Source: Minisyncoccota bacterium (lineage in GTDB: Bacteria; Patescibacteriota; Minisyncoccia; Phycocordibacterales; UBA9973). From it: DNA of 64,000 nt. Below the pieces are notes generated by a model that made no database searches, was not told where the DNA came from, and saw only the letters and a program-made list of their open reading frames with translations. The translations under genes were made by a program, and so were the position numbers. The stretch is taken from the NCBI GenBank assembly GCA_041667145.1, contig JBAYFP010000001.1, positions 17,958 to 81,957 on the forward strand, written 5' to 3'. Shown piece by piece: positions 1 to 64,000 of the stretch; positions within the stretch are counted from its first letter, which is position 1, and every line of letters begins with the position of its first letter.

Positions 1-158
1 AGGATGCATACCCTGTAGTCAGCTTTGCTGTACTACTGGGGTTCGAATAAGTTTGGTGAAAGGGTAGTAATTTACCCCATACCACTAACCACTATATCTC
101 TAGGAAGTTCACAATGTTCACATGTGCATAAGTGAACGTTGTCTTTTATTGAGAGAAA

Positions 159-440
159 TTGTATAGTTTTTGTATGGCATATCTATATGTATTTTTATTT
201 GCATTAATATTTATCACATCAGGTATCATTAATCTCAACCCTAAACTACGTGTTTGGGCTATAAACTATAACAATCAAATGAGAGGTATTAAAACCGAAA
301 TTACAGAAAAAACCCATAAAACATATTTTTACTTTGGTTTATTTTCATTAATAATTGGCATATGTATTTTAATATTTGCTATTTTATTTTCGCTAAAAAT
401 TTGTACTCTGATTACACCATTTTATTGGTGTCCTAAATAA
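159..440 (+). CDS. hypothetical small membrane protein
   Basis: 93-aa ORF with two hydrophobic segments; no recognisable motif. Confidence 0.25.
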   Translation: MYSFCMAYLYVFLFALIFITSGIINLNPKLRVWAINYNNQMRGIKTEITEKTHKTYFYFGLFSLIIGICILIFAILFSLKICTLITPFYWCPK

Positions 441-448
441 CATATCTG

Positions 449-476
449 GCTCCAGACTTGGGAGGATGTTCGAATG
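449..476 (+). repeat. 28-bp direct repeat copy A (GCTCCAGACTTGGGAGGATGTTCGAATG; SD GGGAGGA + ATG)
   Basis: near-identical copies at 1520-1547 and 2047-2074; followed by 6-codon ORF MSIIGE*. Confidence 0.8.
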
Positions 477-500
477 AGTATAATAGGGGAGTAGAAAGAG

Positions 501-535
501 ATAAAATAAAACCCCTCGACTTTCATCAAGGGGCC
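501..535 (-). terminator. rho-independent terminator downstream of pepE
   Basis: minus-strand hairpin CCCCT/AGGGG (512-516 with 529-533) followed by T-rich run (plus 501-511). Confidence 0.4.
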
Positions 536-613
536 GATAGTATATTCTATCCGATTACCTATACCTATAACCACTTTTGATTTTTATTACTATTTGGATG
601 TTTTTTCCGAAAA

Positions 614-1357
614 TTACAACATTTCTTTTTCCGGATAAGGCTTACCAGGTAGCCAAAGTGTTGGTTCTTTGGCATTTTTGAAAATAACCGCTTCTCCCTT
701 TCCCTTGAGGATGTATTCGTCATTTTCCACGACAATCCAACATCCCTCTGGCAAACCGATAACTGTTTGATTTTGGTTCCACATAAGAAATTGCTGGATT
801 CTCTCTCCACGTGTTTCCCCCATATGTTTTTCTACGAGGGCTCCAGAAACAAAATGTGGATTGATTTGGAAAGGAACTAAACCCAGAGCTTTGTCGCTTC
901 TTGGGAATATGGGGGCCATGTCATTTGTTGTCATCATGCTGGGACAAGCTACAACGGTACCAGCACTTGCGCTGATATATTTCCATTCGCAGGAACTGAC
1001 CTTTCCAAGAATTCGATGAATGAGCTCAAATTCATGAAGCCAGTACGCCAATGTCCATGTGTTGCCTCCGCCGATACAGATGGCTATGATCGAAGGATCA
1101 GAGAAACAGTCTCGAGCTGGATATGAAGTGATGTCTACGAGCTCATATCCTAGTTCGGCAAATGGTTCGGAAACCATTTTTGTATAATCTGTATAACCTG
1201 TATAACCTCCGTTTGCCTTTGCATATGGAATAAACACGATTTTATTTTTCCCTTGGATTGCGGGTCCCAAGAAATTCTTTAAGTCATCAAGACAATGACC
1301 CCAGAATTTACCATCTTGGTAGCGAGAACTACTGATTAGAAAAAGTTGTTTCATCAC
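614..1357 (-). CDS. pepE: dipeptidase E (peptidase S51, alpha-aspartyl dipeptidase)
   Basis: full-length resemblance to PepE, including GGGNT and TTNDMP-like motifs; AAGGAG SD 6 nt upstream of ATG. Confidence 0.75.
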   Translation of the reverse strand: MMKQLFLISSSRYQDGKFWGHCLDDLKNFLGPAIQGKNKIVFIPYAKANGGYTGYTDYTKMVSEPFAELGYELVDITSYPARDCFSDPSIIAICIGGGNTWTLAYWLHEFELIHRILGKVSSCEWKYISASAGTVVACPSMMTTNDMAPIFPRSDKALGLVPFQINPHFVSGALVEKHMGETRGERIQQFLMWNQNQTVIGLPEGCWIVVENDEYILKGKGEAVIFKNAKEPTLWLPGKPYPEKEML

Positions 1358-1519
1358 TATCTCCTTAATTGATTGTGAATTTTTTATTTATATTATTTGT
1401 AGCAACCAAATTTTTATAAAGAAACGTATTAGACAAAACGTAGAAAAACTTTTATCTCAAAGAATTGTATTTAATTACAAATTACCACATATTTAATTAT
1501 GAGTCAATTTTCCCACGAT

Positions 1520-1547
1520 GCTCCAGACTTGGGAGGATGTTCGAATG
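1520..1547 (+). repeat. 28-bp direct repeat copy B
   Basis: identical to copy A; followed by 8-codon ORF MEMIKMNN* and a hairpin. Confidence 0.8.
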
Positions 1548-1573
1548 GAAATGATAAAAATGAATAACTGAAA

Positions 1574-1604
1574 AAGCCTGTCCCCTCATAGAGAGGACAG
1601 GCTT
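1574..1604 (+). terminator. perfect 10-bp hairpin AAGCCTGTCC..GGACAGGCTT
   Basis: stem 1574-1583 with 1595-1604, 11-nt loop, followed by GTATTTG. Confidence 0.35.
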
Positions 1605-2046
1605 GTATTTGACAGTTCTATATCAACATATAATCGCCTTATTTAGAGATGTCAGCTCTGCATAGGCAATGGGAATCAGTCAAAATATATCTCGGAAGGA
1701 ATCTTAGAATGTGATTCCCTAGATCTTCCAGAACCATCCGAGACATAGCTCAGTTTAAAAAAATAGAATCTCCGACATTACTGAGCATCATTCGGGATAA
1801 TGAAGACTAATATGACTGCACTGGCGTATCTTAAAAGTTGTCTTCGAAACTCTTAAGATAAAAAACATAGGCCCTTACAGTTTAGATAATAAAGAACTAC
1901 AACAAATGTAGAAGGAGGCAAATATCACCTAACTCCTACATAATCAGGATAGCATATTCTGATTTAAAAGTCAAGCATTTTTAAAATACTTTTTTGAAAC
2001 ATAAATAATTCTTATAAAATAAGGCTACATTGAATTGCTCCAAACT

Positions 2047-2074
2047 TGGGAGGATGTTCGAATGGCTATACTTA
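2047..2074 (+). repeat. 28-bp direct repeat copy C (one substitution)
   Basis: GCTCCAAACTTGGGAGGATGTTCGAATG; followed by 10-codon ORF. Confidence 0.8.
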
Positions 2075-2206
2075 ACGAAAAAGAGCCCGTGTGATTATTT
2101 AATAATCCACAGAAATTATAAAAATATTTCTCTATAATAATAGTTAACTTAAAAGTTATTAACAACGAAAACTTGTTATTTTGCGTGATTTTGGTATATT
2201 GACAAT

Positions 2207-2806
2207 ATGGTCAAATTGGTCAATCGTACAGATTTTGTGTCTAAAATTAAGGCTAAAAAGATTAGTCTTTTTTCTGGACGTGAGATTCAAACATTATTTG
2301 GAGTTTCTAAGGTTGCTACCACTGGCATATTGCATCGTTATAGCAAGCAAGGTTTTATCATCCAAATTAAACGAGGTTTGTATGCGTTTCCTGATGCTTT
2401 ACCTCCTGAATTGTATCTTGCTAATAAACTCTATGATCCATCCTATATCTCAAGAGAGTTTGCTCTGTCATATCGTGGGATAATTCCTGAGATGGTATAT
2501 GAAATTACATCAGTGACAACTAAGGCTACACAAAAATTTAAAGCATTAGGTAAAATATATTCTTATCGTACGATTAAAAAATCTGCTTTTACTGGGTACA
2601 CAGTAGAGAAACAGCAAGGTTTTACTTTTCGCATAGCAGATGCAGAAAAAGCATTTGTTGATACTCTTTATTATCGCGTTATTTTTGGAAAAAAACCTAT
2701 AAGTCGTTTTAATAAAGAAAAAATAAATAAAAATAAAGCACTTAAATATGGTGAACTTTTTGATAATCCTAAACTTATTGGTATACTAAAGAGAACATTA
2801 TCATGA
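2207..2806 (+). CDS. AbiEi-family antitoxin / transcriptional regulator (type IV TA)
   Basis: N-terminal wHTH-like pattern ...LFGVSKVATTGILHRYSKQGFIIQIKRGLYAFPD typical of AbiEi; stop overlaps start of the next gene (ATGA). Confidence 0.55.
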   Translation: MVKLVNRTDFVSKIKAKKISLFSGREIQTLFGVSKVATTGILHRYSKQGFIIQIKRGLYAFPDALPPELYLANKLYDPSYISREFALSYRGIIPEMVYEITSVTTKATQKFKALGKIYSYRTIKKSAFTGYTVEKQQGFTFRIADAEKAFVDTLYYRVIFGKKPISRFNKEKINKNKALKYGELFDNPKLIGILKRTLS

Positions 2807-3567
2807 TTGGACCAGAACTATTAGAAAATATTGCACGACAGGAACAAACAAGCATATTCCCGAATATTGTTCGTGAATATGTGCAACATTTGTTTTTAAC
2901 CGAGTTATATCAACTTCCAGAATCGGAGAAATTGCTTTTTAAAGGTGGCACTGCTCTGCGTATAGTTTATAATTCGCCACGTTTTTCAGAAGATTTAGAC
3001 TTTTCTTTATTTGGAGTTCCTTCTAATGAAATTGGATCATTTGTTGATCGTTTATTTCTTGACGTTCTTGCAAAACTTGAAAGTACAGGTATTCACATAG
3101 AAATCGATAATAAATCTGCTCGGACATCTGGTGGATACTTTGGTCTAGCTACTCTCAATACAAATGGTTATCCTCCTATAAACATTGAAATCAATATATC
3201 ATCTAGAGGTGGAAATCATATTCAAGGAGAAATAGATAGTATCACAAATAATTTTGTACCAACGTATACGCTTTATCATTTACCACAAAAAGATATGGTT
3301 GATGAAAAAATATTTGGTGCATTGATTGATAGGAAAAAACCTCGTGATTATTATGATTTATATTTTTTGATGCGTAAGGGGATGTTGTCTCCAGAGCAAA
3401 AAAAACATCTTAGTGAAGTTGCAAAAGAAATCATTGATAGTTCTAAACAAGTTGATTTTCAAGGAGAACTTGGAATATTTTTACCTGCAAGCCAACAATC
3501 TATTATACGTGATTTTCCCCAAACATTAGAAAGAGAAATGCGTAATCAACTTTCCTTTAATCAATAA
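2803..3567 (+). CDS. AbiEii/AbiGii-family nucleotidyltransferase toxin (abortive infection)
   Basis: hallmark FKGGTALRIVYNSPRFSEDLDFS motif of the DUF1814/AbiEii NTase family; 4-bp overlap with upstream AbiEi. Confidence 0.75.
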   Translation: MIGPELLENIARQEQTSIFPNIVREYVQHLFLTELYQLPESEKLLFKGGTALRIVYNSPRFSEDLDFSLFGVPSNEIGSFVDRLFLDVLAKLESTGIHIEIDNKSARTSGGYFGLATLNTNGYPPINIEINISSRGGNHIQGEIDSITNNFVPTYTLYHLPQKDMVDEKIFGALIDRKKPRDYYDLYFLMRKGMLSPEQKKHLSEVAKEIIDSSKQVDFQGELGIFLPASQQSIIRDFPQTLEREMRNQLSFNQ

Positions 3568-3664
3568 AATTGTTATTTAATATAATATTCTATTACAGAA
3601 GATACGACTCTATTTTTTTAGTTATTAAATAATATGTAAATACTAAAAGTACTTTAATTAAAAT

Positions 3665-4948
3665 ATGGCTGATCCAATACGCACCAAAAAAGTTAGCATT
3701 TTTGCTGAAACTAAAGTAGTTGTAGAAGGCAAAGAATTACTTATAAAACTAAATACTCTAGTTGACGCAGATAAATTTCTTGCACTATCAGAAGAGGAGA
3801 AAAAAACCTTTTTACTCCAAGAGGCAAATAAAACATCACCAACACCAGTTAGTGGTATTTTTACCCTAAACTCATCTTTCAAGTATGTTAACCCAAGTTT
3901 TTTGAAAGAATTTAATTATGGAAATGTTTTAGTTGAATTAAATATTCCATATTGCTTACATATTCCAAATGGATATGAGCTAGAAGTTATGTTTTCAAAA
4001 GACACAAAACAAATGGCACTTATAATCCCTTCAAAAATTTGGACTCAAAAAGCACAAACCAACAAAGAACGATCTGATGAAACAGATTTTTTTGCTGATG
4101 ACAGAGTTCTCTATTTTCGCAAAAATGCAATAGTGGGTCCTAAAATGCCCTTAGACTTATCAGAGGGTTGGGAGCAAAATTATACAGGTTTTAATGTGAA
4201 TAGAATAAAAGATAGAAATGGAAGATTTCGCTTTACGCATTTATATATACAGTTTGATTTAACTGCTACTGAAAAAGAGTTAGAAAATAAGTTTAATTCT
4301 AATATAGTAATTGAAAAAGTAAAAGACATAACATTCCAAGTAGTTAATAAACTTATAGATGCCTATAGATTTACAACAAACGAAGAATATATCACTAGGC
4401 TTGGAGAAGTTAGTTTAACTATGATTTATTTCATTGATTTAAATCAAGGTATTTATTTATCACAAGTAAATACAGAGGTGGCACCAATGAATAGGTCTAA
4501 ACCAGAAATAGAAAAAATAGAAGAAATGTTAGATAAAGGAGATAGCCCAGATTTATATACTTTACTATTATTAGACGCACAGAACTCTTTCAATACCAAA
4601 AACTATCCTCTCGCTGTAGTCCAATCATTTCAAGCACTAGAAATCTTTATTGAAAATTTTTTAATTAAAGGATTTATTGATGTTGGTAAAACAGAAATAG
4701 AAGCTTCTGATTATATAATTCAAAGTAATAATTGGATGACTAAAACCAGATTAAAAGAGTTACTTAAAGAAATTAAAGGAAAATCTTTACAAGAAATAGA
4801 TCAATCTCTTTGGGATAAATGGTGCACCACCTACGATGTAGTAAGAACTGCTGTCATACACAAAGGTAAAGAACCTATTGTCTCTGAAATAAAAAATACT
4901 CTTGAAAATAATTTTCAAGTTATTGAGTTACTAAAATCATTGGTTTAA
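3665..4948 (+). CDS. hypothetical protein, possible C-terminal HEPN-like domain (Rx4H)
   Basis: 427 aa, no known catalytic motif except C-terminal VVRTAVIH (R-x4-H) preceded by helix-like ALEIFIENFL; sits in a defense island. Confidence 0.3.
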   Translation: MADPIRTKKVSIFAETKVVVEGKELLIKLNTLVDADKFLALSEEEKKTFLLQEANKTSPTPVSGIFTLNSSFKYVNPSFLKEFNYGNVLVELNIPYCLHIPNGYELEVMFSKDTKQMALIIPSKIWTQKAQTNKERSDETDFFADDRVLYFRKNAIVGPKMPLDLSEGWEQNYTGFNVNRIKDRNGRFRFTHLYIQFDLTATEKELENKFNSNIVIEKVKDITFQVVNKLIDAYRFTTNEEYITRLGEVSLTMIYFIDLNQGIYLSQVNTEVAPMNRSKPEIEKIEEMLDKGDSPDLYTLLLLDAQNSFNTKNYPLAVVQSFQALEIFIENFLIKGFIDVGKTEIEASDYIIQSNNWMTKTRLKELLKEIKGKSLQEIDQSLWDKWCTTYDVVRTAVIHKGKEPIVSEIKNTLENNFQVIELLKSLV

Positions 4949-5160
4949 GTAATTTTTATTTTCATAATAAAAACTATTCAGTTAATTGAATAATTCAAAT
5001 AATACTATTTTTTATTTTTTGTTATAATGATAATAATCAGCCGAAAGTTAAAAGCTGTTTTTAACTTACTTACCCTTCTTTAATATAGACCTAACAGTAA
5101 AAGTCGCTTCTAGCTTCTTGTTTTATTAGGTCCTAATATTATTAAATAAAATTAAAAAAT

Positions 5161-5562
5161 ATGTCTACAATAAAACAAAAAAAACTAGCAAAAGAAATAG
5201 TAAATAATATGAAAAGAACAAAACCCATTAATAAAGGAAAATTGGTGGAAATGGTTGGATATAGTAAAATAACAGCGGAAACAAAACCCGGAGAAATAAT
5301 TCATCAAAAAGGTGTTCAAGAAGAATTAAAAGAATTAGGTTTTGATGAAGATTCTGCAAAAAAGGTTGTTAGTGAAATAATGAATAATCCAAAAGCAGAA
5401 CCAGGTGCTAGATTAAAAGCAACGGACCAGGTATTTAAAGTTTTGGGTTTGTATTCTCCAAAAGAACCTGTTAATAAATTTGCTGGATGGAGCAGAGAAC
5501 AATTAATAGATCTAATCCTTTCAAAAATTACAAACAAATCAATTCATGTAGTTAGTCATTAG
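5161..5562 (+). CDS. phage terminase small subunit-like HTH protein
   Basis: N-terminus KQKKLAKEIV..GKLVEMVGYSKITAETKPGEIIHQKGVQEEL follows the Terminase_2 pattern (KQxxFxxEY..AGYSxKTA..). Confidence 0.35.
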   Translation: MSTIKQKKLAKEIVNNMKRTKPINKGKLVEMVGYSKITAETKPGEIIHQKGVQEELKELGFDEDSAKKVVSEIMNNPKAEPGARLKATDQVFKVLGLYSPKEPVNKFAGWSREQLIDLILSKITNKSIHVVSH

Positions 5563-5565
5563 AAG

Positions 5566-5973
5566 CTATTTTAAAAGACTTAGAAGAGGTAATAATGTTG
5601 CAGGAGAAATAATAAATATTGTATTTGATACAAACATAAGAATATTAATAAATACTAATAAAATCATAATCCATTTCTCTATTTCTCTTTCTTCATCAAT
5701 TTTAAAGATAGCTATTATTCCAAAAATAGCTGATATAAATATAGGCATTACATAAAAAATATAAAAAGGCACCCAATCTAAAAAATCTGGAACAGATAAA
5801 ATTTGAGATACAGATAAATGTTTATATATAAATTTAGGTACCCATTCATCTGGTATATATATCCCTAATAAATGTGATACAGAATATTCACCAACAAGCA
5901 AATAAAATATTGTAAAAATTACTGCCAGAATTGAAAATTTATTTATCTTTTTAAGCATGTGTTTATAAAACAA
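5566..5973 (-). CDS. hypothetical membrane protein
   Basis: 135 aa, 4 hydrophobic helices. Confidence 0.4.
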   Translation of the reverse strand: MFYKHMLKKINKFSILAVIFTIFYLLVGEYSVSHLLGIYIPDEWVPKFIYKHLSVSQILSVPDFLDWVPFYIFYVMPIFISAIFGIIAIFKIDEEREIEKWIMILLVFINILMFVSNTIFIISPATLLPLLSLLK

Positions 5974-7119
5974 TTACTGCTCATGTATAGCTGAATAATT
6001 AATAATAGAACCTAAGCTCTCTAATTCACCTACAGTTACAGATGTTGGTATACCAAACCAACAACCATTCTTTTTTAAGAAAGCTCCTCCACCAGAATTA
6101 CCATGTTCTATCTTAGCTGATGTCTTAATCATATATCCCTCAAATCCGCTTATAACTCCCTCTGTGGCAGTAATAGTGTCACCTCCTACTCCTGGATAAC
6201 CCAAAATTATGATTTCATCACCTAACTTAATACTACTAGATCGACAAAGGTTATGTGCAACTGTACTAACACTGTCTGGAAGAGTCTGTATTGGTTTAAG
6301 TAAGGCAATATCTAAAGTTGGGACGGTAGAAGCAACACTGGTGTCATACCAACGTACGGGAGATTTCTTTATATCATCTGTAACCCCCACACTGCATAAA
6401 ACTGAGTCTTTTACTACATGTAAGTTAGTTAAAATAAATTTATTTAACCCGAAAATAGTTCCACTCCCTACAACAAAATTTTCAGAAGATCCATCAGAAC
6501 AGATTATCCTAACTATATATTTTGCTAAGTCACTCGCAAGCAGTGAACTGTTTGCCTGAGTAGAAGTGATAATTTTTTGTGGTTTGTTTTTGAGTATTTC
6601 TACTTCTTGTCTTAAATTTTCAACTTCTAGATTTTTTAATTTTTGTGTTTCTTTATCTTTTTTTTCTTTATTAATCTTTTCAATTTCATCTACTAGATTT
6701 ATTTTTTCTTTATTCAATACTTCCTTAAATATTTTTATGTCTTCTTCTGTAAAATTCTTTACTAATTTATTTACTTCATCGTTTTTATCTTCTCTTATAA
6801 GTTTTTGTACCCTCAAAACAACAGGAAACATTCTTTTTTCAGCTTGATAATTTTGATAGTACTTAAAGCCAAAATAACTAGCACCACCAATAACAACCAT
6901 ACTCAAAAATAGTATAGGGATAAACCACTTGTATTTTAAATATTTTATTTTAATCCCTTTTGATTTCAAAAACCTGAATATAAAATACGAAGTCAAAATG
7001 AGAAACAGAAAGACAATAAAATAAATGATCTCATTAGTAGAAATACTACTTTTCTGATGTGTAGTTTCTAAAATCGTAGGTGAAACTTCTTCTTTTGGAA
7101 ATTCATAAGGTATTATCAT
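5974..7119 (-). CDS. membrane-anchored trypsin-like serine peptidase (S1 family) with coiled-coil
   Basis: N-terminal TM, KE-rich coiled coil, C-terminal domain with TNLHVV (His), DIALL (Asp), GNSGG (Ser) motifs. Confidence 0.6.
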   Translation of the reverse strand: MIIPYEFPKEEVSPTILETTHQKSSISTNEIIYFIVFLFLILTSYFIFRFLKSKGIKIKYLKYKWFIPILFLSMVVIGGASYFGFKYYQNYQAEKRMFPVVLRVQKLIREDKNDEVNKLVKNFTEEDIKIFKEVLNKEKINLVDEIEKINKEKKDKETQKLKNLEVENLRQEVEILKNKPQKIITSTQANSSLLASDLAKYIVRIICSDGSSENFVVGSGTIFGLNKFILTNLHVVKDSVLCSVGVTDDIKKSPVRWYDTSVASTVPTLDIALLKPIQTLPDSVSTVAHNLCRSSSIKLGDEIIILGYPGVGGDTITATEGVISGFEGYMIKTSAKIEHGNSGGGAFLKKNGCWFGIPTSVTVGELESLGSIINYSAIHEQ

Positions 7120-7123
7120 AATT

Positions 7124-7726
7124 TTAATTTTCTATTTCATAATAAAAGTCTTTCCCATTTTCTCGTTTACAAAATGATGAATAATAATTTCCATTATTAA
7201 TGAATAATATAGTTAATCCATCTGATTTCCAAAATAAACATAATAATTCCTCGTCATTTTTTATTGCTTCAAGAGAATATTTTTTTGAAAGCCCATACAA
7301 AAACTCATAAGAGTAATAAATAACTATTATTAATAGTGACAATATAGTAAACCATTGCTTTTCAAAAATTGAGGATAAAAGTAAAACAACAAACGAGATA
7401 TTGACCACATATTCTCTTGTGGGAGAATTTGGAGTTAATAAAAAGAAAGCTATTACTGAAAAAGGCAGAGTAAGAAGTAATATAAAATTACTAGTTACAA
7501 AACTATAAATTATAAGAGCTAATATCAGTACAAACGGGACTGCAGCACTAAGCATAGTTCTTGTTCTTAAATTTTTTGGCACCTTGTGTCCTGATATTAT
7601 CCAATTTAAAGCATTGCCTTTTGCTACGAGTAATTGACTTTCTTTTTTATTAAGTGATTCTTGTAATTGGTCAAAATTAGTGAAGGGAAAATTTTTTAAA
7701 TACTCAATTTTTTCAAAATTTTTCAT
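7124..7726 (-). CDS. hypothetical membrane protein
   Basis: 200 aa, several TM helices. Confidence 0.4.
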   Translation of the reverse strand: MKNFEKIEYLKNFPFTNFDQLQESLNKKESQLLVAKGNALNWIISGHKVPKNLRTRTMLSAAVPFVLILALIIYSFVTSNFILLLTLPFSVIAFFLLTPNSPTREYVVNISFVVLLLSSIFEKQWFTILSLLIIVIYYSYEFLYGLSKKYSLEAIKNDEELLCLFWKSDGLTILFINNGNYYSSFCKRENGKDFYYEIEN

Positions 7727-8203
7727 AAATTATTTACTAGAACGCAAAAAGCTCCCAGCCAGCTTGATGGTTTTTAAGCCACCCGTATCCGTTTCCAGAT
7801 ACGACACAGTGAAGTGTAAACTCTGACTAGGAGTTCTTTATTCTTCACTGTGTTTTTAACCATACCTTATAGCTTTTTAAGCAATAAGGGTTAGGTCCTG
7901 TTTATTTAATTGTATTTATATTGTAACAAAAGAGAATTTGATAGTCTAATGTTTTTTTATTTGACTTTTAAAGCTTAGGAGTTAGAATAGAAATGTAGAG
8001 TTTTTAAAAAATAAAATATATGGCTTCTATTATTCAGAGAGTTTTTGTTTTTCCGCGAGACCAATAATTTTGGATACGCGAGATAGTCTTTAAAAGATTA
8101 AACCTGAAAATTGAATGCTAAATTATTACTAAAAAGATAACTCTTTTTAGGGTGTATTTAGTGTTTAATTTTTAGCTTAGGTCTAAAAATGAACAAATAA
8201 ATT

Positions 8204-8226
8204 ACCGCCAGTCGCGGTTTTTTTAT
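8204..8226 (+). terminator. small hairpin + T7 run
   Basis: ACCGC..GCGGT stem followed by TTTTTTT. Confidence 0.3.
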
Positions 8227-8261
8227 TTGTCTAAGCACTTCTTATTATACCCTTAATTTTT

Positions 8262-8432
8262 ATGGAATTAAGTGAGAAGGCAAAAAAAGAATTAAAACAA
8301 ATTCTTCAAAAGGAAATAGGTTTCGAGAGTGTCTCAATGCTCACTGATCAAGAGATTAATCATCTTGGTGTTTTTTTTCTTTCTATTTTTACTGAATCAC
8401 TCAAAATGAAAAATCTTAAAAAAAGCATATAA
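8262..8432 (+). CDS. small ORF (56 aa) immediately upstream of the serine recombinase
   Basis: ATG 8262 to TAA 8430-8432, MELSEKAKKELKQILQKEIGFESVSMLTDQEINHLGVFFLSIFTESLKMKNLKKSI; position suggests a helper/RDF-like protein but no motif. Confidence 0.2.
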   Translation: MELSEKAKKELKQILQKEIGFESVSMLTDQEINHLGVFFLSIFTESLKMKNLKKSI

Positions 8433-8440
8433 TATAAATT

Positions 8441-10111
8441 ATGGATAAAGATTTTTATAAAAACTTAAAAGTAGCAGGTTATTCTAGAAAATCATCTGAA
8501 GCAGAAGATAGACAAGTACTTTCTATAGGCTCACAAAAAGATGAGATAGAGAAAATGAAAGAATTAAATGGAATTACAGACACAATTTATTACGAAGACA
8601 GTAAATCAGCAAAAACTCCAGGAATAAGAGATCATTTTTCAAACATGATACAGGATATAAAAAATGGTAAAAGAAATGCAATTGCATGTTGGAAACCCGA
8701 CAGACTTGCAAGAAATATGGATGAGGGTGGAGAGATTATAGATTTATTACAAAGAGGAATTATCAAATCAATAATTACGCCTAGTAAAACCTATACACCT
8801 TCTGAACCAAGCTGGTCATTACTTCTTGAATTTGGTATGGCTAATCAGTTTAGTCGTGATTTATCTGTAAACGTAAAAAGAGGTCAAAATAAAAAAGCTA
8901 GAATGGGTATTCCACATGGATTAGCAAAAATAGGTTTTTTGAATGACAAAACTGAAGAAAAAGGAAATAGAAAATGGTTGATTGACGAAAAAAGATTTCG
9001 AATAATAAAAGAGGTATTTAAGGTATATCTAACTGGTAATTATTCTGGAGGTCAAATGTATGATCTAGCAATAAGAGCCGGACTTACTACACCAAAACAC
9101 AAACATAGTGGTGGTAATTCAATAACCCATTCTAGAATATATACAATATTAAAAGATACAATATATGCTGGTTTTTTTCATCAAGGAGGAGAAAGATACG
9201 AGTTAGATAAAACCTTACCTAGAATTATTACCGAAGATGAACACGAGAAAGTACTTAGAATGCTTTCTGGTAAAAATATACCAAAAACACAAACTCATCA
9301 ATCGATGTATGGCGGTTTTATAATATCACCTCAAAATAAATCCATAGGTACAGACTGTAAATTTCAAATTATATGTGAGTGTAAATACAAATTTTCTTAT
9401 ATTAATAAAACTCATTGTCCAAAATGTGGAAAAGAAATAATTTTAATAAAAAATCCAAAATATCTTGAGTATGAATATTATTACAATGTTGCCTTGAAAA
9501 AGAAAAAGTGGTCAATTAAAAATATTTCACAAAGTAAAGTTACTGATTTTTTATTAGAATTTGCGGATAAGTTTTCAATGTCCCCCGCTCTTGCAAATTG
9601 GTCCAGACGCCATATCCATGAAATTCATGATTCTGAAGTTGAATCAAAATTAGTGGTTGTAGAAAGTCAAAAGGAAAGGATTGAACAACTAGAAACAAAA
9701 AAGGAAAGATACCGTAATATGTTAGCTGATGAGATGATAGAAAGAGAAGAATACGAACATGACACAAAGAAATTTAGCGCCGAAATAGAAAAAATTAAAC
9801 AAAATTCACAAAACCAAGTAAATTGGCTACAAGAAGCTGAAAAAATAATTGACTTGGGGTTAGAAATGAAAAAAATAATCAAAAATGGAACCACAATGGC
9901 AAAAAGAGAGATACTTTCTAAACTCGGTTCGAACCTAATCTGGGACGAGGAAGAACTCAATATTATCAACAAAAAACCAATCCAAGTGCTGATCGATGGA
10001 CTTCTTTGGGCCAAACAAAAAAATCCTAAGTTCGAACCTAGTTCTATAGTTGATACATCAAGTCAGAATGATGTTTTTGAGGACATTCGTCCTATCTTGC
10101 TCCGGGGGTAG
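8441..10111 (+). CDS. large serine recombinase (resolvase/invertase catalytic domain + recombinase domain + zinc ribbon)
   Basis: N-terminal AGYSRKSSEAEDRQ..SIGSQ catalytic-serine motif, DRLAR, C-terminal CPKCGKE zinc ribbon; 556 aa; 3' end overlaps the tRNA 3' end. Confidence 0.85.
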   Translation: MDKDFYKNLKVAGYSRKSSEAEDRQVLSIGSQKDEIEKMKELNGITDTIYYEDSKSAKTPGIRDHFSNMIQDIKNGKRNAIACWKPDRLARNMDEGGEIIDLLQRGIIKSIITPSKTYTPSEPSWSLLLEFGMANQFSRDLSVNVKRGQNKKARMGIPHGLAKIGFLNDKTEEKGNRKWLIDEKRFRIIKEVFKVYLTGNYSGGQMYDLAIRAGLTTPKHKHSGGNSITHSRIYTILKDTIYAGFFHQGGERYELDKTLPRIITEDEHEKVLRMLSGKNIPKTQTHQSMYGGFIISPQNKSIGTDCKFQIICECKYKFSYINKTHCPKCGKEIILIKNPKYLEYEYYYNVALKKKKWSIKNISQSKVTDFLLEFADKFSMSPALANWSRRHIHEIHDSEVESKLVVVESQKERIEQLETKKERYRNMLADEMIEREEYEHDTKKFSAEIEKIKQNSQNQVNWLQEAEKIIDLGLEMKKIIKNGTTMAKREILSKLGSNLIWDEEELNIINKKPIQVLIDGLLWAKQKNPKFEPSSIVDTSSQNDVFEDIRPILLRG

Positions 10112-10416
10112 GGATCGAACCTACGACCAATCGCTTACACTTTATCTTCTATTACTAGAAGTGTGGACTATATCATCTCCATGTTCATAACTTATGAATT
10201 TAGGAGCAAGGCGCTTCGCGCTCTAATAAATATTAGAGAGCTACTCCAAAATGGATAGTCTCTACACCTTCCTCAATTTTGTAATTGAGGCTTGGCTCGG
10301 GATTACCCTAAAAGGGCTTCCCCGAATTCACCTTGTTGTTCAACCTACCTTTTGATAGGAAGCTGCGTAATTTTTTATCGACACAGGCGACCGCTCTACC
10401 GCTGAGCTACCCCGGA
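10100..10416 (-). tRNA. tRNA (probably Asn-GUU) interrupted by a group I intron in the anticodon loop
   Basis: 5' exon TCCGGGGTAGCTCAGCGGTAGAGCGGTCGCCTGT (10383-10416) and 3' exon TAAGCGATTGGTCGTAGGTTCGATCCCTACCCCCGGAG (10100-10137) fold into a 72-nt cloverleaf with anticodon loop CUGUUAA; exact splice junction not resolvable by eye. Confidence 0.7.
10138..10382 (-). ncRNA. group I intron (IC3-like, Azoarcus/cyanobacterial tRNA intron type)
   Basis: contains AATCCCGAGCCAAGCC and GGAAGGTGTAGAGACTATCC, matching the conserved P7/P3 region (GAGCCAAGC, GAAGGUGUAGAGACUA) of Azoarcus tRNA-Ile and cyanobacterial tRNA-Leu introns. Confidence 0.7.
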
Positions 10417-10561
10417 ATGTATTTAATTAATGAAAGAACTTTAATTATCTTAACAGAAAATGAGTAAAAAACAATAGAGTAGATTTATTATTGAATTTAA
10501 AGTATAATATGAATTATATTATTAATAATCAAAATCATAACCGTTTAAGGCGGTAAATTAT

Positions 10562-10687
10562 ATGGCAAAAAGAAGTACAACCCTTGGTCCAAAAAAGAAA
10601 TCACGACGTTCACATAAGACAAAGAAAAGATTAGAAATTAAAAGGCTTATGCTAGCTAAAAAGGCTACTAAAAGAAAACATAAGTAA
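10562..10687 (+). CDS. small highly basic protein (41 aa), ribosomal-protein-like
   Basis: MAKRSTTLGPKKKSRRSHKTKKRLEIKRLMLAKKATKRKHK; AAGGCGG SD upstream; the LAKKATKRKHK tail loosely resembles bL35. Confidence 0.3.
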   Translation: MAKRSTTLGPKKKSRRSHKTKKRLEIKRLMLAKKATKRKHK

Positions 10688-10689
10688 AT

Positions 10690-11136
10690 ATGAAGTCTAT
10701 ACTTAATTTTTTTGATAAACTTGAAGATAGAATCAGAGCTCAGTTGAGTCATTACCCTATACTTTATGCATTTATTGGTGGGGTAGGGATAGTTATCTTT
10801 TGGCGTGGTGTTTGGCATACGGCAGATTTTTTTACTACAATTATTGTTTTATACCAACAAAATGAATCAATTGATTTAGGTATTCTCCCTTGGTGGGATG
10901 GACCGTTGTCTCTCGTTGTTGGGAGTGCATTGCTTTTATCCACTGGTTTATTTGTATTTGATTTCATTGGTAGTCAGTCTATCATTTCAGGGCTTAAGGG
11001 AGAGAAAAAATTAGAAGAGAAAACAGAAGAAGAAGTCAGAGAAGAAACTGGTACAATAAAAGAGATAAAAGATGAAGTAAAAAAGATATCACGTCATTTA
11101 GATGAAATTGAAAAGGAATTAGAAGAAAAAAAATAG
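10690..11136 (+). CDS. hypothetical membrane protein with C-terminal coiled coil
   Basis: two TM segments then EEK-rich tail. Confidence 0.4.
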   Translation: MKSILNFFDKLEDRIRAQLSHYPILYAFIGGVGIVIFWRGVWHTADFFTTIIVLYQQNESIDLGILPWWDGPLSLVVGSALLLSTGLFVFDFIGSQSIISGLKGEKKLEEKTEEEVREETGTIKEIKDEVKKISRHLDEIEKELEEKK

Positions 11137-11169
11137 AGTCGTTTTTATTAGTTTAATTTAGTAAATTTT

Positions 11170-11844
11170 ATGGAAAACACAAAGAGTTATAGTAAGTTGT
11201 TGATAGGTATAGCATTATTAGTTTTTTCTGTAGTCTTTTTTCTTTCTGCTCAGAATTTTTCGAAACAGGGGTCTTATATTGAGGTGAAAGGATTGTCAGA
11301 GAAAATAGTTAAAGCAGATACAGCAATCTGGTCAATCAACTTTGAAGTTAAGTCAAACAATGTTGATTCTTTGTATGCTGATATAGAAAAGAATGTTACA
11401 ACAATTAAAAATTTCTTGAAGACAAAAGGTTTTGAAGATTCGGAAATAAACATTGCTCCAGTCAATACATATCAGGATACATATAAAGATGCATTATTTA
11501 GATATAATTCTACGACACAGCTCTCTGTTTATACGAAAAAAGTAGATTTAGTGAAGTCTGCTTCTAAGGATACTTTGATTTTAGTTAAAAATGGGATAGT
11601 TATGAATCAGAATTCAGTAAATTTTGAGTTTTCAGACATAAATAGTGTCAAACCTGAAATGTTGGCTGAAGCCTTAAAGAATGCGAAGGATACAGCTCAA
11701 AAAATTGCTCAAGATTCCGGGTCTAGTTTGGGTGGCTTGCATCGAGGGAATCAAGGAGTGTTTGATATTACAGATAAAGATTCTGGTTCACCTGAATACA
11801 AAAAGATACGTTTAGTTTCTACTTTACAGTTTTTGTTAAAATAA
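11170..11844 (+). CDS. SIMPL-domain (DUF541/BP26-like) protein
   Basis: signal anchor followed by the SIMPL-type pattern (KADTAIWSINFEV .. KNAKDTAQKIAQDSG). Confidence 0.55.
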   Translation: MENTKSYSKLLIGIALLVFSVVFFLSAQNFSKQGSYIEVKGLSEKIVKADTAIWSINFEVKSNNVDSLYADIEKNVTTIKNFLKTKGFEDSEINIAPVNTYQDTYKDALFRYNSTTQLSVYTKKVDLVKSASKDTLILVKNGIVMNQNSVNFEFSDINSVKPEMLAEALKNAKDTAQKIAQDSGSSLGGLHRGNQGVFDITDKDSGSPEYKKIRLVSTLQFLLK

Positions 11845-11849
11845 ATCAT

Positions 11850-11965
11850 AAAAAGTGAAGAACGAATATTTTTGCCGGTACGGATTTTTTGAAGCTTAAA
11901 AAATCCTGAAGTTTTCGCGCCGTCGCGCTCAAAACCCCTTAAAAACATTGTTCTTCACTTTTTAT
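11850..11965. repeat. structured repeat element copy 1: conserved 71-nt core inside a locus-specific long inverted repeat
   Basis: core 11876-11946 CGGTACGGATTTTTTGAAGCTTAAAAAATCCTGAA..AAACCCCTTAAAAAC shared with 27798-27869; flanks AAAAAGTGAAGAAC / GTTCTTCACTTTTT pair. Confidence 0.7.
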
Positions 11966-12135
11966 TTTTCACAAAACTTGTCGTAGGCGTACTTATTAGA
12001 AAACATTGCGCAGGAGCTTAGAAAATAAAGGAGGTATCCCGGACTATTATTTTCTTGAGTGACGAGCATAGCAATCCGCCAGCTGGCGGATATGCGTGTT
12101 TTATAATAAGTATGCCAAGTAAAAAGATTTGTGAT

Positions 12136-12621
12136 TTATAGGAAAAGTTTTTGAATTTTTTCCCAAGGGATAGCGACGAGCATCGTTCCCAAGACTACCA
12201 AAAAAAGACCGATACCTGTTTGCAAAGTGACGCCTTCTGTCAAAACGACGACTGCAAGTATTGCTGTAAAGACTATGGAAAGTTTATCAATGACTGTCAC
12301 AGCGACAGTCGGTCCTACTGATAATGCTTGATAAAAGAAAATCCAAGACAAAGCTCCACCGAGCCCAGAGAGAATCACAAAAATCCATTGTTTTGTAGAA
12401 AGTGATGATATTGCCGTTACTGTGAGTTTTCCAAATGATAATGCAGCGATAGACACAATGATGGCCATTATGATGCCTCGAATCGCTGTCAATAAATTTG
12501 CGTCAACCCCTTTAAGTCCTAATTTAGCAAAAATAGTTCCCATGCTTGCCATAATTGCACCCAACAATGCGTATATTATATACATGGGTTTTATTATATC
12601 AAACACATTGAAATAAAGCAT
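12136..12621 (-). CDS. EamA/DMT-superfamily small transporter (4-TM)
   Basis: hydrophobic 4-helix protein with EamA-like pattern; true start probably the internal Met at 12585. Confidence 0.5.
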   Translation of the reverse strand: MLYFNVFDIIKPMYIIYALLGAIMASMGTIFAKLGLKGVDANLLTAIRGIIMAIIVSIAALSFGKLTVTAISSLSTKQWIFVILSGLGGALSWIFFYQALSVGPTVAVTVIDKLSIVFTAILAVVVLTEGVTLQTGIGLFLVVLGTMLVAIPWEKIQKLFL

Positions 12622-12641
12622 TTTAGGTGTAATATATATGT

Positions 12642-14402
12642 ATGAAAAGCGAGACGAAGCAATGTCAAAACTGCAAACAAGACTTTACAATAGAACCAGA
12701 AGATTTTAATTTCTATGAGAAAATAAAGGTTCCTCCACCGACTTTTTGCCCACTTTGTAGGGCAGAAAGGCGATTTACTTTTAGGAATGAACGTAAGCTT
12801 TTTAAAGTAAAAGATTTTTATACTGATAAGGATATTTTTTCTTTATATCCAGCACGTGATAGTAAAAAAAATTTTACTCAAGAAGAGTGGTTTAGTGACA
12901 ATTGGGATGCATTAGAATATGGTCGTGATTATGATTTTTCTATACCATTTTTTAAACAATTTTTTGATTTAGAAAAAGTAGTTCCAGTTTGGCCGCTTCG
13001 AGTTGAATACGTCGTAAATAGTCCATATAGTGCTAATGCCTCAGCACTTAAAAATTGTTATTTATGTTTTAATTCAAGTCAATCAAAAGATTGTATGTAT
13101 AATAATGCAATAGACTTCAGTACAGACTGTATTGATAATTCCCATATTTTTCAATCAGAACGATGCTATGAATGTTTTTGGACGGATAATTCCTACCAAT
13201 GTTATTATTCTATAATTTGTAAAGAATCCCATAATCTTTATTTTTGTAAAAATTGTCTCGGATGCTCGGATTGTTTTGGATGTGTAGATTTAAGGAAATC
13301 CTCGTATTGTATTTTTAATAAGCAATATACAAAAGAGGATTATAAAAAGGAGATAGAGAATATGAAATTAAATACCATTTCTGGAGTTTCAAGAGCAAGA
13401 GAGAAGGCTCGAGTTTTTTGGTTGACTATGCCAACAAAATATCATCAAGGTTTAAAAAATTACGATTCGACTGGTTCTTATGTAACGAATTGCAAAAACG
13501 TAAAAGAAAGTTTTCTAATGAGAGAAGGAGAAAATATTAAATATTCTCAATATTTACAAGTTCCGAAAAATAAAGATTGTTATGATGCTACTGCATGGGG
13601 ACAGAATATGGAACTTAATTATGAAACTTGTCTTTGTGGGGAAAATTCTTTTAATATAAAATTTTGTTCAGATTGCTGGCCTAATTTTAAAGATTCTGAA
13701 TATTGTATAAGTATGTTTAGTTGCTCGGATTGTTTTGGATGTGTTGGTTTAAAGAAAAAACAATATTGTATTTTGAATAAACAATATACAAAAGAAGAAT
13801 ATAAAATTTTAGTAGAAAAAATTAAAAAACATATGGATGATATGCCTTTTGTTGACAGTAAAGAAAGGATATATAAATATGGAGAATTTTTTCCTATAGA
13901 ATTTTCTCCATTTGGTTATAACAATACAACAGCAATTCAGTATTTTAAAATGACAAAGGAAGAAGCAGAAAAAAAGGGTTATCCATGGAAAGAAATTGAA
14001 AGGGGTGAATATAATATCACTAAAAAAGTATCAGAACTTTCTGATTCTATTAACGATGTTGATGATTCTATCTTAAAAGAAGTAATAGAATGTGAAAACT
14101 GTAAGAGACCTTATCGTATTTTAAAGAATGAATTTATTTTTTATAAAAAAGAAAATTTACCTCTACCTGATTTGTGTGATGAATGTCGTTTTAGAAGAAG
14201 AATTAATGACAGGCTGGGGATTAAGTTGTATGAAAGGTCCTGTATGTGTAAAAGCGATTCTGATGAAACAGGTGTCTATAAAAATACTGTAGAACATATA
14301 CATGGTAATGAACCTTGTGGTGAAATATTTAAAACTGGATATAGCCCTGATTCTAAAGAGATAGTATACTGTGAGAAATGTTATCAGCAGGAGGTTTATT
14401 AA
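12642..14402 (+). CDS. cysteine-rich protein, paralog 1 (about 60 Cys; N- and C-terminal zinc-ribbon-like CxxC pairs; internal repeats)
   Basis: CQNCKQDF..CPLCR N-terminal ribbon; internal duplicated blocks ..CKNCLGCSDCFGCV.. and ..CSDCFGCVGLKKKQYCILNKQYTKEEY..; C-terminal CENCK..CDECR..CEKCY. Confidence 0.6.
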   Translation: MKSETKQCQNCKQDFTIEPEDFNFYEKIKVPPPTFCPLCRAERRFTFRNERKLFKVKDFYTDKDIFSLYPARDSKKNFTQEEWFSDNWDALEYGRDYDFSIPFFKQFFDLEKVVPVWPLRVEYVVNSPYSANASALKNCYLCFNSSQSKDCMYNNAIDFSTDCIDNSHIFQSERCYECFWTDNSYQCYYSIICKESHNLYFCKNCLGCSDCFGCVDLRKSSYCIFNKQYTKEDYKKEIENMKLNTISGVSRAREKARVFWLTMPTKYHQGLKNYDSTGSYVTNCKNVKESFLMREGENIKYSQYLQVPKNKDCYDATAWGQNMELNYETCLCGENSFNIKFCSDCWPNFKDSEYCISMFSCSDCFGCVGLKKKQYCILNKQYTKEEYKILVEKIKKHMDDMPFVDSKERIYKYGEFFPIEFSPFGYNNTTAIQYFKMTKEEAEKKGYPWKEIERGEYNITKKVSELSDSINDVDDSILKEVIECENCKRPYRILKNEFIFYKKENLPLPDLCDECRFRRRINDRLGIKLYERSCMCKSDSDETGVYKNTVEHIHGNEPCGEIFKTGYSPDSKEIVYCEKCYQQEVY

Positions 14403-14405
14403 ATA

Positions 14406-14460
14406 CCCAGACGTTGGACATCTGGGGATTATCCATAGTTCCAGATGTCCAACATCTGGG
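14406..14460 (+). other. pair of GC-rich hairpins (inverted copies of a 21-nt unit) between the Cys-rich paralogs
   Basis: CCCAGACGTTGGACATCTGGG (14406-14426) and CCAGATGTCCAACATCTGG (14441-14459), each self-complementary. Confidence 0.5.
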
Positions 14461-14471
14461 TGAAGAAAATC

Positions 14472-16238
14472 ATGGAGTATAAAAATGAAAATAAAATATG
14501 TCAAAACTGTAAACAAGATTTTACAATAGAGCCAGAAGATTTCAATTTTTATGAAAAAATAAAGGTACCTTCACCGACGTTTTGTCCACTTTGTAGGGCA
14601 CAGAGAAGATTTGCTTTTAGAAATGAAAAAAAATTTTTTCGTACAAAAAGCGCATTTTCTAATAAGGACATTTTTTCTTTATTACCCAAAGAAAGTCAAA
14701 GAAAAATTGTGACCGAAGAAGAGTGGCATGGAGATACATGGGACGCGATGGAATATGCTAGTGAAATAGATTTTTCAAAACCATTTTTGAAACAAATTTT
14801 AGATTTAGAAAAACTAATACCCATTTATAATCTAAATTGTCAATTTATGGTAAATAGTCAGTATTCAGGGAATGCGACAGCCCTTAGAAATTGTTATCTT
14901 TGTTTTAATTCTAACCATTCTGAAGATTCTATGTATGGGAATGCAATCGATAGCTCAAAGGATTGTGTAGATAATTCACATGTAAACCATTCTGAAAGAT
15001 GTTATGAATGTTTTTGGTTAGAAAATTGTTATCAATGTTATTTTTCGATAATATGTAAAGATTCTTTTAATCTATATTTTTGTAAGAATTGCGTAGGATC
15101 TTCAAATTGTTTTGGGTGTATGAATTTAAGTAAATCATCTTTCTGTATTTTTAATAAACAATATACAAAAGAAGAATATGAAATTGAAATAGAAAAAATG
15201 AAATTGAACACAATTTCAGGAATTTCAAAAGCTAGAGAAAAAGCACGTATATTCTGGTTAACTAAACCAGTAAAAAATCATCAGGGTTTGAAGAATTTGA
15301 ATTCAACAGGTTCTTATGTGACAAATTGTAAAAACGTAAATGATAGTTATTTAATTAGGGAGAGTGAAAATATGCGTTATTGTCAGTATATGCAGGTTTC
15401 AGGTAACAAGGATTGTTATGATACCTCTATTTGGGGAGAACACATGGAGTTGGATTATGAGACTTGTCTTTCTGGTGAAAATTCTTACAATTTAAAATTC
15501 TGCTTAAATTGTTGGCCAGCTTGTCGGAATAATGAATATTGTATTAATCTTTTTAGTACGACGGATTGTTTTGGTTGTGTTGGTTTGAAAAAGAAACAGT
15601 ATTGTATCTTAAATAAACAATATACAAAAGAAGAATACGAAATTTTGGTAGAAAAAATTAAGAACCATATGTATGAAATGCCATATGTTGATTCACAAGG
15701 TCTTGTTTATAAATATGGGGAGTTTTTCCCAATAGAATTTTCAGCATATGGATACAACAATTCGATTGCTTTTCAACATTTCCCGATTACGAAAGATGAG
15801 GCAGAAAAAAGGGGATATTTATGGATTGAAGTTCCTCATGGAGAATATACTATTACGAAAAAAGTTTCGGATCTCCCAGATTCGATTGATGATGTTGATG
15901 ATAATTTTTTAAGGGAAGTTGTAGAATGTGAAAATTGTAAAAATGCTTTTCGTGTCTTAGAGGATGAATTAAATTTTTTACAAAAAGAGAAACTTCCTTT
16001 ACCGACGATGTGTCATGATTGTAGACATAAAAGAAGGATAAGTGATAGATTGGAAATAAAATTATATGAAAGATCTTGTATGTGCAAGGGGGACTTTGAT
16101 GAAACTGGTGTTTATAAAAATACTGTAAAACATATACATAGTGATGAACCTTGCGGTGAAATATTTAAAACTGGATATAATCCTGATTCAAAAGAAATAG
16201 TATATTGTGAAAAATGTTATCAGCAGGAGGTATATTAA
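14472..16238 (+). CDS. cysteine-rich protein, paralog 2 (tandem duplicate of 12642-14402)
   Basis: roughly two-thirds identical to paralog 1 along full length; start moved to the Met aligned with paralog 1 (the ORF-track start 14445 overlaps the hairpin). Confidence 0.6.
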   Translation: MEYKNENKICQNCKQDFTIEPEDFNFYEKIKVPSPTFCPLCRAQRRFAFRNEKKFFRTKSAFSNKDIFSLLPKESQRKIVTEEEWHGDTWDAMEYASEIDFSKPFLKQILDLEKLIPIYNLNCQFMVNSQYSGNATALRNCYLCFNSNHSEDSMYGNAIDSSKDCVDNSHVNHSERCYECFWLENCYQCYFSIICKDSFNLYFCKNCVGSSNCFGCMNLSKSSFCIFNKQYTKEEYEIEIEKMKLNTISGISKAREKARIFWLTKPVKNHQGLKNLNSTGSYVTNCKNVNDSYLIRESENMRYCQYMQVSGNKDCYDTSIWGEHMELDYETCLSGENSYNLKFCLNCWPACRNNEYCINLFSTTDCFGCVGLKKKQYCILNKQYTKEEYEILVEKIKNHMYEMPYVDSQGLVYKYGEFFPIEFSAYGYNNSIAFQHFPITKDEAEKRGYLWIEVPHGEYTITKKVSDLPDSIDDVDDNFLREVVECENCKNAFRVLEDELNFLQKEKLPLPTMCHDCRHKRRISDRLEIKLYERSCMCKGDFDETGVYKNTVKHIHSDEPCGEIFKTGYNPDSKEIVYCEKCYQQEVY

Positions 16239-16275
16239 GAGGAGGCCGGACCTTTTTAGAAGGTCCGGCCTCCTC
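16239..16275 (+). terminator. 16-bp GC-rich perfect hairpin right after the paralog-2 stop
   Basis: GAGGAGGCCGGACCTT / AAGGTCCGGCCTCCTC; no T-run follows. Confidence 0.4.
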
Positions 16276-16290
16276 TAGTTATCCACAATT

Positions 16291-16812
16291 ATGAAAAATG
16301 AAAAAAAAAATCCCAGTACTAGAGCAAAGCTCAGTACAGGACAAGGGAAGATAGTAGTAGTTAGTGGGGGATTTGATCCACTTCATATTGGACATATTCG
16401 CTATATGCAAGAGGCAAAAAAACTGGGCGATAAATTAATTGTCATTTTAAACAATGATAATTGGAAAAGACAAAAAAGAAAGCATGTTTTTATGCCTGAT
16501 CACGAACGCAAAGAAATTATAGAAGCTTTAGCTTGTGTAGACAGGGTAATTATTAGCGGACACTCTAAAAATACAAAAGGTCCTAAAAATATGAGTGTGA
16601 GCAAAGAGTTGCTTAAAATTAAACCGCATATTTTCGCCAATGGTGGAGACAGGAATGAAGAAGATGCCAAAGATCCAAACTCCTCCCAATATTTTGATGT
16701 GGAAATGTGTAAGAAACTTGGTATCCAAATGGTTTTTAACGTAGGTAGAGGCGGAAAAATCAGGAGCTCGTCTGAACTTCTCAAAGAATATTCAAAAAAA
16801 ATAAAGAAATAA
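16291..16812 (+). CDS. cytidylyltransferase-like nucleotidyltransferase (HldE/RfaE domain II / TagD-like)
   Basis: VSGGFDPLHIGHIRYMQEAKKLGD (HxGH motif), ISGHS..; N-terminus includes a palindromic GTACT element. Confidence 0.6.
   Translation: MKNEKKNPSTRAKLSTGQGKIVVVSGGFDPLHIGHIRYMQEAKKLGDKLIVILNNDNWKRQKRKHVFMPDHERKEIIEALACVDRVIISGHSKNTKGPKNMSVSKELLKIKPHIFANGGDRNEEDAKDPNSSQYFDVEMCKKLGIQMVFNVGRGGKIRSSSELLKEYSKKIKK
16312..16340. repeat. GTACT-family palindromic element (short-loop form) inside the CDS N-terminus
   Basis: CCCAGTACTAGAGCAAAGCTCAGTACAGG; compare 44881-44916 and 50562-50594. Confidence 0.55.
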
Positions 16813-16875
16813 ACTTTTTTGTTTATTTATATTCTTTTTAGTGTTATTATACTTACATAATAAAGCTCGAGTATT

Positions 16876-17991
16876 ATGGTAAAAATACTAAAGAAACAGG
16901 GGAAAATAGTCAAAGTCAAAAAACAAAACAAAAAAACTGTTTCACTTAAAACTCGTAAAAAAGGCAAAAAAATAATTAAAATAGCGAAACTTAAAAGATT
17001 TTCGCATAATCCAATTATTGAGCCTAGCCCATATCCTTGGGAATCCAAAGCTACATTTAATCCAACTGCCTTTTTAGTGGATGGAAAAATTCATCTTATT
17101 TATCGAGCAATCGGTGATGATGATGTATCAGTTTTAGGATATGCTTCTAGTTTAGATGGTTCTAAAATAAAAGAAAGGTTTGCATATTCTATTTATAATA
17201 AATTTGGAAAATTTGTAAAATCTGGAGAGCCTATAAACTATATTTCAGGAGGGGGGTGGAATGGTGGTTGTGAAGATCCACGTGTTACTTTGATAGATAA
17301 TGTAGTTTATATGATTTATACAGCTTTTGATGGTTGGGGATCTTTACGAATGGCTTTAACTTCTATCAAACTAGATGATTTTAAAAAAAAGAAATGGAAC
17401 TGGGAAAAACCAATTTTAATTTCTCCTCCTGGTGAAATTCATAAAAATTGGGTTTTATTTCCAGAAAAAATAAATGGTAAATTTGCGATTTTGCATAGTA
17501 TCTCTCCTAAAGTTTTAATAGATTATGTGAAAAATTTTGATGAATTTGATGGTACTAAATTTATAAAAAGTTATCACAGTAGCACTCCTTCTTGGGGAAA
17601 TTCATGGGATAATATAGTGAGAGGCGTAGGCCCAACGCCAATAAAAATCAAAATAGGTTGGCTTGTTTTATATCATGCCATGGATAGAAACGATCCCAAC
17701 AGATATAAATTGGGGGCTATGATTTTAGACCTCAAGGATCCAACAAAAGTTTTGTATCGTTCTCCTTGTCCAATATTAGAGCCAGATGAAGATTATGAGA
17801 ATGAAGGATTTAAAGCTGGTGTCATATATTCCTGTGGTGCAGTAGTGAAAGACGGACAGCTTTTTGTATACTATGGTGGGGCTGATAGTGTAGTTTGTGT
17901 AGCTTCTATAAAACTATCAGATTTGATAAATAATCTTGTGAAAAATAAAAATATTAAATTAGAAAAAAATAAAAAATTTGAACTTAATTAA
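16876..17991 (+). CDS. glycoside hydrolase family 130 (beta-mannoside phosphorylase-like, DUF377)
   Basis: GCEDPRV, YTAFDG, YYGGAD hallmark motifs. Confidence 0.7.
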   Translation: MVKILKKQGKIVKVKKQNKKTVSLKTRKKGKKIIKIAKLKRFSHNPIIEPSPYPWESKATFNPTAFLVDGKIHLIYRAIGDDDVSVLGYASSLDGSKIKERFAYSIYNKFGKFVKSGEPINYISGGGWNGGCEDPRVTLIDNVVYMIYTAFDGWGSLRMALTSIKLDDFKKKKWNWEKPILISPPGEIHKNWVLFPEKINGKFAILHSISPKVLIDYVKNFDEFDGTKFIKSYHSSTPSWGNSWDNIVRGVGPTPIKIKIGWLVLYHAMDRNDPNRYKLGAMILDLKDPTKVLYRSPCPILEPDEDYENEGFKAGVIYSCGAVVKDGQLFVYYGGADSVVCVASIKLSDLINNLVKNKNIKLEKNKKFELN

Positions 17992-17997
17992 AATTAT

Positions 17998-19929
17998 ATG
18001 TTTGTTGTAAAAAAATCAGAACACAATCCTATACTTGTTCCCAATGAAGATCATTATTGGGAAGAATTTGCGAGTTTTAATCTTTGTCCGGTTAGACATA
18101 ATAAATCGATTTATGGACTTTACAGAGCCATCTCTGCAGTCGATATTTTACAAAATCCTCGTCAAAGATCTATCATAGGGATTACTCAGAGTAAAGATGG
18201 AATACATTTTAAAAATCGTGTGCCGTTTATTGTTCCTAAAGAAGAGTGGGATCAATTTGGTTGTGAAGATCCGCGGGTGACATATTTTGAAGGTGTTTTT
18301 TACACTTTTTATACGGCGCTTTCAGAGTATCCTTTCAACGCAAAAGGAATCAAGGTGGCCGTCGCAATATCTCGAGATTTAAAGAAGATTGACGAAAGAC
18401 ATTTAGTGACACCTTTTAACGCTAAAGCCATGACTCTCTTTCCAGAACGTATAAATGGAAAGATTGTTGTTGTTTTTTCTTACCACACTGATTCTCCTCC
18501 GACAAAAATAGCATTTGCGATGTTGGATAAGATAGAAGATTTGTGGTCGCAAACATTTTGGGAAAAATGGGAAAATAAAGTTGATGATTATACAATTGAT
18601 TTGAAACGTACACAGTATGATCATATCGAAGTCGGAGCTCCACCACTTAAAACAAAATACGGCTGGCTTTTTATTTATTCGCATATTCAAAATTATTTTC
18701 AATCACCTAATAATTTAGACAGAATTTTCGGTATTGAAGCGGTGTTGCTTGATTTAAAAGATCCAAGAAAGATAATTGCTAGAACTTCTGGACCGATGAT
18801 CGTTCCAGAAGAGTCTTATGAACTTTCAGGATATGTTCCAGATATAGTTTTCCCGACTGGCGCACTAATAGAAAAAGATACTCTTACGATATATTATGGT
18901 GCAGCTGATACTACGGTTTGCTCTGCAAAGGTTTGTTTGTCTGATCTTATTTCAAACATGCTTCCTAAGTTTAGAGAGGGCTCTCGTTTCAAGCGTTCTC
19001 TTAAAAATCCTATTATTGTTCCAATAAAAGAAAATAAATGGGAAGAGCAATCTACATTTAATCCCGCGTCAATATTACTTAATGGAAAGATACATATAGT
19101 GTATCGTGCAATGTCGCAGGACAATACATCTACACTTGGATATGCAATGACAAAGAATGGTGTTGATGTGATAGAACGTTTATCTTTACCCATCTATGTT
19201 CCTCGTGAAGATTTTGAAAATAAAAAAGTCAGTAATGGTAATTCTGGTTGTGAAGATCCGAGACTAACAAAGATTGGTAAGAATATTTATTTGTGTTATA
19301 CAGCTTTTGATAGTATTGGCCCTCCTAGGGTAGCTATCTCATCTATTACGGAAAAAGATTTTATTTCTCATAATTGGAGATGGGAAAAACCATTTTTAAT
19401 AACGCCACAAGGAATGGATGACAAAGATGCTTGTCTTTTTCCTAATAAATTTAAATTAGGTTATTTTATTTTGCATCGTTTAGACAATGAAATTTGTGGT
19501 GATTATTTAAACACTTTAGACTTTAAACATGAAGCTGTAAAAAAATGTATAAGAATTATTGGGCCTCGAGTAAACACATGGGACAGTGCTAAAGTAGGTA
19601 TCTCTGCTCCACCGATTAAAACAAAATATGGCTGGCTTTTGCTCTATCATGGAGTATCCAAAAGTCATAGTACTTATCGCATTGGGTGTGTTTTACTTGA
19701 TCTTAAAGATCCTGGCATTGTGCTTGCACGTAGTACTGAACCAATTTTTGAACCTGAAGAACAGTATGAAAAAATTGGTGTAGTTAATAATGTTGTATTT
19801 CCATGTGGAATGATAGTAAAAAATAAATTACTTTATATTTATTATGGAGGAGGAGATCGTGTGGTGGGGGTAGCCACGATGAAGCTTGATGTCATTTTGA
19901 AGGTACTTTTACATGGTACAAAATTATGA
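17998..19929 (+). CDS. tandem double GH130 domain protein
   Basis: two full repeats each with GCEDPR(V/L), YTA(L/F), YYG(A/G)(A/G)D motifs; 643 aa. Confidence 0.7.
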   Translation: MFVVKKSEHNPILVPNEDHYWEEFASFNLCPVRHNKSIYGLYRAISAVDILQNPRQRSIIGITQSKDGIHFKNRVPFIVPKEEWDQFGCEDPRVTYFEGVFYTFYTALSEYPFNAKGIKVAVAISRDLKKIDERHLVTPFNAKAMTLFPERINGKIVVVFSYHTDSPPTKIAFAMLDKIEDLWSQTFWEKWENKVDDYTIDLKRTQYDHIEVGAPPLKTKYGWLFIYSHIQNYFQSPNNLDRIFGIEAVLLDLKDPRKIIARTSGPMIVPEESYELSGYVPDIVFPTGALIEKDTLTIYYGAADTTVCSAKVCLSDLISNMLPKFREGSRFKRSLKNPIIVPIKENKWEEQSTFNPASILLNGKIHIVYRAMSQDNTSTLGYAMTKNGVDVIERLSLPIYVPREDFENKKVSNGNSGCEDPRLTKIGKNIYLCYTAFDSIGPPRVAISSITEKDFISHNWRWEKPFLITPQGMDDKDACLFPNKFKLGYFILHRLDNEICGDYLNTLDFKHEAVKKCIRIIGPRVNTWDSAKVGISAPPIKTKYGWLLLYHGVSKSHSTYRIGCVLLDLKDPGIVLARSTEPIFEPEEQYEKIGVVNNVVFPCGMIVKNKLLYIYYGGGDRVVGVATMKLDVILKVLLHGTKL

Positions 19930-19942
19930 TAGAATAGGGACA

Positions 19943-20013
19943 CTTGTCCCGTACTAAATTTTTGATTACGGGATATAAGGATAAAGATTATTAGTTAAAA
20001 TTTTAGTACTGGG
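19943..20013 (+). promoter_or_regulatory. GTACT-family long hairpin abutting the hpf start codon
   Basis: arms CTTGTCCCGTACTAAATTTTTGA / AAAATTTTAGTACTGGG, then ATG; same arms recur at 48408-48480. Confidence 0.55.
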
Positions 20014-20412
20014 ATGAAAATAAATTTACAAGGTAAAAATTTAGAAATTACTCCGGCTATTAATGATTATGTGGTAAAAAGAATGACCAATCTAGGTCGG
20101 TTGCTTTCGGAGATTGAAGAAAAAGGTGGAGATATTTTAGTTCGTTTTAATGTTTCAAAAACAACAAATCATCACAGAGCAGGAGATGTTTTTGAGGCTG
20201 ATTGTTCTATAAGTATAAAAGGAGAGAACTTTTATTCTAAAGTTGTGATGGAAGATCTTTATCAAGCGATAGATATGGTGAAAGAAAATCTTTTTAATGA
20301 TATTGAGAAAAATAAAGATCGTAGGCAGACACTTTTTAGGAGAGGGGCGGCGAGTGTCAAAAAGATGATGAAAGGTCTTTCAAAGCGAAATCCTTTTACG
20401 TCGAAATATTAA
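20014..20412 (+). CDS. hpf: ribosome hibernation promoting factor / RaiA (S30AE family)
   Basis: typical S30AE fold sequence (LEITPAINDYVVKRM, VRFNVSK). Confidence 0.75.
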   Translation: MKINLQGKNLEITPAINDYVVKRMTNLGRLLSEIEEKGGDILVRFNVSKTTNHHRAGDVFEADCSISIKGENFYSKVVMEDLYQAIDMVKENLFNDIEKNKDRRQTLFRRGAASVKKMMKGLSKRNPFTSKY

Positions 20413-21317
20413 TTTTTATAATCTATCTCTTTTCCCCCTTCTGGAATAATCTTTTTTATTATAAACTGGTTATTTTCAAGTATCGCATCTGTAATTATTA
20501 TTCTTTTGCCATTCTTAAAAAAGAAAGTTCGGGGCCAAGTAGCATAAGCTCTGAATTTATTATAATTATTTACCCCATCATCATTTAAATTTATAAACCC
20601 GTCTTCTTTCTTAATTTTCTTGCAATAGGTGGCTTGAGATTCGTTTTGTTTTTCTCCCCCTGCGAAGGGGGAGTGTCCAGAGGACGAGGGGGTCTTTAAT
20701 ATTTTTACTAAAAGTTCTCCCCCAATTTTTATCATACGTTTACGTAATTCTCCTGCTTTTTCATCTGGCTTAATTTCTATTTTTTCTACAGCTATGATAG
20801 GTCCTGTATCCATCTTGTATTCCATCTTTTGGATAGTGACGCCCGTTTCTGTATCCCCATTTAATATAGCTGATTCTACAGGAGAGGCTCCACGATATTT
20901 GGGAAGTAGAGAATAATGAATGTTTATAGAAACTAGTTTAGGTAGATTTATTAAATCTTCTGGAATTATTTTTCCATAGGCGACTACCAGAAAGAAATCT
21001 GGTAAGGATTTGCTTTTAGCGGGTGTCTCGCAGGCTGACGAGCCGAGAGGCAGCGCTGTGCCAGTAGGCACAGACAGCGACCCGATAAAAGTAGAATCCT
21101 TACCAGATAGAATCTCGGGTTGCAGATAGGGGACATTGTTATTTATTGCCCAAACTTTTACGGGTGGGGGAGTTATGAGCATTTTACGTCCTTGTGGTTT
21201 ATCGGGAGCAGTGATTATAAGCGATGGCATATAGCCGTTTTCTTTTAGAATTTCTAATGTTTCGGAAGCGACATCTGGTGTTCCCCAGAATATGAAATTT
21301 AAATTTTTTGTATTCAC
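20409..21317 (-). CDS. fmt: methionyl-tRNA formyltransferase
   Basis: HYSLLPKYRGASP motif, N-terminal formyltransferase domain; carries two GC-rich palindromic inserts. Confidence 0.85.
   Translation of the reverse strand: MNTKNLNFIFWGTPDVASETLEILKENGYMPSLIITAPDKPQGRKMLITPPPVKVWAINNNVPYLQPEILSGKDSTFIGSLSVPTGTALPLGSSACETPAKSKSLPDFFLVVAYGKIIPEDLINLPKLVSINIHYSLLPKYRGASPVESAILNGDTETGVTIQKMEYKMDTGPIIAVEKIEIKPDEKAGELRKRMIKIGGELLVKILKTPSSSGHSPFAGGEKQNESQATYCKKIKKEDGFINLNDDGVNNYNKFRAYATWPRTFFFKNGKRIIITDAILENNQFIIKKIIPEGGKEIDYKN
20654..20673. repeat. GC-rich hairpin CTCCCCCTGCGAAGGGGGAG inside fmt
   Basis: 8-bp perfect stem in AT-rich coding context; encodes extra low-complexity residues. Confidence 0.45.
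21054..21079. repeat. GC-rich palindrome CGCTGTGCCAGTAGGCACAGACAGCG inside fmt
   Basis: 7-bp stem CTGTGCC/GGCACAG inside an insertion encoding GSLSVPTGTALPLGSS. Confidence 0.4.
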
Positions 21318-21349
21318 TTTACAACTTTAAGAACTTTTTACTTTATAAA

Positions 21350-21931
21350 CTATTTTACAGGTAGCTCCTCTTTTATATCTTTAGCATGGTCGATAAAGAG
21401 GATACCTTTTAGGTGATCTGTTTCATGTTGGAATATTTGAGCTAGAAGGCCAGATGCACCTCTTTGGAATTTTTTGCTGTTTTCATCATAAGCAGTAATT
21501 AGAGCCTTTTTTGATCTATGAGTTTTTCCATAGAGCCATCTGACGGACAAACATCCTTCAGGAAGCCATTCTTTTTCACGAGATAATTTTGAAATTTTTG
21601 GATTGATAAAAACTAGATCTTTTAGCATTTCTTCATTTTGGATTTTTTCAAATTCTTGTTGGCCTCCTACAAAATCTTTGTGAAAAATCTTTCCTGATAC
21701 TACGAAAATAGAAAGTTTGTATCCTATCTGAGGGGCAGCGATAGCTACCCCGTCACTTTGGCTTTTCAAAGCTTGAGACATTTCTTTTATTATTTTTCTT
21801 ATCTTAAGAGTTTTAATCTCGCCAATCGGTACATCTTTTGTATTTTGATGTAAAACTCTATCTTCCCCGCCTGCAACGCTATGCGTAGCATTGCGGGCAG
21901 GTTTTTGATTAGCTTGTAAAATTTTCTTCAT
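21350..21931 (-). CDS. def: peptide deformylase
   Basis: GVAIAAPQIG, EGCLS, HETDHL motifs; def-fmt operon order. Confidence 0.85.
   Translation of the reverse strand: MKKILQANQKPARNATHSVAGGEDRVLHQNTKDVPIGEIKTLKIRKIIKEMSQALKSQSDGVAIAAPQIGYKLSIFVVSGKIFHKDFVGGQQEFEKIQNEEMLKDLVFINPKISKLSREKEWLPEGCLSVRWLYGKTHRSKKALITAYDENSKKFQRGASGLLAQIFQHETDHLKGILFIDHAKDIKEELPVK
21866..21901. repeat. 36-bp GC-rich palindromic element in frame inside def (family B)
   Basis: CCCGCCTGCAACGCTATGCGTAGCATTGCGGGCAGG; near-identical copy at 58111-58146 inside valS. Confidence 0.7.
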
Positions 21932-21938
21932 GATTTGG

Positions 21939-23249
21939 TTATTTGATTTCTTTCAAATATTCTAAAAGTTTTCCTAATTTTACGGTCTCTTGGGACCTGT
22001 TGGACATATCACGTACGATGACTGAATCATCAAGCGCTTCTTTTACTCCGAAAATAAGTGCATAAGGCACATTTAATTTTTCAGCGATAGCTAGTTGAGA
22101 TCCTAAACTATCTTTTGAAAGCGATTGAGCGATAGGTACATGTGCTTTACGCAATATCTCTATTATATTTAGACTTTTTAGTTTTGCTTCGGACCCAAGC
22201 TGAATGAAATATATTTTTGGTTTTTTCATTATGCGAGGAGAAAGTTTTTTATACCAAGGAGATGAAATGATCCTGTCTACTCCAATTGAAAAGCCGACAG
22301 CTGGCACGTCTTTTTTACTACCGAGTTGTTTTGCTAGATAATCATATCGTCCGCCTCCAGCGAGGGTGAGAGGTGTGCCATCTTCAGATCCACCTTGCTC
22401 TATTATTTCAAAAACAGTACGTGTGTAATAAGAAAGTCCGCGTACGAGATTTTTATTAATAGTATATGCAATATTCATTTCTTCTAAGTATTCTAATACC
22501 TCTTTAAAATGTTTCTTACATGAAGCACAGAGGAAACTTACAGCATCTGGTGCATTCTCATTTATTTCTTTAGTTTTTTCTTCTTTTGAATCTAATATTC
22601 TGAGTGGATTTGTTTTTAGACGTTCACGATCGATATGTGCTAGGTCATTAATATGTTTTCTATAATAACTTGTGAGTTCTTTTAGATATGTGTGTCTACA
22701 TTCTTTATCACCTATAGAATTGATATCAACTGAAAGATTGGTAGCGCCGGCTTCTTCTAAAATACTCATTCCAACCTTAATCACGAGTGCGTCCATGATA
22801 CTCTTATCACTTCCTAGAGAATCTAAATCAAATTGCCAAAATTGTCGATAACGTCCGCGTTGGGGATTGTCATGTCTAAAGACGGGGCCATATTGATAAA
22901 ACATTACAGGCTGGGGCATATTTTGCATTCCTTTTTCAATATAAGATCTCATAAGAGATGCTGTATGTTCTGGTTTTAATGCTAAATGATCTCCACCTTT
23001 TGTTTTGAGTGTATACATTTCCTTATCGACTATATCTGTTCCCTCACCAATGCCGGAAGTAAAAGTCTCTATGTGTTCAAGTAGGGGAGTTTCAATAGGT
23101 TTAAAACCGTAATAAACTGCGACTTCCTGTGCCTTTTCAAAAAAACCTTGGAAGCAATAATAGTCGTCATTAATGATGTCTCTCATTCCTTTTGGTGATG
23201 TGAGGTTTTTTGTTTTGTTTTGTTTCACTTTTTTCATGGCTCTACTCAA
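21939..23249 (-). CDS. hisS: histidyl-tRNA synthetase
   Basis: class II motifs, including FRHDNPQRGRYRQFWQ. Confidence 0.85.
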   Translation of the reverse strand: MSRAMKKVKQNKTKNLTSPKGMRDIINDDYYCFQGFFEKAQEVAVYYGFKPIETPLLEHIETFTSGIGEGTDIVDKEMYTLKTKGGDHLALKPEHTASLMRSYIEKGMQNMPQPVMFYQYGPVFRHDNPQRGRYRQFWQFDLDSLGSDKSIMDALVIKVGMSILEEAGATNLSVDINSIGDKECRHTYLKELTSYYRKHINDLAHIDRERLKTNPLRILDSKEEKTKEINENAPDAVSFLCASCKKHFKEVLEYLEEMNIAYTINKNLVRGLSYYTRTVFEIIEQGGSEDGTPLTLAGGGRYDYLAKQLGSKKDVPAVGFSIGVDRIISSPWYKKLSPRIMKKPKIYFIQLGSEAKLKSLNIIEILRKAHVPIAQSLSKDSLGSQLAIAEKLNVPYALIFGVKEALDDSVIVRDMSNRSQETVKLGKLLEYLKEIK

Positions 23250-23255
23250 TTAGAT

Positions 23256-23861
23256 TTATTCGACTTGTTTATAATTACCTGGCAGGATACCTATCTTGTT
23301 TAGTGGGAATAGACGTAAGAATACTTTTCCTATTAAGAGTTTCTTTGGTACTGCACCCCAATATCTTGAATCTGAACTAGCAGATCTGTTGTCTCCCATT
23401 ACAAAATATTCGTCAGATTTTAACACAAAATGAGTATCATTGTTTGAAGTGTTTTCTAAATATGATTGATCAAGGATTAGCCCGGAGGGATGATTTTTAT
23501 TTGTTATTGTCACAGTGTTTCCTTTTATGTCTACTGTTTCATTTGGAAGCCCGATTATTCTTTTTATAAAAAACTTTGTTGTATCATTCGGATATCTAAA
23601 AACTATTACGTCGTCTCTTTGTGGATCATTAAATCTATAAGATATTTCATCTATTATTAAATATTGCCCATCTTGAAATGTAGGTATCATTGAAGAACCA
23701 GAAACGATAAATGGTTGGGCGATGTATACACGTATAGGTATAACAATAGCGACTGCTATTATTGTAAAGCGTACAAGTTCCCAAAATGATTTCTTGTCAA
23801 ACTTTTTTTCATCTTGACTCACGGAGATAGGTGTTATATTTTCTTGTTCTTTTGATTCCAT
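23256..23861 (-). CDS. lepB: signal peptidase I
   Basis: N-terminal TM, SGSSM (Ser), GDNRSASSDSR box. Confidence 0.8.
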   Translation of the reverse strand: MESKEQENITPISVSQDEKKFDKKSFWELVRFTIIAVAIVIPIRVYIAQPFIVSGSSMIPTFQDGQYLIIDEISYRFNDPQRDDVIVFRYPNDTTKFFIKRIIGLPNETVDIKGNTVTITNKNHPSGLILDQSYLENTSNNDTHFVLKSDEYFVMGDNRSASSDSRYWGAVPKKLLIGKVFLRLFPLNKIGILPGNYKQVE

Positions 23862-23991
23862 GTTGCTATTTTAGCACAAAAAAGTCTTGACACAATGGGG
23901 GAATATGTTTTGGAATAAATTATTCCCCTACACCAGGTGAAGGGGAATCACCACCCCCAACCCCCTCCTCCACAAGGAGGGGATGAAGTTA

Positions 23992-24000
23992 TGTTATAAT
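23992..24000 (+). promoter_or_regulatory. extended -10 TGTTATAAT 6 nt upstream of the pth ATG (leaderless-type)
   Basis: TGTTATAAT-agaatt-ATG; identical architecture at gap and rpiB. Confidence 0.5.
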
Positions 24001-24006
24001 AGAATT

Positions 24007-24537
24007 ATGAAATTAATCGTTGGCTTGGGCAATCCAGGCGAAGAATATAAAAATACCAGACACAATACTGGGTATATTATGCTTGATATGGTTGAGAAAA
24101 AAATAGATTTGAAAGATAAAGTTAGATTTGTTTATCCAGATAAATTTATGAATAATTCTGGTAAAGTAGTCGGACCCTTGATAAAATCAAAAAAAGATTT
24201 GAAAGATCTTGTAGTGATTTATGATGACATTGATTTGCCAATAGGGAAAATGAAGATATCTTTCAATAGATCCTCGGGTGGACATAATGGTTTAGGTTCT
24301 ATAATAAAAGCATTAAAGTCTGAAGAATTTGTACGTATTCGTATTGGTATATCTAAAGCGACTCCTTCAGGAAAAATAAGAAAACCAAAAGGGGAGAAAG
24401 AAGTGCTAAAATTTTTACTTGGTGAATACAAAAAGAATGAGTTAGATGAACTTAAAAAACTTTCAAAAAAAGTGATTTTAGCTATTGAAACTATTTTTAC
24501 TGAAAGTAAAGATAAAGCGATGAGTTTGTATAATTAA
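24007..24537 (+). CDS. pth: peptidyl-tRNA hydrolase
   Basis: MKLIVGLGNPG..YKNTRHNTG motif; start moved to the internal Met. Confidence 0.85.
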   Translation: MKLIVGLGNPGEEYKNTRHNTGYIMLDMVEKKIDLKDKVRFVYPDKFMNNSGKVVGPLIKSKKDLKDLVVIYDDIDLPIGKMKISFNRSSGGHNGLGSIIKALKSEEFVRIRIGISKATPSGKIRKPKGEKEVLKFLLGEYKKNELDELKKLSKKVILAIETIFTESKDKAMSLYN

Positions 24538-27500
24538 ATCGCTTTCACTGCCTCTATAATTATACTTTTTTCGCCATTGCGAAGAGAAACTTTGCCGGAG
24601 AGGGCGATACATTTTTCGGGGACGAGTATGTCTACTGATTCTTTGAATATAGAAGGGAATGCGACGGCTTCTATCGATCCAGTAAAGTCAGAAATTTTTA
24701 AGAATGCCATGCGGTCATTGTTTTTTGTGATGACGACTCTAGCTGTCTCTATTATTCCAGCTATGGTGACAGGAATACCGTTTCCTAATTTTTCTTTTAT
24801 TTTTTTAATATTTATATCTCTGCTTTCTAATTTTTCGCGAACTCTGTCTAATGGATGTCCCGAAATATATAGTCCCAGCAATTCTTTTTCCCAAAGTAAT
24901 TTATCTGCCTGAGTTGCCGGTGGGGCTTCTTTTAATTTAAAAGTAGAAATGTCGGATTGTGGCAAGCCACCAAAGAGAGAAGTTTGATTTTCATTTTGGT
25001 TAAATGATTCTTTATTAAAGAGAAGCATATCCTCAAGGTTTGCAAGTAAAACTCCTCGATCAGCCCATTCATCCATACTGCCGGATTTGATCAAAGCTTC
25101 CATGGATTTTTTATTTAAATTTTTGTGTTTAATTCTTTTTAAGAAATCTGTAATGGATTTAAATTTGCCGTTTAATTTTCTCTCCGCTATTATCGCGTCT
25201 GAAATATCTGTACCGAGATTTTTAATCGTATAGAAACCAAATCTTATTTTTTCGCTAATATTTTTTTCTTCATCCCTTATTACCGTAAAGCCGCCATAGT
25301 TTTCATTTATGTTTGGAGGGAGAACTGGGATATTCATATTTTTGCATTCATTAATTATTTCAGAAATCTTTTCTACGTCGCCTGATTCAGCTGTAAGGAT
25401 GGCTGTCATATATTCGACAGGGTAATTGGCTTTCATATAGGCTGTCTGATAAGCGACGCGTCCATAGCTTGCGGCATGAGCTTTGTTGAAACCGTAGGCT
25501 TGGAATGGTTCAAAAAGTTTCCAAAGTTTCTCAGCAAATTCTGGAGTTTGTCCATTTGAAATAATTCCCTTAGTAAATTTTTCTCTTTGAGCTGCCATTT
25601 CTTTTGGAATTTTTTTACCGACAGCTTTTCTGAATTTATCTGCTTCTTCCCAGTTGTATCCGGCTAGCTCTATAGCACAAAAGAGGAGGTCGTCTTGATA
25701 AACGATAAGCCCGTATGATTCACCTAAGAATTTCTTCATTCGAGGATCTAAATATTTTACAAGATTTCTATTGTGTTTACGTTTAATATATTCTGGAATT
25801 GATTCCATAGGTCCAGGGCGGTATAGGGCGACCATTGCATTGATATCATGAATAGAAGTAGGTTTAAGCTCTTTTAAATATCTTGTCATTCCTGCACCGT
25901 TTAATTGGAATAGTCCTTCTGTTTGCCCACTAGCCAAAAGTGAGAAAGTTTTTTTGTCATTGAGGGGGATACGTTCTATGTCTATATCTATATTATAAAA
26001 TCTTTTGACTAGACTTATAGCGTCTCCTAATATTGCCAAGTTTCTAATACCCAAAAAATCAAATTTCAAAAGTCCGGCATCTTCGACACTGTACATATCA
26101 TATTGGGTAATTATTTTTCCACCCTTAGGGTCAAATTGAGTAGGTACATATTCATAAAGAGGTTTTGGAGCGATGACGACCCCGGCGGCATGTACTGAAA
26201 TGTGTCGTACACATCCTTCCAATTTTTTTGCTAGGTCTATAATTTTTTTAGTATCTTTTTCATCTTTATATGCTCCTTTTAATTCTGGAACCATTTCCAT
26301 CGCGTGGTCTATGGTCATTGGCATTCCCTGAGAACCCATTGGGATCATTTTTGAAATTCTGTCACCAATACTGTATGGGTAGCCTAATGCTCGAGCGACA
26401 TCACGCACGGCACCTCTGGCCATCATCGTACCAAATGTACCTATTTGTGCCACTTTATCCTCGCCATATTTCTTTTTCGCATATTCGATCATTTCGTCTC
26501 GTCTATTGTCGGCGTAGTCCATATCTATATCAGGAGGAGAAGGACGAAATGGGTTTAAAAATCTTTCAAAGGGAAGTTTGTATTCTATGGGGTTTACATT
26601 AGTAATACCAAGAAGATAGGTAACCATAGATCCGGCGACAGAACCTCGAATAGTCGTCAAAATACCATTATCTTTTGCATAATCTAATAAATCATCAACT
26701 ACTAGAAAATATGGTGAATATCCTTTTTTAAAAATAATTTTTAATTCATATTCTACTCTTTCAATAATTTCTGGTGTTTGTTTTATTCCTATATTTTCAA
26801 AACCAGCATAAGTAAGCTCGCGTAATTTTTCGTCATATGTCATACCTGCCTCAATTTTAAAATCTGGGAAAACCCAACTCCCGAGCTCGAGTTCAAGATC
26901 ACACATATCGGCTATTTTTTGAGTATTTGTCACAGCTTCAGGAATATCTTTAAAGATTTTTAAGGCTTCCTTTGTATCTATCAATGAAAAATCATCATCT
27001 GAAAATTCAAATTTTGATGTTTCTTTATTGTCTCCTTGTGTATTTATTTGAAGCAATGTATGGTGTGCCTCATGGTCTTCACTACATGGATAATGAGAGT
27101 CCTGTGTAGCAACGACAGGGATGTTGTGTTTCTTTGCGAGTTTCACCAATGTGTCACGCACATGTTTGTCATTTTCTACAGATGGGTGACATTGTATTTC
27201 TATAAAATAATTTTCCTTACCAAATATTTTTTGATATTCAGAAATAATTTTTTCTGCTTTTATCATATCATTACGAGCGATACTTTGAGACAATTCTCCT
27301 CCAAGACAACCCGAGAGAGCAATGACGCCTTCGTGATATTGCTCTAAAATTTCTTTATCCATTCTTGGTTTGTAATAATATCCTTCTAGATTTGAAATAG
27401 TGACGAGTCTGATGAGATTTTTGTACCCTTGTAAATTTTTTGCTAGAAGAGTGAGGTGATAATAACGTTTGCCGCCATCTGATTCTGTCGTTCTGTCTTT

Positions 27501-27746
27501 TCGAGAACCTGCTGTCATATATGCCTCGACTCCAATGATGGGTTTGATGCCTTCTTTTTTTGCTAATTTATAAAATTCTATAGCGCCATACATATTGCCA
27601 TGGTCAGTGACAGCTATAGCGGGCATGTTGTTTTTTTTAGCGAGGGCGACTAAATCTTTAAGCTTAGAAAGCCCATCCAAGAGAGAATAATGGCTGTGTG
27701 TATGTAGGTGTATGAAGCTTGTTTCTGATTTTTCCATTTTTAACAT
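24534..27746 (-). CDS. dnaE: DNA polymerase III alpha subunit
   Basis: PHP domain HLHTHSHYSLLDG, polymerase core, 1070 aa. Confidence 0.9.
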   Translation of the reverse strand: MLKMEKSETSFIHLHTHSHYSLLDGLSKLKDLVALAKKNNMPAIAVTDHGNMYGAIEFYKLAKKEGIKPIIGVEAYMTAGSRKDRTTESDGGKRYYHLTLLAKNLQGYKNLIRLVTISNLEGYYYKPRMDKEILEQYHEGVIALSGCLGGELSQSIARNDMIKAEKIISEYQKIFGKENYFIEIQCHPSVENDKHVRDTLVKLAKKHNIPVVATQDSHYPCSEDHEAHHTLLQINTQGDNKETSKFEFSDDDFSLIDTKEALKIFKDIPEAVTNTQKIADMCDLELELGSWVFPDFKIEAGMTYDEKLRELTYAGFENIGIKQTPEIIERVEYELKIIFKKGYSPYFLVVDDLLDYAKDNGILTTIRGSVAGSMVTYLLGITNVNPIEYKLPFERFLNPFRPSPPDIDMDYADNRRDEMIEYAKKKYGEDKVAQIGTFGTMMARGAVRDVARALGYPYSIGDRISKMIPMGSQGMPMTIDHAMEMVPELKGAYKDEKDTKKIIDLAKKLEGCVRHISVHAAGVVIAPKPLYEYVPTQFDPKGGKIITQYDMYSVEDAGLLKFDFLGIRNLAILGDAISLVKRFYNIDIDIERIPLNDKKTFSLLASGQTEGLFQLNGAGMTRYLKELKPTSIHDINAMVALYRPGPMESIPEYIKRKHNRNLVKYLDPRMKKFLGESYGLIVYQDDLLFCAIELAGYNWEEADKFRKAVGKKIPKEMAAQREKFTKGIISNGQTPEFAEKLWKLFEPFQAYGFNKAHAASYGRVAYQTAYMKANYPVEYMTAILTAESGDVEKISEIINECKNMNIPVLPPNINENYGGFTVIRDEEKNISEKIRFGFYTIKNLGTDISDAIIAERKLNGKFKSITDFLKRIKHKNLNKKSMEALIKSGSMDEWADRGVLLANLEDMLLFNKESFNQNENQTSLFGGLPQSDISTFKLKEAPPATQADKLLWEKELLGLYISGHPLDRVREKLESRDINIKKIKEKLGNGIPVTIAGIIETARVVITKNNDRMAFLKISDFTGSIEAVAFPSIFKESVDILVPEKCIALSGKVSLRNGEKSIIIEAVKAI

Positions 27747-27773
27747 AATAGCATAAAATTAGATTATTAAAAT

Positions 27774-27887
27774 AAAAGAGCAAAAGATAAATTTTTGTCG
27801 GTACGGATTTTTTGAAGCTTAAAAAATCCTGAAATTCTCGGCTCGACAGCCTCGAAACCCCTTAAAAACTTATCTTTTGCTCTTTTA
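27774..27887. repeat. structured repeat element copy 2 (core 27798-27869 inside a 23-bp perfect locus-specific inverted repeat)
   Basis: flanks AAAAGAGCAAAAGATAAATTTTT / AAAAACTTATCTTTTGCTCTTTT; second internal hairpin shows compensatory changes vs copy 1. Confidence 0.7.
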
Positions 27888-27894
27888 TTTTGTA

Positions 27895-27903
27895 TGTTAT
27901 AAT
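27895..27903 (+). promoter_or_regulatory. extended -10 TGTTATAAT 6 nt upstream of the gap ATG
   Basis: TGTTATAAT-attctt-ATG. Confidence 0.5.
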
Positions 27904-27909
27904 ATTCTT

Positions 27910-28935
27910 ATGAAGAAAATTAAAGTAGCCATTAATGGCTTTGGGAGAATAGGTAGAGCATTTTTAAAAATAGCTTGGGACAGACCAGAGATTGAAATAG
28001 TTGCAGTAAATGATTTAGGTTCGATAGAAAGTCTCGCTTATTTACTTCGTCATGATACCGTTTACAGAAATTGGAATCACAAGGTAGAAATTTCTGGTAC
28101 TGATTTATTAATAGATGGAAAAGTTATTAAATTTATTTCAGAAAAAGATACTACAAAACTCCCATGGAAAGAATTAGGCATCGATGTAGTTGTAGAATCA
28201 ACAGGATTATTTACTTCTTATGACAAGGCTGAATTTCATATCAAACAAGGCGCAAAGAAAGTTGTCATTTCTGCTCCATCTAAGGGAGCAGAAGGAAATG
28301 TAAAAGGGGAAACCATATTGCTTGGAATCAATGAAGATAAATTTGGTACTTGTGATATTACTTCCAATGCTTCTTGTACGACAAACGCTGCCTCACCACT
28401 TATTTCGATATTACACGAAGCTTTAGGTATAGAAAAAGCAATTTTAAATACTGTTCATGGGTATACAGCTTCTCAAGCACTTGTCGATGGTCCAAGTAGA
28501 AAAGATTTAAGAGAAGGACGTGCAGCAGCACAGAATATTGTACCGAGTTCTACTGGGGCAGCCATAGCTGTGACAGAAGCATTTCCAGAATTAAAAGGTT
28601 TATTTGATGGTATTTCTATTCGTGTGCCTGTGCCTGCTGGATCAATCGTAGATATCACTTTTATTTCTAAGAAAAATACAACTAAAGAAGAGGTGAATAG
28701 TATTTTAGAAAAAGCTTCGAAAGATAAAAAATGGGAAAAGATTTTTTCTGTCACTAAAGAGCCGTTAGTTTCTTCAGATATTTTAGGGGAATCACATGCG
28801 TGTATCGCAGACCTTGAAATGACTCGCGTCGTAGGGGGAAATCTCGTAAAAGTTCTCGGCTGGTACGATAACGAAATGGGGTATACGTATACCCTAGTTG
28901 ATCATGTAATTAAAACAGGGGGAACGATTAAATAA
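27910..28935 (+). CDS. gap: glyceraldehyde-3-phosphate dehydrogenase (type I)
   Basis: VAINGFGRIGR, SNASCTTN motifs; start moved to MKKIKVAING. Confidence 0.9.
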   Translation: MKKIKVAINGFGRIGRAFLKIAWDRPEIEIVAVNDLGSIESLAYLLRHDTVYRNWNHKVEISGTDLLIDGKVIKFISEKDTTKLPWKELGIDVVVESTGLFTSYDKAEFHIKQGAKKVVISAPSKGAEGNVKGETILLGINEDKFGTCDITSNASCTTNAASPLISILHEALGIEKAILNTVHGYTASQALVDGPSRKDLREGRAAAQNIVPSSTGAAIAVTEAFPELKGLFDGISIRVPVPAGSIVDITFISKKNTTKEEVNSILEKASKDKKWEKIFSVTKEPLVSSDILGESHACIADLEMTRVVGGNLVKVLGWYDNEMGYTYTLVDHVIKTGGTIK

Positions 28936-28943
28936 AAATTAAT

Positions 28944-29852
28944 ATGGAAGAAAATAGAAAATTTAATAATACTTCGGTTGAATCTTCTAAAAAAAGTTTA
29001 ATGTCCAGACGTCATTTTTTAAAGTTAGGTATTTTTGCTGGTGCTGGTGCTGTTTTGGGTTATCCTAAAATCAAGAATGAAATTTTAAACATACTTGATG
29101 AGAATGGTTTGAAAGAAAATATAAAAAGTTTAAAAAATTTTTTATATTCTAATTACAATTTAAATGCTGAACTGGATATTAGCAAAATTCCATCCATTGG
29201 TCATTCGATTAAAAGCGAAAGTACATCTTTAGCCGAACAATCTGAATTTCTTATTTGGATTTGTAAGGAAATAACTAAGTATCCGTTAGATTTTATCAAA
29301 AATTCGGGTTTAAAATCAATTTATTGTACTAAGGCTTTGGAACTTGATGGAACTATCGTCACAAGTTTTGCGTATGGAAATATTTTTTTTATATCTATTG
29401 GTCTATATGGGATTCTTGATAATTTGTATGCTAGTCATTCAGGTGTTACAGAAGATTTTCATCATGAATTATTTCATGTTGCAGACAGAATAAATAATGT
29501 TGAATGGGCTAAATTAAACGAAAAGGGTGATAAAGTCTATATGAGAACTTGGCAACATAATTTGTCTTGGGATGAGCTATATAAAGAATTAACCACAAGT
29601 CGACCAGAAGGATTTGCTGACAGATATGGCTTGAAAAATGAAGGGGAAGATAAAGCTACAATAGCTATGATGTTAATGACCGATCCGGTAAGAGCTTTTT
29701 CTTTAGCTGAAACTGATCTTGTTTTTTCTAAAAAGTTGGAAATTTGTAAAAAGTTATTTAAGGAATTAAGTGATGGCAAAATGGATGAAGTTTTTTGGAA
29801 AGATCTTAGTTTAGGTAATGTAGGTAAAGATTATTGGCAAAATAAAAAATAA
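28944..29852 (+). CDS. putative Tat-secreted protein with HExxH motif
   Basis: SRRHFLKLG twin-arginine-like signal; FHHELFHVADR. Confidence 0.35.
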   Translation: MEENRKFNNTSVESSKKSLMSRRHFLKLGIFAGAGAVLGYPKIKNEILNILDENGLKENIKSLKNFLYSNYNLNAELDISKIPSIGHSIKSESTSLAEQSEFLIWICKEITKYPLDFIKNSGLKSIYCTKALELDGTIVTSFAYGNIFFISIGLYGILDNLYASHSGVTEDFHHELFHVADRINNVEWAKLNEKGDKVYMRTWQHNLSWDELYKELTTSRPEGFADRYGLKNEGEDKATIAMMLMTDPVRAFSLAETDLVFSKKLEICKKLFKELSDGKMDEVFWKDLSLGNVGKDYWQNKK

Positions 29853-29883
29853 TTAATTTCTGTACATCAGGAATGGTTTGATA

Positions 29884-30675
29884 TTAATCGATTTCCCCTT
29901 TGAATACAAATTCGGCTGGGCCGCGGAGAATTATTTCATTTTTTTCATTTTCTGATAGGTAAAGTTTTCCGCCTGGAAATTCTAAGGTTATTTCTTTATT
30001 TTCAGCTAGGCCTTGCCTAGATAATATTGCATACACAGCACAAGCACCCGTACCACAGGCAAGTGTCGCACCACAACCACGCTCCCAGACTTTTACTTTA
30101 AAATAATCATCTGCCACCTTTTCCACAAATTCAGTATTTATTTTATTTGGAAAATGTGAGTCGTTTTCTATTTTAGGACCGATTTGTGATAAATCTATTT
30201 TAGAAATATCTTTTACAATACCAACAGCATGAGGATTACCCATGGAAACAAATTGAAATAAAATATTTTCTATAGTTGTTGGTTTACTAGGGAAGTCAGC
30301 ATGAGAAAAAATCGGGGCTCCCATGTTTACCGAAAAACTTTTATCATTATTACAAATTATTTTTTTTATCCCAGCTCTGGTATCTATCGATAATTCTTTT
30401 TTATTTGATTTTGTTTGTTCTAAAAAAAATTTTGCTAAGCATCTTACTCCGTTACCACACATTTCAGCCAAAGTGCCGTCACTATTGTAATAATTCATAA
30501 AACAATCTGCCTTTAGGGAATTCTCAAGAAGTATTATGCCGTCGGCTCCAATCCCAAAACGTCGATAACAGAGTAGCCTTATGTTATCTGTATTTTTTTC
30601 ATCAAAAGCCTTATCCCGATTGTCTATCATTATAAAGTCATTTCCAGCTCCGTGGTATTTATAAAATTTTATCAT
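29884..30675 (-). CDS. dapF: diaminopimelate epimerase
   Basis: YHGAGNDFIMID and CGNGVRC motifs; start moved to MIKFYKYHG. Confidence 0.8.
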   Translation of the reverse strand: MIKFYKYHGAGNDFIMIDNRDKAFDEKNTDNIRLLCYRRFGIGADGIILLENSLKADCFMNYYNSDGTLAEMCGNGVRCLAKFFLEQTKSNKKELSIDTRAGIKKIICNNDKSFSVNMGAPIFSHADFPSKPTTIENILFQFVSMGNPHAVGIVKDISKIDLSQIGPKIENDSHFPNKINTEFVEKVADDYFKVKVWERGCGATLACGTGACAVYAILSRQGLAENKEITLEFPGGKLYLSENEKNEIILRGPAEFVFKGEID

Positions 30676-30753
30676 GGTATTATATAGATTACTATATAAC
30701 AATGGCGCTCGGACATCAAACAAATAAACTATTTGCTTGTGCTCCTCGCTTAT

Positions 30754-30762
30754 TGTTATAAT
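30754..30762 (+). promoter_or_regulatory. extended -10 TGTTATAAT 6 nt upstream of the rpiB ATG
   Basis: TGTTATAAT-aatact-ATG. Confidence 0.5.
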
Positions 30763-30768
30763 AATACT

Positions 30769-31251
30769 ATGAAAATTTTTATTGGTACAGATCACGCAGG
30801 GTATGTATTAAAAGAAAAACTTGTCTCTTTTTTAAAAGCTCAAGGTCATGAAGTGATAGATGAAGGTGCTTATGTTTATGATGAGGATGATGATTACCCC
30901 GATTTTGTTTCCAAAGTCGCCCGTGAAGTTTCGAAGGATCCAAACTCAAATAGAGTGAGGGGTATTATTTTGGGTGGTACAGGACAAGGGGAAGCTATCG
31001 TGGCAAACAGATTCCCTCATGTTAGAGCCATAGTTTATTATGGCAGAGCAAAGGCTGTAGTAGAAAACGAATCAGGAATTCTTGCTAGATCTAGAAATCA
31101 CAATGATGCTAACATTCTTTCTCTTGGTGCTAGATATTTTACAGAAGAAGATATGGTAGAGATAGTTAATTATTGGCTTAATGCTCCTTTCAGTGAAGGC
31201 GAGAGGCATATTCGTCGTTTAGGAAAAATAGATGCAATAAAAGTTGATTAA
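30769..31251 (+). CDS. rpiB: ribose-5-phosphate isomerase B
   Basis: MKIFIGTDHAGY, RpiB/LacAB family length and motifs. Confidence 0.8.
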   Translation: MKIFIGTDHAGYVLKEKLVSFLKAQGHEVIDEGAYVYDEDDDYPDFVSKVAREVSKDPNSNRVRGIILGGTGQGEAIVANRFPHVRAIVYYGRAKAVVENESGILARSRNHNDANILSLGARYFTEEDMVEIVNYWLNAPFSEGERHIRRLGKIDAIKVD

Positions 31252-31978
31252 GACCATGATTGAAATAATTCCAGTAATTTTACCGAAAAATTATGAAGAT
31301 TTAAAAAACAAAATCGCACTAGTGCGAGGAATTGTTCCTATTGTGCAAGTGGATATTTGTGATGGTATTTTTGTATCGAGTGTTACATGGCCATTTTTGT
31401 CTGCTGGAGGAAAATTTAATGCAGAGAAAGCTGACCTTGATGAACATTTTAATAAAATTTTGAATGAAGAAGAAGGAATGCCTTTTTGGGAAGATATTGA
31501 TTTTGAACTTGACCTATTGGTGAAAGATGCAGTAGAGAATTTTGATATTTATACTAAATTAGGACCAAAAAGAATTATTTTCCATATTGAGGCAGTTGGT
31601 GATCTTGAAGATTTTAGGTATTTCTTAGAAGGGATAGATATGTATACTAGAGATAGTATAGAGATAGGTATTGCCATAAATCCTTCTACCCCTATAGAGC
31701 AGGCCTTCTCCTTAATTTCATGTGTAGATTTTGTTCAATTTATGGGGAACGATAAGATCGGGTATCAAGGAGTGACTTTAGATGAAAAAATTTACAAAAA
31801 GATTAAAGATTTTAGAGAAAAATATTTCGATATCCCCATTGCTGTCGATATCGGGGTGAATAAAAAGACAGCTCCACTTTTGATAAAAGCAGGAGTCACA
31901 AAGCTCATCATGGGTTCGGCGATCTTTAATACAGATGATGTTGTCGGAACGATAGAAGAATTTAAGAATTTAGAATAA
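31244..31978 (+). CDS. rpe: ribulose-phosphate 3-epimerase-like TIM-barrel protein
   Basis: VDICDGIFV (cf. DVMDGHFV), operon with rpiB. Confidence 0.5.
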   Translation: MIKTMIEIIPVILPKNYEDLKNKIALVRGIVPIVQVDICDGIFVSSVTWPFLSAGGKFNAEKADLDEHFNKILNEEEGMPFWEDIDFELDLLVKDAVENFDIYTKLGPKRIIFHIEAVGDLEDFRYFLEGIDMYTRDSIEIGIAINPSTPIEQAFSLISCVDFVQFMGNDKIGYQGVTLDEKIYKKIKDFREKYFDIPIAVDIGVNKKTAPLLIKAGVTKLIMGSAIFNTDDVVGTIEEFKNLE

Positions 31979-31983
31979 AACAT

Positions 31984-32592
31984 ATGATTAAATTGATCAT
32001 GTTTGATTTTGATGGAGTCATAGATAACAATTATGATTTGCATTTTGGTTTAAGTGAAAAGAAATTTACAGATATTACAAGAGAAGAACACAGGAAATTG
32101 TTTGAAGGCAACATTCATATTGAGAGAGAAAAATTGAAACACAGAGATACCGGTTTTGATTTTTTGAAACATCTAAGTGATACAAGAAAAGACAGAAAAA
32201 TAGAAAAAAATATAGAAAAAACTTTAAAAATATTAGCTCAAGATTATAATTTAGGGATAGTTTCTTCTTGTCATGAATATGGAATAAAAGAATATCTTCA
32301 AAATAATAAAATAGAAAACTTATTTTCTTTTCTTTATGGGCTTGAGACGCATAAATTAAAAACCCATAAATTTAAAAAAGTTTTAGGGGAATTTAATCTG
32401 AAAGAAGAAGAATGTATTTTTATAACAGATACATTGGGAGACATACTCGAGGCCAATGAAGCTGGGATAGATACTGTGGCTGTTGATTTCGGTTATCACG
32501 AAAGAGAGAGGCTAAAAAAGGGCAATCCTAAGAAAATAATTTCAGATTTTAAGGAGTTGATTGAAGTTCTAAAAAATATTGAGAATTTATAG
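31984..32592 (+). CDS. HAD-superfamily hydrolase
   Basis: motif I FDFDGVI; C-terminal D-containing motif. Confidence 0.55.
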   Translation: MIKLIMFDFDGVIDNNYDLHFGLSEKKFTDITREEHRKLFEGNIHIEREKLKHRDTGFDFLKHLSDTRKDRKIEKNIEKTLKILAQDYNLGIVSSCHEYGIKEYLQNNKIENLFSFLYGLETHKLKTHKFKKVLGEFNLKEEECIFITDTLGDILEANEAGIDTVAVDFGYHERERLKKGNPKKIISDFKELIEVLKNIENL

Positions 32593-32642
32593 GTTTTTGT
32601 GATTGACTGAAGAAATTTATGTAGGTATACTTAAAGATATAA

Positions 32643-33995
32643 ATGAACTTCTTGGGTAGAAAAAAAGAGGGTAGGAAGCTGTCTGGGAATATTTTATTTT
32701 TCTTGATTTTTTTTGTTTTTATTTTTGGGTTAGTGTTTTTCTCTGTTGTAGAGGCAGATTTTACAAGTACTAATTTTAAGCTCGAAAATCCAATTAATAT
32801 AATTAGCGGAGAACAATCAACATCACCGAGTTTTAAATATCTATCTACTACTTCTCAGTTAGTGCAAGGCCAGAGTACTAGTACTAATTTTACTCAAAAC
32901 GCAGGTTTTTTATATTTTCCAATAGCTACCTCACCTGTCTTATCTGCAACAGCCGGAGATGCACAGGTAGTTTTAAATTGGACTTCTGCTATAGGAATTT
33001 TAGCTAACATAACAAGTTATGAAGTGGGAATAAGTACTAGCTCGGGTGGAACATATACGTATACTTCAGTTGGAAATGTTCTGACTGATACGAAAACATC
33101 TCTTACAAACGGGACTCCATATTATTTTAAAATTCGTTCTTTTACTGCAGGACTTTTGTTAAGTGAATCTGCTATTGTGAGTGCGACACCTGTAGCTACA
33201 ATTATTCCTCCTCCAGGTGGCGGAGGCGGTGGAGGTGGAGGTGGAGTCCCACCACCAGCTCAAACGGGAGTAATTTTTTCTGGTAGAGCGTATCCATTAA
33301 GTAAAGTTAGTTTTCTAAAAGATGGACAACTAGCGCTTTCAACTATTGCTGGTCCGGATAGTAATTTTACTGGAAGTTTGACTAATCTTTCAGCAGGTAA
33401 TTATAACTTTTCTGTATATGGTGAAGATAAAAATGGTTTACGTTCAACTCCATTTAGTTTCCAGGTATTTGTGACATCAGGAGCGACTACAAACATTAGT
33501 GGGATATTTATTGCTCCGACGATTGCTGTAGATAAAAGTGAAGTAAAAAAAGGAGATAATATAGCTATCTTTGGACAAAGCGCTCCTTCATCAGAAATTG
33601 TCATCAGTATAAATTCTGCACAAGAATTTTTTAATAGTGCAGCTAGTGATAATAATGGTATATACTTACACAATTTTGATACATCTGTTCTCGAGCTTGG
33701 TAATCACTCCACAAAATCTAAAGCTTTAAAAAATGGTGAGATCAGTTCTTTTAGTAATATAGTAGGTTTTATTGTTGGAACAAAAAATATACTTGCAAAA
33801 GCACCAGAAAAAAGTGATAAATGTGATTTGAATGAAGATGGGCGTTGTAATCTTGTAGATTTTTCTATTGCAGCATTTTGGTATAAAAAACCTCTAAGTG
33901 AAGAATTCAAATTGAGAGAAAAGAAACATTTAAATGGAGACGGGAAAGTCGATTTGGTTGATTTTAGTATAATGGCCTTTTATTGGACAGGGTAA
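32643..33995 (+). CDS. secreted/anchored protein with fibronectin type III domain, Gly/Pro linker and C-terminal dockerin repeats
   Basis: FN3-like VVLNWTSA..YEVGISTSSGG..YYFKIRSF; PPPGGGGGGGGGGVPPP; dockerin pair DLNEDGRCNLVDFSI / LNGDGKVDLVDFSIM. Confidence 0.55.
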   Translation: MNFLGRKKEGRKLSGNILFFLIFFVFIFGLVFFSVVEADFTSTNFKLENPINIISGEQSTSPSFKYLSTTSQLVQGQSTSTNFTQNAGFLYFPIATSPVLSATAGDAQVVLNWTSAIGILANITSYEVGISTSSGGTYTYTSVGNVLTDTKTSLTNGTPYYFKIRSFTAGLLLSESAIVSATPVATIIPPPGGGGGGGGGGVPPPAQTGVIFSGRAYPLSKVSFLKDGQLALSTIAGPDSNFTGSLTNLSAGNYNFSVYGEDKNGLRSTPFSFQVFVTSGATTNISGIFIAPTIAVDKSEVKKGDNIAIFGQSAPSSEIVISINSAQEFFNSAASDNNGIYLHNFDTSVLELGNHSTKSKALKNGEISSFSNIVGFIVGTKNILAKAPEKSDKCDLNEDGRCNLVDFSIAAFWYKKPLSEEFKLREKKHLNGDGKVDLVDFSIMAFYWTG

Positions 33996-34011
33996 TATTA
34001 TAAAAATTATT

Positions 34012-34887
34012 ATGAAAAAATTTAGTCTAGTTTTATTTTTAATATTTTTTTTACCATTAGTATCTTTTGCTGCTAATATTTCTTTTGATTCAAATAAAGA
34101 TACCTTTTCTCAAGGTGAAGAATTTTTAGTGCAAGTTTTGTTAGACACAAAAGATGTGTCAGTGAATGCAGTAGAAGGAACTATCACATTTTCAGCTGAA
34201 TTTTTAGAACTAAAAGAGGTCAGAGATGGAAATTCGACTATTAATTTTTGGATAGAAAAACCTAATAATAAAAATGGAAATATTTCTTTTTCTGGTATCA
34301 CCACTGGTGGTTTTTCGGGGAGTAAAATGTTTTTATTTGGAATGGTATTCAAAACGAAAAAAGATGGAAACAGTCAAATGAATTTTAATAATGTAAGAAT
34401 TTTAGAGAATGATGGTATAGGTACAAAAATATCTACAAAAGAAATTCCTTTTAATTTTTCTATATCAAAAGATTTAAGTGGAAATAAAGTGGAAGATCTA
34501 ACCCTAAATGATAATGAAATGCCAGAAGATTTCACGCCATTCATAGGGAATGATTCTACTTTGTTTGGTGGGAAATATTTTATTGTATTTAGTACTGTAG
34601 ATAAAAGATCTGGCATAGACCATTATGAGGTACGAGAAAGTCCTTGGTATTTATTTGGATTTTTTGGAGGAAAATATGTAGTTACAGACAGCCCATATCT
34701 TTTGAGAGATCAAACACTTAAGGATACAATATATGTTAAAGCAATAGACAAAGCTAATAATGAGAGAATAGTAAAGATCGGAGCTCAAAACAGGCTAGCT
34801 CTATTGGAACAATGTTTAATTGTTGGTATACTTCTAAGCATATGTATTTTCTTATTCAAAAAATATGGACCAAATTTATTACGCTAA
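34012..34887 (+). CDS. cohesin-domain protein (secreted)
   Basis: signal peptide; cohesin-like beta-sandwich pattern GEEFLVQVLLDTKDVSVNAVEGTITFSAEFLELKEV. Confidence 0.45.
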   Translation: MKKFSLVLFLIFFLPLVSFAANISFDSNKDTFSQGEEFLVQVLLDTKDVSVNAVEGTITFSAEFLELKEVRDGNSTINFWIEKPNNKNGNISFSGITTGGFSGSKMFLFGMVFKTKKDGNSQMNFNNVRILENDGIGTKISTKEIPFNFSISKDLSGNKVEDLTLNDNEMPEDFTPFIGNDSTLFGGKYFIVFSTVDKRSGIDHYEVRESPWYLFGFFGGKYVVTDSPYLLRDQTLKDTIYVKAIDKANNERIVKIGAQNRLALLEQCLIVGILLSICIFLFKKYGPNLLR

Positions 34888-36001
34888 GAAAAAAATAATC
34901 AAAAAGCTTTTAATCTTAGCAATATTTTTGGGAATATTTGTTTTTTCCCCGTTTTTTGCAGAAGCTGCGACTCTATCTTTGAGTCCTTCGACTGGTATTT
35001 TTGAAACGGGTGAAAGAGTGGCTGTCAAAGTATTGGTGACATCAAACAATGTTCCTTTTAATGCAGTTTCGGGGATACTTTCTTTTCCATCTATTTTTTC
35101 TGTAGAATCTGTTTCGAAAACAAATTCAGCTCTTAACTTTTGGGTGACAGAGCCGACTATCAGTGGAGGGTCAGTAAAATTTGAAGGTATCGCTTTAGGT
35201 GGTTTTACTGGTTCTACAGGTAATGTCGTTACAATAAATCTTCGTGCGACAAAAGTAGGTGAAGGACAGGTATCTTTTAAATCTGGACAAATACTAGCTA
35301 ACGATGGAGACGGTACAGATATTACAGGTAATCTAATAGGTGCAAATTATTCTATAAAAGAAGCGACACAAAAAGCTCCACAGCCTAAACCAGAACCTAT
35401 ACCAACGCCTGAACCAGAACCAGTAGCCCCAGAAATAATCCAACCAGCTCCTTCTCTTAAAGCTCCAGAGATTATGCTTGGTGCTAAATATGGTTCACCA
35501 GCTATCATCGGAACATCTGAATATCCTGAAGCTCAAGTTTTAATGACATTCATTGCTGAGGATGGAGTAAAAGTATTCATACTAGGTGATGCAGATGTAG
35601 AAGGTAGCTTTAATATGCTGGTTCCAAATTCGTTGAAACATGGTTTATATACTGTGACAGCTGTGATGATAAAGACAGATAAGACAAATAGTCAAACTTC
35701 AAATGAAATAGTTATAAAAGTTGGTAATATTTTTTCTGATATTGGCTATGAGATATATTGGCTCATTTTGATCCTTATCCTTTTGATTTTGTATCTCGTA
35801 GCACGTATTATTTTCCATTTTAAAGACAAAAGTATAAATAAAAACTTAAAGAAAGAATTACATGAAGCTGAAGATATAATTCATAAGTCTTTTGATATTC
35901 TTCGTGAGGATGAGGTAGAGCATAAGAGTGTATCTGAGATAAAGAAAGATATTAATGAAGCGGAAAAAATAATAACTAAGGAAATTAAAGATATTGAATA
36001 G
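34865..36001 (+). CDS. membrane-anchored cohesin-domain scaffold-like protein with Pro-rich linker
   Basis: signal peptide, cohesin-like domain (GERVAVKVLVTSNNVPFNAVSGILSFPSIFSVESV), PQPKPEPIPTPEPEP linker, C-terminal TM + charged tail. Confidence 0.45.
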   Translation: MDQIYYAKKKIIKKLLILAIFLGIFVFSPFFAEAATLSLSPSTGIFETGERVAVKVLVTSNNVPFNAVSGILSFPSIFSVESVSKTNSALNFWVTEPTISGGSVKFEGIALGGFTGSTGNVVTINLRATKVGEGQVSFKSGQILANDGDGTDITGNLIGANYSIKEATQKAPQPKPEPIPTPEPEPVAPEIIQPAPSLKAPEIMLGAKYGSPAIIGTSEYPEAQVLMTFIAEDGVKVFILGDADVEGSFNMLVPNSLKHGLYTVTAVMIKTDKTNSQTSNEIVIKVGNIFSDIGYEIYWLILILILLILYLVARIIFHFKDKSINKNLKKELHEAEDIIHKSFDILREDEVEHKSVSEIKKDINEAEKIITKEIKDIE

Positions 36002-36048
36002 AGATAAATTTAGTTTCTTTTTTGTCTTTATTTTGTTAACATAAATTT

Positions 36049-37035
36049 ATGCTAAGTATTGGAATCGTGGGGTTGCCTAATGTCGGGAAATCGACGCTTT
36101 TTAATGCGCTTACAAAGAAAAGCGTGCCAGCGGAGAATTATCCTTTTTGTACTATAGATCCATCTGTGGGCATTGTTCCTGTGCCAGATGAAAGAGTACA
36201 GAAACTATCTGAATTTTCTAAATCTAAAAAAACTATCCCCGCAGTGATCGAGTTTGTGGATATCGCAGGGCTTGTGGCTGGAGCTTCCAAGGGTGAAGGT
36301 TTGGGAAATAAATTTTTAACAAATATTCGTGAGGTAGATGCTATAGCACATGTCGTGCGTGTTTTTCAGGATAATTCTGTGATTCACGTTGCTAATAAAG
36401 TTGACCCAATGCAAGATGTAGGAGTTATTAATTTAGAATTAGCTTTGGCTGACTTTGAAACAGTACAAAAAAGAATTTCTAGTATTCAAAAAGATGTCAA
36501 AAAAAATGATAAAGATGCGCTAAGTGAAGAAATTGTTTTAAAAAAAGTAGAGAAAGTGTTGGAAGAAGGGAAAATGGCGACTGACGCAAAATTGAGCGAA
36601 GATGAAAAGTTTAAAATAAAATCATTAAATTTGCTTACATTAAAACCAATGCTTTATGTTTTGAATACTTCAGAAGCGAGTGAGAACGTTGATATAAAAT
36701 TATCCGGGATGTCTGTAAAAGTCGATCCAGTTTTTGGACAAGGTTTTGATGAATTAATTAAGAAAAGTTATGAACTTTTAGGTCTTGAGACGTTTTTAAC
36801 AACAGGAGAAGACGAGACACGTGCTTGGACTATAAAGATAGGATCTACTGCACCTCTCGCAGGGATGGCCATTCATACAGATTTTAAAGAGAAATTTATT
36901 CGTGCAGAGGTGATAAGATGGGATAAATTATTAGAAGCTGGTTCACATTCTAAGGCTAAAGAAAAGGGATGGGTGAGAACAGAGGGTAAAGACTATATTG
37001 TTCAGGATGGAGATGTTATAGAATTCTTGATTTAA
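36049..37035 (+). CDS. ychF: ribosome-binding ATPase YchF (Obg-like)
   Basis: GIVGLPNVGKSTLFNALT P-loop; C-terminal TGS-like EGKDYIVQDGDVIEF. Confidence 0.8.
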   Translation: MLSIGIVGLPNVGKSTLFNALTKKSVPAENYPFCTIDPSVGIVPVPDERVQKLSEFSKSKKTIPAVIEFVDIAGLVAGASKGEGLGNKFLTNIREVDAIAHVVRVFQDNSVIHVANKVDPMQDVGVINLELALADFETVQKRISSIQKDVKKNDKDALSEEIVLKKVEKVLEEGKMATDAKLSEDEKFKIKSLNLLTLKPMLYVLNTSEASENVDIKLSGMSVKVDPVFGQGFDELIKKSYELLGLETFLTTGEDETRAWTIKIGSTAPLAGMAIHTDFKEKFIRAEVIRWDKLLEAGSHSKAKEKGWVRTEGKDYIVQDGDVIEFLI

Positions 37036-37043
37036 AAAATAAA

Positions 37044-38000
37044 ATGAAAAATGAAATTAAAATTTTTTGTGTAAAAGATTGGAAAGACTATGAGCTTTTA
37101 GATACTGGTGAAGGGGAAAAATTGGAAAGATTTGGTCCGTATACTTTTGTGCGTCCATATGAGGATGCTGTTTGGCTGAAAACTTTAGAAAACAAAGAAT
37201 GGGCGAAAGCTGATGGTAAATTTTGGAGTTCAAAAGTTGGTGCAAAGCCTGGATGGAAGATGAATAATAAAATTGAGAAGAAATGGGAGATGGAATATAA
37301 AGGGGTTAAATTTTTTGCTTCTCCTACATCTTTTAGACATTTAAGTTTCTTTCCTGAACAGGCGTATCATTGGGATTCTATATATGAAAAGATTACTTCA
37401 CAGAATGAGACTTTTTCTCGGGTCCTCGAGGCAGAGCCCCAGACCAGCTCAAAAAAGTCTCATTCTGTTTCGTTAGATTTAAAAAAAATAAAATTTCTGA
37501 ATCTTTTTGGTTACACTGGGGTCGCTAGTTTGTTTGCTTTGAAGGCTGGGGCAGAAGTGACGCATGTCGATGCTTCAAAATCTTCTATTGAACAGGCAAA
37601 AGAAAATCAGAAAATAAATATTGAATTGGCTGAAGCGCCTATGCGGGCTATTTGTGATGATGTACTTAAGTTTTTAGAAAGGGAAGTAAAGAGAGGAAAT
37701 AAATATGATGCTGTTGTTATGGATCCACCTAAATTTGGTCGCGGGCCTAAAGGAGAAATTTGGGAAATTGAAAAAGATTTACCGAAACTTCTTTCGTTGG
37801 TTCGTAAAATTTTGAGTGATAAACCACTTTTTGTTATTTTGAATTCTTATGCCATAGATTCATCCTCGCTTTCTTTAGGTTATGCCCTAGAGGATGCCAT
37901 GAAGGTTTTAGATGGCGAAGTTTCTGTTGGTGAGCTTTGCCTCTTAGAAAAATCTAATAATAGAACTATTTCTCTTTCAAATACTGCTATTTGGTGCTAA
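37044..38000 (+). CDS. class I SAM-dependent methyltransferase (RlmI/YccW-like)
   Basis: FGYTGVASL (motif I), VVMDPPKF (DPPxF motif IV). Confidence 0.5.
   Translation: MKNEIKIFCVKDWKDYELLDTGEGEKLERFGPYTFVRPYEDAVWLKTLENKEWAKADGKFWSSKVGAKPGWKMNNKIEKKWEMEYKGVKFFASPTSFRHLSFFPEQAYHWDSIYEKITSQNETFSRVLEAEPQTSSKKSHSVSLDLKKIKFLNLFGYTGVASLFALKAGAEVTHVDASKSSIEQAKENQKINIELAEAPMRAICDDVLKFLEREVKRGNKYDAVVMDPPKFGRGPKGEIWEIEKDLPKLLSLVRKILSDKPLFVILNSYAIDSSSLSLGYALEDAMKVLDGEVSVGELCLLEKSNNRTISLSNTAIWC
37428..37459. repeat. GC-rich element (family E: GGTCCTCGAG..CCCAGACCA) inside the MTase CDS
   Basis: CGGGTCCTCGAGGCAGAGCCCCAGACCAGCTC; cf. 40438-40467 and 60754-60798. Confidence 0.45.
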
Positions 38001-38011
38001 AATAAAAGACT

Positions 38012-38587
38012 ATGGAAACAAAACCAAAGGTTTTAAAGTGGGCGCTTATTATAGGTATTGTAGTGGTGTTAAATTTATTTTTTAATTATACTATTTCTCT
38101 TTTTTATAAAGAGCCAGATTATAATACTTTTTTCCCACAGCAACAAGTCGTGGAGCCGATAACTAATAAAGATGCATGTCTCAAAGTCGGTGGGCAGTGG
38201 ATTGAAAGCCCTGTATATAAAGATGGGAAGACTGTTCCAGTTCCAGCAGGTTCTCCACAAGTGATGAGTTATTGTAATCCTGATTTTACCAAACAGCAGG
38301 AATTTAGTGATGCGCAAAAGGTTTACCAAAGAAACATTTTTATAATACTTGTCGTACTTGGTGTCCTATCTCTCGTTTTAGGTGTGTTTCTTGCCAATGA
38401 AATTATTACCTTAGGTCTTTCATGGGGTGGAGTTCTTTCACTTGTCATTGCTTCAATGCGATATTGGTCAACTGCAGACAATCTTATAAAAGTTCTGATA
38501 TTAGGATTTGCATTAGCTGCACTTGTTTGGTTGGCTGTCAGAAAGTTTGGGAAAAATATTAGTTCTGATGAAAAATTACAACCATAA
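38012..38587 (+). CDS. hypothetical membrane protein
   Basis: N- and C-terminal TM helices. Confidence 0.4.
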   Translation: METKPKVLKWALIIGIVVVLNLFFNYTISLFYKEPDYNTFFPQQQVVEPITNKDACLKVGGQWIESPVYKDGKTVPVPAGSPQVMSYCNPDFTKQQEFSDAQKVYQRNIFIILVVLGVLSLVLGVFLANEIITLGLSWGGVLSLVIASMRYWSTADNLIKVLILGFALAALVWLAVRKFGKNISSDEKLQP

Positions 38588-40946
38588 AACAATTGAATTA
38601 AAAATCCAGAGGGAATGGGAAAAGAAAAAAATTTATTCTGTCTCTGAAAAATCTAAAAAACTAAAATTTTATGGTTTGGTTGAATTTCCATATCCTTCAG
38701 GAGAGGGTTTGCATATTGGGCACCCTCGTTCGTACACAGCAATGGATATTATTGCACGTAAACGAAGAATGGAAGGGATGAATGTTTTGTATTCAATCGG
38801 CTGGGATGCTTTTGGATTGCCTACAGAAAATTATGCTATTAAGACTGGAATTCAGCCGGCGATTGTTACAAAGAAAAATACAGATACATTTCGCAAACAA
38901 TTAAAAAGTTTGGGATTTTCATTTGATTGGTCTAGGGAAATAAATACAACTGATCCGAAATATTATAAATGGACACAGTGGATTTTCTTACAGTTTTTCA
39001 AAAAGGGCTTAGCATATAAAGCAAAATCTTACATAAATTGGTGTCCGAAAGATAAAATAGGATTAGCTAATGAAGAGGCTGTGGGTGGTATTTGTGATCG
39101 TTGTGGAAGTGCTACAGAAAAGCGTGAAAAAGAACAGTGGATGCTTGCTATCACAAAGTATGCAGATAGACTCGATAAAGATTTAGATTTAGTTGATTAT
39201 CCTGAGCGAGTAAAAATACAACAAAAAAATTGGATAGGGAAAAGTGAAGGAAGTGAGATTTTATTTAAAATTCCTCTTAGCTCTTTTTTTGTAAAAGTAT
39301 TTACTACTAGGCCTGATACACTTTTTGGTGTTACGTATGTTGTGCTTGCGCCAGAGCATCAATTAGTTGCAAAACTTTTTGATCAAATCGAAAATAAAAA
39401 GGAAGTTCAAAAATTTATTGAGGATACTAAAAAGAAAACTGAGTTAGAAAGGACAGCAGAGAACAAAAATAAAACGGGGATTGAATTAAAAGGTATTAAA
39501 GCTTTAAATCCTGCAAATAATGAAGAGGTGCCTGTCTGGATAGCTGATTATGTATTAGCAGATTATGGTACAGGGGCGGTAATGGCTGTACCACAACATG
39601 ACGCACGAGATAGAGAATTTGCAGAAAAATATAATTTACCGATAATAGATAAGCCTTTAGTTGATGCAAAAGAAATTACTAAAAAAGTCGGTGGGAAAAT
39701 TGTTACAAAATTTAAATTACGAGATTGGGTGTTTTCAAGGCAGAGGTATTGGGGTGAGCCGATACCGATAATAAATTGCGAAAAATGTGGCTCTGTGCCA
39801 GTGCCAGAAAAAGATTTACCTGTGAAATTACCAGAAGTGAAAAGTTATAAGCCAACGAATAATGGAGAGTCTCCACTTGCTAGTATTTTAAAATGGGTGA
39901 ATGTAAAATGTCCTAAATGTAAAGGTAAAGCAAAGAGGGAAACAGACACCATGCCTAATTGGGCAGGAAGCTCTTGGTATTATTTAAGATATACTGATCC
40001 TAAAAATAATAAGGTTTTTGCAGACCCTAAAAAAATGAAATATTGGCTTGGGAACAAATCGGGGCAGGGCGGTGTAGATTGGTATAACGGAGGAATGGAA
40101 CACACTACTCTTCATTTATTGTATTCTCGTTTTTGGCATAAATTTTTGTATGATTTAAAACTTGTGCCGACTATTGAGCCGTATCAAAAAAGGACTTCAC
40201 ATGGGATGATTTTGGGTGAAGGGGGAGTAAAAATGTCTAAATCTTTAGGCAATGTGGTAAATCCAGATGATATTGTGAAAACTTACGGTGCGGATACTTT
40301 ACGAGTATATGAAATGTTTATTGGGCCTTTTGAAGAATCTGTAGCTTGGAGTACAGAAAGTATTATCGGTTCGAGAAGGTTTATAGAAAAAGTTTGGAGG
40401 TTGAGAAATAAAGCGGAAGAGAGTCCAAAGAATTTTTCAGGTCCTCGAGATAAATCCCAGACCATTCAAAATCCTTCGGCCTCTCTCCCGCTTCAAAAAC
40501 TTTTACATAAAACTATTAAAAAAGTGGGAGAAGATATAGAAAATATGCGTTTTAATACTGCTATTTCTGCAATGATGATACTTGCAACAGAGATGGAGAA
40601 AGTAGAAACTGTTGATGTAGAGGATTTTAAAAAGTTTTTACAAATTTTAGCTCCATTTGCTCCACATATTGTTGAAGAAATTTGGCAAAATTTAAGAGAA
40701 AAAAAATCTATTAGTTTTTCAGAATGGCCTAAATATGATGAAAATCTAATAAAAGATAAAGAAATAAAAATAGCCGTGCAAGTAAATGGTAAATTTAGAA
40801 CTGAGATTCTAATAGAGGTAGATGAGAAAGAAGAAATTGTAAAAAATAAAGCTTTGAAAAATGAAATAGTTTTGAAATATATGATGGGTGGATCTCCTAA
40901 AAAGGTGATTTATGTAAAAAATAGACTTATCAACATATTAACCTAG
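38568..40946 (+). CDS. leuS: leucyl-tRNA synthetase
   Basis: HIGH (HIGHPRSY) and KMSKS (VKMSKSLGNVV) motifs, CP1/zinc region; start moved to MKNYNHK. Confidence 0.85.
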   Translation: MKNYNHKTIELKIQREWEKKKIYSVSEKSKKLKFYGLVEFPYPSGEGLHIGHPRSYTAMDIIARKRRMEGMNVLYSIGWDAFGLPTENYAIKTGIQPAIVTKKNTDTFRKQLKSLGFSFDWSREINTTDPKYYKWTQWIFLQFFKKGLAYKAKSYINWCPKDKIGLANEEAVGGICDRCGSATEKREKEQWMLAITKYADRLDKDLDLVDYPERVKIQQKNWIGKSEGSEILFKIPLSSFFVKVFTTRPDTLFGVTYVVLAPEHQLVAKLFDQIENKKEVQKFIEDTKKKTELERTAENKNKTGIELKGIKALNPANNEEVPVWIADYVLADYGTGAVMAVPQHDARDREFAEKYNLPIIDKPLVDAKEITKKVGGKIVTKFKLRDWVFSRQRYWGEPIPIINCEKCGSVPVPEKDLPVKLPEVKSYKPTNNGESPLASILKWVNVKCPKCKGKAKRETDTMPNWAGSSWYYLRYTDPKNNKVFADPKKMKYWLGNKSGQGGVDWYNGGMEHTTLHLLYSRFWHKFLYDLKLVPTIEPYQKRTSHGMILGEGGVKMSKSLGNVVNPDDIVKTYGADTLRVYEMFIGPFEESVAWSTESIIGSRRFIEKVWRLRNKAEESPKNFSGPRDKSQTIQNPSASLPLQKLLHKTIKKVGEDIENMRFNTAISAMMILATEMEKVETVDVEDFKKFLQILAPFAPHIVEEIWQNLREKKSISFSEWPKYDENLIKDKEIKIAVQVNGKFRTEILIEVDEKEEIVKNKALKNEIVLKYMMGGSPKKVIYVKNRLINILT
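40438..40467. repeat. family E GC-rich element inside leuS
   Basis: CAGGTCCTCGAGATAAATCCCAGACCATTC. Confidence 0.45.
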
Positions 40947-41043
40947 CTAATATATTGTTAAATATATTAGGTTTGTAGTATGATATGGGTATCAATAAAG
41001 TCGTTGAAACTTTTATTAGTATTTTAATGTTAGTATAAAAAAT

Positions 41044-43122
41044 ATGTTATCAAATATTTTAGATAGAATCTCTTTTTGGTCACTTTTTGTGGTCGTTGTC
41101 CTGTTGCCAGTTTTTTTCTTACCATTTACTCAGATCCCCGTCGAGACATCGAAGGGTCTTATTTTAGTTATAGGTTTGGCAGTGTCTGTCATTTTCTGGA
41201 TAGCTGCTAGATTTTCAGATGGAAGGGTAGTTATCCCGAAGTCTCGCCTTTTACTTGCTGGGGTTGCTGTTTTATTAGTTACGCTTATTTCTGCTTTATT
41301 TTCTTCTACTTCGCAATTGTCTCTTTTTGGTATAATGCTTGATCTTGGGACTTTCTATTTCATATTGGCAGCCTTTCTTTTAATGTTCTTTGCATCTATG
41401 ATCTTGAAAGATACCAAAGATGCCAAGAAAGTTTTCTGGGGAGTGATAATTTCTTCAGCAGTTTTATTTGTATTTCAGATTTTTCACTTGTTTTTCCCTC
41501 AGTTTTTGTCTCTAGGAGTTTTAGGAAGTAAGACGGAGACCATCTTGGGTTCTTGGAATGCGTTTGGTTTGTTTGCTGGTTTCTCGGCTGTCATGTCTCT
41601 TTTTATTGTTGAATTTTTTTCAATTTCAAAAAATATTAAATGGTTCTTGGGTGTTTTGATTGCAATTTCTGTCCTATTGTCTGCTGCAGTCAACTTCCCA
41701 CTAGTTTGGGAGCTTCTCGGAGTTTTTGCTTTGATTATCTTTGTTTATAAGATTTCATATTCATTTGGTGAGAAACAAGAAGAAGGAAAGAAAAGAAATT
41801 TCCCAGCTTTTTCGTTTGCAGTTGTTATGATTTCCTTATTGTTCTTTATATCAGGTCAATTTATAGGAGGACTTTTACCAAATGCTCTTAATTTATCAAA
41901 CATTGAGATCAGGCCTTCTTTTAGTGCCACTATGTCAGTGACGAAAGATGCGATTATGAAAAATCCAGTTTTGGGAGTAGGTCCAAATAAATTTTCTGAA
42001 GTATGGGCAATGTATAAACCAGCTGTTATTAATTCTACTCAATTTTGGGATTCATCTTTTAATTTTGGTTCTGGCTTGTTGCCGACTTTTGCTTCTACGA
42101 CTGGTATTTTAGGTATATTAGCTTGGTTAGCATTCTTTGTTTTATTTATACTTGCAGGTGTCAAATCTCTTTTTTCTAGTATTAAGAATAATATGAGTTG
42201 GGAGGTGGTAGCATTCTTCGTAGCTTCATTATACTTGTTTGTTTCCTCTTTCTTTTATTCTACTGGATCAGTTTTGTTTTTATTGGCTTTTGCTTTCTTG
42301 GGAGCATTTATAGGGATATCTTCAAATAATTCTAACAAAGAAATTTCATTTTCATTTTTAGATGATCCTAGGAAAAGTTTTTTCTCGATATTATTTCTTG
42401 TGGTGTTGATGATCGTTTCTGCGGCTGCTGGATTTAAATATGTAGAGAGATTAGCTTCCGTATCATATTTAGGGGAGACACTTTCCACTTCGACAATTTC
42501 TGTCGCGGAAGATTCAATCACTAAAGCTATTTCTCTTAACCAAAATGATTTGTATTTGCGTACTTATGCTCAAGTTTATATTGCAAAAATTAATTCTTTA
42601 GTTGCTAAGGGTTCTTCTTTGACTGATGAAGAAAAAGCTAGTTTACAGACAAGTTTTGATCAAGCATTAAACGGTGCAAATCTAGCGATAGTTTATGATA
42701 AGACAAATTATTTAAATTATATTTCTTTAGGATCTGTATATAATACAGTCGGTGGACTCGGCGTGCAGGATGCTTACACAAAAGCTGTCGAAGCATATAA
42801 AACAGCTTCGATTCTTAATCCATTGAATCCGGGAATAAAACTTACAATAGCACGTATATTATTTACAGATGGAAAAATAAAAGAAGCTAGAGATTTTGCA
42901 AAAGAAGCTCTCTCCTTAAAACCCGATTATTTGGAAGCATTGATTACTATGTCTCAAATAGAAAAGAAAGATGGTAATAATACGATCGCTATTACTTATG
43001 CTGAGACAGCACTCTCTCTTGCCCCTACTAATAAGGATTTGATTCAATATGTTGCTTCATTAAAAAAGGGAGATACTACAGTTACACCACCAGCTACAAG
43101 TAATAATAAAAAAACACAATAA
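41044..43122 (+). CDS. polytopic membrane protein, O-antigen ligase (Wzy_C)-like with C-terminal TPR repeats
   Basis: more than 10 TM helices then TPR-like repeats (..AYTKAVEAYKTASILNP..). Confidence 0.4.
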   Translation: MLSNILDRISFWSLFVVVVLLPVFFLPFTQIPVETSKGLILVIGLAVSVIFWIAARFSDGRVVIPKSRLLLAGVAVLLVTLISALFSSTSQLSLFGIMLDLGTFYFILAAFLLMFFASMILKDTKDAKKVFWGVIISSAVLFVFQIFHLFFPQFLSLGVLGSKTETILGSWNAFGLFAGFSAVMSLFIVEFFSISKNIKWFLGVLIAISVLLSAAVNFPLVWELLGVFALIIFVYKISYSFGEKQEEGKKRNFPAFSFAVVMISLLFFISGQFIGGLLPNALNLSNIEIRPSFSATMSVTKDAIMKNPVLGVGPNKFSEVWAMYKPAVINSTQFWDSSFNFGSGLLPTFASTTGILGILAWLAFFVLFILAGVKSLFSSIKNNMSWEVVAFFVASLYLFVSSFFYSTGSVLFLLAFAFLGAFIGISSNNSNKEISFSFLDDPRKSFFSILFLVVLMIVSAAAGFKYVERLASVSYLGETLSTSTISVAEDSITKAISLNQNDLYLRTYAQVYIAKINSLVAKGSSLTDEEKASLQTSFDQALNGANLAIVYDKTNYLNYISLGSVYNTVGGLGVQDAYTKAVEAYKTASILNPLNPGIKLTIARILFTDGKIKEARDFAKEALSLKPDYLEALITMSQIEKKDGNNTIAITYAETALSLAPTNKDLIQYVASLKKGDTTVTPPATSNNKKTQ

Positions 43123-43134
43123 TAATTAATAAAA

Positions 43135-44829
43135 ATGCAGAGGATCTTGAAAATTTTCAGTAAGGAATATGGAAATATAAATCAAGCTGCTCTTCTTTTA
43201 GGCTGTTTTACTCTTCTTTCTCAAGTATTGGCACTTTTTCGTGATAGAAGTATTGCACATTTTATAGGTCCTGGATCTGAACTAGATGCCTATTATGCGG
43301 CTTTTAGAGTTCCAGATCTTATCTTTATCTCTATTGCTTCTCTTGCTTCTATCACTGTACTTATCCCATTCATAGTATCAAAAATGGATGGTGAAAAAGT
43401 TACTGGGGAGGCTCGTAAATTATTAAATGATGTTTTTACAGTTTTTTTAGTAGCTATGGTATTTGTTTCTTTTTTAGCTTTTATCTTGATGCCTTATTTG
43501 ACATCTTTTATCGCTCCAGGTTTTACACCAGTAATGCAAGCTAAGGTAGTTTTACTTTCACGGATAATGTTGCTCTCTCCGATACTGATGGGGCTTTCAA
43601 ATCTCTTTGGTACCGTCACTCAACTTTTTCGAAAGTTTTTTATTTATTCTTTGAGTCCAATATTTTATAATTTGGGTATTATCATTGGTGTAGTTTTTCT
43701 GTACCCAATTTTTGGAATTGTTGGAATGGTTTTAGGTGTGGTATTAGGTGCATTAATGCATTTTCTAATTCAAGTGTTTGCTTCTTTTGGATGTGGTTTT
43801 ACTTTGAGATTGTCTTTAGGTTATGGTGCAAGTGCTATTAATTTCAAGGAAATAAAATGTATAGCTTTTACGTCACTTCCTAGAACACTTGGTCTTTCTT
43901 TTAACAATATCGCTCTAATTTCAATAATTGCTTTTGCTTCTTATTTGGCAAGTGGTTCAATTTCAATTTTTAATCTCTCATTCAATCTACAATCTGTACC
44001 ACTTAACATAATTGGAGTATCTTATGCTGTCGCCGCTTTCCCAACCTTAGTAAAATCTTTTGGATATGAGAAAAAAGAAGAATTTAGAAATCACTTAAAA
44101 TCTACAGCTAGACAGATAGTATTTTGGTCTCTTCCGGTGATATTTCTTTTTATTGTGATTAGAGCACAGATCGTCCGTGTGGTATTAGGTTCTGGATCTT
44201 TTTCTTGGGAAAATACTCGTCTTGTTGCAGCATCTTTGGCTGTTTTTTCTATTTCGATTCTTGCTCAAGGTATGACTGCTCTTTTATCTAGAGCTTATTA
44301 TGCAGCGGGAGATACAAAACAACCCCTAACAGTAAATCTATCTTGTTCTATTTTGATTATAATTTTATCTTTTGTATTTTTGCATATTTTTGAAAACATT
44401 CCGATGTTTCGTTATTTTATTGAATCATTATTGAAAGTCACAGATATTCCTGGGACAGAAGTGTTAATGTTGCCACTTGCATATTCTACAGGCACTATCA
44501 TTAATGCGATTTTACATTGGTATTTTGTTAGAAGAGATTTTATGGAGCATGAGTCATTTATTACTAAAACTTTTTTTCAAAGTCTAGGTGCTTCATTCTC
44601 GCTTGGAGTAGTGGCTTATATAAGTTTAAATATTCTCTCTCCGATTTTTGGTACTACCACAGGCTGGGGAGTATTTTTGCAGGGATTTATTTCTGGAATT
44701 TTAGGTATTTGTGCTGGCTTTTTGGTATTGTATCTTTTAAAAAATGAGGAGCTTAAAGATCTTGTAAAAGTTCTTAAAACTAAATTTTGGCGTACAAAAG
44801 TTCTCATTTCTCCTCAAGAAGAACTCTAA
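43135..44829 (+). CDS. murJ: lipid II flippase MurJ/MviN
   Basis: N-terminal LALFRDRSIAHFIGPGSELDAYYAAFRVPDLIF pattern, 14-TM topology. Confidence 0.75.
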   Translation: MQRILKIFSKEYGNINQAALLLGCFTLLSQVLALFRDRSIAHFIGPGSELDAYYAAFRVPDLIFISIASLASITVLIPFIVSKMDGEKVTGEARKLLNDVFTVFLVAMVFVSFLAFILMPYLTSFIAPGFTPVMQAKVVLLSRIMLLSPILMGLSNLFGTVTQLFRKFFIYSLSPIFYNLGIIIGVVFLYPIFGIVGMVLGVVLGALMHFLIQVFASFGCGFTLRLSLGYGASAINFKEIKCIAFTSLPRTLGLSFNNIALISIIAFASYLASGSISIFNLSFNLQSVPLNIIGVSYAVAAFPTLVKSFGYEKKEEFRNHLKSTARQIVFWSLPVIFLFIVIRAQIVRVVLGSGSFSWENTRLVAASLAVFSISILAQGMTALLSRAYYAAGDTKQPLTVNLSCSILIIILSFVFLHIFENIPMFRYFIESLLKVTDIPGTEVLMLPLAYSTGTIINAILHWYFVRRDFMEHESFITKTFFQSLGASFSLGVVAYISLNILSPIFGTTTGWGVFLQGFISGILGICAGFLVLYLLKNEELKDLVKVLKTKFWRTKVLISPQEEL

Positions 44830-44880
44830 TTTTGGAATCAAAAGCTTTTCTGCTAATATGAATTTATGGATTTAAAACAC

Positions 44881-44916
44881 CCCGGTACTAGAGCAAAGCT
44901 TCAGTACGGGGCAGGC
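44881..44916 (+). promoter_or_regulatory. GTACT-family palindromic element (short-loop form) upstream of lepA
   Basis: CCCCGGTACTAGAGCAAAGCTTCAGTACGGGGCAGG. Confidence 0.55.
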
Positions 44917-44927
44917 ATTAGAAATTT

Positions 44928-46811
44928 ATGAAATTAGGAAATATTAGAAACTTCAGCATAATAGCTCATATTGATCATGGGAAGAGTACCTTGGCAGATC
45001 GAATGCTTGAGATTACTCATACTATTCCAGAACGTAAAATGCGCGACCAGGTGTTAGATACTATGGAGCTTGAACGTGAACGTGGAATTACTATCAAAAT
45101 GCAACCTGTGAGGATGGAATTTTCCCCGAATTCCCCGAAACCAGGTTTAGGGGGAATTCCCCTAAACCTGGTTTCGGGGAAAAATGAGACTTATGTTTTA
45201 AACCTTATAGACACTCCTGGACATATAGATTTCTCTTATGAGGTATCTCGCGCCCTAAAGGCTGTAGAGGGGTCTATTTTGTTGGTTGATGCAACACAGG
45301 GAGTACAGGCGCAAACACTTACTACGCTTAATATGGCGCGTGAGGGAGGCATCAAGATCATCCCTGTTCTGTCTAAAATAGATTCACCTTTGGCCCGTGT
45401 GGAAGAGGTAAAAAAGGAGGTTATAGAGCTTTTAAATTGTGATTCTAATGATGTTCTTATGGTCTCAGGACGTACAGGTGAAGGAGTGGAAAATTTGTTA
45501 CAAGAGATCATAAAACGTGTTCCACCACCAAAAGAAAATTACCAACAAGGTGAAAATATTTTACGTGCTCTTGTTTTTGATTTTAAATATTCAAGCCATA
45601 AAGGTGTGATAGTTTTTATTCGATTACTTGATGGGCAAGTAAAGAAAGGAGAGAGTTTAATTTTTTCAGTTTCAGGAGAGAAATTTAGTTCTCTTGAAGT
45701 TGGTACTTTTTCTCCTGAAGAAACTCCTAGGGATTTTTTGTCAGCAGGAGACACAGGATACATTGTCACAGGTATTAAAAGGCCAGGTATAGCTTCTGTT
45801 GGAGATACCATTACTAAAGAAAAAAATCCATTACCTCCGCTTCCTGGATACATGCAACCGATGCCTGTCGTTTGGGCTTCTGTTTTTCCTGAAGACGCGG
45901 ATGACTTTATGGAGTTAAAGGCCTCATTAGGTAAATTAAAACTTTCGGATTCTTCTTTTTCTTATGAGGAAGAATCTTCAGGTTCATTGGGGCGGGGTTT
46001 TCGTTGTGGATTTTTAGGAATGTTACATTTGGAAATAATTACAGAAAGATTAAGACGAGAATTTAATTTAAAATTAGTAATCACAACACCTTCTATTACT
46101 TACGAAGTTGTTATGAAAAATCCTTCTATAGTTTCAGGGCATTTTGGTAAAAAAGTAAAAATATATTCTCCATATTTTTTCCCAGATGATGGAAATATAG
46201 AAACAGTTCAAGAGCCTTGGGTTGATGTAAAAATAATTTCTCCAGCAAAATTTTTAGGTAATATTATGCAACTTCTTTTCGACCATGAAGCGGAAGTAAG
46301 AGAAACAGATAATTTTGGTAATAATCGTTCTTCTTTATCTGTCAGAATGCCACTTCGTGAACTTATGCGTAATTTTTTTGATGAATTAAAAAGTGTAACA
46401 TCTGGCTATGGATCTATTTCTTATAAAATAGGGGAAATGAGAGAAGCGAATGTCACTCGACTCGATATTCTTGTAGCGGATGAAGTCGTTCCAGCTTTTT
46501 CGAGAGTTATAGCAAAAAAGAGAGCGGAAGAAGAAGCAGAAAAAGCTGTTGAAAGGCTAGAAGGTATTTTACCAAGACAGATGTTTACTTTAAAAATACA
46601 GGGTAGAGCTTTAGGGCGTATTATTTCTTCACGTACAATGTCTGGCATGAAAAAAGATGTCACCCAGCACATGTATGGTGGAGATATCACTCGTAAAATG
46701 AAGCTTCGTGAGAAACAGAAAAAAGGGAAGAAGAAAATGAAAGAGCGAGGCAGGGTAAATATCCCACAGGATGTATTCTTAAAAATGATGCGTTCGGGGA
46801 ATGATAATTAG
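44928..46811 (+). CDS. lepA: elongation factor 4 (LepA)
   Basis: GTPase motifs AHIDHGKST, DTPGH; LepA C-terminal domain; carries in-frame palindromic insert. Confidence 0.9.
   Translation: MKLGNIRNFSIIAHIDHGKSTLADRMLEITHTIPERKMRDQVLDTMELERERGITIKMQPVRMEFSPNSPKPGLGGIPLNLVSGKNETYVLNLIDTPGHIDFSYEVSRALKAVEGSILLVDATQGVQAQTLTTLNMAREGGIKIIPVLSKIDSPLARVEEVKKEVIELLNCDSNDVLMVSGRTGEGVENLLQEIIKRVPPPKENYQQGENILRALVFDFKYSSHKGVIVFIRLLDGQVKKGESLIFSVSGEKFSSLEVGTFSPEETPRDFLSAGDTGYIVTGIKRPGIASVGDTITKEKNPLPPLPGYMQPMPVVWASVFPEDADDFMELKASLGKLKLSDSSFSYEEESSGSLGRGFRCGFLGMLHLEIITERLRREFNLKLVITTPSITYEVVMKNPSIVSGHFGKKVKIYSPYFFPDDGNIETVQEPWVDVKIISPAKFLGNIMQLLFDHEAEVRETDNFGNNRSSLSVRMPLRELMRNFFDELKSVTSGYGSISYKIGEMREANVTRLDILVADEVVPAFSRVIAKKRAEEEAEKAVERLEGILPRQMFTLKIQGRALGRIISSRTMSGMKKDVTQHMYGGDITRKMKLREKQKKGKKKMKERGRVNIPQDVFLKMMRSGNDN
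45124..45179. repeat. 46-bp near-perfect palindrome inserted in frame in lepA (family C)
   Basis: CCCCGAAACCAGGTTTAGGGG-gaatt-CCCCTAAACCTGGTTTCGGGG (45133-45179), with a partial extra half-copy 45124-45132; adds about 14 aa before DTPGH. Confidence 0.75.
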
Positions 46812-46819
46812 ATTAAGAC

Positions 46820-46912
46820 AGGCCACTCTTGAAAGAATTTTCGAAACTGCGCCCTCGGAGTCATAAGGACAGGGAACCCACACGTTTCTTAAAATTCTTT
46901 CAAGAGTGGCCT
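46820..46912 (+). terminator. long hairpin (22-bp perfect stem, about 49-nt GC-rich loop) just after the lepA stop
   Basis: AGGCCACTCTTGAAAGAATTTT / AAAATTCTTTCAAGAGTGGCCT, followed by TTTTCAGTTATTT. Confidence 0.5.
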
Positions 46913-47051
46913 TTTCAGTTATTTAAGTTGAAAAATAGGGGAATAGAGTAAAATCATACTGATGATGATCAATACGCAGACTACTGCCCAGATAATTTGT
47001 ATTTTCTTTTGGTGTTTTTTATTGAAAAACATGTAATAATGATAGCATATT

Positions 47052-47429
47052 ATGCGAAGTTTTCAAAAAGGAGGAAGGTTAAAACATATGATGCAGTCAA
47101 AAATCTTTTTGATATTTTTAGGTGTTTTAATTCTTGTTTTCTTTTATAATATGTTCGGTCTTTTGGGAAAAATGGAGGAAACTAGAAAAAATAGACAGAT
47201 AGTGGAAGATAAAATTGCAGAATTAGAAAAAACTAAAGAAAAATTAAATTCTGAAATTACCTCTTTGAAAACTGAAAAAGGAGTAGAAGAAAGTATAAGA
47301 GAGAAATTTGGTTTAGCAAAAGAAGGGGAAGGTATGATTATGGTGGTAGACGAAAAACCCCAAAAAGAAGTAGAAAAAACTTCAAATTCTTCTACTTTCT
47401 TTTCTTTTTTTACTAATTTGTTTAAATAA
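47052..47429 (+). CDS. septum formation initiator (FtsB/DivIC-like)
   Basis: TM + coiled coil + IREKFGLAKEGE (cf. FtsB ARERLGLVKPGE). Confidence 0.55.
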   Translation: MRSFQKGGRLKHMMQSKIFLIFLGVLILVFFYNMFGLLGKMEETRKNRQIVEDKIAELEKTKEKLNSEITSLKTEKGVEESIREKFGLAKEGEGMIMVVDEKPQKEVEKTSNSSTFFSFFTNLFK

Positions 47430-47450
47430 GTAATGTGATATAATAAAGTA

Positions 47451-48404
47451 ATGAAAATAGCATTTTTTTATAAGTCTGAGGAAGTTCGAGAACTTTTAGA
47501 AGATTCTTTTCCTGGCAATGAAGTGTCTTTTTTTAACGAAAAATTAAGTGAGAGTAATGTTGATAAAATAAAAGAATTTGAGATTATTTCAGTATTTATA
47601 GATTCAGAAGTTAATAAGAATATTATTGACAATTTGCCAAACCTAAAATATATTACCACTCGATCGACAGGTTATGATCATATCGATTGTAAGTATGCAG
47701 AGAGTAAGGGTATAAAAGTTTCAAATGTTCCAGTTTATGGTTCAAGTACAGTAGCTGAATTTGCTTTTGCTCTTTTGTTAAATCTTTCTAGAAAAATTAG
47801 TGAAGCAGGTAAACAATTAAAAGAAGGTGGTGATTTTGAAACATCTGAGAAATGTGAAGGTTTTGATCTTGATGGAAAAACTATAGGAGTTATTGGTACA
47901 GGTAAAATTGGTAAAAATATAATTCGTATCGCTAAAGCTTTCAATATGAAAGTATTAGCTTATGATTTATATCCAGATGTTAATTTCGCAAGAGAAAATG
48001 GATTTGAATATAAAGATTTTGAAGAGATTCTTTCTGTGTCAGATGTAGTTACTTTGCATGCACCTTATACAAAAGAAAATCATCATCTTATAAACAAAGA
48101 AAATATTTTAAAAATGAAAAAAGGCGTTTACATTATAAACACTGCTCGTGGTGAACTTGTAGATAATGATGCATTACTTTTAGGTATCAATGAGGGCATT
48201 GTCGGGGGTGTCGGATTAGATGTTTTGGAAGGGGAACGTAACATTAAAAAGGGTGACAAAATTTCTCTTTTAGATAAACCTAATGTAATTATTACTCCTC
48301 ATGTAGCTTTTTATTCTAAAGAAGCGATGATGAGAATTATGCAAACGACTGTGGAAAACATAAAAGGATTCATATCTGGAAATTTACAAAATCTGGTTAG
48401 ATAA
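47451..48404 (+). CDS. D-isomer-specific 2-hydroxyacid dehydrogenase (glycerate/hydroxypyruvate reductase-like)
   Basis: GKTIGVIGTGKIGKNI Rossmann motif, catalytic R/E/H pattern. Confidence 0.75.
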   Translation: MKIAFFYKSEEVRELLEDSFPGNEVSFFNEKLSESNVDKIKEFEIISVFIDSEVNKNIIDNLPNLKYITTRSTGYDHIDCKYAESKGIKVSNVPVYGSSTVAEFAFALLLNLSRKISEAGKQLKEGGDFETSEKCEGFDLDGKTIGVIGTGKIGKNIIRIAKAFNMKVLAYDLYPDVNFARENGFEYKDFEEILSVSDVVTLHAPYTKENHHLINKENILKMKKGVYIINTARGELVDNDALLLGINEGIVGGVGLDVLEGERNIKKGDKISLLDKPNVIITPHVAFYSKEAMMRIMQTTVENIKGFISGNLQNLVR

Positions 48405-48407
48405 AAA

Positions 48408-48480
48408 ACTTGTCCCGTACTAAATTTTTGAGTAAAACAAATGGTCAATATTAATAACAATTTAAAATTTTAGTACTGGG
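48408..48480 (+). promoter_or_regulatory. GTACT-family long hairpin abutting the glycerate kinase start codon
   Basis: arms identical to 19943-20013 (CTTGTCCCGTACTAAATTTTTGA .. AAAATTTTAGTACTGGG-ATG), loop differs. Confidence 0.55.
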
Positions 48481-49776
48481 ATGAATGAAAGACTTATCAA
48501 AAATTTTGACGATTTAGCAACGACAGAAAATCGCAAGATAGCTTTAGAAATAATAGAAGCAGGGCTTGGTGCTATAAATACGAGCAAAGTGATTAGTTCT
48601 CTGGTTTCTCTTACTGGTGATGTTTTATCAGTTGCAGGTAAAAAATTTGATCTTACTAAGTATAAAAATATAAAAGTTGTTGGTTTTGGTAAATCTTCTT
48701 GTGAGGGAGCTTTAGCAATAGAGAAAATTTTGGGAGCTAGGATAACTAGCGGAGCTGTGATTGGACTTCAGAAGGCTGATTGTAAATATATTGAAACTTT
48801 TGCTGGCACACACCCAAAGCCATCCGAGGAAAACATTAAAGCAGGGGAAAAGATATATGAGATTATAAATGGTTCAAAAGAGGATGACCTTATTATTGTG
48901 CTTGTCTCTGGTGGGGGTTCTTCACTCCTTTGTTACCCTGAAAGTGAATATAAAGAAGGAGCTAGACTCTATGATGCTTTTCTAAAATCTGGCAAAACGA
49001 TAACAGAAATAAACACAGTTAGGAAACATCTCTCATTGTTTAAAGGTGGAGGATTAGCAAAAATAGCATATCCTGCGACTATCGTTGGGCTTATTTTTTC
49101 AGATATTCCTGGAAATGATTTTAAAAATGTTGCTTCTGGTGCGACATATAAAGATGACACTACTATAGAAGATGCTCAAAAAATTATTATAGAAAATAAC
49201 TTAGGGGAATTTAATTTAATTGAAACACCAAAAGAAGATAAATATTTTGAAAATGTTTTTAATTTTATTCTTGTTTCAGATAAAACTGCGGTAGATGCGA
49301 TGGCTCAAAAGTCGAGAGAGTTTAATTTGGGAGTAAATATTCTTTCTACTGAATTATACGATGAGGTAGATGAAGCGCTCGGAAAAATATTTAAAGATAA
49401 AAGTGATAGTTCTGTCGTTTTGGCTGCTGGTGAGCCTAGAATTGTTGTAAAAAAAGAAGCGGGTAAAGGTGGGAGAAGTCTTCATATGGCTCTTTCTGTA
49501 GTTGCCAAAAAACTTATAAACAAAGAAGATTTTATGAATTCTGTTTTTATATCCTTTGCCTCTGACGGTATGGACAATAGTGATGCCGCGGGAGCTATTG
49601 TCGATAAAAATACAATAGAGAAAATAGAGAAATTAAATTTAAATGTTGATGATGCTTTAGAGCGTTTTGATTCCTACCCAGTTTTCGAAAAATCAGGTGA
49701 TATGATCATGACAGGTCCTACAGGTGCAAATGTTTCAGATTTGATGTTACTTTTGACGAAAAAAAATAATTTATGA
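48481..49776 (+). CDS. glycerate 2-kinase (MOFRL family)
   Basis: MOFRL-type N- and C-terminal domains (..VVGFGKSS.., ..LVSGGGSSLL..). Confidence 0.6.
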   Translation: MNERLIKNFDDLATTENRKIALEIIEAGLGAINTSKVISSLVSLTGDVLSVAGKKFDLTKYKNIKVVGFGKSSCEGALAIEKILGARITSGAVIGLQKADCKYIETFAGTHPKPSEENIKAGEKIYEIINGSKEDDLIIVLVSGGGSSLLCYPESEYKEGARLYDAFLKSGKTITEINTVRKHLSLFKGGGLAKIAYPATIVGLIFSDIPGNDFKNVASGATYKDDTTIEDAQKIIIENNLGEFNLIETPKEDKYFENVFNFILVSDKTAVDAMAQKSREFNLGVNILSTELYDEVDEALGKIFKDKSDSSVVLAAGEPRIVVKKEAGKGGRSLHMALSVVAKKLINKEDFMNSVFISFASDGMDNSDAAGAIVDKNTIEKIEKLNLNVDDALERFDSYPVFEKSGDMIMTGPTGANVSDLMLLLTKKNNL

Positions 49777-50270
49777 AAAATAATGAAGATAACGTTGCAT
49801 ATATAGATGGAGCAAATCTACACAAGGGAATGAAGGCTCTAGATTGGGAATTTGATTACGGGCGTTTTAGAGTTTGGTTAAAAGAAAAATATCGTATTCA
49901 ACAAGCTTATTTATTTTTAGGATTTATTCCAAAATATAAAGATCTTTATACAAAATTACAAGAACAAGGGTACACTCTTGTTTTTAAAGAAGTTATTTTT
50001 GATGGTGATGGAAAAGCAAAAGGAAATTGTGATGCAGATATCGTTGTTCACGCCATGCAAGATGCCTATGAGAATAAATTTAATAAAGTGGTTTTGATTT
50101 CTAGTGATGGTGACTATGCTCCATTAGTTAAATTCCTGAAAGAAAAAAATAAAATTGAATTTATTTTATCTCCATATGATACAAAAAAGTGTTCGATTTT
50201 ATTAAAAAGAACTGGAGTAAAAATATCTTATATTTCTGACCAGAAAAATATTCTTAAAAAGAGTACTTAA
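49773..50270 (+). CDS. NYN-domain (LabA-like) protein
   Basis: VAYIDGANL, CDADIVVHAM, LISSDGDYAPLV. Confidence 0.6.
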   Translation: MKNNEDNVAYIDGANLHKGMKALDWEFDYGRFRVWLKEKYRIQQAYLFLGFIPKYKDLYTKLQEQGYTLVFKEVIFDGDGKAKGNCDADIVVHAMQDAYENKFNKVVLISSDGDYAPLVKFLKEKNKIEFILSPYDTKKCSILLKRTGVKISYISDQKNILKKST

Positions 50271-50290
50271 AAAGAAAAAGCCCCCGATGT

Positions 50291-50327
50291 GGACTAACCA
50301 CATAAGGGTCTTTTTCGTAAGGATGTG
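50291..50327 (+). terminator. rho-independent terminator
   Basis: CCCgATGTGG..CCACATaaGGG stem then TCTTTTTCG. Confidence 0.5.
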
Positions 50328-50403
50328 TATATTATATCAAAATGTCAGACAAAAAGTCAATAGTTATCCACAGGTAGTAAAATATAGTATAATCAATTAA
50401 ATT

Positions 50404-51717
50404 ATGGATAAAAAGATTACAAAAATTGTGGGAGAAGAGATTAAGGATTCGAGAGGGAACCCGACTATTAAAGTGACTGTTTGGGTAGGTGATGAATCAG
50501 GCAGTTTTGCTGTGCCGTCTGGAGCCTCTACGGGGGCTCATGAAGCTCATGAATTAAGAGACCCCGAACCAGAGCAAGCTCGGTACGGGGCAGGTCCAGA
50601 TGGCAAGGGTGGTATGAAGAAAGCTATTTGGAACGTAGAGAATATAATTGCTCCGGCATTGATTGGTCAAAATGTTTTAAATCAAGAAGTAATAGATAGA
50701 ATGATGATTAAATTAGATGGCACTCCAAATAAAGACAATCTCGGAGGGAATGCTCTTATTGGTGTCTCTATCGCTTGTGCTAAAGTAGCAGCAAAAGTTT
50801 TTAGTTTAGAAACTTTTGAGTATTTGCGAACTTTAGCAAAAATAAAACCTTCAAGAAAAATTCCTTATTTGTATATGAATTTAATAAATGGGGGGAAGCA
50901 TGCGAAAAATGAGTTGGCCTTCCAAGAATATCACATAGTACCTAGCACTGAAGATGTAAGCGAAGCAATGGAAATGGGTATCAAAATACAAAATAGTTTG
51001 AAAGAAATTATTAGTAAAGACCTTGGGGGAGAATCAATAGTATTTGGTGATGAGGGTGGTTTTGCTCCTAAAATAAGCGACGTTAAAAAACCTTTAGAAT
51101 ATCTAAGTAAAGCAATAAAACAAAATAATCTTGTAGACAAAGTACGTTTAGCATTAGACGTCGCTAGTTCTTCATTTTTTGAAAATCCTGCCCGCAATGC
51201 TTCAGGCATAGCTGATGCAGGCGGGGGGAAATATAAAATTGATAGTAAAGAAATAACGAAAGAAGAGTTGATAAGTGTTTATAATTCTTTAATTAGGGAA
51301 TTTGATTTACTTTCAATAGAAGATCCGTTTGATGAGGAAGATTTTTCCAGTTTTAGAAAATTAAGAGAAAATAATAAAAAATTATTTAGACCTAGGTCTA
51401 GTCTTTTAGTGGTAGGGGATGACCTGACTGTCACAAATAAAATTTTATTGGAAAAAGCGATAGGAGAAAAGAGTATTAATGCAATGATAATTAAACCAAA
51501 TCAGATAGGTACTCTTACGGAAACTCTTGAAACGATGAAAAAAGCACGAGAGAATGATGTTGAGTTGATTATTAGCCACCGAAGCGGGGAAACGGAGGAT
51601 GATTTTATTGCTGACCTTGCCTATGCTTTTGGTTGTTTTGGATTAAAAGCTGGTTCTCCCCAAAAACCTGAAAGAATGGTGAAGTATAAAAGATTAATTA
51701 AAATTTCAGAAATGTAA
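50404..51717 (+). CDS. eno: enolase
   Basis: DSRGNPTIKV, VGDDLTVTN, SHRSGETED motifs; carries GTACT-family insertion. Confidence 0.9.
   Translation: MDKKITKIVGEEIKDSRGNPTIKVTVWVGDESGSFAVPSGASTGAHEAHELRDPEPEQARYGAGPDGKGGMKKAIWNVENIIAPALIGQNVLNQEVIDRMMIKLDGTPNKDNLGGNALIGVSIACAKVAAKVFSLETFEYLRTLAKIKPSRKIPYLYMNLINGGKHAKNELAFQEYHIVPSTEDVSEAMEMGIKIQNSLKEIISKDLGGESIVFGDEGGFAPKISDVKKPLEYLSKAIKQNNLVDKVRLALDVASSSFFENPARNASGIADAGGGKYKIDSKEITKEELISVYNSLIREFDLLSIEDPFDEEDFSSFRKLRENNKKLFRPRSSLLVVGDDLTVTNKILLEKAIGEKSINAMIIKPNQIGTLTETLETMKKARENDVELIISHRSGETEDDFIADLAYAFGCFGLKAGSPQKPERMVKYKRLIKISEM
50562..50594. repeat. GTACT-family element in frame inside eno
   Basis: CCCCGAACCAGAGCAAGCTCGGTACGGGGCAGG, same loop (AGAGCAA(A)GCTC) and right arm (GTACGGGGCAGG) as 44881-44916. 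Confidence 0.55.
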
Positions 51718-51879
51718 GAAGATTCAGAGTATCAAAAGATAAAAAGAAACATATTGAAAAATATGGGGAAATTGCAGATAATCCATATTTAATACGTCTG
51801 CCGTTTATTTTAGTATAAAATATGTTATACTTGAATCTGAATTAAAAATTCTTTTATTCAACTTATACAATGGTGAATT

Positions 51880-52071
51880 ATGTCAGAAACTGATATGATG
51901 TTTCTTCGTAATCCTGTTGTTTCAACGTTATTGATTTTTGTGATGCTTAGCTTAGGGGTTTATATCGTCATGGGGATCATAAACATAAATAGGCAATTAC
52001 GAAAAGGAATTCAGAAACGAAATGATCGTGCTGCAGAAGAAGTACTTTTAAGGAAGTCTAAAAAAAGATGA
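51880..52071 (+). CDS. small membrane protein
   Basis: 63 aa, one TM. Confidence 0.3.
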   Translation: MSETDMMFLRNPVVSTLLIFVMLSLGVYIVMGIININRQLRKGIQKRNDRAAEEVLLRKSKKR

Positions 52072-52199
52072 CTTCAGGGATTTTTAAAAAAATGGTAGAA
52101 CTGAAGTTTTACCATTTTTTATTTTTTAGAATAGCATAAATTATGCTATAATATTTGTATATATTTAATGGGTATTGATTATTATTAATTTAGTAATTT

Positions 52200-54611
52200 A
52201 TGACAGAAGAAAAAAATAATTTTGTAAAGTGGTATAGCGAAGTGGGTATTGCAGATGTTCCGTCAGTTGGAGGGAAAAATGCAGCATTAGGAGAAATGTA
52301 TTCAAATCTTGTGCCACTTGGAGTAAATATACCGGATGGTTTTGCTTTGACGGCAGATGCATATCGACATTTCTTTAAAGAAACAGGACTAGATGAAGAA
52401 ATAAAGAAAATCTTGGCTGATCTCGATACAAAAAATATTAAAAATCTTCAAATTCGTGGGAAAAAAGTTAGAGAGACTATTTTGAAGGCATCCTTACCAC
52501 AAGATTTGCAAGATGTTATTACAAAATCATATGCAGAGTTAGGTAGAAAATATGGGAAAGATAGTGATGTAGCTGTGCGTTCTTCTGCTACGGCCGAAGA
52601 TCTTCCAGGTGCTTCTTTTGCCGGACAACAGGAGACTTTTTTAAACGTTCACGGTATTGAAAATATTCTTATTGCCACTAAAAAATGTATAGCTTCACTT
52701 TTTACTGACCGAGCTATTTCTTATAGGGTAGATAAAGGTTTCTCACATTTTGATGCCGCTTTATCTGTCGGTGTTCAAATAATGGTTCGTTCCGACCTTT
52801 CTGCCTCTGGCGTTGCTTTTACTTTAGACACGGAGACAGGTTTTGATAAAGTTATTTTAATAAATGGTATTTATGGGCTTGGTGAATTCATCGTTCAAGG
52901 GAAAGTTATCCCAGATGAGTTTATAATCTTCAAGCCCACATTAGAAAGTGGTAAAAATCCGATCATTGGTAAAAATATTGGTAAGAAAAATATTAAACTT
53001 ATTTATGCGAAAGATGGTACGAAACAAGAAAAAGTTTCCTTACAAGAACAACAAAAATTTTGTATTACAGACGAAGAGGCAATAAAGCTCGGTAAATGGT
53101 GTTTGCAAATAGAAAAATATTTTTCTGAAAAACACAATCGCTATCAGCCGATGGATATCGAATGGGCAAAGGATGGAAAAACTGGCCAGCTTTTTATTGT
53201 ACAAGCTCGTCCTGAGACTGTTCGTTCTGGTGAAGATAGAAATATTTTAAAAGAATATCAATTACAAAAAGCAGGCAAAGTGTTGGTAAGTGGTATTGCT
53301 GTCGGTTCTAAGATTGGCAGTGGAAAAGTTCGTATCTTGCGCAGTGCTAAAAATATTTCTTCTTTCCAAAAAGGGGAAGTATTGGTGACAGAAATAACCG
53401 ACCCAGATTGGGAACCTATCATGAAGATAGCGAGCGCTATTGTGACGGATAAGGGCGGGCGTACATCTCATGCCGCTATCGTTTCTCGTGAGCTTGGTAT
53501 TCCTTGTATTGTAGGGTCAAATAATGCCACTAAGGCTCTTAAAAATGGTCAGGACGTGACTGTAGACGCTTCAGGAGGCCAAGTAGGCAATGTTTATGAA
53601 GGCATTATCCCATTTAAAATTATAGAACATCAGCTAGACAAAATACCAAAAATAGAGACAAAAATCATGGTAAATATCGGTTCTCCAGATGAAGCTTTTA
53701 AGAATTATCATCTTCCTACACAAGGTGTGGGTTTGGGGAGACTAGAATTTATTATTGCTTCACATATTCGTGTTCATCCAAATGTATTGATTAACTATAA
53801 AAAATTAAAAGAAGGCAAAAAAACTTCTGCAATAAATAAAGTTCTAAAAGAAGTTGAAAATCTTACTCCTCTTTATAAAGATAAAACACAATTTTATGTG
53901 GATGAGCTTGCGCGAGGTATAGCAAAGATTGGAGCCACGTTTTTCCCTAATAAAGTTATTATTCGTTTTTCTGATTTTAAAACAAATGAATATCGTACAT
54001 TGCTCGGTGGAGATATGTATGAACCACATGAGGAGAATCCAATGCTTGGTTGGCGTGGGGCATCTCGATATTACGATCCAAAATTTAAAGAGGCTTTTGG
54101 CCTCGAATGTGTCGCGATGAAACGCGTGCGAGAAGATATGGGCCTTACGAATGTCATACCTATGGTTCCGTTTTGTCGAACTCCTGAAGAGGGAAAACAA
54201 GTGATAGAAACAATGAAAGAATATGGTTTAGACAGAGAGAAAGATAAAGAACTTAAAGTTTATGTGATGTGTGAAATCCCTTCCAACATTCTTTTAGCCG
54301 ACGAATTCCTTGAAATTTTTGACGGCATGTCTATAGGATCTAACGATTTGACACAGCTTACCTTAGGACTTGATCGTGATTCAGGAATAGTTACACATAT
54401 AGCAAATGAGAACAACGCAGCAGTTAAGAAACTTGTAGCTCAAATTATTCATAAATGTAAAGAAAAAGGGAAGTATATAGGTATTTGTGGGCAGGCACCT
54501 TCAGATTATCCAGAATTTGCAAAGTTTTTAGTGAGTGAGGGAATAGAAAGTATGTCGCTCAACCCTGATACTGTTATTAAAATTATTATGGCTTTGAGTG
54601 AAAATAAATAA
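52200..54611 (+). CDS. ppsA: phosphoenolpyruvate synthase (pyruvate, water dikinase)
   Basis: N-terminal PPDK-N domain, GGRTSHAAIVSRELGIPCIVG phospho-His domain, C-terminal PEP-utilizing TIM barrel. Confidence 0.85.
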   Translation: MTEEKNNFVKWYSEVGIADVPSVGGKNAALGEMYSNLVPLGVNIPDGFALTADAYRHFFKETGLDEEIKKILADLDTKNIKNLQIRGKKVRETILKASLPQDLQDVITKSYAELGRKYGKDSDVAVRSSATAEDLPGASFAGQQETFLNVHGIENILIATKKCIASLFTDRAISYRVDKGFSHFDAALSVGVQIMVRSDLSASGVAFTLDTETGFDKVILINGIYGLGEFIVQGKVIPDEFIIFKPTLESGKNPIIGKNIGKKNIKLIYAKDGTKQEKVSLQEQQKFCITDEEAIKLGKWCLQIEKYFSEKHNRYQPMDIEWAKDGKTGQLFIVQARPETVRSGEDRNILKEYQLQKAGKVLVSGIAVGSKIGSGKVRILRSAKNISSFQKGEVLVTEITDPDWEPIMKIASAIVTDKGGRTSHAAIVSRELGIPCIVGSNNATKALKNGQDVTVDASGGQVGNVYEGIIPFKIIEHQLDKIPKIETKIMVNIGSPDEAFKNYHLPTQGVGLGRLEFIIASHIRVHPNVLINYKKLKEGKKTSAINKVLKEVENLTPLYKDKTQFYVDELARGIAKIGATFFPNKVIIRFSDFKTNEYRTLLGGDMYEPHEENPMLGWRGASRYYDPKFKEAFGLECVAMKRVREDMGLTNVIPMVPFCRTPEEGKQVIETMKEYGLDREKDKELKVYVMCEIPSNILLADEFLEIFDGMSIGSNDLTQLTLGLDRDSGIVTHIANENNAAVKKLVAQIIHKCKEKGKYIGICGQAPSDYPEFAKFLVSEGIESMSLNPDTVIKIIMALSENK

Positions 54612-54840
54612 CATGGATACACTAATAATAATTCAAATCATCTTCTATATACTAGCCTCCATAGCTATTTTGGCTGTGGGGATTTTGTTAGTAATTATGC
54701 TTTATTATTTGATAGGCATATTGAAAAATACTCGGAATCTTTCAGACGATATAAACCAAACTTACGTAAAGATTAAAAAACATATTAAAAAAATTATTAA
54801 TTCGTTAACAAATAATAAAAAAGATGAAAAAAGTAAATAA
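54598..54840 (+). CDS. small membrane protein
   Basis: 80 aa, one TM. Confidence 0.3.
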   Translation: MKINNMDTLIIIQIIFYILASIAILAVGILLVIMLYYLIGILKNTRNLSDDINQTYVKIKKHIKKIINSLTNNKKDEKSK

Positions 54841-55093
54841 AATTAAGAAACAAGAGAAAAAGAGTTCAAAATTTATAAAAGGTGCTTTGATAGGTGTAGC
54901 TTTAGGTGCAGCGGCTGGAGCGTTTGCTACTTCTAAAAAGGGGAAGAAAATAGGTAAAGATATAAAAGATGAATCTATGAAGCTTTATAAAAAATTTGAA
55001 CCAGAAATAAAAAAAGTAAAAGAGATGGGTGAAAAAGAGTATAAGAAATTTCTAAAAACTGCTGTGAGTGAATATAAAAAGAGGAAGAAATGA
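54824..55093 (+). CDS. YtxH-like small protein
   Basis: GALIGVALGAAAGAF then K-rich helix. Confidence 0.35.
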   Translation: MKKVNKIKKQEKKSSKFIKGALIGVALGAAAGAFATSKKGKKIGKDIKDESMKLYKKFEPEIKKVKEMGEKEYKKFLKTAVSEYKKRKK

Positions 55094-55115
55094 GATCTTT
55101 GATATGAAAGTGTAA

Positions 55116-55147
55116 AAGCGGTTTTGTCTTATTCGACAAAACCGCTT
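55116..55147. terminator. bidirectional terminator hairpin (13-bp perfect stem)
   Basis: AAGCGGTTTTGTC ttattc GACAAAACCGCTT between convergent genes. Confidence 0.45.
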
Positions 55148-55161
55148 ATTGTTTCTGAATT

Positions 55162-55833
55162 TTATTTCAGATATAGTGGGCAGTCGCTAAAATCCCAGTT
55201 TTTTATCGATACTGCCGGTGACGAATTATTTTTACAAAGTGGACACTCATCAGGTACCCATTTTGATATCTTGCGATTGACAAGTGCAAGAATTTCTTTG
55301 TTGTTGCCAGTCCTTATCCCGGATTGATTCATAAAGGTAGCAACATATGGTAGGACATTTCCACCACTTTCCATGATGATACTGTCAATCAAAGGAATAT
55401 CCGAAAATATTGTTTCGGAGAAGAAGTTTGTAATTAGTAAAATTTCTTCTCCGGTTCGGATATCCATTGATGGGCGAGATGGTAAATTGCATTCTTCAAT
55501 AACATACCCGCCATGAAGACATGTGTTGCCATATTGTGGTATTTGCCCGAGGCGGAGTGCCATATTGTAGGCGATGATGTTTGATCTTAAATCAAGGCTT
55601 AATATTTTTTTAATTCTTTTGATGTTGCCAATCTTAGACCAAGTTATTGTGATAAGATCATTACAGATTTCATTAAGGAAATCTGGATCCTTAGTGATTA
55701 TCTCTGGTCTTGTAAAACCATCTGAATGTCTTCCCGAATGAAGAATAGCATGAGGTTTTTTTGGATCTCCACTATAATCATAGAACCAAATAATACCTCT
55801 TTTCGCTAATTCTTCTTTATGATCTAAATGCAT
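55162..55833 (-). CDS. hypothetical protein
   Basis: 223 aa, no confident motif. Confidence 0.35.
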   Translation of the reverse strand: MHLDHKEELAKRGIIWFYDYSGDPKKPHAILHSGRHSDGFTRPEIITKDPDFLNEICNDLITITWSKIGNIKRIKKILSLDLRSNIIAYNMALRLGQIPQYGNTCLHGGYVIEECNLPSRPSMDIRTGEEILLITNFFSETIFSDIPLIDSIIMESGGNVLPYVATFMNQSGIRTGNNKEILALVNRKISKWVPDECPLCKNNSSPAVSIKNWDFSDCPLYLK

Positions 55834-55940
55834 GGTTGTTCCTTTCTTTTATTGTATTCTGTTTTCAATGAGGGTTAATTTTTTTAAATTACAATAAAAA
55901 AGACAAAAAAGCAAGGGCAAAATAGAAAATATAATTTTTG

Positions 55941-56011
55941 TGCGGGATGGGGTAATCGAAACCCCGTCTAATCCTTGGGAAGGACTCATTCTACCACTAA
56001 ACTAATCCCGC
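55941..56011 (-). tRNA. tRNA-Gly (CCC)
   Basis: GCGGGAT acceptor, anticodon loop UUCCCAA, T-arm GGGGT TTCGATT ACCCC; 71 nt. Confidence 0.8.
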
Positions 56012-56106
56012 ATTCATAAAATATATCGTTATTTTGCTTTTTGAGCAAGTGTTTAAATTAAACTGGTTAATGCTTGTTGTTGTCAATAAATTACACTTGA
56101 CACGTA

Positions 56107-56115
56107 TGCTATAAT
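56107..56115 (+). promoter_or_regulatory. extended -10 TGCTATAAT 8 nt upstream of the grx ATG
   Basis: TTGACA just upstream but too close for a -35. Confidence 0.4.
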
Positions 56116-56123
56116 ATAAATAT

Positions 56124-56357
56124 ATGAAAAATATAACAATATATTCGACACCGTCTTGTCACTTTTGCCACATGGCAAAAGATTTTTTTAAGGCGAATAA
56201 CGTAGCTTACACAGAATATGATGTAGCTAGCAACTTAGAAAAAAGAAAAGAAATGGTAGATAAAAGCGGGCAAATGGGTGTGCCTGTGATCATTATAGAT
56301 AATGATATCATCGTAGGTTTCGATAAACCTCAAATATCTAAATTATTAGGACTTTAA
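56124..56357 (+). CDS. glutaredoxin-like protein (NrdH/Grx, CxxC)
   Basis: TIYSTPSCHFCHMAK thioredoxin-fold CxxC, 77 aa. Confidence 0.7.
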   Translation: MKNITIYSTPSCHFCHMAKDFFKANNVAYTEYDVASNLEKRKEMVDKSGQMGVPVIIIDNDIIVGFDKPQISKLLGL

Positions 56358-56365
56358 TAAATTTG

Positions 56366-56437
56366 TGTCCTCGCCGGGAGTCGAACCTGGATCAGCTCGT
56401 TAGGAGTGAGCTATTCTATCCATTGAACTACGAGGAC
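56366..56437 (-). tRNA. tRNA-Arg (CCU) candidate
   Basis: GTCCTCG/CGAGGAC acceptor, anticodon loop CUCCUAA; one A-C mismatch each in anticodon and T stems. Confidence 0.55.
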
Positions 56438-56522
56438 TAACTTTAGGAACTCTTATAATTTAACACAAAAAAGCTAATTTTAAAAATTGGCTTTTTTGGG
56501 ATGTGTATGATAAAATACCAAA

Positions 56523-56783
56523 ATGGATCCAGAATCTAAGCAATTGTTACAAAACACATTAGCACTTGCTGAAGAAAACAATAAAATGCTTCATAAGATT
56601 AGAGGCGCCCAGAGGAGGGAAGTCGTTTGGCGAACATTAAAGATTCTTGTGATAATAGCGATAGCTTTCGGATCTTTTTATTTCGTAGAACCATATCTAA
56701 ACAAAGTGATGGATATGTATAATTCAGTTGTTGGTGTACAACAGAAGTTAAATAGTGGTTCTGATTTATTGAAAAAATTATAG
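56523..56783 (+). CDS. hypothetical small membrane protein
   Basis: 86 aa, central TM. Confidence 0.3.
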   Translation: MDPESKQLLQNTLALAEENNKMLHKIRGAQRREVVWRTLKILVIIAIAFGSFYFVEPYLNKVMDMYNSVVGVQQKLNSGSDLLKKL

Positions 56784-56786
56784 AAT

Positions 56787-56859
56787 GCTTGGGTAGCTCA
56801 GTTAGTAGAGCATTCCCCTGAAGAGGGAAGGGTCGGCAGTGCGATTCTGCCCCCAAGCA
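56787..56859 (+). tRNA. tRNA-Phe (GAA)
   Basis: GCTTGGG acceptor, D-arm GCTC AGTTAGTA GAGC, anticodon loop CUGAAGA; 73 nt. Confidence 0.85.
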
Positions 56860-56866
56860 CAAATTT

Positions 56867-56893
56867 AAAAAACTGCAGGTTCTGCAGTTTTTT
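56867..56893. terminator. bidirectional terminator AAAAAACTGCAG-gtt-CTGCAGTTTTTT
   Basis: 12-bp stem with A/T-run tails on both strands, between tRNA-Phe (+) and hsp20 (-). Confidence 0.6.
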
Positions 56894-56899
56894 AAATTC

Positions 56900-57361
56900 T
56901 TATATTGATTTGACTTTTATTGTACTTCTTTTTTCTTTATCTACTTTTTGGATTTTGACAGTCAATAGTCCATGTTTTTCTACTGCTTCGACTTCTTCTG
57001 GCTCTACTTCTTGGGGGAGAAGTATCGAGCGGGAAAATTTACCCCAATAAAGTTCTTTTACGAAGTAATTTTCCTCATCTATTGTTCTGTTTTCTTCCCT
57101 TTTGCCTTTGATGGTGATCATATCTCTCGTCACAGCAAGTTCTAGATCTTCTGGTTTAACTCCAGCAACCATGGTTTGCAATATTATATCTGTAGGTGTC
57201 TGATAGACATCTACAGCTAGCTCTAATTCATCATTTTCTTCTTCCATCCATCCATTTCCATTTTTTTTATCTCCTTTTACAGAAACATTTTTTATTTCCT
57301 CTTCATCCTCATGTACACCACCAGTTAGTCTTTCAAAAAAACTTCTTTTTTTATTTTGCAT
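56900..57361 (-). CDS. Hsp20/alpha-crystallin small heat-shock protein
   Basis: alpha-crystallin domain pattern (..VDVYQTPTD..AVTRDMITIKGKRE..GLLTVKIQK). Confidence 0.75.
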   Translation of the reverse strand: MQNKKRSFFERLTGGVHEDEEEIKNVSVKGDKKNGNGWMEEENDELELAVDVYQTPTDIILQTMVAGVKPEDLELAVTRDMITIKGKREENRTIDEENYFVKELYWGKFSRSILLPQEVEPEEVEAVEKHGLLTVKIQKVDKEKRSTIKVKSI

Positions 57362-57368
57362 ATATTTT

Positions 57369-58079
57369 TTATTCTACGCTCATTCTTCTTAATTTTTCAA
57401 AAAGTAACATAATAATAATTGTGACGACCCAAAGAAAACCTAACACACTTAAAGAATTACTTCCGTTATTCTCCATTATAAAAAAATTAAACGCACTATG
57501 CAAGGTGATAGCCAAGATAATACCTACAAAAACATAAATATACTTAGTAAATTTACCCATAAAGAAGGAAAGTCCTAATGCTATACCTATGATACCAGTC
57601 GATACAGCGTGAAGGAGCGTGGATCCAAGGAATCTAAGCTGTCCTGTGAGTAAGCCTACAGTCGTTTGGTCTAGTGATAATGGTTTTATTAAAAAAAGAG
57701 TATTTTCGAGGGCTGCGAATCCTAATGCTGCTGTAATCAAGAATACTGGCCAGTCTACAGGTTCATCTACGCGGTTTGTCTTGTAGAGTAGGATAACCAC
57801 ACATAGATATTTTACTAATTCTTCGATGCTTGCCCAGCCAATGATTTGCCATTCGTGTGAACTTACATTATTTTGAATTAATTTTTGGAGTGGTATAACG
57901 ATGATAATAGAAAACATCCCAAGAAAAAATATTGCAGTTAAAAGTCCTTTGGGTTCGGGCTTGTTTTGGTCGTCTTCTCTAAGCCAAAACCAAAGCCAAA
58001 AGAGTGCTGGGGCTATGCCTCCTAAAAGTGCTAAACCTAAAATTTTTGGATCAGTTGTCATTAAGGGGCCATTTAGCAA
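57369..58079 (-). CDS. PrsW-family intramembrane protease
   Basis: polytopic; EELVKY (EExxK), FAALENTLF (FxxxE) and HxxxN-type motifs. Confidence 0.6.
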   Translation of the reverse strand: MLNGPLMTTDPKILGLALLGGIAPALFWLWFWLREDDQNKPEPKGLLTAIFFLGMFSIIIVIPLQKLIQNNVSSHEWQIIGWASIEELVKYLCVVILLYKTNRVDEPVDWPVFLITAALGFAALENTLFLIKPLSLDQTTVGLLTGQLRFLGSTLLHAVSTGIIGIALGLSFFMGKFTKYIYVFVGIILAITLHSAFNFFIMENNGSNSLSVLGFLWVVTIIIMLLFEKLRRMSVE

Positions 58080-60249
58080 TCATTAATAAATCATTCTTCT
58101 CTCGTTTTTTCCCGCCTGCATCACTATGCGAAGCATTGCGGGCAGGAATTATAGACCAGATTTCTTCAGTGACAAAAGGCATAAATGGATGGAGAATTAT
58201 CAAAAGTGTATTTAAGTGAGTAAATAAAAGTGTTTTTGCTGAAAGAGAATTTTGGTTTTTAATAATTTTTGTTTTTGATCTTTCTATTAAAATATCTGCA
58301 AAAGTATGCCAGAAATAATGATAAAGCTTTTCAGCAACGATTGAAAAACGGAATTCATTCATTTCTTTAGAGATTTCAGAAACGAGTTTATTTAGTTCTT
58401 CATGACTTTCTTTATCTTCAGTGTCTAGATTATCTAAATTTATAGAATTTAAGTCTTTTGTGTTTTCTATAACAAATCGTGAAGCATTCCAGATTTTATT
58501 AGCAAATTTCTTATAACCACGGATATCGTCCTCATTTAATTTTAGATCATTCCCGGGAGTATTGCCGACGACCATAGCCATGCGTAAAGCATCATTGCCA
58601 TGTTTTTCTATTATATCTAATGGATCTATTGCTTTATCTCCCATTGATTTGGACATCTTTTTTCCATCGGCTGTCCGGATCATTCCGTGTAGATATACAT
58701 TTTTAAATGGTATGTCACCCAATAAATATTGTGACATAAGTATCATTCGAGCAATCCAAAAAAATAAAATATCATGTCCTGTTTCAAGTACGCTTATAGG
58801 ATGATATGTTTTAAGATCTTTTGTCTGTTCTGGCCAACCTAGGGTAGAGAAAGTCCAAAGTCCAGAGGAAAACCAAGTATCTAATGTATCTTCATCTTGT
58901 TTCCATTCAGAACCTACAGGAGCCTCTATGTTACAATATATTTCATCTTGTTTGTACCACACAGGGATTCTATGTCCATACCATATTTGGCGAGATATAC
59001 ACCAGTCGTGTAGGTTTTCAATCCAATTATAGTAGACTTTTTCAAAATGATTGGGAATTATTTTTATTTTTCCGTCACGTACTGGTTCGAGCATCAATTC
59101 TTTTAGAGATTTATTACTACGGGAAGAAATTTTCTTATTTACATCTATAAACCATTGGAGCATTATTTGTGGTTCTATAATTCCACCAGTTCGTTCAGCA
59201 GTAGCAACTCTGTTTATATAATTTTCATCAACAGATATAAGTAACCCTTTGCTCTTTAATTTTTCAACAATTTTTTCACGTGCATCTAGGATTTTCATCC
59301 CCGCAAACTCCTGAGCTATAGGAAGCAATTTGCCATATTTGTCTATTATTTGTTCTTTGTCCAATTTGTATTTTTCTGCTAGAGCAAAGTCTTCATGTGA
59401 ATGCCATGGAGTGATGGTCATGACTCCAGTACCAAACTCCATGTCGATCATTTCATCTTTTATGATAGTCGCTTCTATAGGCCCATTTATCCATTCAAGT
59501 TTTATTTTTTGCATGTGCTTCCAGTCTTTATATCTTTTATCATCTGGATGCATCACCACATATTTATCTCCAAATTTTGTTTCAGGTCGCGCTGTACTTA
59601 TCTCAAATGGGCCATATTTAAAAGTATAAAATTTGTTTTTTCTTTCTTCGTATACTATTTCGTCATCTGAGATGACTGTTTGACCCTTTGGGTCCCAATT
59701 GACCATACGATTCCCTCGATAAATAAGACCATCGTCATACATTTGTTTGAATGCAGTTTTAACAGCGAGATTGCGTTTTTCATCGAGAGTAAAAGCTTCT
59801 CTAGACCAGTCGAGAGAAGCTCCCATTTTTTTTGCTTGGCCAACTATTGTGTTGTGTGAATCTTGAGCATATTTTTCTACTTTTTTTAGAAATTCTTCAC
59901 GGCCTATATCATTTTTACGAATACCTTCTTTTTCTAACAGTTTTTCGACTTTTGATTGAGTAGCTATAGCTGCATGGTCTGTCCCAGGCAACCATAAAGT
60001 ATTTTTACCATTCATTCGAGCATAGCGGATCATGATATCTTCAATGATTAAAGTGAGTGCATGTCCTGTGTGTAGACTACCTGTCACATTCGGTGGAGGA
60101 AGGACTATAGAAAAAGATTCTGTATTAGATTTTGTTATTCCATTTTTTATGCAAATATCTGGATTAAAAAAACCAGACTCTTCCCAGAGCTTGTATATTT
60201 TATCCTCAGTTTCTTTTGGGTCGTAGGGCTTTAGTAATCTCTCATCCAT
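58051..60249 (-). CDS. valS: valyl-tRNA synthetase
   Basis: HIGH (SLHTGHAL), KMSKS (KMSKSMGD), WCISRQIWYGHRIPVWY; C-terminal tail carries family B palindromic element. Confidence 0.8.
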   Translation of the reverse strand: MDERLLKPYDPKETEDKIYKLWEESGFFNPDICIKNGITKSNTESFSIVLPPPNVTGSLHTGHALTLIIEDIMIRYARMNGKNTLWLPGTDHAAIATQSKVEKLLEKEGIRKNDIGREEFLKKVEKYAQDSHNTIVGQAKKMGASLDWSREAFTLDEKRNLAVKTAFKQMYDDGLIYRGNRMVNWDPKGQTVISDDEIVYEERKNKFYTFKYGPFEISTARPETKFGDKYVVMHPDDKRYKDWKHMQKIKLEWINGPIEATIIKDEMIDMEFGTGVMTITPWHSHEDFALAEKYKLDKEQIIDKYGKLLPIAQEFAGMKILDAREKIVEKLKSKGLLISVDENYINRVATAERTGGIIEPQIMLQWFIDVNKKISSRSNKSLKELMLEPVRDGKIKIIPNHFEKVYYNWIENLHDWCISRQIWYGHRIPVWYKQDEIYCNIEAPVGSEWKQDEDTLDTWFSSGLWTFSTLGWPEQTKDLKTYHPISVLETGHDILFFWIARMILMSQYLLGDIPFKNVYLHGMIRTADGKKMSKSMGDKAIDPLDIIEKHGNDALRMAMVVGNTPGNDLKLNEDDIRGYKKFANKIWNASRFVIENTKDLNSINLDNLDTEDKESHEELNKLVSEISKEMNEFRFSIVAEKLYHYFWHTFADILIERSKTKIIKNQNSLSAKTLLFTHLNTLLIILHPFMPFVTEEIWSIIPARNASHSDAGGKKREKNDLLMIAKWPLNDN
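58111..58146. repeat. 36-bp family B palindromic element in frame at the valS C-terminus
   Basis: CCCGCCTGCATCACTATGCGAAGCATTGCGGGCAGG; encodes PARNASHSDAGG, cf. def PARNATHSVAGG. Confidence 0.7.
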
Positions 60250-60281
60250 TACTCGATAATAACATAAAATATTGACGTTTT

Positions 60282-61427
60282 CTACTTTAGACGTAAGTTT
60301 CCCTTCGCTTTAATTTTTGAGGTTTTGGCTAGTTTATCTTTGTTTTTTAAAAACTGTAAATATCCGACTATCCCTATCATTATAGAGTTATCTCCTGATA
60401 ATTCCTTTTTTGGGAAAAATAATTTTGTGTTTTTATCCATAACCTTTTTCATTTGCCTCTGTAGGTGTCTATTACAAGCAACTCCACCGGCAACAATTAA
60501 AGTTTTAGCTTTATATTTTTCTTTTGCCTTGATTGTTTTATAAATTAGAGTTTCTACGACAGCGTTTTCAAATTCTAAAGCTATAGCTTGTTTTGTTTTT
60601 TCATCTTTTAAAATATTTGGATTTTCTTTTTCTAAGTCACGTATTAAATAGAGTACCGCTGTTTTTAATCCTGAAAATGAGAAATCAAAATTTTTACTAT
60701 AAAGCATAGGGCGGGGAAGAGAATTTTTTTTAGCTTTGCCTGTATGCTTTTGTGAATGGTCTGGCCGGGGTAGGGGACCCGGGGAACCGAGGACCTGAGC
60801 AAAAGCATCGGGCAAGGCTAATCTTGCCTCCTCAGCTAATTTTGAAATTTTTGGGCCACCAGGGTATTCTAACCCGAGCATTCGTGCGACTTTATCGTAT
60901 GCTTCACCAGCTGCGTCATCTAAGGTTTCACCGATGATTTTATATTTTTCAAAGTTTTTTGTAATAATTAGTTCTGTATGTCCTCCAGAGACAAGAAGTG
61001 ACAAAATAGGGGATTCTATTTTTGGAATATTAAACTTTCCTTTGTTTTTTCCAAAGACAGATAATATGTGTCCTTCCATATGATTTACAGGTATGAGTGG
61101 GACTTTCCATTTTTCGGCTAGTTCTTTTGCAAAGGTTATCCCAGTCCAGAGTGAAGGTTCTAGCCCTGGTCCATATGTCACAGCTATTGCATCTATTTTT
61201 TCTTTGGTGATTTTTTTTAGTACTTGCTCTAAAAGTATAGGTAGATTTTTTATATGTTCTCTTTTTGCAAGCATAGGAAAAACTCCACCATATTGTGCAT
61301 GGATTTTAACTTGTGAATTTGACACATTGGCTAGTATTTTAAAAGAGGTATTTTCTTTATTTCCCTTTACCTCCATTACGGTTAGAGCCGTGTCGTCGCA
61401 GCTTGTTTCAATACTTAAAATTCTCAT
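60282..61427 (-). CDS. tsaD: tRNA N6-adenosine threonylcarbamoyltransferase TsaD
   Basis: MRILSIETSCDDTA, HMEGH, VAGGVACN motifs; carries GC-rich insertion. Confidence 0.85.
   Translation of the reverse strand: MRILSIETSCDDTALTVMEVKGNKENTSFKILANVSNSQVKIHAQYGGVFPMLAKREHIKNLPILLEQVLKKITKEKIDAIAVTYGPGLEPSLWTGITFAKELAEKWKVPLIPVNHMEGHILSVFGKNKGKFNIPKIESPILSLLVSGGHTELIITKNFEKYKIIGETLDDAAGEAYDKVARMLGLEYPGGPKISKLAEEARLALPDAFAQVLGSPGPLPRPDHSQKHTGKAKKNSLPRPMLYSKNFDFSFSGLKTAVLYLIRDLEKENPNILKDEKTKQAIALEFENAVVETLIYKTIKAKEKYKAKTLIVAGGVACNRHLQRQMKKVMDKNTKLFFPKKELSGDNSIMIGIVGYLQFLKNKDKLAKTSKIKAKGNLRLK
60754..60798. repeat. family E GC-rich element inside tsaD
   Basis: coding strand CAGGTCCTCGG-TTCCCCGGGTCCCCTACCCCGG-CCAGACCATTC; encodes inserted GSPGPLPRPDHSQ. 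Confidence 0.45.
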
Positions 61428-61513
61428 GTGCGTTTATACTAGCAAATATAGGTATATTTGCAAAATCATTAGATGATATATGTCTAAATTAAAATTTATG
61501 TTATTATGGTTTC

Positions 61514-62786
61514 ATGAAATCACCAGAAGGCCCTAGAAAAGTAAAGAATAAAAATGAAGATGTTATTCCAGAATATGGGTTAGAAGATGGCATAAAAAAA
61601 TTAGTTAGTCTTATCCAAGAGAAAATTTCTAAAGGCATTTTGCCTGTTATTGTCAGAGTGGCTGGAGGTTCTGCTTGTGGCAAGACGACAGAAGTATCAG
61701 AGAAAATTAAAAGAATTTTTAATGAAGATGAAGTGCTTATTCTTTCCATGGATAATCATTATTTTGATAAACATCATTGGGTAAAAATGGCTAAACAAGG
61801 AATTTCTAAACCTAATGTAGATGAACCGGCTTCAATTAATTTTGCGTCAGTAGAAAAAAATGAAGAACAGTTGATAAGTGGGAAAACAATTGAAGAGCCA
61901 TTATATAGTCACAGAATGCAAGAAGCTACTAAAACAGTTACAGAACAACCGCATAATATAATTGTTGAAGAAGGTATTTTTAATCTTCTTCTTGAAAAAA
62001 AATCTGAGAGACATATCAATGTATTTGTTGATACTGATACTTATGGGAGAATGATTCGACGAGTTTATAGAGATGTAAAATATAGGATGAGACCAAATGA
62101 GACTGCAGCTGATATGCTTAAATATGTTCTTGAAACAGTTGAGCCTATGTATGAGAAGCATGTAAAGCCCACTATGGAAAATGCTGATATGATTATTAAT
62201 AATCCATTTGATCCAGAGTCTGAAACAGAAAAATTTGAGTTGAAAGAAGCGCAATTAAATTTTAAAACCGAATTAACTTCAGAAAAATTACTTGCCTTAG
62301 GTGCTAAAGTGATTGATCAAGCAGAGCAGGTAGATTATTACTATAATCCCAAAAACTTAGATGAAACTGGGGAAACTTTGAGAATTCGTCATGAATTTAG
62401 GATAGGCGAGGAAGAAAATAATGAGAAAGAAACTATTTTTTTTTGGTTACAAAGGACCTGAGAAGGGTGTTGAATCAGATTTTAGAGTACATCCAAAATT
62501 AGAATTTGAAATAGATAAAGATGCTGAAAAAAAATTTATAGAAACATTTGGTGATCATACAAAAAGAATAGAAAAAGATAGGATTTTGTACGAACTTGAT
62601 GGGGTAATGTTTTTTCTTGATGATGTTGTAAAAATTGAAAAAGGTGATGTACAGACTTATTTAGAAAAGTTTATAGAAATTAGATCAACTGATAAAGAAA
62701 TTAACGATGAAAAGATAAAATCTTTGGTTTCAAAACTTGGTCTTAAAATGGAAGATGGAATAAAAACTCCTTATTCTAAGATGTAA
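61514..62786 (+). pseudogene. P-loop kinase (uridine kinase/PRK family)-CYTH domain fusion, frameshifted at a T9 tract
   Basis: Walker A AGGSACGKTT; CYTH (ELKEAQLNFKTEL..ETLRIRHE; YKGPEKG..); frames 61514-62461 and 62421-62786 rejoin if T9 (62436-62444) is read as T8. Confidence 0.6.
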
Positions 62787-62789
62787 TGT

Positions 62790-62864
62790 GTGGGCGGCAC
62801 AGGAATCGAACCTGTTACCTTGTCTACGTCAAAGACACGCTCTAGCCAAATGAGCTAGCCGCCC
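62790..62864 (-). tRNA. tRNA-Val (GAC)
   Basis: GGGCGGC acceptor, anticodon loop UUGACGU, T-arm ACAGG TTCGATT CCTGT; 75 nt. Confidence 0.85.
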
Positions 62865-62873
62865 AAAATTTGA

Positions 62874-63623
62874 TTATACAGCAAGTTTCTCCAATATTCC
62901 AAGTTCTTCTTTTGTATTTGGCTGGAATGCTTCGATAACATTTGCCAATGGTGCTGATTCTATTTTTATGTTTTGATGACGAGCTATTTCAAGGAGATCA
63001 CCTATATAATATTCCTTTTGTGTGTTTTCATTTTTTATAGAACCAATATTTTTCCAAAGCCAATTTGAGTCAAAAGCATAGACTGCTGGATTTAGCTCTT
63101 TTATTAATTTTTCTTTTTCTGAAGTGTCTTTAAATTCGACAATACCTTCTATTGATCCATCACTTCCTCTTATTATTCTCCCAAAATGCCTTAGGCCTGA
63201 TCTCCATCCTTCAAAGTCCGGCATAGATACCGTCGCTATTGTTATTATAGATTTTTTTTCTTCGTGTTTTTTTAAAAGATGTTCGATTGTTTTTTTTGAA
63301 ATAAGTGGCTGATCGCAAGAGAGTATCAATACAGTATTGTGCTCATAGGAGATGGCTTTTTTTGCTGCAGCGACTGCATGCCCTGTTCCTAATGGCTCAT
63401 CTTGGATAGCATATAGATAATCATTCCCCAAGACCTCTTTTATTCTTTCTTTTTTATGGCACACTACGATTATTGGTTTGAGTGGTATATCTAAAGTAGA
63501 TACAGTATCGAGTATATGTTTGATAAGAGGTTTTTTCTTGAGTATTTGAAGTGCTTTTGGTTCGTCAGACTTCATGCGTGTTCCTTTTCCTCCTGCTAAT
63601 ATTATTATTTGTGTATTTTGCAT
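62874..63623 (-). CDS. sugar-phosphate nucleotidyltransferase (GlmU N-terminal domain-like)
   Basis: ILAGGKGTRMKSDEPKAL signature. Confidence 0.65.
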   Translation of the reverse strand: MQNTQIIILAGGKGTRMKSDEPKALQILKKKPLIKHILDTVSTLDIPLKPIIVVCHKKERIKEVLGNDYLYAIQDEPLGTGHAVAAAKKAISYEHNTVLILSCDQPLISKKTIEHLLKKHEEKKSIITIATVSMPDFEGWRSGLRHFGRIIRGSDGSIEGIVEFKDTSEKEKLIKELNPAVYAFDSNWLWKNIGSIKNENTQKEYYIGDLLEIARHQNIKIESAPLANVIEAFQPNTKEELGILEKLAV

Positions 63624-63751
63624 TAAATTTTTTTATTTAATTTATATTTAGTTATATTAACATTTTTATTCTCATAACGTCTAGGTGTACAATTCAGTAA
63701 GACTCTATTTTCTTTTTAGATTACTTTAAAAAAGTGATATAATTTATTCAA

Positions 63752-64000
63752 ATGACTAAGATAAATATTGTGGCGATTAATCTTCAATCAGGTGTCGGTA
63801 TGACGAAAGGTGGTTTTCATATCCCATTAAATACTTGGAAATATTGGTTGCCACATTCACATAAACCTATTTCGGATGCAGGGGAAATGATAAAGGATGA
63901 AGGTGTAGATATCGCCTGTGTGACAGAGATTACAGAAAGTTCTATACGCACAGGTTTTCGTTCACAGACGGATTTTCTTGCAAGGAAATCAGGATTGCGA
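63752..64000 (+). CDS. endonuclease/exonuclease/phosphatase-family protein (5' partial, runs off window)
   Basis: ATG 63752 preceded by TGATATAAT; N-terminal INIVAINLQ..DIACVTE pattern. Confidence 0.3.
   Translation, partial: MTKINIVAINLQSGVGMTKGGFHIPLNTWKYWLPHSHKPISDAGEMIKDEGVDIACVTEITESSIRTGFRSQTDFLARKSGLR

Follow-up and report, generated by a model that had tools for sequence, protein, structure and literature searches.

A Paceibacterota tRNA-Asn gene carries at its 3' end a probably mobile serine-recombinase element with predicted defence cargo

We found that positions 2037-10103 of the window, the 64,000-nucleotide stretch of DNA analysed here, very likely represent an integrated serine-recombinase element of ~8.07 kb, probably still mobile, which would have been placed by its own recombinase in the 3' end of a tRNA-Asn(GUU) gene (Table 1). 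The host is a Paceibacterota (Patescibacteria/CPR) bacterium with a tiny genome, and the insertion point lies at the extreme 3' end of the tRNA gene. The GC content falls from 0.35-0.36 to 0.26-0.31 at ~2 kb, i.e., it is lower inside the element. Judged from its gene content, in which phage structural genes are absent, the element would be best described as an integrative defence islet. The recombinase belongs to a widespread and apparently undescribed clade predicted to target tRNA 3' ends and to have its own ORF cross the attachment site.

Table 1. Positions of the element, its genes and its attachment sites in the window
Feature	Position	Strand	Basis or remark
Motif copy 1	449-476	+	exact 28-nt repeat; segment 449-1519 carries PepE
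PepE dipeptidase gene	614-1354	-	PepE equivalog, 202.7 bits (cut-off 156)
Motif copy 2	1520-1547	+	exact 28-nt repeat; 1520-2036 non-coding
B arm of attL	1992-2036		sequence adjoining the tRNA before insertion
attL (motif copy 3)	2037-2064	+	core GCTCC 2037-2041, then P' arm AAACTTGGGAGGATGTTCGAATG
AbiEi	2207-2806	+	Pfam AbiEi_4; PADLOC E 3.6e-40
AbiEii	2803-3567	+	Pfam AbiEii; PADLOC E 4.1e-24
427-aa protein	3665-4948	+	no family match
133-aa protein	5161-5562	+	no family match
135-aa membrane protein	5566-5973	-	no family match
381-aa membrane-anchored trypsin-like protease	5974-7119	-	Trypsin_2, E 2.3e-17
200-aa membrane protein	7124-7726	-	no family match
LOOT RNA (Rfam RF03000)	7766-7897	-	77.1 bits (gathering score 46.4); model positions 1-121 of 121
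56-aa ORF	8262-8432	+	directly upstream of recombinase; no family match
Large serine recombinase, 556 aa	8441-10111	+	Pfam Resolvase and Recombinase domains; PHROG phrog_95
attR	10074-10128	+	P arm (recombinase 3' coding end, ..GAGGACATTCGTCCTATCTT); core GCTCC 10099-10103; B' arm GGGGGTAGGGATCGAACC (tRNA acceptor and T-arm)
tRNA-Asn(GUU) with group I intron	10100-10416	-	Rfam; ARAGORN with introns allowed; exon comparison
tRNA-Asn exons and intron	5' exon 10383-10416; intron 10138-10382 (245 nt); 3' exon 10100-10137	-	comparison with intron-less genes

[quoted passage not shown] The Pfam Resolvase match, representing the N-terminal catalytic domain, covers residues 11-156 (E 2.6e-16), the Recombinase match covers residues 187-277 (E 8.5e-08), and the protein matches the PHROG integrase family phrog_95 with an E of 1.6e-48. 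The nearest solved structure is that of SPbeta SprA/YokA (residues 7-474, E 3.5e-8); the ..YSRKS.. stretch of the recombinase aligns with the catalytic-serine region of SprA, and the alignment extends to residue 474. Its sequence also shows a CxC...CxxC motif (..ICECKYKF..HCPKCG..) and, around residues 400-470, a stretch rich in heptads, and the protein is predicted to have the full large-serine-recombinase architecture with a catalytic domain, a recombinase domain, and a zinc ribbon with a coiled coil. The NCBIfam Ccr matches are weak, with 42-50 bits against family cut-offs of 700-900. The arrangement with the tRNA is not confined to the window: the recombinase ORF ends inside a convergent tRNA 3' end in 55 of the 80 species-representative related loci, with a modal overlap of 11-12 nt, and the tRNAs overlapped by its relatives are those for Asn, His, Gln, Trp, Leu, Ala, and Gly.

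The tRNA-Asn gene is the integration target and supplies the B' half of attR. The original prediction of an intron-containing tRNA was borne out by Rfam, which reports a group I intron at 10145-10456(-) with 66.7 bits (gathering score 50), and by ARAGORN, which with the intron option calls c[10099,10416] with a 245-nt intron and without this option finds no tRNA. The joined exons are base-for-base identical to the intron-less tRNA-Asn genes of the two related loci L002 and L003, and the identity is now Asn(GUU). We rejected the tRNA-Thr called by ARAGORN as a known artefact. A group I intron at position 35/36 of the tRNA-Asn of Patescibacteria has been described together with the Thr miscall, and its splicing was validated experimentally (PMC13011429); the intron in the window fits this description, and splicing of its own copy is predicted.

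What had been read as an array of Shine-Dalgarno (SD) repeats (GCTCCRAACTTGGGAGGATGTTCGAAT) is the other attachment site of the element. The repeat itself stands, as three copies of a 28-nt motif with starts at 449, 1520, and 2037 (0 expected by chance), of which copy 3 is attL; the SD role is unlikely to. In the junction sequences, attL and attR have in common only GCTCC, or TTGCTCC, a core of 5-7 bp, and both sites are intact and near the family consensus. Our search agrees with the earlier inspection by eye in that no direct repeat of the tRNA 3' end of at least 14 nt was found to the left, and the 15-30-bp repeat that had been suggested was a wrong expectation, because attL and attR of serine recombinases share only a short core. 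The far boundary, initially left undefined, is now placed at motif copy 3, and the intact element therefore comprises only 2037-10103. The window had been thought possibly to begin inside the element; positions 1-448 carry no sign of membership, and 449-2036 would be relics at most.

The left boundary is also found in relatives. A distal motif resides at the equivalent position and in the same orientation, 6.3-11.1 kb from the tRNA, in L003, L004, L021, and L206, where the cargo differs. The left flank of copy 3 matches in register the sequence adjacent to the tRNA at the unoccupied locus L101 with a score of 20, the control maximum being 16-17 (400 controls). Against unoccupied tRNA-Asn flanks, the corresponding left flanks of L004 and L003 score 23.5 and 16.5 (maximum of 400 controls, 17). 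The unrecombined junction, in which the P arm, GCTCC, and the motif are contiguous, was observed directly in L202, L203, and L204, where the tRNA is absent; terminal overlaps are lacking in the contigs of L202 and L203, the contig with L204 is 567 kb long, and junctions of the attP type can also arise from tandem arrays. At L206, the same P arm and GCTCC are joined to the end of another element. The P and P' arms resemble each other weakly as inverted repeats (12/24, z 2.4).

Occupancy of the target is variable. The state could be decided for 63 loci that share the tRNA-Asn 3' half: in 31, the tRNA 3' end is occupied by a recombinase relative, and 32 are empty, with no such relative within 2-12 kb; an attB-like state is seen at unoccupied loci. 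The site is thus polymorphic for presence and absence among related genomes. A near-isogenic empty site was not found, and synteny with unoccupied loci is limited to ~25-31 nt beside the tRNA. The relatives keep the LOOT RNA, the small ORF, and the recombinase, and their cargo varies; the conserved, invariable synteny beside the tRNA that would speak against an island was looked for and not seen. The variable neighbours and cargo and the variable occupancy therefore support the original reading, in which an integrated element associated with the tRNA carries defence genes and has its large serine recombinase where it meets the tRNA.

The recombinase gene could instead be a chromosomal one, domesticated or immobile, that happens to sit beside the tRNA, perhaps as a remnant fixed in this lineage, in a region no longer mobile. 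We consider this unlikely, even though the excised form of the element was not observed, transfer genes are absent, and an identical recombinase copy, which also occurs in an independent sample, lies in the same context in two assemblies. The ORF is intact and aligns to SprA through the catalytic-serine region, the zinc ribbon, and the coiled coil; the att sites have kept their integrity, the same tRNA is occupied in some genomes and free in others, and the independent assembly ends exactly at attR.

Turning to the cargo, the Pfam and PADLOC matches of both proteins uphold the earlier AbiEi/AbiEii assignment. The two genes, which overlap by 4 nt, are predicted to encode an abortive-infection/type IV toxin-antitoxin pair as defence cargo. 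ORF and Pfam analysis likewise confirmed the membrane protease with its Trypsin_2 domain, the membrane proteins, and the ORF of 56 aa, whereas the label "terminase-small-like HTH" found no support in Pfam, PHROGs, or NCBIfam. Among the remaining cargo (3665-7726), we noted a weak PADLOC match to PDC-M35A, and none of this region is conserved in the elements of relatives. An R-x4-H string (RTAVIH) is visible by eye in the 427-aa protein, for which the earlier HEPN-like label is putative. Recognisable replication or transfer genes were not found in 2037-10103.

The original prediction had also offered a phage satellite, and a prophage remnant or satellite using the serine recombinase as its integrase would account for the phrog_95 match, for a Phage_rep_O-like gene and an HTH protein in the family member L203, and for defence cargo, which is typical of satellites and prophages. 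This origin is nevertheless very improbable. The element contains no capsid, portal, terminase, tail, or packaging genes, the supposed terminase ORF being unsupported, and none of the 10 proteins tested (9 of them inside the element) has a structural or packaging match in PHROGs. A search of IMG/VR found no close relative on viral contigs, and the elements of relatives, 6-11 kb in length, carry only defence genes and genes without assigned function.

Between the cargo and the recombinase lies the part of the element that relatives retain. The non-coding structured stretch noted earlier as ~700 bp measures ~535 nt (7727-8261) and contains the LOOT RNA. The LOOT RNA was also found in L003, L004, and L005, and a custom LOOT covariance model detected 19 copies among the loci compared; a recombinase relative lies downstream of 18 of these, and no copy occurs at the 32 empty sites. 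The attP-form contigs L202 and L203 have, at this position, ORFs 36-37% identical to the 56-aa ORF, and its conservation extends to L002 and L003, making it a candidate accessory factor, either a directionality factor or a regulator. The orphan LOOT RNA and the 56-aa ORF belong to a conserved recombination module, in which their role would be accessory.

Motif copies 1 and 2 are probably relic attL sites from older insertions, which would have been pushed outward as newer elements entered next to the tRNA; the array at L206 provides a precedent for such tandem accretion. The left flanks of these two copies show no match to unoccupied tRNA-Asn flanks. Minus-strand terminators adjoin them at 535-510 (copy 1) and 1604-1574 (copy 2), and copy 1 is followed by a segment with PepE, a gene of housekeeping type. 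That the motif is a regulatory or translation-initiation repeat (SD GGAGG plus ATG, or a promoter), with the left boundary elsewhere or absent, is extremely improbable: each of the three window copies has GGAGG 8 nt ahead of an in-frame ATG, a TATAAT-like box follows many copies, and the terminators just mentioned fit such a role, but the ATG is not conserved (relatives have ATA, ACT, or ACC), in L202, L203, and L204 the motif is joined at GCTCC to the recombinase 3' end with nothing in between, and it marks the cargo boundary in four relatives, with host tRNA-adjacent sequence abutting it in register. A promoter role of the motif could coexist with its att function.

Large serine integrases recombine attP with attB unidirectionally, with a 2-bp staggered cut, and we propose that the recombinase joins the element site attP to the host site attB in this manner. 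In attP, the final ~25 nt of the recombinase ORF would form the P arm, followed by GCTCC and then by the P' arm AAACTTGGGAGGATGTTCGAAT, giving the deduced junction ..CGTCCTATCTTGCTCCAAACTTGGGAGGATG... The attB site would consist of the terminator downstream of the tRNA (B arm), GCTCC, which covers one base besides tRNA positions 70-73, and, as B', the acceptor/T-arm, giving ..AAGGCTACATTGAATTGCTCCGGGGGTAGGGATCG... Strand exchange within GCTCC would keep the tRNA sequence intact. The T-loop TCGAA may serve as the outer recognition motif of B' for the zinc-ribbon domain, with the copy in P' 5 bp further out; the spacing geometry of the recognition motifs is taken from the model of the Listeria-phage integrase (PMC3783163). 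TCGAA lies at a fixed distance from every tRNA 3' end, which would explain the switching among the seven tRNA types listed above. It is found at +12 in B' and at +17 in P', and the same shift of +5 (or +4) is seen in the branches for Gly (L079) and His (L047/L065) and in that of L007/L008, where the core-plus-T-loop search has an appreciable chance-hit rate and is persuasive only with a motif common to two loci or a long core.

With attP inside its ORF, the recombinase would have two C-terminal states, ..ILL-QTWEDVRMAILNEKEPV in the free attP state and ..ILL-RG-stop in the integrated state. Integration would swap a C-terminal tail of 13-19 residues for two tRNA-encoded codons and a stop from the host tRNA, so that the C-terminus would report the state of the element. 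Among the best 120 homologues, 77 stop two codons past ..LL and 9 read through the T-arm; the predicted attP-state tail ..LL[RQ]TW[ED]DVR.. is present in 13 homologues, and the motif is open in the recombinase reading frame in 27 of 30 instances. In the conserved tail peptide, selection on the protein and the constraints that DNA binding puts on P' are inseparable, and a -10-like promoter box would account equally well for part of it.

The recombinase shares its domain architecture with the large serine integrases of phages and prophages (Listeria A118/LI Int, phiC31, Bxb1, and SPbeta SprA), which likewise use short att sites with a small common core and are preceded by a small ORF, a possible directionality factor, although its sequence similarity to the characterised enzymes is low (compare the E-value for SprA given above). 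The 3' end of a tRNA gene has been stated not to be a known target of serine integrases (PMC7192596). Unlike the phage enzymes, the recombinase targets such an end, resides in an element without phage genes, and has an ORF that crosses attP, by which its C-terminus changes on integration.

In SCC elements such as SCCmec, Ccr serine recombinases insert at the 3' end of rlmH/orfX. Common to both systems is a large serine recombinase that puts cargo at the very 3' end of a conserved housekeeping gene and leaves this gene functional, as well as tandem accretion and recombinase-less relics bounded by att-type repeats, comparable to copies 1 and 2 and L206. They differ in the target (protein-coding gene versus tRNA), the enzyme (CcrAB pair versus a single recombinase), the cargo (resistance versus defence), and the hosts, which belong to a different phylum.

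The tRNA-targeting islands of tyrosine integrases (Williams 2002 and the Islander database, as cited within PMC12884075 and PMC7192596) form another point of comparison. As in these classical islands and prophages, the integrase gene lies beside the tRNA junction, the tRNA is preserved, the cargo is variable and commonly includes defence genes, and tandem arrays occur. However, the recombinase family and its chemistry are unrelated, the 15-50-bp direct repeat of the tRNA 3' part is replaced here by the short core, and the crossover would be located at the tRNA positions given above instead of the anticodon or T loop. The integrase gene of the archaeal SSV1 is split by integration, and the integration-dependent immunity of mycobacteriophages truncates the repressor, both through tyrosine integrases. 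The likeness is an attachment site inside a coding sequence whose product is altered by integration, whereas here a serine recombinase would be at work and only its last 13-19 residues would be exchanged for two tRNA-encoded residues.

The original prediction of an integrated, tRNA-associated element rests on real features and is essentially right, and, on comparative evidence, the far boundary that it left undefined can now be placed at 2037, at the third copy of a 28-nt motif. The ORF at 8441-10111 carries Resolvase and Recombinase domains, matches a PHROG integrase family and aligns over residues 7-474 to SprA, the large serine recombinase of SPbeta. The overlap of this ORF with the tRNA 3' end, already read from the sequence, is borne out: the TAG stop codon (10109-10111) sits within the tRNA, 12 nt beyond its 3' end. 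The source genome is a low-GC one from the Patescibacteria (CPR); the annotation of a Candidatus Paceibacterota MAG includes the identical recombinase, and the nearest relatives belong to Minisyncoccia/Paceibacterota.

ARAGORN in default mode reported no tRNA near 10.1-10.4 kb; with introns allowed, it called c[10099,10416] as tRNA-Thr(UGU) with a 245-nt intron placed at 33/34. The Thr identity was rejected because the exons joined at 35/36 reproduce, base for base, the intron-less tRNA-Asn(GUU) of two other loci, L002 and L003. The gene also shows U1-A72/G73, features of bacterial tRNA-Asn. The intron is real but of an already known class: the class, position, Thr miscall and validated splicing of the tRNA-Asn intron of Patescibacteria have been published (PMC13011429), in a paper where the neighbouring recombinase goes unmentioned. 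In the relatives L002-L004, the identical tRNA lacks the intron, and the presence of the intron is therefore independent of the presence of the element. Upstream of the tRNA, an extremely basic 41-aa ORF (MAKRSTTLGPKKKSRRSHKTKKRLEIKRLMLAKKATKRKHK) lies at 10563-10688 (+), and its DNA is conserved at L003:17468-17573 and L127:3383-3448. Host DNA just beyond the element encodes tandem cysteine-rich (CxxC-rich) paralogues of ~590 aa each at 12642-14402 and 14445-16238 (+).

Features located in the window and in the compared loci (L-numbers)
Feature	Coordinates or locus	Strand	Basis or content
Segment after motif copy 1	449-1519		Carries PepE dipeptidase
Segment after motif copy 2	1520-2036		Non-coding
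LOOT RNA (RF03000)	7766-7897	-	Rfam
Further LOOT copies	L003:8766-8892, L004:8033-8159, L005:8503-8626, and 15 other loci		
Group I intron	10145-10456	-	Rfam match
Group I intron, 245 nt, position 35/36 of tRNA-Asn(GUU)	10138-10382	-	Exon comparison with intron-less genes
OLD-family ATPase-TOPRIM	L021, L204		Relatives' defence-type cargo
HEPN_AbiU2, deaminase, SNase	L206 element A		Relatives' defence-type cargo
Restriction-modification systems	L203, L206 element B		Relatives' defence-type cargo
DruA	L204		Relatives' defence-type cargo
HerA-like ATPase	L003		Relatives' defence-type cargo

Serine integrases have so far been regarded as not using tRNA genes. The largest island-mapping survey consulted counted 14/297 such tRNA cases for serine integrases and asked for experimental proof (PMC7192596). 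Homologues of the recombinase number roughly 1200. We surveyed 80 loci, chosen as species representatives, that encode recombinases related to this one (28-78% identity); the hosts are mainly Patescibacteria, with Omnitrophota, Elusimicrobia and others also among them. At 55 of the 80, the ORF runs into a convergent tRNA gene and ends within its 3' end, mostly with an overlap of 11-12 nt. The targets are tRNA-His (23 loci), tRNA-Asn (21, including intron-containing genes miscalled Thr), tRNA-Gln (5), tRNA-Trp and tRNA-Leu (2 each), and tRNA-Ala and tRNA-Gly (1 each). In a large protein database, the 120 best homologues include 77 that end exactly two codons beyond the conserved ..LL and 9 whose frame continues through the T-arm of the tRNA (..QGSNLRP..). 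A clade of serine integrases targeting tRNA 3' ends is essentially unknown in the literature searched, where we found no description of one. With 55/80 relatives at tRNA 3' ends and with attL, attR and attP defined, tRNA targeting by serine integrases becomes directly testable, and the clade supplies compact integrases whose natural landing sites are highly conserved. In many relatives, as at L085, L093 and further occupied tRNA-Asn loci, the 3' coding end of the recombinase reads, on the tRNA strand, as a hairpin and T-run right after the tRNA (e.g., CAGAGGCAAAAACCTCTGTTTTTT). Lying within 45 nt of the tRNA 3' end, this hairpin has the look of a terminator that replaces the displaced native one; none was predicted in the element of the window.

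A search for a 15-30 bp repeat of the tRNA end, proposed for positions 1-10100, returned nothing, as no direct repeat of the tRNA 3' end of at least 14 nt occurs within the window. Such a long repeat is not expected, since attL and attR of serine recombinases have just a short core in common. The 28-nt motif, GCTCCAGACTTGGGAGGATGTTCGAATG, has three copies in the window, at 449, 1520 and 2037 (0 expected by chance), and has GCTCC in common with the recombinase/tRNA junction (10099-10103). Four lines of evidence replace its earlier label of 'SD-repeat' by that of the P' arm plus core of the element. In relatives, the motif marks the distal end of a variable region and has the same orientation (L003:3345, L004:2089, L021:463 and L206:4891), 6.3-11.1 kb from the tRNA or the recombinase end; the LOOT RNA, a 56-aa ORF and the recombinase are the sole parts conserved between the window, L003 and L004, and the cargo differs.

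An anchored flank test compared the 45 nt left of the motif with the sequence just downstream of recombinase-less tRNA-Asn genes, using 400 AT-matched controls (mean 10.6, maximum 17). The in-register match of window copy 3 reached 20 against L101; that of L004 reached 23.5 against L084 and 22.5 against L101, and that of L003 reached 16.5 against L158, with the flanks of window copies 1 and 2 at control level. This test was used instead of permissive-BLAST scoring of the in-silico attB reconstruction, which did not discriminate between the motif copies. A further query was a hypothetical protein fusing the recombinase frame to the motif, as predicted for the unrecombined site. It retrieved 13 homologues ending in ..LL[RQ]TW[ED]DVR.. 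and ~13 more with other non-tRNA tails; at the DNA level, L202, L203 and L204 read recombinase 3' end-(TT)GCTCC-RAACTTGGGATGATGTTCGG, with the tRNA absent. The GC content steps from 0.35-0.36 (1-2000) to 0.26-0.31 (2001-10000) and goes up again past the tRNA. The far ends of the relatives, the flank match, the attP junctions and the GC step together place the intact element, of 8.07 kb, at 2037-10103. On this comparative evidence we assign attL to 2037-2064 and attR to a site centred on 10099-10103. The predicted junctions read ..TAAAATAAGGCTACATTGAATT-GCTCC-GGGGGTAGGGATCGAACC.. for the host site attB and ..GAGGACATTCGTCCTATCTT-GCTCC-AAACTTGGGAGGATGTTCGAATGGC.. for the element site attP. At the very start of the window, GCTTTGCTGTACTACTGGGGTTCGAATAAGT (22-52, +) looks, by eye only, like a truncated and degenerate version of the motif.

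TCGAA, the T-loop sequence, begins 12 nt after GCTCC on the tRNA side (B') and 17 nt after it in P'. In the model of Listeria-phage integrases, a zinc-ribbon-domain motif placed 5 bp farther out in attP than in attB is the defining feature (PMC3783163); TCGAA, 5 bp farther out in P' than in B', resembles this arrangement, and the assigned att geometry is consistent with the model. A search for core and T-loop in other branches, which taken alone has an appreciable chance-hit rate, gave a 10-nt common core (TGGAGCGGGT) with TCGAACC at +18 versus +23 in the tRNA-Gly branch (L079), a common motif TGGGG..CCGARGGTTGGTATCAAAA with a +5 shift in the tRNA-His branch (L047 and L065), and a +4 shift in L007 and L008. 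The inverted-repeat similarity between P and P' was weakly positive. Because the T-loop lies at a constant distance from the 3' end in all tRNAs, the clade could move between tRNA species, and a T-loop serving as a fixed-distance recognition motif would give target switching a mechanistic rationale.

The crossover falls within the codons ..TTG CTC C.., so that the integrated recombinase ends in ..ILL-RG-TAG, of which the last eight bases, stop included, are host tRNA sequence. As reconstructed, the attP form reads ..ILL-QTWEDVRMAILNEKEPV, giving a predicted protein of 571 aa with the tail ..LLQTWEDVRMAILNEKEPV, versus 556 aa and ..LLRG for the integrated form. Database proteins of the attP form carry the same tail as predicted. 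The recombinase frame is open over the first ten motif codons in 27 of 30 distinct instances (16 and 22 for the other two frames), and across the motif it reaches a stop after 13-19 codons; variation in the downstream 'A-I-L' codons is synonymous. Part of the conservation of the tail could come from DNA-binding constraints on P' and from a possible -10-like box. Coupling of an integrase C-terminus to the integration state is unusual. The nearest precedents for an attP within a gene are SSV1 and integration-dependent immunity in mycobacteriophages, which involve tyrosine integrases, in contrast to the serine recombinase here. On a 567-kb contig, L204:10001-11722 encodes an attP-form recombinase with the frame reading through the motif and no tRNA within 10 kb; its neighbours are genes for a TrwB-like coupling protein, an OLD nuclease, DruA and HATPase, with Bacteroidota-like secretion-tail proteins nearby.

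A tandem array bears on the two additional motif copies. L206:4891-21202 holds two different serine-recombinase elements in tandem at one intron-containing tRNA-Asn. The motif of the outer element A adjoins the housekeeping genes RsgA and CSD; its recombinase is 77% identical to that of the window, and its P arm, which is identical, runs at GCTCC into the left end of element B. Element B encodes a large serine recombinase of its own, which has a 13-nt overlap with the intron-containing tRNA-Asn. Since the P arm of the outer recombinase (P0002, 605 aa) now abuts the left end of the inner element, this protein has gained a long foreign tail, and the order of the array indicates that newer elements enter between a resident element and the tRNA. 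Copies 1 and 2 of the window are probably attL relics of older insertions; their left flanks matched no unoccupied tRNA-Asn flank among those compared. At recombinase-less loci, the motif is usually followed by one to a few ordinary accessory genes and then the tRNA, and motif-bounded single genes were therefore rejected as defence cassettes. Composite SCC islands include recombinase-less pseudo-elements, which these motif-gene-tRNA loci resemble. L021 carries two inverted att-type motif copies (13259-13286 and 17461-17488, -) on the 5' side of tRNA-Asn, which the simple integration model does not explain.

Scanning metagenome contigs for the exact 3' half of the tRNA-Asn of the window yielded 120 loci, 63 with enough flank to judge. 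A recombinase relative abuts the tRNA at 23 of these and lies just downstream at 8; at the remaining 32, none occurs within 2-12 kb, and a terminator hairpin typically follows directly after the tRNA. This tRNA-adjacent terminator is all that the unoccupied loci have in common with the window. No near-isogenic empty site was found among the tRNA-Asn loci compared, and at L097, the locus with the best synteny, another recombinase occupies the site. Exact-protein look-ups of flanking genes gave no match, with PepE leading to just a 1.4-kb contig from the same sample, and the attP-form contigs examined for circularity had no terminal overlaps. In an independent assembly that represents the same strain (Logan SRR6484324), contigs L205 (window 99-1543) and L001 (1516-10126) span copies 1 and 3, with breaks inside copy 2 and, at attR, 27 nt inside the tRNA. 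These breaks may reflect population heterogeneity at copy 2 and attR; as excision junctions the contig ends were rejected, since their coordinates do not fit simple attB/attP branch points.

As for the cargo, AbiEi/AbiEii are well supported in the element, as originally predicted, and the protease is indeed a membrane-anchored Trypsin_2/HtrA-like enzyme. The 427-aa, the 133-aa and two membrane proteins gave no family match, and the label 'terminase-like' is likewise unsupported by any family match. The element contains no phage structural genes, no close relative occurred on the viral contigs searched, and one family member has a Rep_O-like gene. With the defence-type cargo of its relatives, this family would provide a route by which defence systems enter reduced CPR genomes and are reshuffled.

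With four LOOT matches as its basis, a covariance model detected this RNA in 17 of the 84 sources that carry a recombinase; 16 have it on the side of the element, at 0.5-8.6 kb upstream of the recombinase, and it occurs on either strand. The tRNAs targeted by LOOT-bearing elements are those for Asn, His, Leu and Gln. The 100 tRNA-Asn metagenome loci scanned gave only two matches, both 1.3-1.7 kb upstream of a recombinase, and the model found none at 32 empty tRNA-Asn sites. Over all loci examined, 18 of 19 LOOT copies lie 0.5-8.6 kb upstream of a recombinase relative. This placement and the absence from empty sites mark LOOT as an RNA that is borne by the element and linked to this recombinase clade, which gives the orphan RNA its first clue from genomic context. 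A guide or bridge-type role was rejected, as cognate LOOT/att matches (7.2 nt) were no longer than non-cognate ones (6.9-7.1 nt).

We offer one joint reading tentatively and think it rather unlikely to hold as a whole. A large clade of serine integrases from Patescibacteria, Omnitrophota, Elusimicrobia and other phyla would be specialised on tRNA 3' ends, using the universal T-loop DNA as the outer half-site motif and hence hopping among tRNA species. It would sense the integration state by an attP-encoded C-terminal tail, swapped for tRNA codons on integration, thereby biasing directionality or stability, and LOOT would be a functional part of the recombination/maintenance module.

Between LOOT and the 56-aa ORF, the window contains an inverted repeat with 37-nt arms (8101-8137/8142-8178, 73% complementary), and the non-coding stretch at 8101-8235 includes a bidirectional terminator-like hairpin at 8204-8218. 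Within the element of L004, near its LOOT, a SAM riboswitch match (8496-8596, -) scores 48.3 bits against a gathering threshold of 44.4.

Follow-up and report, generated by a model that had tools for sequence, protein, structure and literature searches.

Among the described systems closest to the locus reported here are the integrases of SPbeta (SprA/YokA), A118, phiC31 and Bxb1, which are large serine recombinases (LSRs). The 3' end of a tRNA gene is the usual target of tyrosine integrases and a rare one for serine integrases. Integrons consist of the integrase IntI, an attI site, structured attC sites and mostly promoterless cassettes. In the SCC/SCCmec cassettes, CcrAB or CcrC acts at rlmH, recombinase-less cassettes are mobilised in trans, and the cargo consists of defence and accessory genes (PMC11470126). 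The "suicidal" archaeal integrases of SSV type belong to the tyrosine recombinases; integration splits and inactivates their gene, and according to a review they are exclusive to Archaea (PMC8371274). The CPR/Patescibacteria have tiny genomes, and the routes by which they gain accessory and defence genes are poorly known; in the literature we found nothing specific on CPR cassette arrays, on the function of LOOT RNA, or on serine integrases with an internal attP.

We analysed a window of 64 kb (the whole stretch of DNA under study) from a Minisyncoccota bacterium, in which a 28-mer, GCTCCA(G/A)ACTTGGGAGGATGTTCGAATG, is repeated. Very probably, this 28-mer represents the crossover core GCTCC and the P' arm of the att site of an LSR family whose elements integrate at the 3' end of tRNA-Asn(GUU) in CPR/Patescibacteria. 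Three copies (sites A, B and C) are present, all on the plus strand; a scan of the window at up to 8 mismatches found nothing beyond them, and dinucleotide-preserving shuffles contained no match. In a three-way alignment the edges of the 28-mer are sharp on the left and on the right. A preliminary description of this DNA had given the number of copies and the positions of A and B correctly, but it had placed copy C at 2047-2074. The copy lies at 2037-2064, so that the B-C spacing is 517 bp instead of 527 and the interval is 1548-2036. A decayed fourth copy was read directly near the left end, where nhmmer with a profile of 71 sites gave a weak partial match at 41-60 (E=3.4); the site array therefore probably continues past the left edge of the window. 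The region is laid out as follows.

About 27..60, plus strand: decayed fourth copy, gctgtactactggg-----GTTCGAATAagttt, with a 5-nt internal deletion
449..494, plus strand: site A, 28-mer at 449-476, core GCTCC and element-side (P') arm
477..1519, minus strand: cassette 1, with terminator 535-510, pepE 1354-617 (stop 616-614) and an AT-rich upstream region
1520..1571, plus strand: site B, 28-mer at 1520-1547, same sequence as A; tail frame ..LQTWEDVRMEMIKMNN and stop
1548..2036, minus strand: cassette 2, with promoter TTGACT-17-TATCCT (1974-1946, TG-extended) and terminator 1604-1574
2037..2094, plus strand: site C, 28-mer at 2037-2064, 1 mismatch to A/B; tail frame LLQTWEDVRMAILNEKEPV and stop
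2065..8440: cargo of the LSR element (AbiEi, AbiEii, a 427-aa protein, a protease, membrane proteins, LOOT RNA and a 56-aa ORF)
2207-2806: AbiEi, cargo of the LSR element
2803-3567: AbiEii, cargo of the LSR element
5974-7119, minus strand: trypsin-like protease, cargo of the LSR element
7766-7897, minus strand: LOOT RNA, cargo of the LSR element
8262-8432: conserved 56-aa ORF directly upstream of the LSR gene
8441..10111, plus strand: LSR, 556 aa, catalytic motif YSRKSS
10099..10104, plus strand: attR core GCTCCG, joining the LSR gene 3' end (P arm 10079-10098) to the tRNA-Asn 3' end (B' arm)
10099..10416, minus strand: tRNA-Asn(GUU), exon 1 10416-10383, intron 10382-10138, exon 2 10137-10099

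The LSR matches the Pfam families Resolvase (PF00239, E=2.6e-16, residues 11-156) and Recombinase (PF07508, 8.5e-08) and carries its nucleophile motif, G-Y-S-R-K-S-S, at residues 13-19; the zinc-ribbon family PF13408 (Zn_ribbon_recom) was matched in the relatives L010 and L018 and not in the window LSR. By phmmer, the closest solved structure is that of the SPbeta LSR YokA/SprA (E=3.5e-8), to which residues 7-474 align. The conserved ORF that precedes the LSR gene (54-67 aa) had no match in Pfam; it is a candidate directionality factor. The final codons of the LSR gene, CTC CGG GGG TAG, span the att core, and the stop codon lies inside tRNA-Asn. This tRNA gene is split by a group I intron (Rfam Intron_gpI, 66.7 bits). 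Its spliced exons are identical at 73/73 positions to the intron-less tRNA-Asn of L045, and in L005, L009, L012 and L018 the corresponding junction also holds a tRNA-Asn according to ARAGORN. Most likely, site C represents the attL of the element that now carries the recombinase gene, since the layout matches that of L045, a clean single case consisting of attL, 8.3 kb, LSR and tRNA-Asn. As read from this layout, the window island runs from about 449 (at least) to 10104 and is made up of an 8-kb LSR element and two cassettes stacked next to it; the LSR element is the innermost of these units and carries the AbiE genes as cargo. The suggestion of the preliminary description that the repeats are att-site scars from serial integrations next to an Abi island was essentially right, the copies being attL-type junctions at tRNA-Asn.

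The nature of the 28-mer emerges from empty and occupied targets (junctions are marked here by a slash). In an empty site of a Paceibacterota strain (L020) the sequence reads gttttgGCTCCG/TGGGTAGGGATCGAACC, the latter part being the tRNA 3' end. In the related contig L041/L010, which is occupied, the left end reads gttttgGCTCCG/AACTTGGGAGGATGTTCGAATA and the right end aaaacattGCTCCG/TGGGTAGGG, and the insert is 12.3 kb long with the LSR at its right end. The core GCTCCG is common to L020 and L041/L010, and the flanks are swapped as expected of hybrid attL and attR; on this occupied-versus-empty comparison, the 28-mer is identified as attL. Position 6 is A in sites A-C and G at the window attR, and L026 has this LSR end too, but followed by unrelated DNA directly after GCTCC; each of the two observations places the crossover inside GCTCC. 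The LSR gene ends with (T/A)TG CTC CGN GGG TAG within tRNA-Asn in the window, in L010, L012 and L018, and in the contexts of the homologues P0003, P0005 and P0012. Only GCTCC(G) is common to the 28-mer and the tRNA end, the rest being AACTTGGGAGGATGTTCGAATG in the former and TGGGTAGGGATCGAACC in the latter, and the direct repeat is not the duplicated tRNA 3' end of a classical island. ARAGORN and Rfam found no tRNA or tmRNA end at the repeats. The earlier idea that the 28-mer might match a tRNA or tmRNA 3' end, and so be a plain att site, is thus borne out in part: it is an att site and has GCTCC(G) in common with the tRNA-Asn end, but its remainder is element DNA.

The left (P and B) arms of the sites show little conservation or dyad symmetry, and the B arms differ between genomes; such weak left-arm symmetry is unusual when set against textbook serine-integrase sites. 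The P and P' arms match at about 10/20 positions, by eye. A search for a conserved P arm left of the core gave only promoter (-35) and hairpin classes, with no common motif. Another motif (motif 2, GTTCACA repeats), which adjoins the site and has an AAGTTC-N9-GAACTT dyad in L004 and L016, was considered as the missing left arm and rejected, since neither the attR nor the attP junctions that were mapped contain it.

The LSR proteins themselves bear on the origin of the 28-mer. Among the 120 closest homologues, 79 end two residues past ..[LM]L, 11 read into the tRNA T-arm (GSNLRPI) and 8 have ..TW[ED][DN]VR.. tails. The 28-mer was found in frame, with 4-8 mismatches, in the DNA of five tail-bearing LSR genes (L054, L055, L057, L058 and L059). 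In elements with an unrecombined site it forms the 3'-terminal part of the LSR gene, in frame, and codes for an ...LLRTW(E/D)(D/N)VR... tail; upon integration the protein closes with ...LLRG at the TAG in the tRNA. The mini-ORFs MSIIGE, MEMIKMNN and MAILNEKEPV, each followed by a stop codon, read as had been reported. Judged from their frame, they are the orphaned ends of the LSR tail frame, which in site A runs as ..LQTWEDVRMSIIGE to a stop at 492-494. The consensus Shine-Dalgarno sequence and start codon that had been ascribed to each copy are indeed present in all three as GGGAGGA and ATG, 7 nt apart; they do not form a ribosome-binding site and are there because the 28-mer is an in-frame recombinase 3' end (codons W-E-D and M/I). 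Comparison at the sequence level demonstrates the identity of the site, its target, the crossover position and the in-frame tail.

The survey of the 28-mer and its flanks in related genomes, which had been proposed as a check, yielded 84 sites in 38 non-redundant loci (0.05 sites in shuffles), with the cassettes mostly on the opposite strand. In many further ultra-small (CPR) bacteria, single-gene cassettes stand in rows with this site as their boundary. At least two sites are present in 18 of the 38 loci, and mixed orientation in none; fuzzy matching shows stretches of 8 kb with as many as about 9 copies, all oriented alike, the densest arrays (L004 and L008) being seen over 8 kb only. In an alignment of 71 sites, the left edge is sharp at G1 with no conservation further left, and conservation on the right extends to T33 (69/71 sites), which in real tails is base two of the Ile/Val codon found there. 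The base at position 28 is variable, with A (34 sites), G (29), T (6) or C (2), so that most sites lack the ATG. The variable positions 7, 10, 16, 28 and 34 have a suggestive codon periodicity (rough p about 0.3), which is not significant alone and serves only to back the tail reading. Many array sites are nearly perfect (0-2 mismatches); degenerate and truncated sites are also common. Where an LSR is present, it always lies right of the sites on the same strand, and tRNA-Asn is always on the opposite strand. No tyrosine recombinase (PF00589) was found in any annotated context.

Genes lie on the strand opposite to the site in about 40/46 cassettes. The cassettes have a median length of about 750 bp (range 0.3-1.7 kb), terminators at their ends and a promoter of their own, no more than about 14 nt away from the next core. 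A strong minus-strand promoter, TTGACA-17-TAnnnT, often begins 1-12 nt from the site; the spacing from site to -35 box is variable, and many sites have a terminator hairpin instead. One toxin-antitoxin cassette occurs in three neighbourhoods (L016, L018 and L034), with homology that stops at the site. LSR fragments were found inside arrays or adjoining the tRNA in L012 (C-terminal 149 aa) and L014 (a fragment, then another site). The cargo seen includes AbiE, YafQ toxin, PIN-PhoH, nucleotidyltransferases, NUDIX, HIT, TspO and PepE-like peptidases. In a viral collection an exact 20-mer had 0 matches, and a wobble-tolerant pattern had a single match, unrelated and high in GC; an archaeal match (L007), of the 20-mer only and inside a coding region, was put down to chance, as were sub-threshold Rfam matches at 1-2300 under permissive settings (AbsR25, SprD and others).

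Sites A and B of the window bracket the minus-strand pepE, as had been described. Its product is a Peptidase_S51 (Pfam E=8e-39), its GC content is 0.43-0.47 versus about 0.30 in the flanks, and at 1507-1479 the upstream region of cassette 1 contains a weak TTGACT-17-TAATTT. The nearest homologues of pepE (70-72%) are ordinary chromosomal genes elsewhere, without sites, and the homology is confined to the coding sequence; pepE was rejected as a travelling cassette on this ground. For cassette 2, a transcript of about 370 nt is predicted, with a folding energy (MFE) of -120.4 versus -86.7 +/- 5.4 in shuffles (z = -6.2). The strong fold, together with the lack of any ORF above 35 aa, makes cassette 2 a candidate ncRNA or decayed gene. 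The preliminary description had noted that the B-C interval holds no ORF of 60 aa or more and is GC-richer than its surroundings, both of which hold, the latter modestly (0.31-0.40 versus about 0.25-0.30 around). The hairpin it reported after copy B exists, as does one after A; both act on the minus strand, where their T-run lies, as intrinsic terminators (535-510 and 1604-1574) that close pepE and the B-C transcript respectively, and they are not structures of the mini-ORFs.

According to the explanation that we favour, the crossover point of the free element would lie within the last codons of the LSR gene, so that the 28-mer and the next 15-30 nt would encode a C-terminal tail (...LL-R/Q-T-W-E/D-D/N-V-R-x-x-I..., then a stop). 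Integration would link the LSR gene to the tRNA and leave the tail-coding arm at the far junction (attL); with the crossover in the last codons, it would thereby swap the tail (..TWEDVR..) for RG and a stop. Sites B and A would bound two smaller units stacked farther from the tRNA, namely the ncRNA-like unit and pepE. New units may enter at the tRNA-proximal junction by recombination of a donor site with attR, pushing older units outward; the lack of conservation in the left arms would permit such entry. Units without an LSR may be mobilised in trans, or may be trimmed leftovers of full elements. Recombination between attP and attR, or between two P'-type sites, is not known for canonical LSRs, so that the arrays of small LSR-less cassettes are not explained by the standard mechanism. 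The predicted empty site has the left chromosomal flank joined to GCTCCGGGGGTAGGGATCGAACC, and the predicted element circle reads ..cgtcctatcttGCTCCA(A/G)ACTTGGGAGGATG.., in which the LSR 3' end runs into one of the sites A-C. Should single cassettes form circles, the left flank of B would meet the right flank of A (..ttttcccacgatGCTCC...GAATGagtataatagg), or the left flank of C the right flank of B (..ctacattgaattGCTCC...GAATGgaaatgataa). More tentatively, the whole may be an integron-like gene-capture platform of CPR bacteria, run by the LSR at tRNA-Asn, in which compact single-gene cassettes, each with a promoter of its own, terminators as insulation and only the element-side half-site, are inserted, stacked and reshuffled, and the tail swap could serve as a switch that sets activity, stability or directionality according to whether the element is free or integrated.

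Other identities of the 28-mer were weighed against an att site. That it is a translation-initiation, leader-peptide or attenuator cassette, with GGGAGGA and ATG driving mini-ORFs of 6-10 codons that regulate or tag neighbours, we consider extremely improbable: the SD-like sequence 7 nt ahead of an ATG and the short ORFs after it, seen in all three window copies, suggest such a cassette, but the G of the ATG is held by only 29/71 sites, the cassette genes run on the opposite strand, the hairpins are minus-strand terminators, and the same bases are in-frame LSR codons (W-E-D-V-R-M/I). Both the leader-peptide/attenuator cassette and the mobile translation-initiation cassette offered in the preliminary description lack support, given the variable ATG, the opposite-strand genes and the position of the site between terminator and promoter of minus-strand genes. 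There is hardly any probability, either, that the 28-mer is a CPR dif site, i.e. a 28-bp Xer target (11 + 6 + 11 bp) with extra copies from small IMEX/dif-module insertions. Like-oriented arrays of as many as about 9 copies in 8 kb (by fuzzy matching), a crossover mapped to the left edge (GCTCC) and not the centre, sites inside LSR genes, a GC skew that is positive for 50 kb right of the locus, unlike a terminus pattern, and the lack of a tyrosine recombinase in the annotated contexts all stand against the features that recall dif, which are an exact length of 28 bp, a dyad (TCCGAAC-N10-GTTCGAA, with its centre at position 14.5), the intergenic location and one exact match per genome in the first scan; the arrays and the occupied-versus-empty junctions led us to discard it. 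An operator or promoter element, bound by a dimeric regulator upstream of a minus-strand -35 box and clustered in a co-regulated accessory island, would fit the strong promoter often 1-12 nt away, the partial dyad symmetry and the constant orientation relative to genes. We regard it as very unlikely, because the -35 spacing varies, many sites have a terminator hairpin next to them instead, related cassettes lose their homology precisely at the edge of the site, and the empty/occupied junctions, the linkage of LSR and tRNA-Asn and the in-frame LSR copy would be left unexplained.

The identity of the site would be the same if cassettes A-B and B-C were decayed leftovers of two full LSR elements, trapped, trimmed and no longer moving. 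LSR fragments within arrays or beside the tRNA (L012 and L014), the common degenerate and truncated sites, and the lack of an excision route for an inner cassette in canonical LSR chemistry are consistent with such remnants. The compact and regular build of the cassettes, with one orientation and their own promoter and terminators, the many array sites at 0-2 mismatches and the toxin-antitoxin cassette shared by three neighbourhoods argue for units that move, and we hold the remnants to be plausible without calling them probable.

With the 28-mer read as an att site, the tRNA-Asn 3' end appears to be a fixed insertion point in CPR bacteria. A recognisable marker of 28-33 bp bounds the insertions, so that cassettes can be found and counted across thousands of metagenome-assembled genomes, and their cargo looks like a flexible accessory pool. 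If the small units move singly, this would be a serine-recombinase cassette platform functionally similar to an integron. The att site inside the recombinase 3' end suggests a simple sensing of the integrated state, and natural att/LSR pairs may be of use in genome engineering. In annotation, such repeats should not be labelled ribosome-binding sites or small ORFs.

With the serine integrases named above, the system has in common the Resolvase and Recombinase domains and the YSRKSS motif, SPbeta YokA being the best solved relative, as well as conservative integration to hybrid attL/attR and an integrase gene that adjoins the att site. The element arm here also resembles the target arm, displaced 4 nt outward (AACT/TGGGAGGAT.. 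versus TGGGTAGGGAT..). Rutherford and colleagues are said to have described in 2013 that motif spacing differs between attP and attB half-sites, which this shift recalls. Unlike those integrases, the system targets a tRNA 3' end, conserves one arm per site, has its crossover in the integrase's own last codons and forms long direct arrays. As in the SSV-type integrases, the att site lies within the recombinase ORF, integration alters the gene and a tRNA is the target (PMC8371274); here, however, the enzyme is a bacterial serine recombinase, whose last 12-35 residues are swapped for two (RG and a stop). One-orientation arrays of compact single-gene cassettes of unrelated functions, with the recombinase gene transcribed away, are also found in integrons, but the system does not have the make-up of an integron: there is no tyrosine IntI in the annotated contexts and no folded attC, the site is a simple 28-33 bp sequence, the cassettes have their own promoters and terminators, and the platform is a tRNA gene. 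By analogy, the site arrays resemble SCC tandem cassettes, with a single conserved gene whose 3' end is the target of LSR-driven insertion, cassettes in tandem that are bounded by direct att repeats, and cargo rich in defence and accessory genes; the LSR, fixed target, direct att repeats and recombinase-less units of an SCC-like tandem island are all present, as a likeness of architecture only. The cassettes of the CPR lineage differ from SCC in being single-gene units of 0.3-1.7 kb versus 20-70 kb, in their tRNA target, in depending on one LSR versus a CcrA/CcrB pair, and in that mobilisation in trans is for them a supposition.

The 28-mer GCTCCA(G/A)ACTTGGGAGGATGTTCGAATG occurs three times in the window, in each case on the plus strand; the coordinate given for the third copy in the preliminary description was 10 nt too high. 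Shuffled sequence gave no match to the 28-mer, and no further copies were found in the rest of the 64-kb window with up to 8 mismatches allowed. In an alignment, identity among the three neighbourhoods begins and ends sharply at the 28-mer edges. In addition, a decayed site to the left suggests further units left of site A.

Features of the window (LSR, large serine recombinase)
~27-60: decayed site resembling the 28-mer site
99-140, plus: second motif, CTAGGAAGTTCACAATGT(G/T)CAC
449-476, plus: site A, 28-mer (sequence match)
535-510, minus: intrinsic terminator hairpin after site A
1520-1547, plus: site B, 28-mer (sequence match)
1604-1574, minus: intrinsic terminator hairpin after site B
1974-1946, minus: promoter TTGACT-17-TATCCT, TG-extended
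2037-2064, plus: site C, 28-mer (sequence match)
2037-10104: innermost unit, a complete LSR element
7766-7897, minus: LOOT RNA (RF03000, 77 bits), within the LSR element
8262-8432, plus: 56-aa ORF directly 5' of the LSR
8441-10111: LSR with Resolvase and Recombinase domains and the nucleophile motif YSRKSS
10099-10416, minus: tRNA-Asn(GUU) with a group I intron reported by Rfam

An occupied site, on contig Ga0265292_1000033 (loci L041, L003 and L010; L numbers denote other genomic or metagenomic loci with the site or the LSR), was compared with the empty site of the related L020. The two are collinear apart from 12.3 kb missing in L020. The empty junction reads gttttgGCTCCG/TGGGTAGGGATCGAACC, the left junction of the occupied contig gttttgGCTCCG/AACTTGGGAGGATGTTCGAATA, and its right junction, just past the LSR, aaaacattGCTCCG/TGGGTAGGG. 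From these three junctions, the assignment of the 28-mer as attL, composed of the shared core and the element-side arm (P'), is well supported at the level of sequence comparison. Two observations confine the crossover to GCTCC: sites A-C of the window have A at position 6 where attR has G, and the LSR 3' end recurs in L026 with unrelated DNA immediately past GCTCC. A clean single insertion is seen in L045, in the order uvrA-uvrC, attL, 8.3 kb, LSR and tRNA-Asn. Meanwhile, an independent assembly of SRR6484324 (L001, equal to window 99-1544, and L044, equal to window 1516-10126) has contig breaks inside site B and inside the tRNA-Asn T-arm. If this assembly used k = 31, a 28-nt repeat alone would be insufficient for the breaks; variation within the population at the att junctions may be their cause.

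The LSR, whose nearest solved relative is the SPbeta LSR, is the sole protein family found repeatedly near the sites, and where present it lies to their right on the same strand. Its stop codon falls within the 3'-terminal part of the oppositely oriented tRNA-Asn(GUU) gene, and the junction (T/A)TG CTC CGN GGG TAG/GGATCGAACC is found in the window, L010, L012, L018 and the contexts of three homologues (57-78% identity). The 245-nt intron splits the second from the third anticodon base, and the spliced exons (10416-10383 and 10137-10099) are identical at 73/73 positions to an intron-less tRNA-Asn. The intron is also present in L010 and L020 and missing from L005, L009, L012, L018 and L045. One site in L010 (3045-3072) and L020 (1386-1413) lies 5' of tRNA-Asn in inverted orientation, and in L018 (1-2157) the tRNA is inverted relative to flanking genes common to L041, which suggests site-mediated inversions around tRNA-Asn.

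An ORF of 54-67 aa precedes the LSR in every LSR context examined (L045, L048, L050, L054, L055, L057 and L059); that of the window has no Pfam match and is a candidate directionality factor or regulator. The small ORF and the LSR are preceded, at a distance of a few hundred nt, by the LOOT RNA, and L026 (3090-3216) shows the same LOOT-LSR linkage, possibly a hint that this orphan RNA family has a role in mobile elements. In L050/L051 (1-11680), an LSR of the tRNA-Asn-linked family (57% identity) ends a phage-like region next to tRNA-Asn, containing a small terminase subunit and a 1578-aa protein, indicating that the family serves prophages of CPR (Patescibacteria) too.

The origin of the 28-mer is apparent from the C-termini of the 120 closest LSR homologues. 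Most (79) end two residues past a conserved [LM]L, which is the integrated form; 11 continue into the tRNA T-arm (..GSNLRPI..), 22 have other endings, and eight carry the tail ..LL[RQ]TW[ED][DN]VR[KTQ]x[IV].., which is exactly what the 28-mer encodes when read in the LSR frame. In five tail-bearing genes (L054, L055, L057, L058 and L059) the 28-mer is present, in frame, at 4-8 mismatches. The elements carrying these five genes either have RepO-like replication genes or are islands that a second LSR keeps in comM; the genes' own site is therefore unrecombined. L054 (2528-11722) and L055 (5827-11620) are composite elements with two LSRs each, one inserted in comM (Mg-chelatase-like) and the other of the tRNA-Asn type with its att intact inside the gene. 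In the same frame, sites A, B and C of the window read ..LQTWEDVRMSIIGE*, ..LQTWEDVRMEMIKMNN* and LLQTWEDVRMAILNEKEPV*, respectively. The mini-ORFs previously proposed to open at each copy are correct as sequences, but they are the last residues and stops of orphaned recombinase tails rather than translated starts.

The conservation among 71 unique sites likewise speaks against a Shine-Dalgarno element with an ATG start. Position 28 is A in 34, G in 29, T in six and C in two, so most copies lack the ATG. Conservation begins abruptly at G1 and goes on to the right of the 28-mer with T33 (69/71), T36 and A39, beyond which it blends into the A-tract that belongs to the terminators on the minus strand. 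In real tails, the Ile/Val codon at this place has the almost invariant T33 as its middle base. Both hairpins are minus-strand intrinsic terminators, and together with the promoter on that strand they indicate that each interval is a minus-strand expression unit, not the downstream part of a mini-ORF. At 0.43-0.47, the GC content of pepE is clearly above that of the surrounding DNA (~0.30). The B-C unit (1570-1974, minus), which contains no ORF above 35 aa, in line with the preliminary description, has a good promoter and terminator and tiny ORFs alone. Its RNA of 371 nt has a far stronger fold than shuffled sequences (z = -6.2) and matched no Rfam family; it is a candidate ncRNA or decayed gene.

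With each species represented by one genome, an exact 20-mer scan yielded six true matches, all in CPR (Paceibacterota, Saccharibacteria and unclassified); an archaeal match within a coding region was discarded as chance. Metagenomes added 35 loci. By fuzzy matching the site occurs mostly in multiple copies (eight in 8 kb of L004, about nine in L008, six in 4 kb of L021, 5-7 in L014), with 84 sites over 38 non-redundant loci against 0.05 in shuffles. At least two sites were present in 18 of the 38 loci, none with mixed orientation. Spacing has a median of about 750 bp, the main ORF is opposite in strand to the site in about 40 of 46 intervals, and adjacent intervals are very unequal in GC (0.24-0.47). 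Cargo differs from interval to interval with no common function, and includes Peptidase_S51 (again, in L003), nucleotidyltransferases, HIT, NUDIX, a P-loop kinase, histidine phosphatase and PAP2, as well as SRPBCC, PIN-PhoH, YafQ toxin, TspO and many unknowns.

Another type of site, GCTCCGAACTTGGAAGGTCGTTCAGACTC, with ..TWKVVQT.. as its tail frame, directly adjoins a standard site in L032 (~1184-1212) and also occurs in L026 (~8100-8160); it probably represents the arm of an LSR sister lineage. The second motif, made of GTTCACA-like repeats, recurs in L003 (~3600), L004, L010 (~3011), L016 (~799), L022 and L029. It is always oriented as the sites, and it either abuts a site from the left or follows one on the right at a distance of 30-60 nt; in the window it is 5' of a plus-strand promoter and an 88-aa membrane ORF (174-440).

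The window island ends on the right at the attR core (10099-10104) and extends leftward to at least 449. Its innermost unit carries AbiEi/AbiEii, a protease, membrane proteins, the LOOT RNA, the conserved 56-aa ORF and the LSR, and outside it lie the 489-bp B-C unit and the 1043-bp pepE unit. The arms left of the core show no conservation in attB, attL or attR, so the LSR seems to depend on the arms to the right of the core (P' and that of the tRNA). Such dependence would let a donor site recombine with attR, and new units would then be added next to the tRNA. A parallel is found in tandem SCC cassettes mobilised by CcrAB (PMC11470126).

The LSR-less units may be active cassettes or mere remnants. 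The units are compact and regular, flanked by terminator hairpins, with promoter -35 boxes at most about 14 nt from the next core; many sites are nearly perfect, and one toxin-antitoxin cassette recurs in three unlike neighbourhoods (L016, L018 and L034) with homology stopping at the site edge. All of this would fit active cassettes. However, standard LSR chemistry offers an inner unit no excision route, which fits with small units being decayed leftovers that no longer move, as do the LSR fragments in L012 and L014 and the commonly truncated sites. These observations favour neither reading over the other.

Among known systems, serine integrases share the enzyme and the attL/attR logic, and SCC islands the stacking, at the 3' terminus of a single conserved gene, of units that lack a recombinase. 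Integrons are alike in outcome, namely one-orientation arrays of single-gene cassettes, whereas every defining integron part is missing here. In archaeal SSV-type tyrosine integrases the att site also lies within the recombinase gene (PMC8371274); in contrast, the present enzyme is a bacterial serine recombinase, and its internal att only swaps the C-terminal tail. The arrays may have integron-like dynamics, and the tail swap may be regulatory. Our literature search found no paper on a CPR LSR/tRNA-Asn cassette system.

Follow-up and report, generated by a model that had tools for sequence, protein, structure and literature searches.

Organization and distribution of the abiEi–abiEii pair

The stretch of DNA analysed here (the window, 64,000 nucleotides in length) derives from a genome of Candidatus Paceibacterota (CPR) and carries two overlapping genes on its forward strand. 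The first, abiEi (2207..2806), begins with ATG and codes for a 199-residue AbiEi antitoxin/regulator; the second, abiEii (2803..3567), also has an ATG start and codes for a 254-residue DUF1814 nucleotidyltransferase of the pol-beta fold, the predicted toxin. A preliminary description had placed an AbiEi/AbiEii pair at 2207–3567, and both open reading frames are located at exactly these positions. The genes have the sequence ATGA in common (antitoxin TGA at 2804–2806, toxin ATG at 2803–2805), and this bicistronic, overlapping arrangement with the antitoxin first is the layout of the AbiE operon as reported by Dy et al. 2014. The preliminary description regarded the 4 bp overlap as usual for AbiE, and among 86 loci an overlap of −4 is indeed the most frequent (27 cases), followed by −8 (19 cases); an AbiEi-like ORF lies directly upstream of 80 of the 91 toxin ORFs at these loci.

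The unit conserved among relatives is the two-gene cassette alone, a 1.42 kb segment (about 2151–3580) with differing flanks. It has hundreds of close homologs from Patescibacteria and DPANN, and its distribution over CPR, DPANN and numerous other phyla is patchy, with many unrelated chromosomal surroundings. Genomes of CPR and DPANN commonly carry AbiE, and the initial suggestion that defence modules are seldom noted in small, host-dependent genomes does not hold: AbiE is reported in the literature as a first-line family and CPR as having the highest defence density, and AbiEi–AbiEii loci have been reported before in Patescibacteria, for example in Strigamonas methylophilicida (PMC13059738), and in mycoplasmas (PMC8562856).

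Both ORFs are complete, with lengths of 199 and 254 residues that are the same as in more than 100 homolog clusters. The dN/dS values of 0.06–0.11 (about 0.06–0.075 for the toxin and 0.08–0.11 for the antitoxin) indicate strong purifying selection on both genes. These are accessory genes in a reduced genome, one of them without a name in the NCBI annotation, and they could be what is left of a horizontally acquired cassette that is decaying and has lost its function; this is extremely unlikely, given the full-length ORFs, the low dN/dS, the intactness of every catalytic residue and the conservation of the promoter and putative operator described below. Judged from its sequence, the pair is a genuine, intact AbiEi/AbiEii toxin–antitoxin cassette, ordinary for its family.

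The toxin and antitoxin proteins

The 254-residue protein matches Pfam AbiEii (PF08843) over residues 31–227 with 96.2 bits (E = 3.9e-27; cut-off 22.5) and the PADLOC AbiEii model over its full length (residues 1–252, E = 4.1e-24), and an identical protein from Candidatus Paceibacterota already bears the name AbiEii/AbiGii family at NCBI. The FKGGTALR and RFSEDLDF signatures first noticed in the raw translation occupy F46–R53 and R60–F67. Motifs I–IV of AbiEii were defined by mutagenesis (Dy et al. 2014, PMC3985639), and all four are kept, with invariance across 26 homologs: motif I (hG[G/S]) as F46-K47-G48-G49, in which G48-G49 is invariant, motif II (R...DhD) as R60 and D64-L-D66, motif III as K169...R177, and motif IV as R181-D182-Y-Y-D185 (+DxxD). 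In S. agalactiae AbiEii, G49, R63, D67 and D69 are essential, K173/R180 constitute motif III, and D192 belongs to motif IV (PMC3985639). Ser62 is also invariant in the 26 homologs, and within R60-F-S62-E-D64 it occupies the position of T65 in the R63-x-T65-x-D67-x-D69 of the S. agalactiae protein. Phospho-acceptors near motif II have been described in AbiEii (T65), MenT3 (S78) and MenT1 (T39) (preprint 10.64898/2026.01.19.700257), and we predict, from the match in position alone, that S62 is a regulatory phospho-site; its position is compatible with a type VII mechanism of binding and auto-phosphorylation.

Searches of the PDB with single sequences returned only marginal matches for both proteins, and JHP933 (E = 1.4e-5), AbiGII (9HLO, E = 3.3e-5) and MenT4 (E = 0.007) came within reach only with a profile of the toxin. 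An AF2 model of the toxin (pLDDT 74.8, pTM 0.72) has JHP933 (4OK0) as its best Foldseek match (E = 3.4e-7, TM 0.62/0.69), followed by MenT1 (8AN4) and 5UVD and then by generic pol-beta nucleotidyltransferases. As modelled, the fold is a pol-beta-like nucleotidyltransferase resembling solved DUF1814 proteins. Since JHP933 of H. pylori, the nearest protein of solved structure, is described as a putative nucleotidyltransferase only, it could be argued that the DUF1814 protein is a non-toxic enzyme with another role, such as housekeeping RNA or small-molecule modification, and the upstream protein merely its transcriptional regulator. We consider this very unlikely: first, the gene order, the translational coupling and the two-domain AbiEi partner match experimentally validated toxin–antitoxin pairs; second, motif IV and the phospho-acceptor serine are kept; and third, toxin–antitoxin and defence genes typically show the patchy, cassette-like spread seen here through CPR, DPANN and a range of phyla.

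The 199-residue protein matches Pfam AbiEi_4 (PF13338) over residues 17–62, which correspond to the winged helix-turn-helix (wHTH) only, with 30.8 bits (E = 3.2e-7; cut-off 25), and PADLOC AbiEi (PDLC02241) over residues 18–197 of 199 (E = 3.6e-40). The HMM searches proposed in the preliminary description, against AbiEi_4 and the AbiEii nucleotidyltransferase family, thus both score above their cut-offs. With the NCBIfam equivalog model NF047376 (TAA_AbiEi) the antitoxin scores 40.8 bits (E = 1.8e-10), below the cut-off of 150; it is by these profiles a member of the AbiEi family (COG5340) and not an equivalog of the NF047376 seed group. The NCBI record lists it as hypothetical protein WCS86_00125 because of this sub-threshold equivalog score, and this upstream 'hypothetical' gene can now be named AbiEi.

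An AF2 model of AbiEi, built from an alignment of database homologs, contains helices at residues 7–16, 24–31 and 35–47 and strands at 21–23, 52–55 and 58–60, followed by an alpha/beta domain at the C-terminal side. The modelled architecture is that of an N-terminal wHTH (H1-S1-H2-t-H3-S2-W-S3) with a C-terminal domain, as in 6Y8Q, and the wHTH-like N-terminus initially ascribed to this protein is recovered in both the Pfam match and the model. The best PDB match is 6Y8Q itself, S. agalactiae AbiEi (E = 2.5e-5, probability 1.0), with a TM-score of 0.37–0.41 that is low because residues 71–123 are poorly modelled. Only the fold search reached this structure; an AbiEi profile made from 32 diverse sequences did not retrieve S. 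agalactiae AbiEi (6Y8Q) even at E ≤ 10. The toxin-contacting loop of S. agalactiae AbiEi contains D85/E86/I87, and its expected site here falls within the low-confidence residues 71–123. The invariant I93-P94-E95 is a candidate for this loop.

The promoter region and neighbouring genes

The promoter/operator region of the cassette spans positions 2151..2206 on the + strand. A promoter scan identifies a −35 hexamer TTGTTA (2173–2178) and a TG-extended −10 hexamer TATATT (2195–2200) separated by a 16-nt spacer. Since the −10 ends 6 nt 5′ of the abiEi ATG and no Shine-Dalgarno sequence is present, the abiEi–abiEii mRNA is probably leaderless, as judged from the −10/ATG spacing alone. The spacing of −35, −10 and ATG is identical in 10 close relatives, and DNA similarity to the relatives starts at 2151–2179. 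A 29-nt sequence present in three copies (positions 449, 1520 and 2037) was considered as a part of the promoter and rejected, as it is absent from all relatives and their similarity begins only at about 2151; it has no match in Rfam or in viral contigs, and it differs from the 3′ end of the tRNA-Thr discussed below, which does not favor a tRNA-derived att site.

A palindrome, TTGAC-aatatg-GTCAA, is located at 2200..2215 (with no strand assigned) and is a putative AbiEi operator. It extends from the final 2 nt of the −10 over the predicted start of transcription and into codons 1–3, with its left arm TTGAC at 2200–2204, and there is an extra half-site, GGTCAAT, at 2219–2225. The relatives show two haplotypes with perfect 5 bp arms, TTGAC/GTCAA and TTAGC/GCTAA, between which both inner base pairs are changed with compensation, including a change of codon 2 from Val to Ala. 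The covariation test comprises 10 sequences (a metagenome scan gave 14 loci, 7 of them close), and the compensated change may have arisen just once in evolution. Across the family, palindromes scoring at least 9/10 occur at 31% of abiEi starts as against 5% of controls (p = 8.5e-11). Autoregulation of S. agalactiae AbiEi through inverted repeats of its promoter has been described (PMC7319586). The palindrome at the −10 and the ATG is a likely AbiEi operator. With the conserved promoter, it supplies a specific operator candidate, open to testing, in a large AbiE clade of uncultivated CPR bacteria.

Immediately downstream of the cassette, and outside of it, is a gene for a 427-residue protein (3665..4948, + strand) that, from its family alignment, has a C-terminal Apea-like HEPN domain. 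The R394-x4-H399 motif is invariant in this alignment, and 16 of the 27 family members match Pfam HEPN_Apea. DNA similarity of the gene to its relatives begins at 3646. The gene was rejected as a third AbiE component: it is unlike whatever follows AbiE in the relatives, and is never found beside AbiE in about 97 other AbiE loci. Its sequence motifs make the HEPN protein a candidate for an RNase with a role in defence, constituting a module separate from AbiE.

Further rightward are a gene for a large serine recombinase, or integrase (8441..10111, + strand; Pfam Resolvase and Recombinase, PHROG integrase E = 1.6e-48), which probably confers mobility on the low-GC segment around it, and an intron-containing tRNA-Thr(UGU) gene on the − strand (10099..10416; Rfam Intron_gpI 66.7 bits, and ARAGORN with introns allowed). 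The anticodon loop of the tRNA is split by a 245-nt group I intron. The 3′ end of the tRNA-Thr gene and the end of the recombinase gene, stop codon included, share 13 nt, which makes the tRNA a likely integration site; within the window there is no second copy of this 3′ end, and searches for direct or inverted repeats gave no island boundaries. The defence/mobile island that had been proposed around the pair is therefore only partly borne out: the HEPN neighbor, the recombinase beside a tRNA and the low GC content agree with it, but PADLOC, applied to 14 neighboring proteins, finds AbiE as the sole known defence system (with one weak PDC-M35A match, E = 1.7e-4), and what relatives share is the cassette alone. 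Nor is a regular association of AbiE with serine recombinases supported: among about 98 AbiE loci with the flanks examined, the two occur together only in the window and in one relative (L005). The HEPN protein and the recombinase/tRNA-Thr junction nonetheless offer a small, tractable case of the carriage of accessory defence-type genes in reduced genomes.

The same two proteins might act mainly as an addiction module that stabilizes the serine-recombinase segment, and not in phage-triggered abortive infection; this reading overlaps with that of a functional toxin–antitoxin cassette, the one difference being the function under selection. AbiE stabilizes plasmids (Dy et al. 2014, PMC3985639) and the ICESa2603 family (PMC11062541). 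The large serine recombinase that abuts tRNA-Thr bounds the low-GC stretch in which the pair is found, L005 likewise has a serine recombinase 1.7 kb from AbiE, and E. coli was not protected from phage by S. agalactiae AbiE. However, a recombinase is present in the flanks examined at only 2 of about 98 AbiE loci, the chromosomal settings of the cassette are many and unrelated, and L. lactis AbiE confers phage resistance. We regard a primarily stabilizing function as a real but less than even possibility.

A more ambitious reading combines several of these features. It posits a Patescibacteria-centred AbiE clade with a previously undescribed form of regulation, in which the transcript is leaderless, the start codon and codon 2 lie inside the operator, and the N-terminal AbiEi codons co-evolve with the binding site (TTGAC/GTCAA with Val2 versus TTAGC/GCTAA with Ala2), together with, in this genome, a composite defence cargo that includes the cassette and the uncharacterised 427-residue HEPN RNase on a serine-recombinase element at the group-I-intron tRNA-Thr. 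As a whole we put this forward tentatively, and would sooner bet against the full combination than for it.

Proposed mechanism and comparison with known systems

The interpretation that we favor, and hold with considerable confidence from sequence and from analogy, is that the pair forms a functional bicistronic cassette of the toxin–antitoxin type, about 1.42 kb long and horizontally acquired by Candidatus Paceibacterota, that acts as do its homologs S. agalactiae AbiE and M. tuberculosis MenAT. By analogy with these, AbiEii would be a Mg2+-dependent nucleotidyltransferase that adds (pyrimidine) nucleotides to the 3′ acceptor ends of tRNAs, blocking aminoacylation and translation and so arresting growth; tRNA modification with a pyrimidine preference is reported for AbiEii/MenT. 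The AbiEi wHTH would repress the operon by binding the TTGAC-N6-GTCAA palindrome, and its C-terminal domain would bind the toxin and lead to auto-phosphorylation of Ser62, turning the nucleotidyltransferase off in a type VII-like neutralization. If the antitoxin supply were to fail, for instance through phage shut-off of host expression or loss of the element, free or dephosphorylated toxin would stop translation, such that infection is aborted and/or loss of the mobile segment is penalized. The structure-level identity to the proteins behind this mechanistic scheme is only 14–17%. An AbiE system need not defend against phages, because that of S. agalactiae failed to protect against 32 coliphages.

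Such genomes commonly carry this family and the toxin had its name in GenBank beforehand, so the finding is correct and ordinary; its value is mainly one of annotation and the current understanding of AbiE systems is unchanged. The 'type IV' label attached to the pair at the outset stands as a historical name, but AbiE has been reclassified as type VII in a 2026 preprint (10.64898/2026.01.19.700257), in which the antitoxin of S. agalactiae forms a complex with the toxin AbiEii and causes it to phosphorylate itself. In a type IV system, by definition, the toxin is neutralized while being neither bound nor modified by its antitoxin.

Several features are shared with S. agalactiae AbiE. First, it is bicistronic with the antitoxin first, and the antitoxin, whose structure (PDB 6Y8Q) is the best fold match of the antitoxin model here, has a wHTH and a C-terminal domain. 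Second, the toxin is a DUF1814 nucleotidyltransferase with motifs I–IV, and a Ser/Thr is positioned two residues ahead of the first Asp of motif II (S62 here, T65 there). Third, inverted repeats are present at the promoter. There are also clear differences: identity is about 14–15% in structural alignment; the spacing between motifs I and II is about 2 residues shorter here, and that from K to R within motif III one residue longer; the toxin is shorter (254 residues, compared with a 33.3-kDa His-tagged protein); the predicted phospho-acceptor is Ser and not Thr; and the palindrome here covers both the −10 and the ATG, with an mRNA that is probably leaderless.

The M. tuberculosis MenA/MenT proteins (MenT1, 8AN4; MenT3; MenT4, 6Y56) have in common with the toxin the DUF1814 fold and an RFS.D.DF-type active-site strand. 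FKGGTSLR...RFSTDLDFS of MenT4 aligns with the toxin, the phospho-acceptor of MenT3 is a serine (S78), the residue type that we predict for the present toxin, and the expected activity, by analogy, is extension of the tRNA acceptor stem; in contrast, sequence similarity is marginal (the profile match to MenT4 noted above), and MenT1 is much shorter and has an antitoxin partner of a different type. By both profile and fold, the nearest solved structures are H. pylori JHP933 (4O8S/4OK0) and AbiGII (9HLO), in which motif II (RFSEDLDF) and motif IV (K.RD..DL.F) align with the toxin, although JHP933 is annotated solely as a putative nucleotidyltransferase on the plasticity zone and the partner of AbiGii is AbiGi and not an AbiEi-type wHTH antitoxin. 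Finally, the Strigamonas and mycoplasma loci belong to the same family and also reside in small, host-dependent genomes; they are from other lineages and are likened here by description, and the AbiE of Strigamonas methylophilicida adjoins other defence genes.

The AbiE gene pair and its distribution

Two plus-strand ORFs, abiEi (2207..2806; 199 aa) and abiEii (2803..3567; 254 aa), are joined by an ATGA in which the stop codon of the first overlaps the start codon of the second, exactly as the preliminary description had it, and the signatures quoted there are present in the abiEii product (FKGGTALR at residues 46-53 and RFSEDLDF at residues 60-67). An HMM search against the AbiEii nucleotidyltransferase family had been proposed as the refutation test; the abiEii product matches Pfam AbiEii (PF08843) at 96.2 bits (E=3.9e-27; threshold 22.5 bits), and the abiEi product matches Pfam AbiEi_4 (PF13338) at 30.8 bits (threshold 25 bits). 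Full-length matches to PADLOC models were obtained for both (AbiEi, E=3.6e-40; AbiEii, E=4.1e-24), and the core interpretation, an AbiEi/AbiEii pair, is correct. NCBI already lists the identical toxin, on a 203-kb contig, under the name 'nucleotidyl transferase AbiEii/AbiGii toxin family protein [Candidatus Paceibacterota bacterium]' (Candidatus Paceibacterota maps to phylum Minisyncoccota, in the Patescibacteria/CPR lineage). The identical antitoxin (window 2207-2806) is listed as 'hypothetical protein WCS86_00125' because it scores 40.8 bits against the strict NCBIfam AbiEi equivalog, under the 150-bit cut-off; homologs about 70% identical to it are named AbiEi family antitoxin, and WCS86_00125 can be re-annotated as such.

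The cassette is typical of its family, which is well known and widely distributed, and its toxin is already annotated. Our additions are modest: identification of the unnamed antitoxin, a predicted phospho-site (S62), the cassette boundaries, and a conserved promoter of the leaderless type, with a putative operator that co-varies. The abiEii product has 3,329 database homologs (E<=1e-5), with more than 100 homolog clusters at least 60% identical to the toxin, the named ones mostly from Patescibacteria, and toxin relatives also turn up in species-representative genomes, many CPR phyla and DPANN archaea among them. With homologs this abundant in CPR and DPANN, the suggestion that reports of defence modules in small, host-dependent genomes are infrequent fails for AbiE. 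A groundwater survey lists AbiE as one of five 'first-line' families, in more than 10% of bacterial MAGs, reports no preferential placement of these families in defence islands, and finds a higher defence density per Mb in CPR than in other phyla, Paceibacteria being the densest CPR class (PMC12259885). AbiEi-AbiEii is on record in a patescibacterial epibiont (PMC13059738), abortive-infection and TA genes of CPR were noted in 2016 (PMC4742961), and functional TA systems, AbiE-type included, have been described in mycoplasmas (PMC8562856).

The 86 loci fetched via the toxin span CPR phyla, DPANN archaea, Omnitrophota, Chloroflexota, Bacteroidota and others. An AbiEi-like ORF lies immediately upstream on the same strand for 80 of their 91 toxin ORFs, most commonly at offsets of -4 (27 cases) and -8 (19 cases), and several of the toxin ORFs lacking one are at contig ends; this conserved TA architecture makes it unlikely that the abiEii product has a non-toxin role. 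The dN/dS values are 0.08-0.11 for abiEi (against seven close relatives) and about 0.06-0.075 for abiEii (four relatives with gap-free genes), and both genes are therefore maintained by selection. Decay of the cassette is excluded by this purifying selection and by the intact catalytic motifs. Both documented roles of AbiE, phage defence and element stabilisation, are candidates here. In several genomes a second AbiEi-AbiEii pair occurs no more than a few kb from the first (L014, 3314-6228, where the two are directly in tandem; L012; L046; L050; L057), which suggests accumulation or duplication of cassettes.

Cassette limits, promoter and putative operator

DNA similarity to relatives starts at 2151-2179 and stops at 3566-3580 (seven distinct closest relatives at eight loci), and the genes flanking AbiE are different in every genome examined; what is conserved is therefore a cassette some 1.42 kb long that comprises promoter, abiEi and abiEii. 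The promoter consists of a -35 TTGTTA (2173-2178, + strand) and a TG-extended -10 TATATT (2195-2200, + strand), both conserved in close relatives along with the 16 nt spacer. The abiEi ATG is 6 nt past the -10 and has no Shine-Dalgarno sequence, a geometry that predicts a leaderless abiEi mRNA. A second conserved element, TTATCCACAG, is located directly 5′ of the -35, about 50 nt before the abiEi start, in most close relatives (L087, L088, L089, L003, L092 and L002), with TTATTAACAA in its place in the window (2157-2168) and L090; an UP element and a second regulator site are both candidate roles for it.

At 2200-2215 a palindrome, TTGAC-aatatg-GTCAA, extends across the end of the -10, the predicted start site and codons 1-3. 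Among ten close sequences, window included, the arms are perfect 5-bp TTGAC/GTCAA in four (the window, L087, L090 and L005), GTGAC/GTCAA with a single outer mismatch in L002, perfect TTAGC/GCTAA in L088, L089, L091 and L003, and TTAGT/GCTAA with a single mismatch in L092; by the identity matrix, the switch between the two perfect arm pairs may have happened once or several times. At the TTAGC/GCTAA loci both inner base pairs are altered and compensated, at the price of a Val-to-Ala change in codon 2. More distant relatives have longer palindromes centred at or slightly upstream of the start codon. Of 74 abiEi starts across the family, 31% have a strong palindrome (at least 9 of 10 positions); among 821 control gene starts taken from the same loci the share is 5% (Mann-Whitney p=8.5e-11). 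S. agalactiae AbiEi binds inverted repeats cooperatively and represses its own promoter (PMC7319586; Dy 2014), and by analogy we read the palindrome as a putative AbiEi operator.

Genomic neighbourhood

The proposal that the pair anchors a defence/mobile island is borne out in part. Supporting it are low GC, a HEPN neighbour and a serine recombinase at a tRNA. GC is 27-30% at 2-10 kb (window 2001-10000) versus 32-37% in most of the remaining window, consistent with a foreign origin of this stretch, in which AbiE, the HEPN gene, a membrane-anchored trypsin-like protease (5974-7119), a LOOT RNA and the recombinase all lie. The large serine recombinase (8441..10111, + strand; PHROG integrase, E=1.6e-48) overlaps by 13 nt at its ORF end the 3′ end of tRNA-Thr(UGU) (10099-10416, - strand), an arrangement typical of integrated elements. 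A 245 nt group I intron splits the anticodon loop of this tRNA between positions 32 and 33, and the standard tRNA scan therefore missed it. Directly downstream of abiEii is the HEPN gene (3665..4948, + strand; 427 aa, 'hypothetical' in NCBI), a member of a small CPR family of 69 proteins. The invariant R394-x4-H399 (consensus TRNEVIHKG) and Pfam HEPN_Apea matches in 16 of 27 family members mark it, at the sequence level, as a probable defence-type HEPN RNase and a candidate novel defence or RNase effector; the Apea-like HEPN domain is C-terminal, and the N-terminal ~300 aa are uncharacterised. At L104 a gene of this family adjoins an SLFN_AlbA_2 gene.

Against a defence island, PADLOC recognised no defence protein other than AbiE among 14 neighbouring proteins. 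This HEPN gene adjoins AbiE at none of ~97 other AbiE loci, and a recombinase is near AbiE only in the window and L005. In three of its four independent contexts, by contrast, the HEPN family is located 2-3 kb away from a serine recombinase. No att repeats marking the left edge of the segment were found.

Other elements lie nearby. The LOOT RNA (7766-7897, - strand) scores 77.1 bits with Rfam RF03000, whose gathering score is 46.4, and sits between the gene for a 200-aa membrane protein and the recombinase. Upstream of AbiE, a 29-37 nt repeat, GCTCCAGACTTGGGAGGATGTTCGAATGG, is present in three plus-strand copies (449-485, 1520-1556 and 2037-2073; none expected by chance) with spacings of 1071 and 517 nt, bracketing an S51 peptidase gene and a stretch free of ORFs. 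On the minus strand a terminator-like hairpin (505-535, 1574-1604 and 2083-2110) precedes every copy by ~25 nt; the repeat was not found in AbiE relatives, Rfam or viral contigs. Of 100 shuffles of the ORF-free region (1605-2036; 432 nt), none folds as well as the region itself does on the minus strand (z=-3.96); the plus-strand signal is weaker (z=-2.44). The region terminates at a minus-strand hairpin with a T-run (1604->1574). It has no Rfam match at E<=0.2 and may be an unannotated structured RNA.

Comparison with characterised AbiE proteins

The AbiEi model (pLDDT 70.6) has a winged HTH order at residues 7-60 (helix-strand-helix-turn-helix-strand-wing-strand), followed by an alpha/beta C-terminal domain. 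Against the whole PDB the model scores best with S. agalactiae AbiEi (6Y8Q; E=2.5e-5, probability 1.0), and ordinary wHTH regulators come next; poor modelling of residues 71-123 keeps the TM-scores to 6Y8Q low (0.37-0.41), and AbiEi sequence profiles did not reach 6Y8Q. The toxin-contacting loop of S. agalactiae AbiEi is D85/E86/I87, for which the invariant I93-P94-E95 is only a candidate counterpart.

The toxicity of S. agalactiae AbiEii is abolished by mutation of the four motifs that Dy et al. (2014) described: I, hG[G/S] (G49); II, R63 and D67-h-D69; III, K173 and R180; and IV, +DxxD (D192) (PMC3985639). The window toxin has G48-G49, R60, D64-L-D66, K169...R177 and R181-D182-Y-Y-D185, all invariant in an alignment of 26 homologs (60-86% identity). 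A profile built from this alignment finds H. pylori JHP933 (4O8S/4OK0; E about 1e-5), AbiGII (9HLO; E=3e-5) and MenT4 (6Y56), three relatives of known structure in which motifs II and IV line up with those of the toxin. The best PDB matches of the AlphaFold2 toxin model (pLDDT 74.8, pTM 0.72) are likewise DUF1814 proteins, including 4OK0 (E=3.4e-7, TM 0.62/0.69), MenT1 (8AN4) and a fungal protein (5UVD), with generic pol-beta-fold NTases ranking lower.

According to a 2026 preprint, S. agalactiae AbiEi binds AbiEii and induces its auto-phosphorylation at T65, abolishing NTase activity; its authors move AbiE from type IV to type VII and report pyrimidine-specific nucleotide addition to tRNAs (10.64898/2026.01.19.700257), an activity that the window AbiEii would share. 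T65 lies in the context R63-x-T65-x-D67, where the window toxin has R60-F-S62-E-D64. From its invariance and its equivalent motif position, S62 is the predicted phospho-acceptor, a serine like the phospho-acceptor S78 of MenT3.
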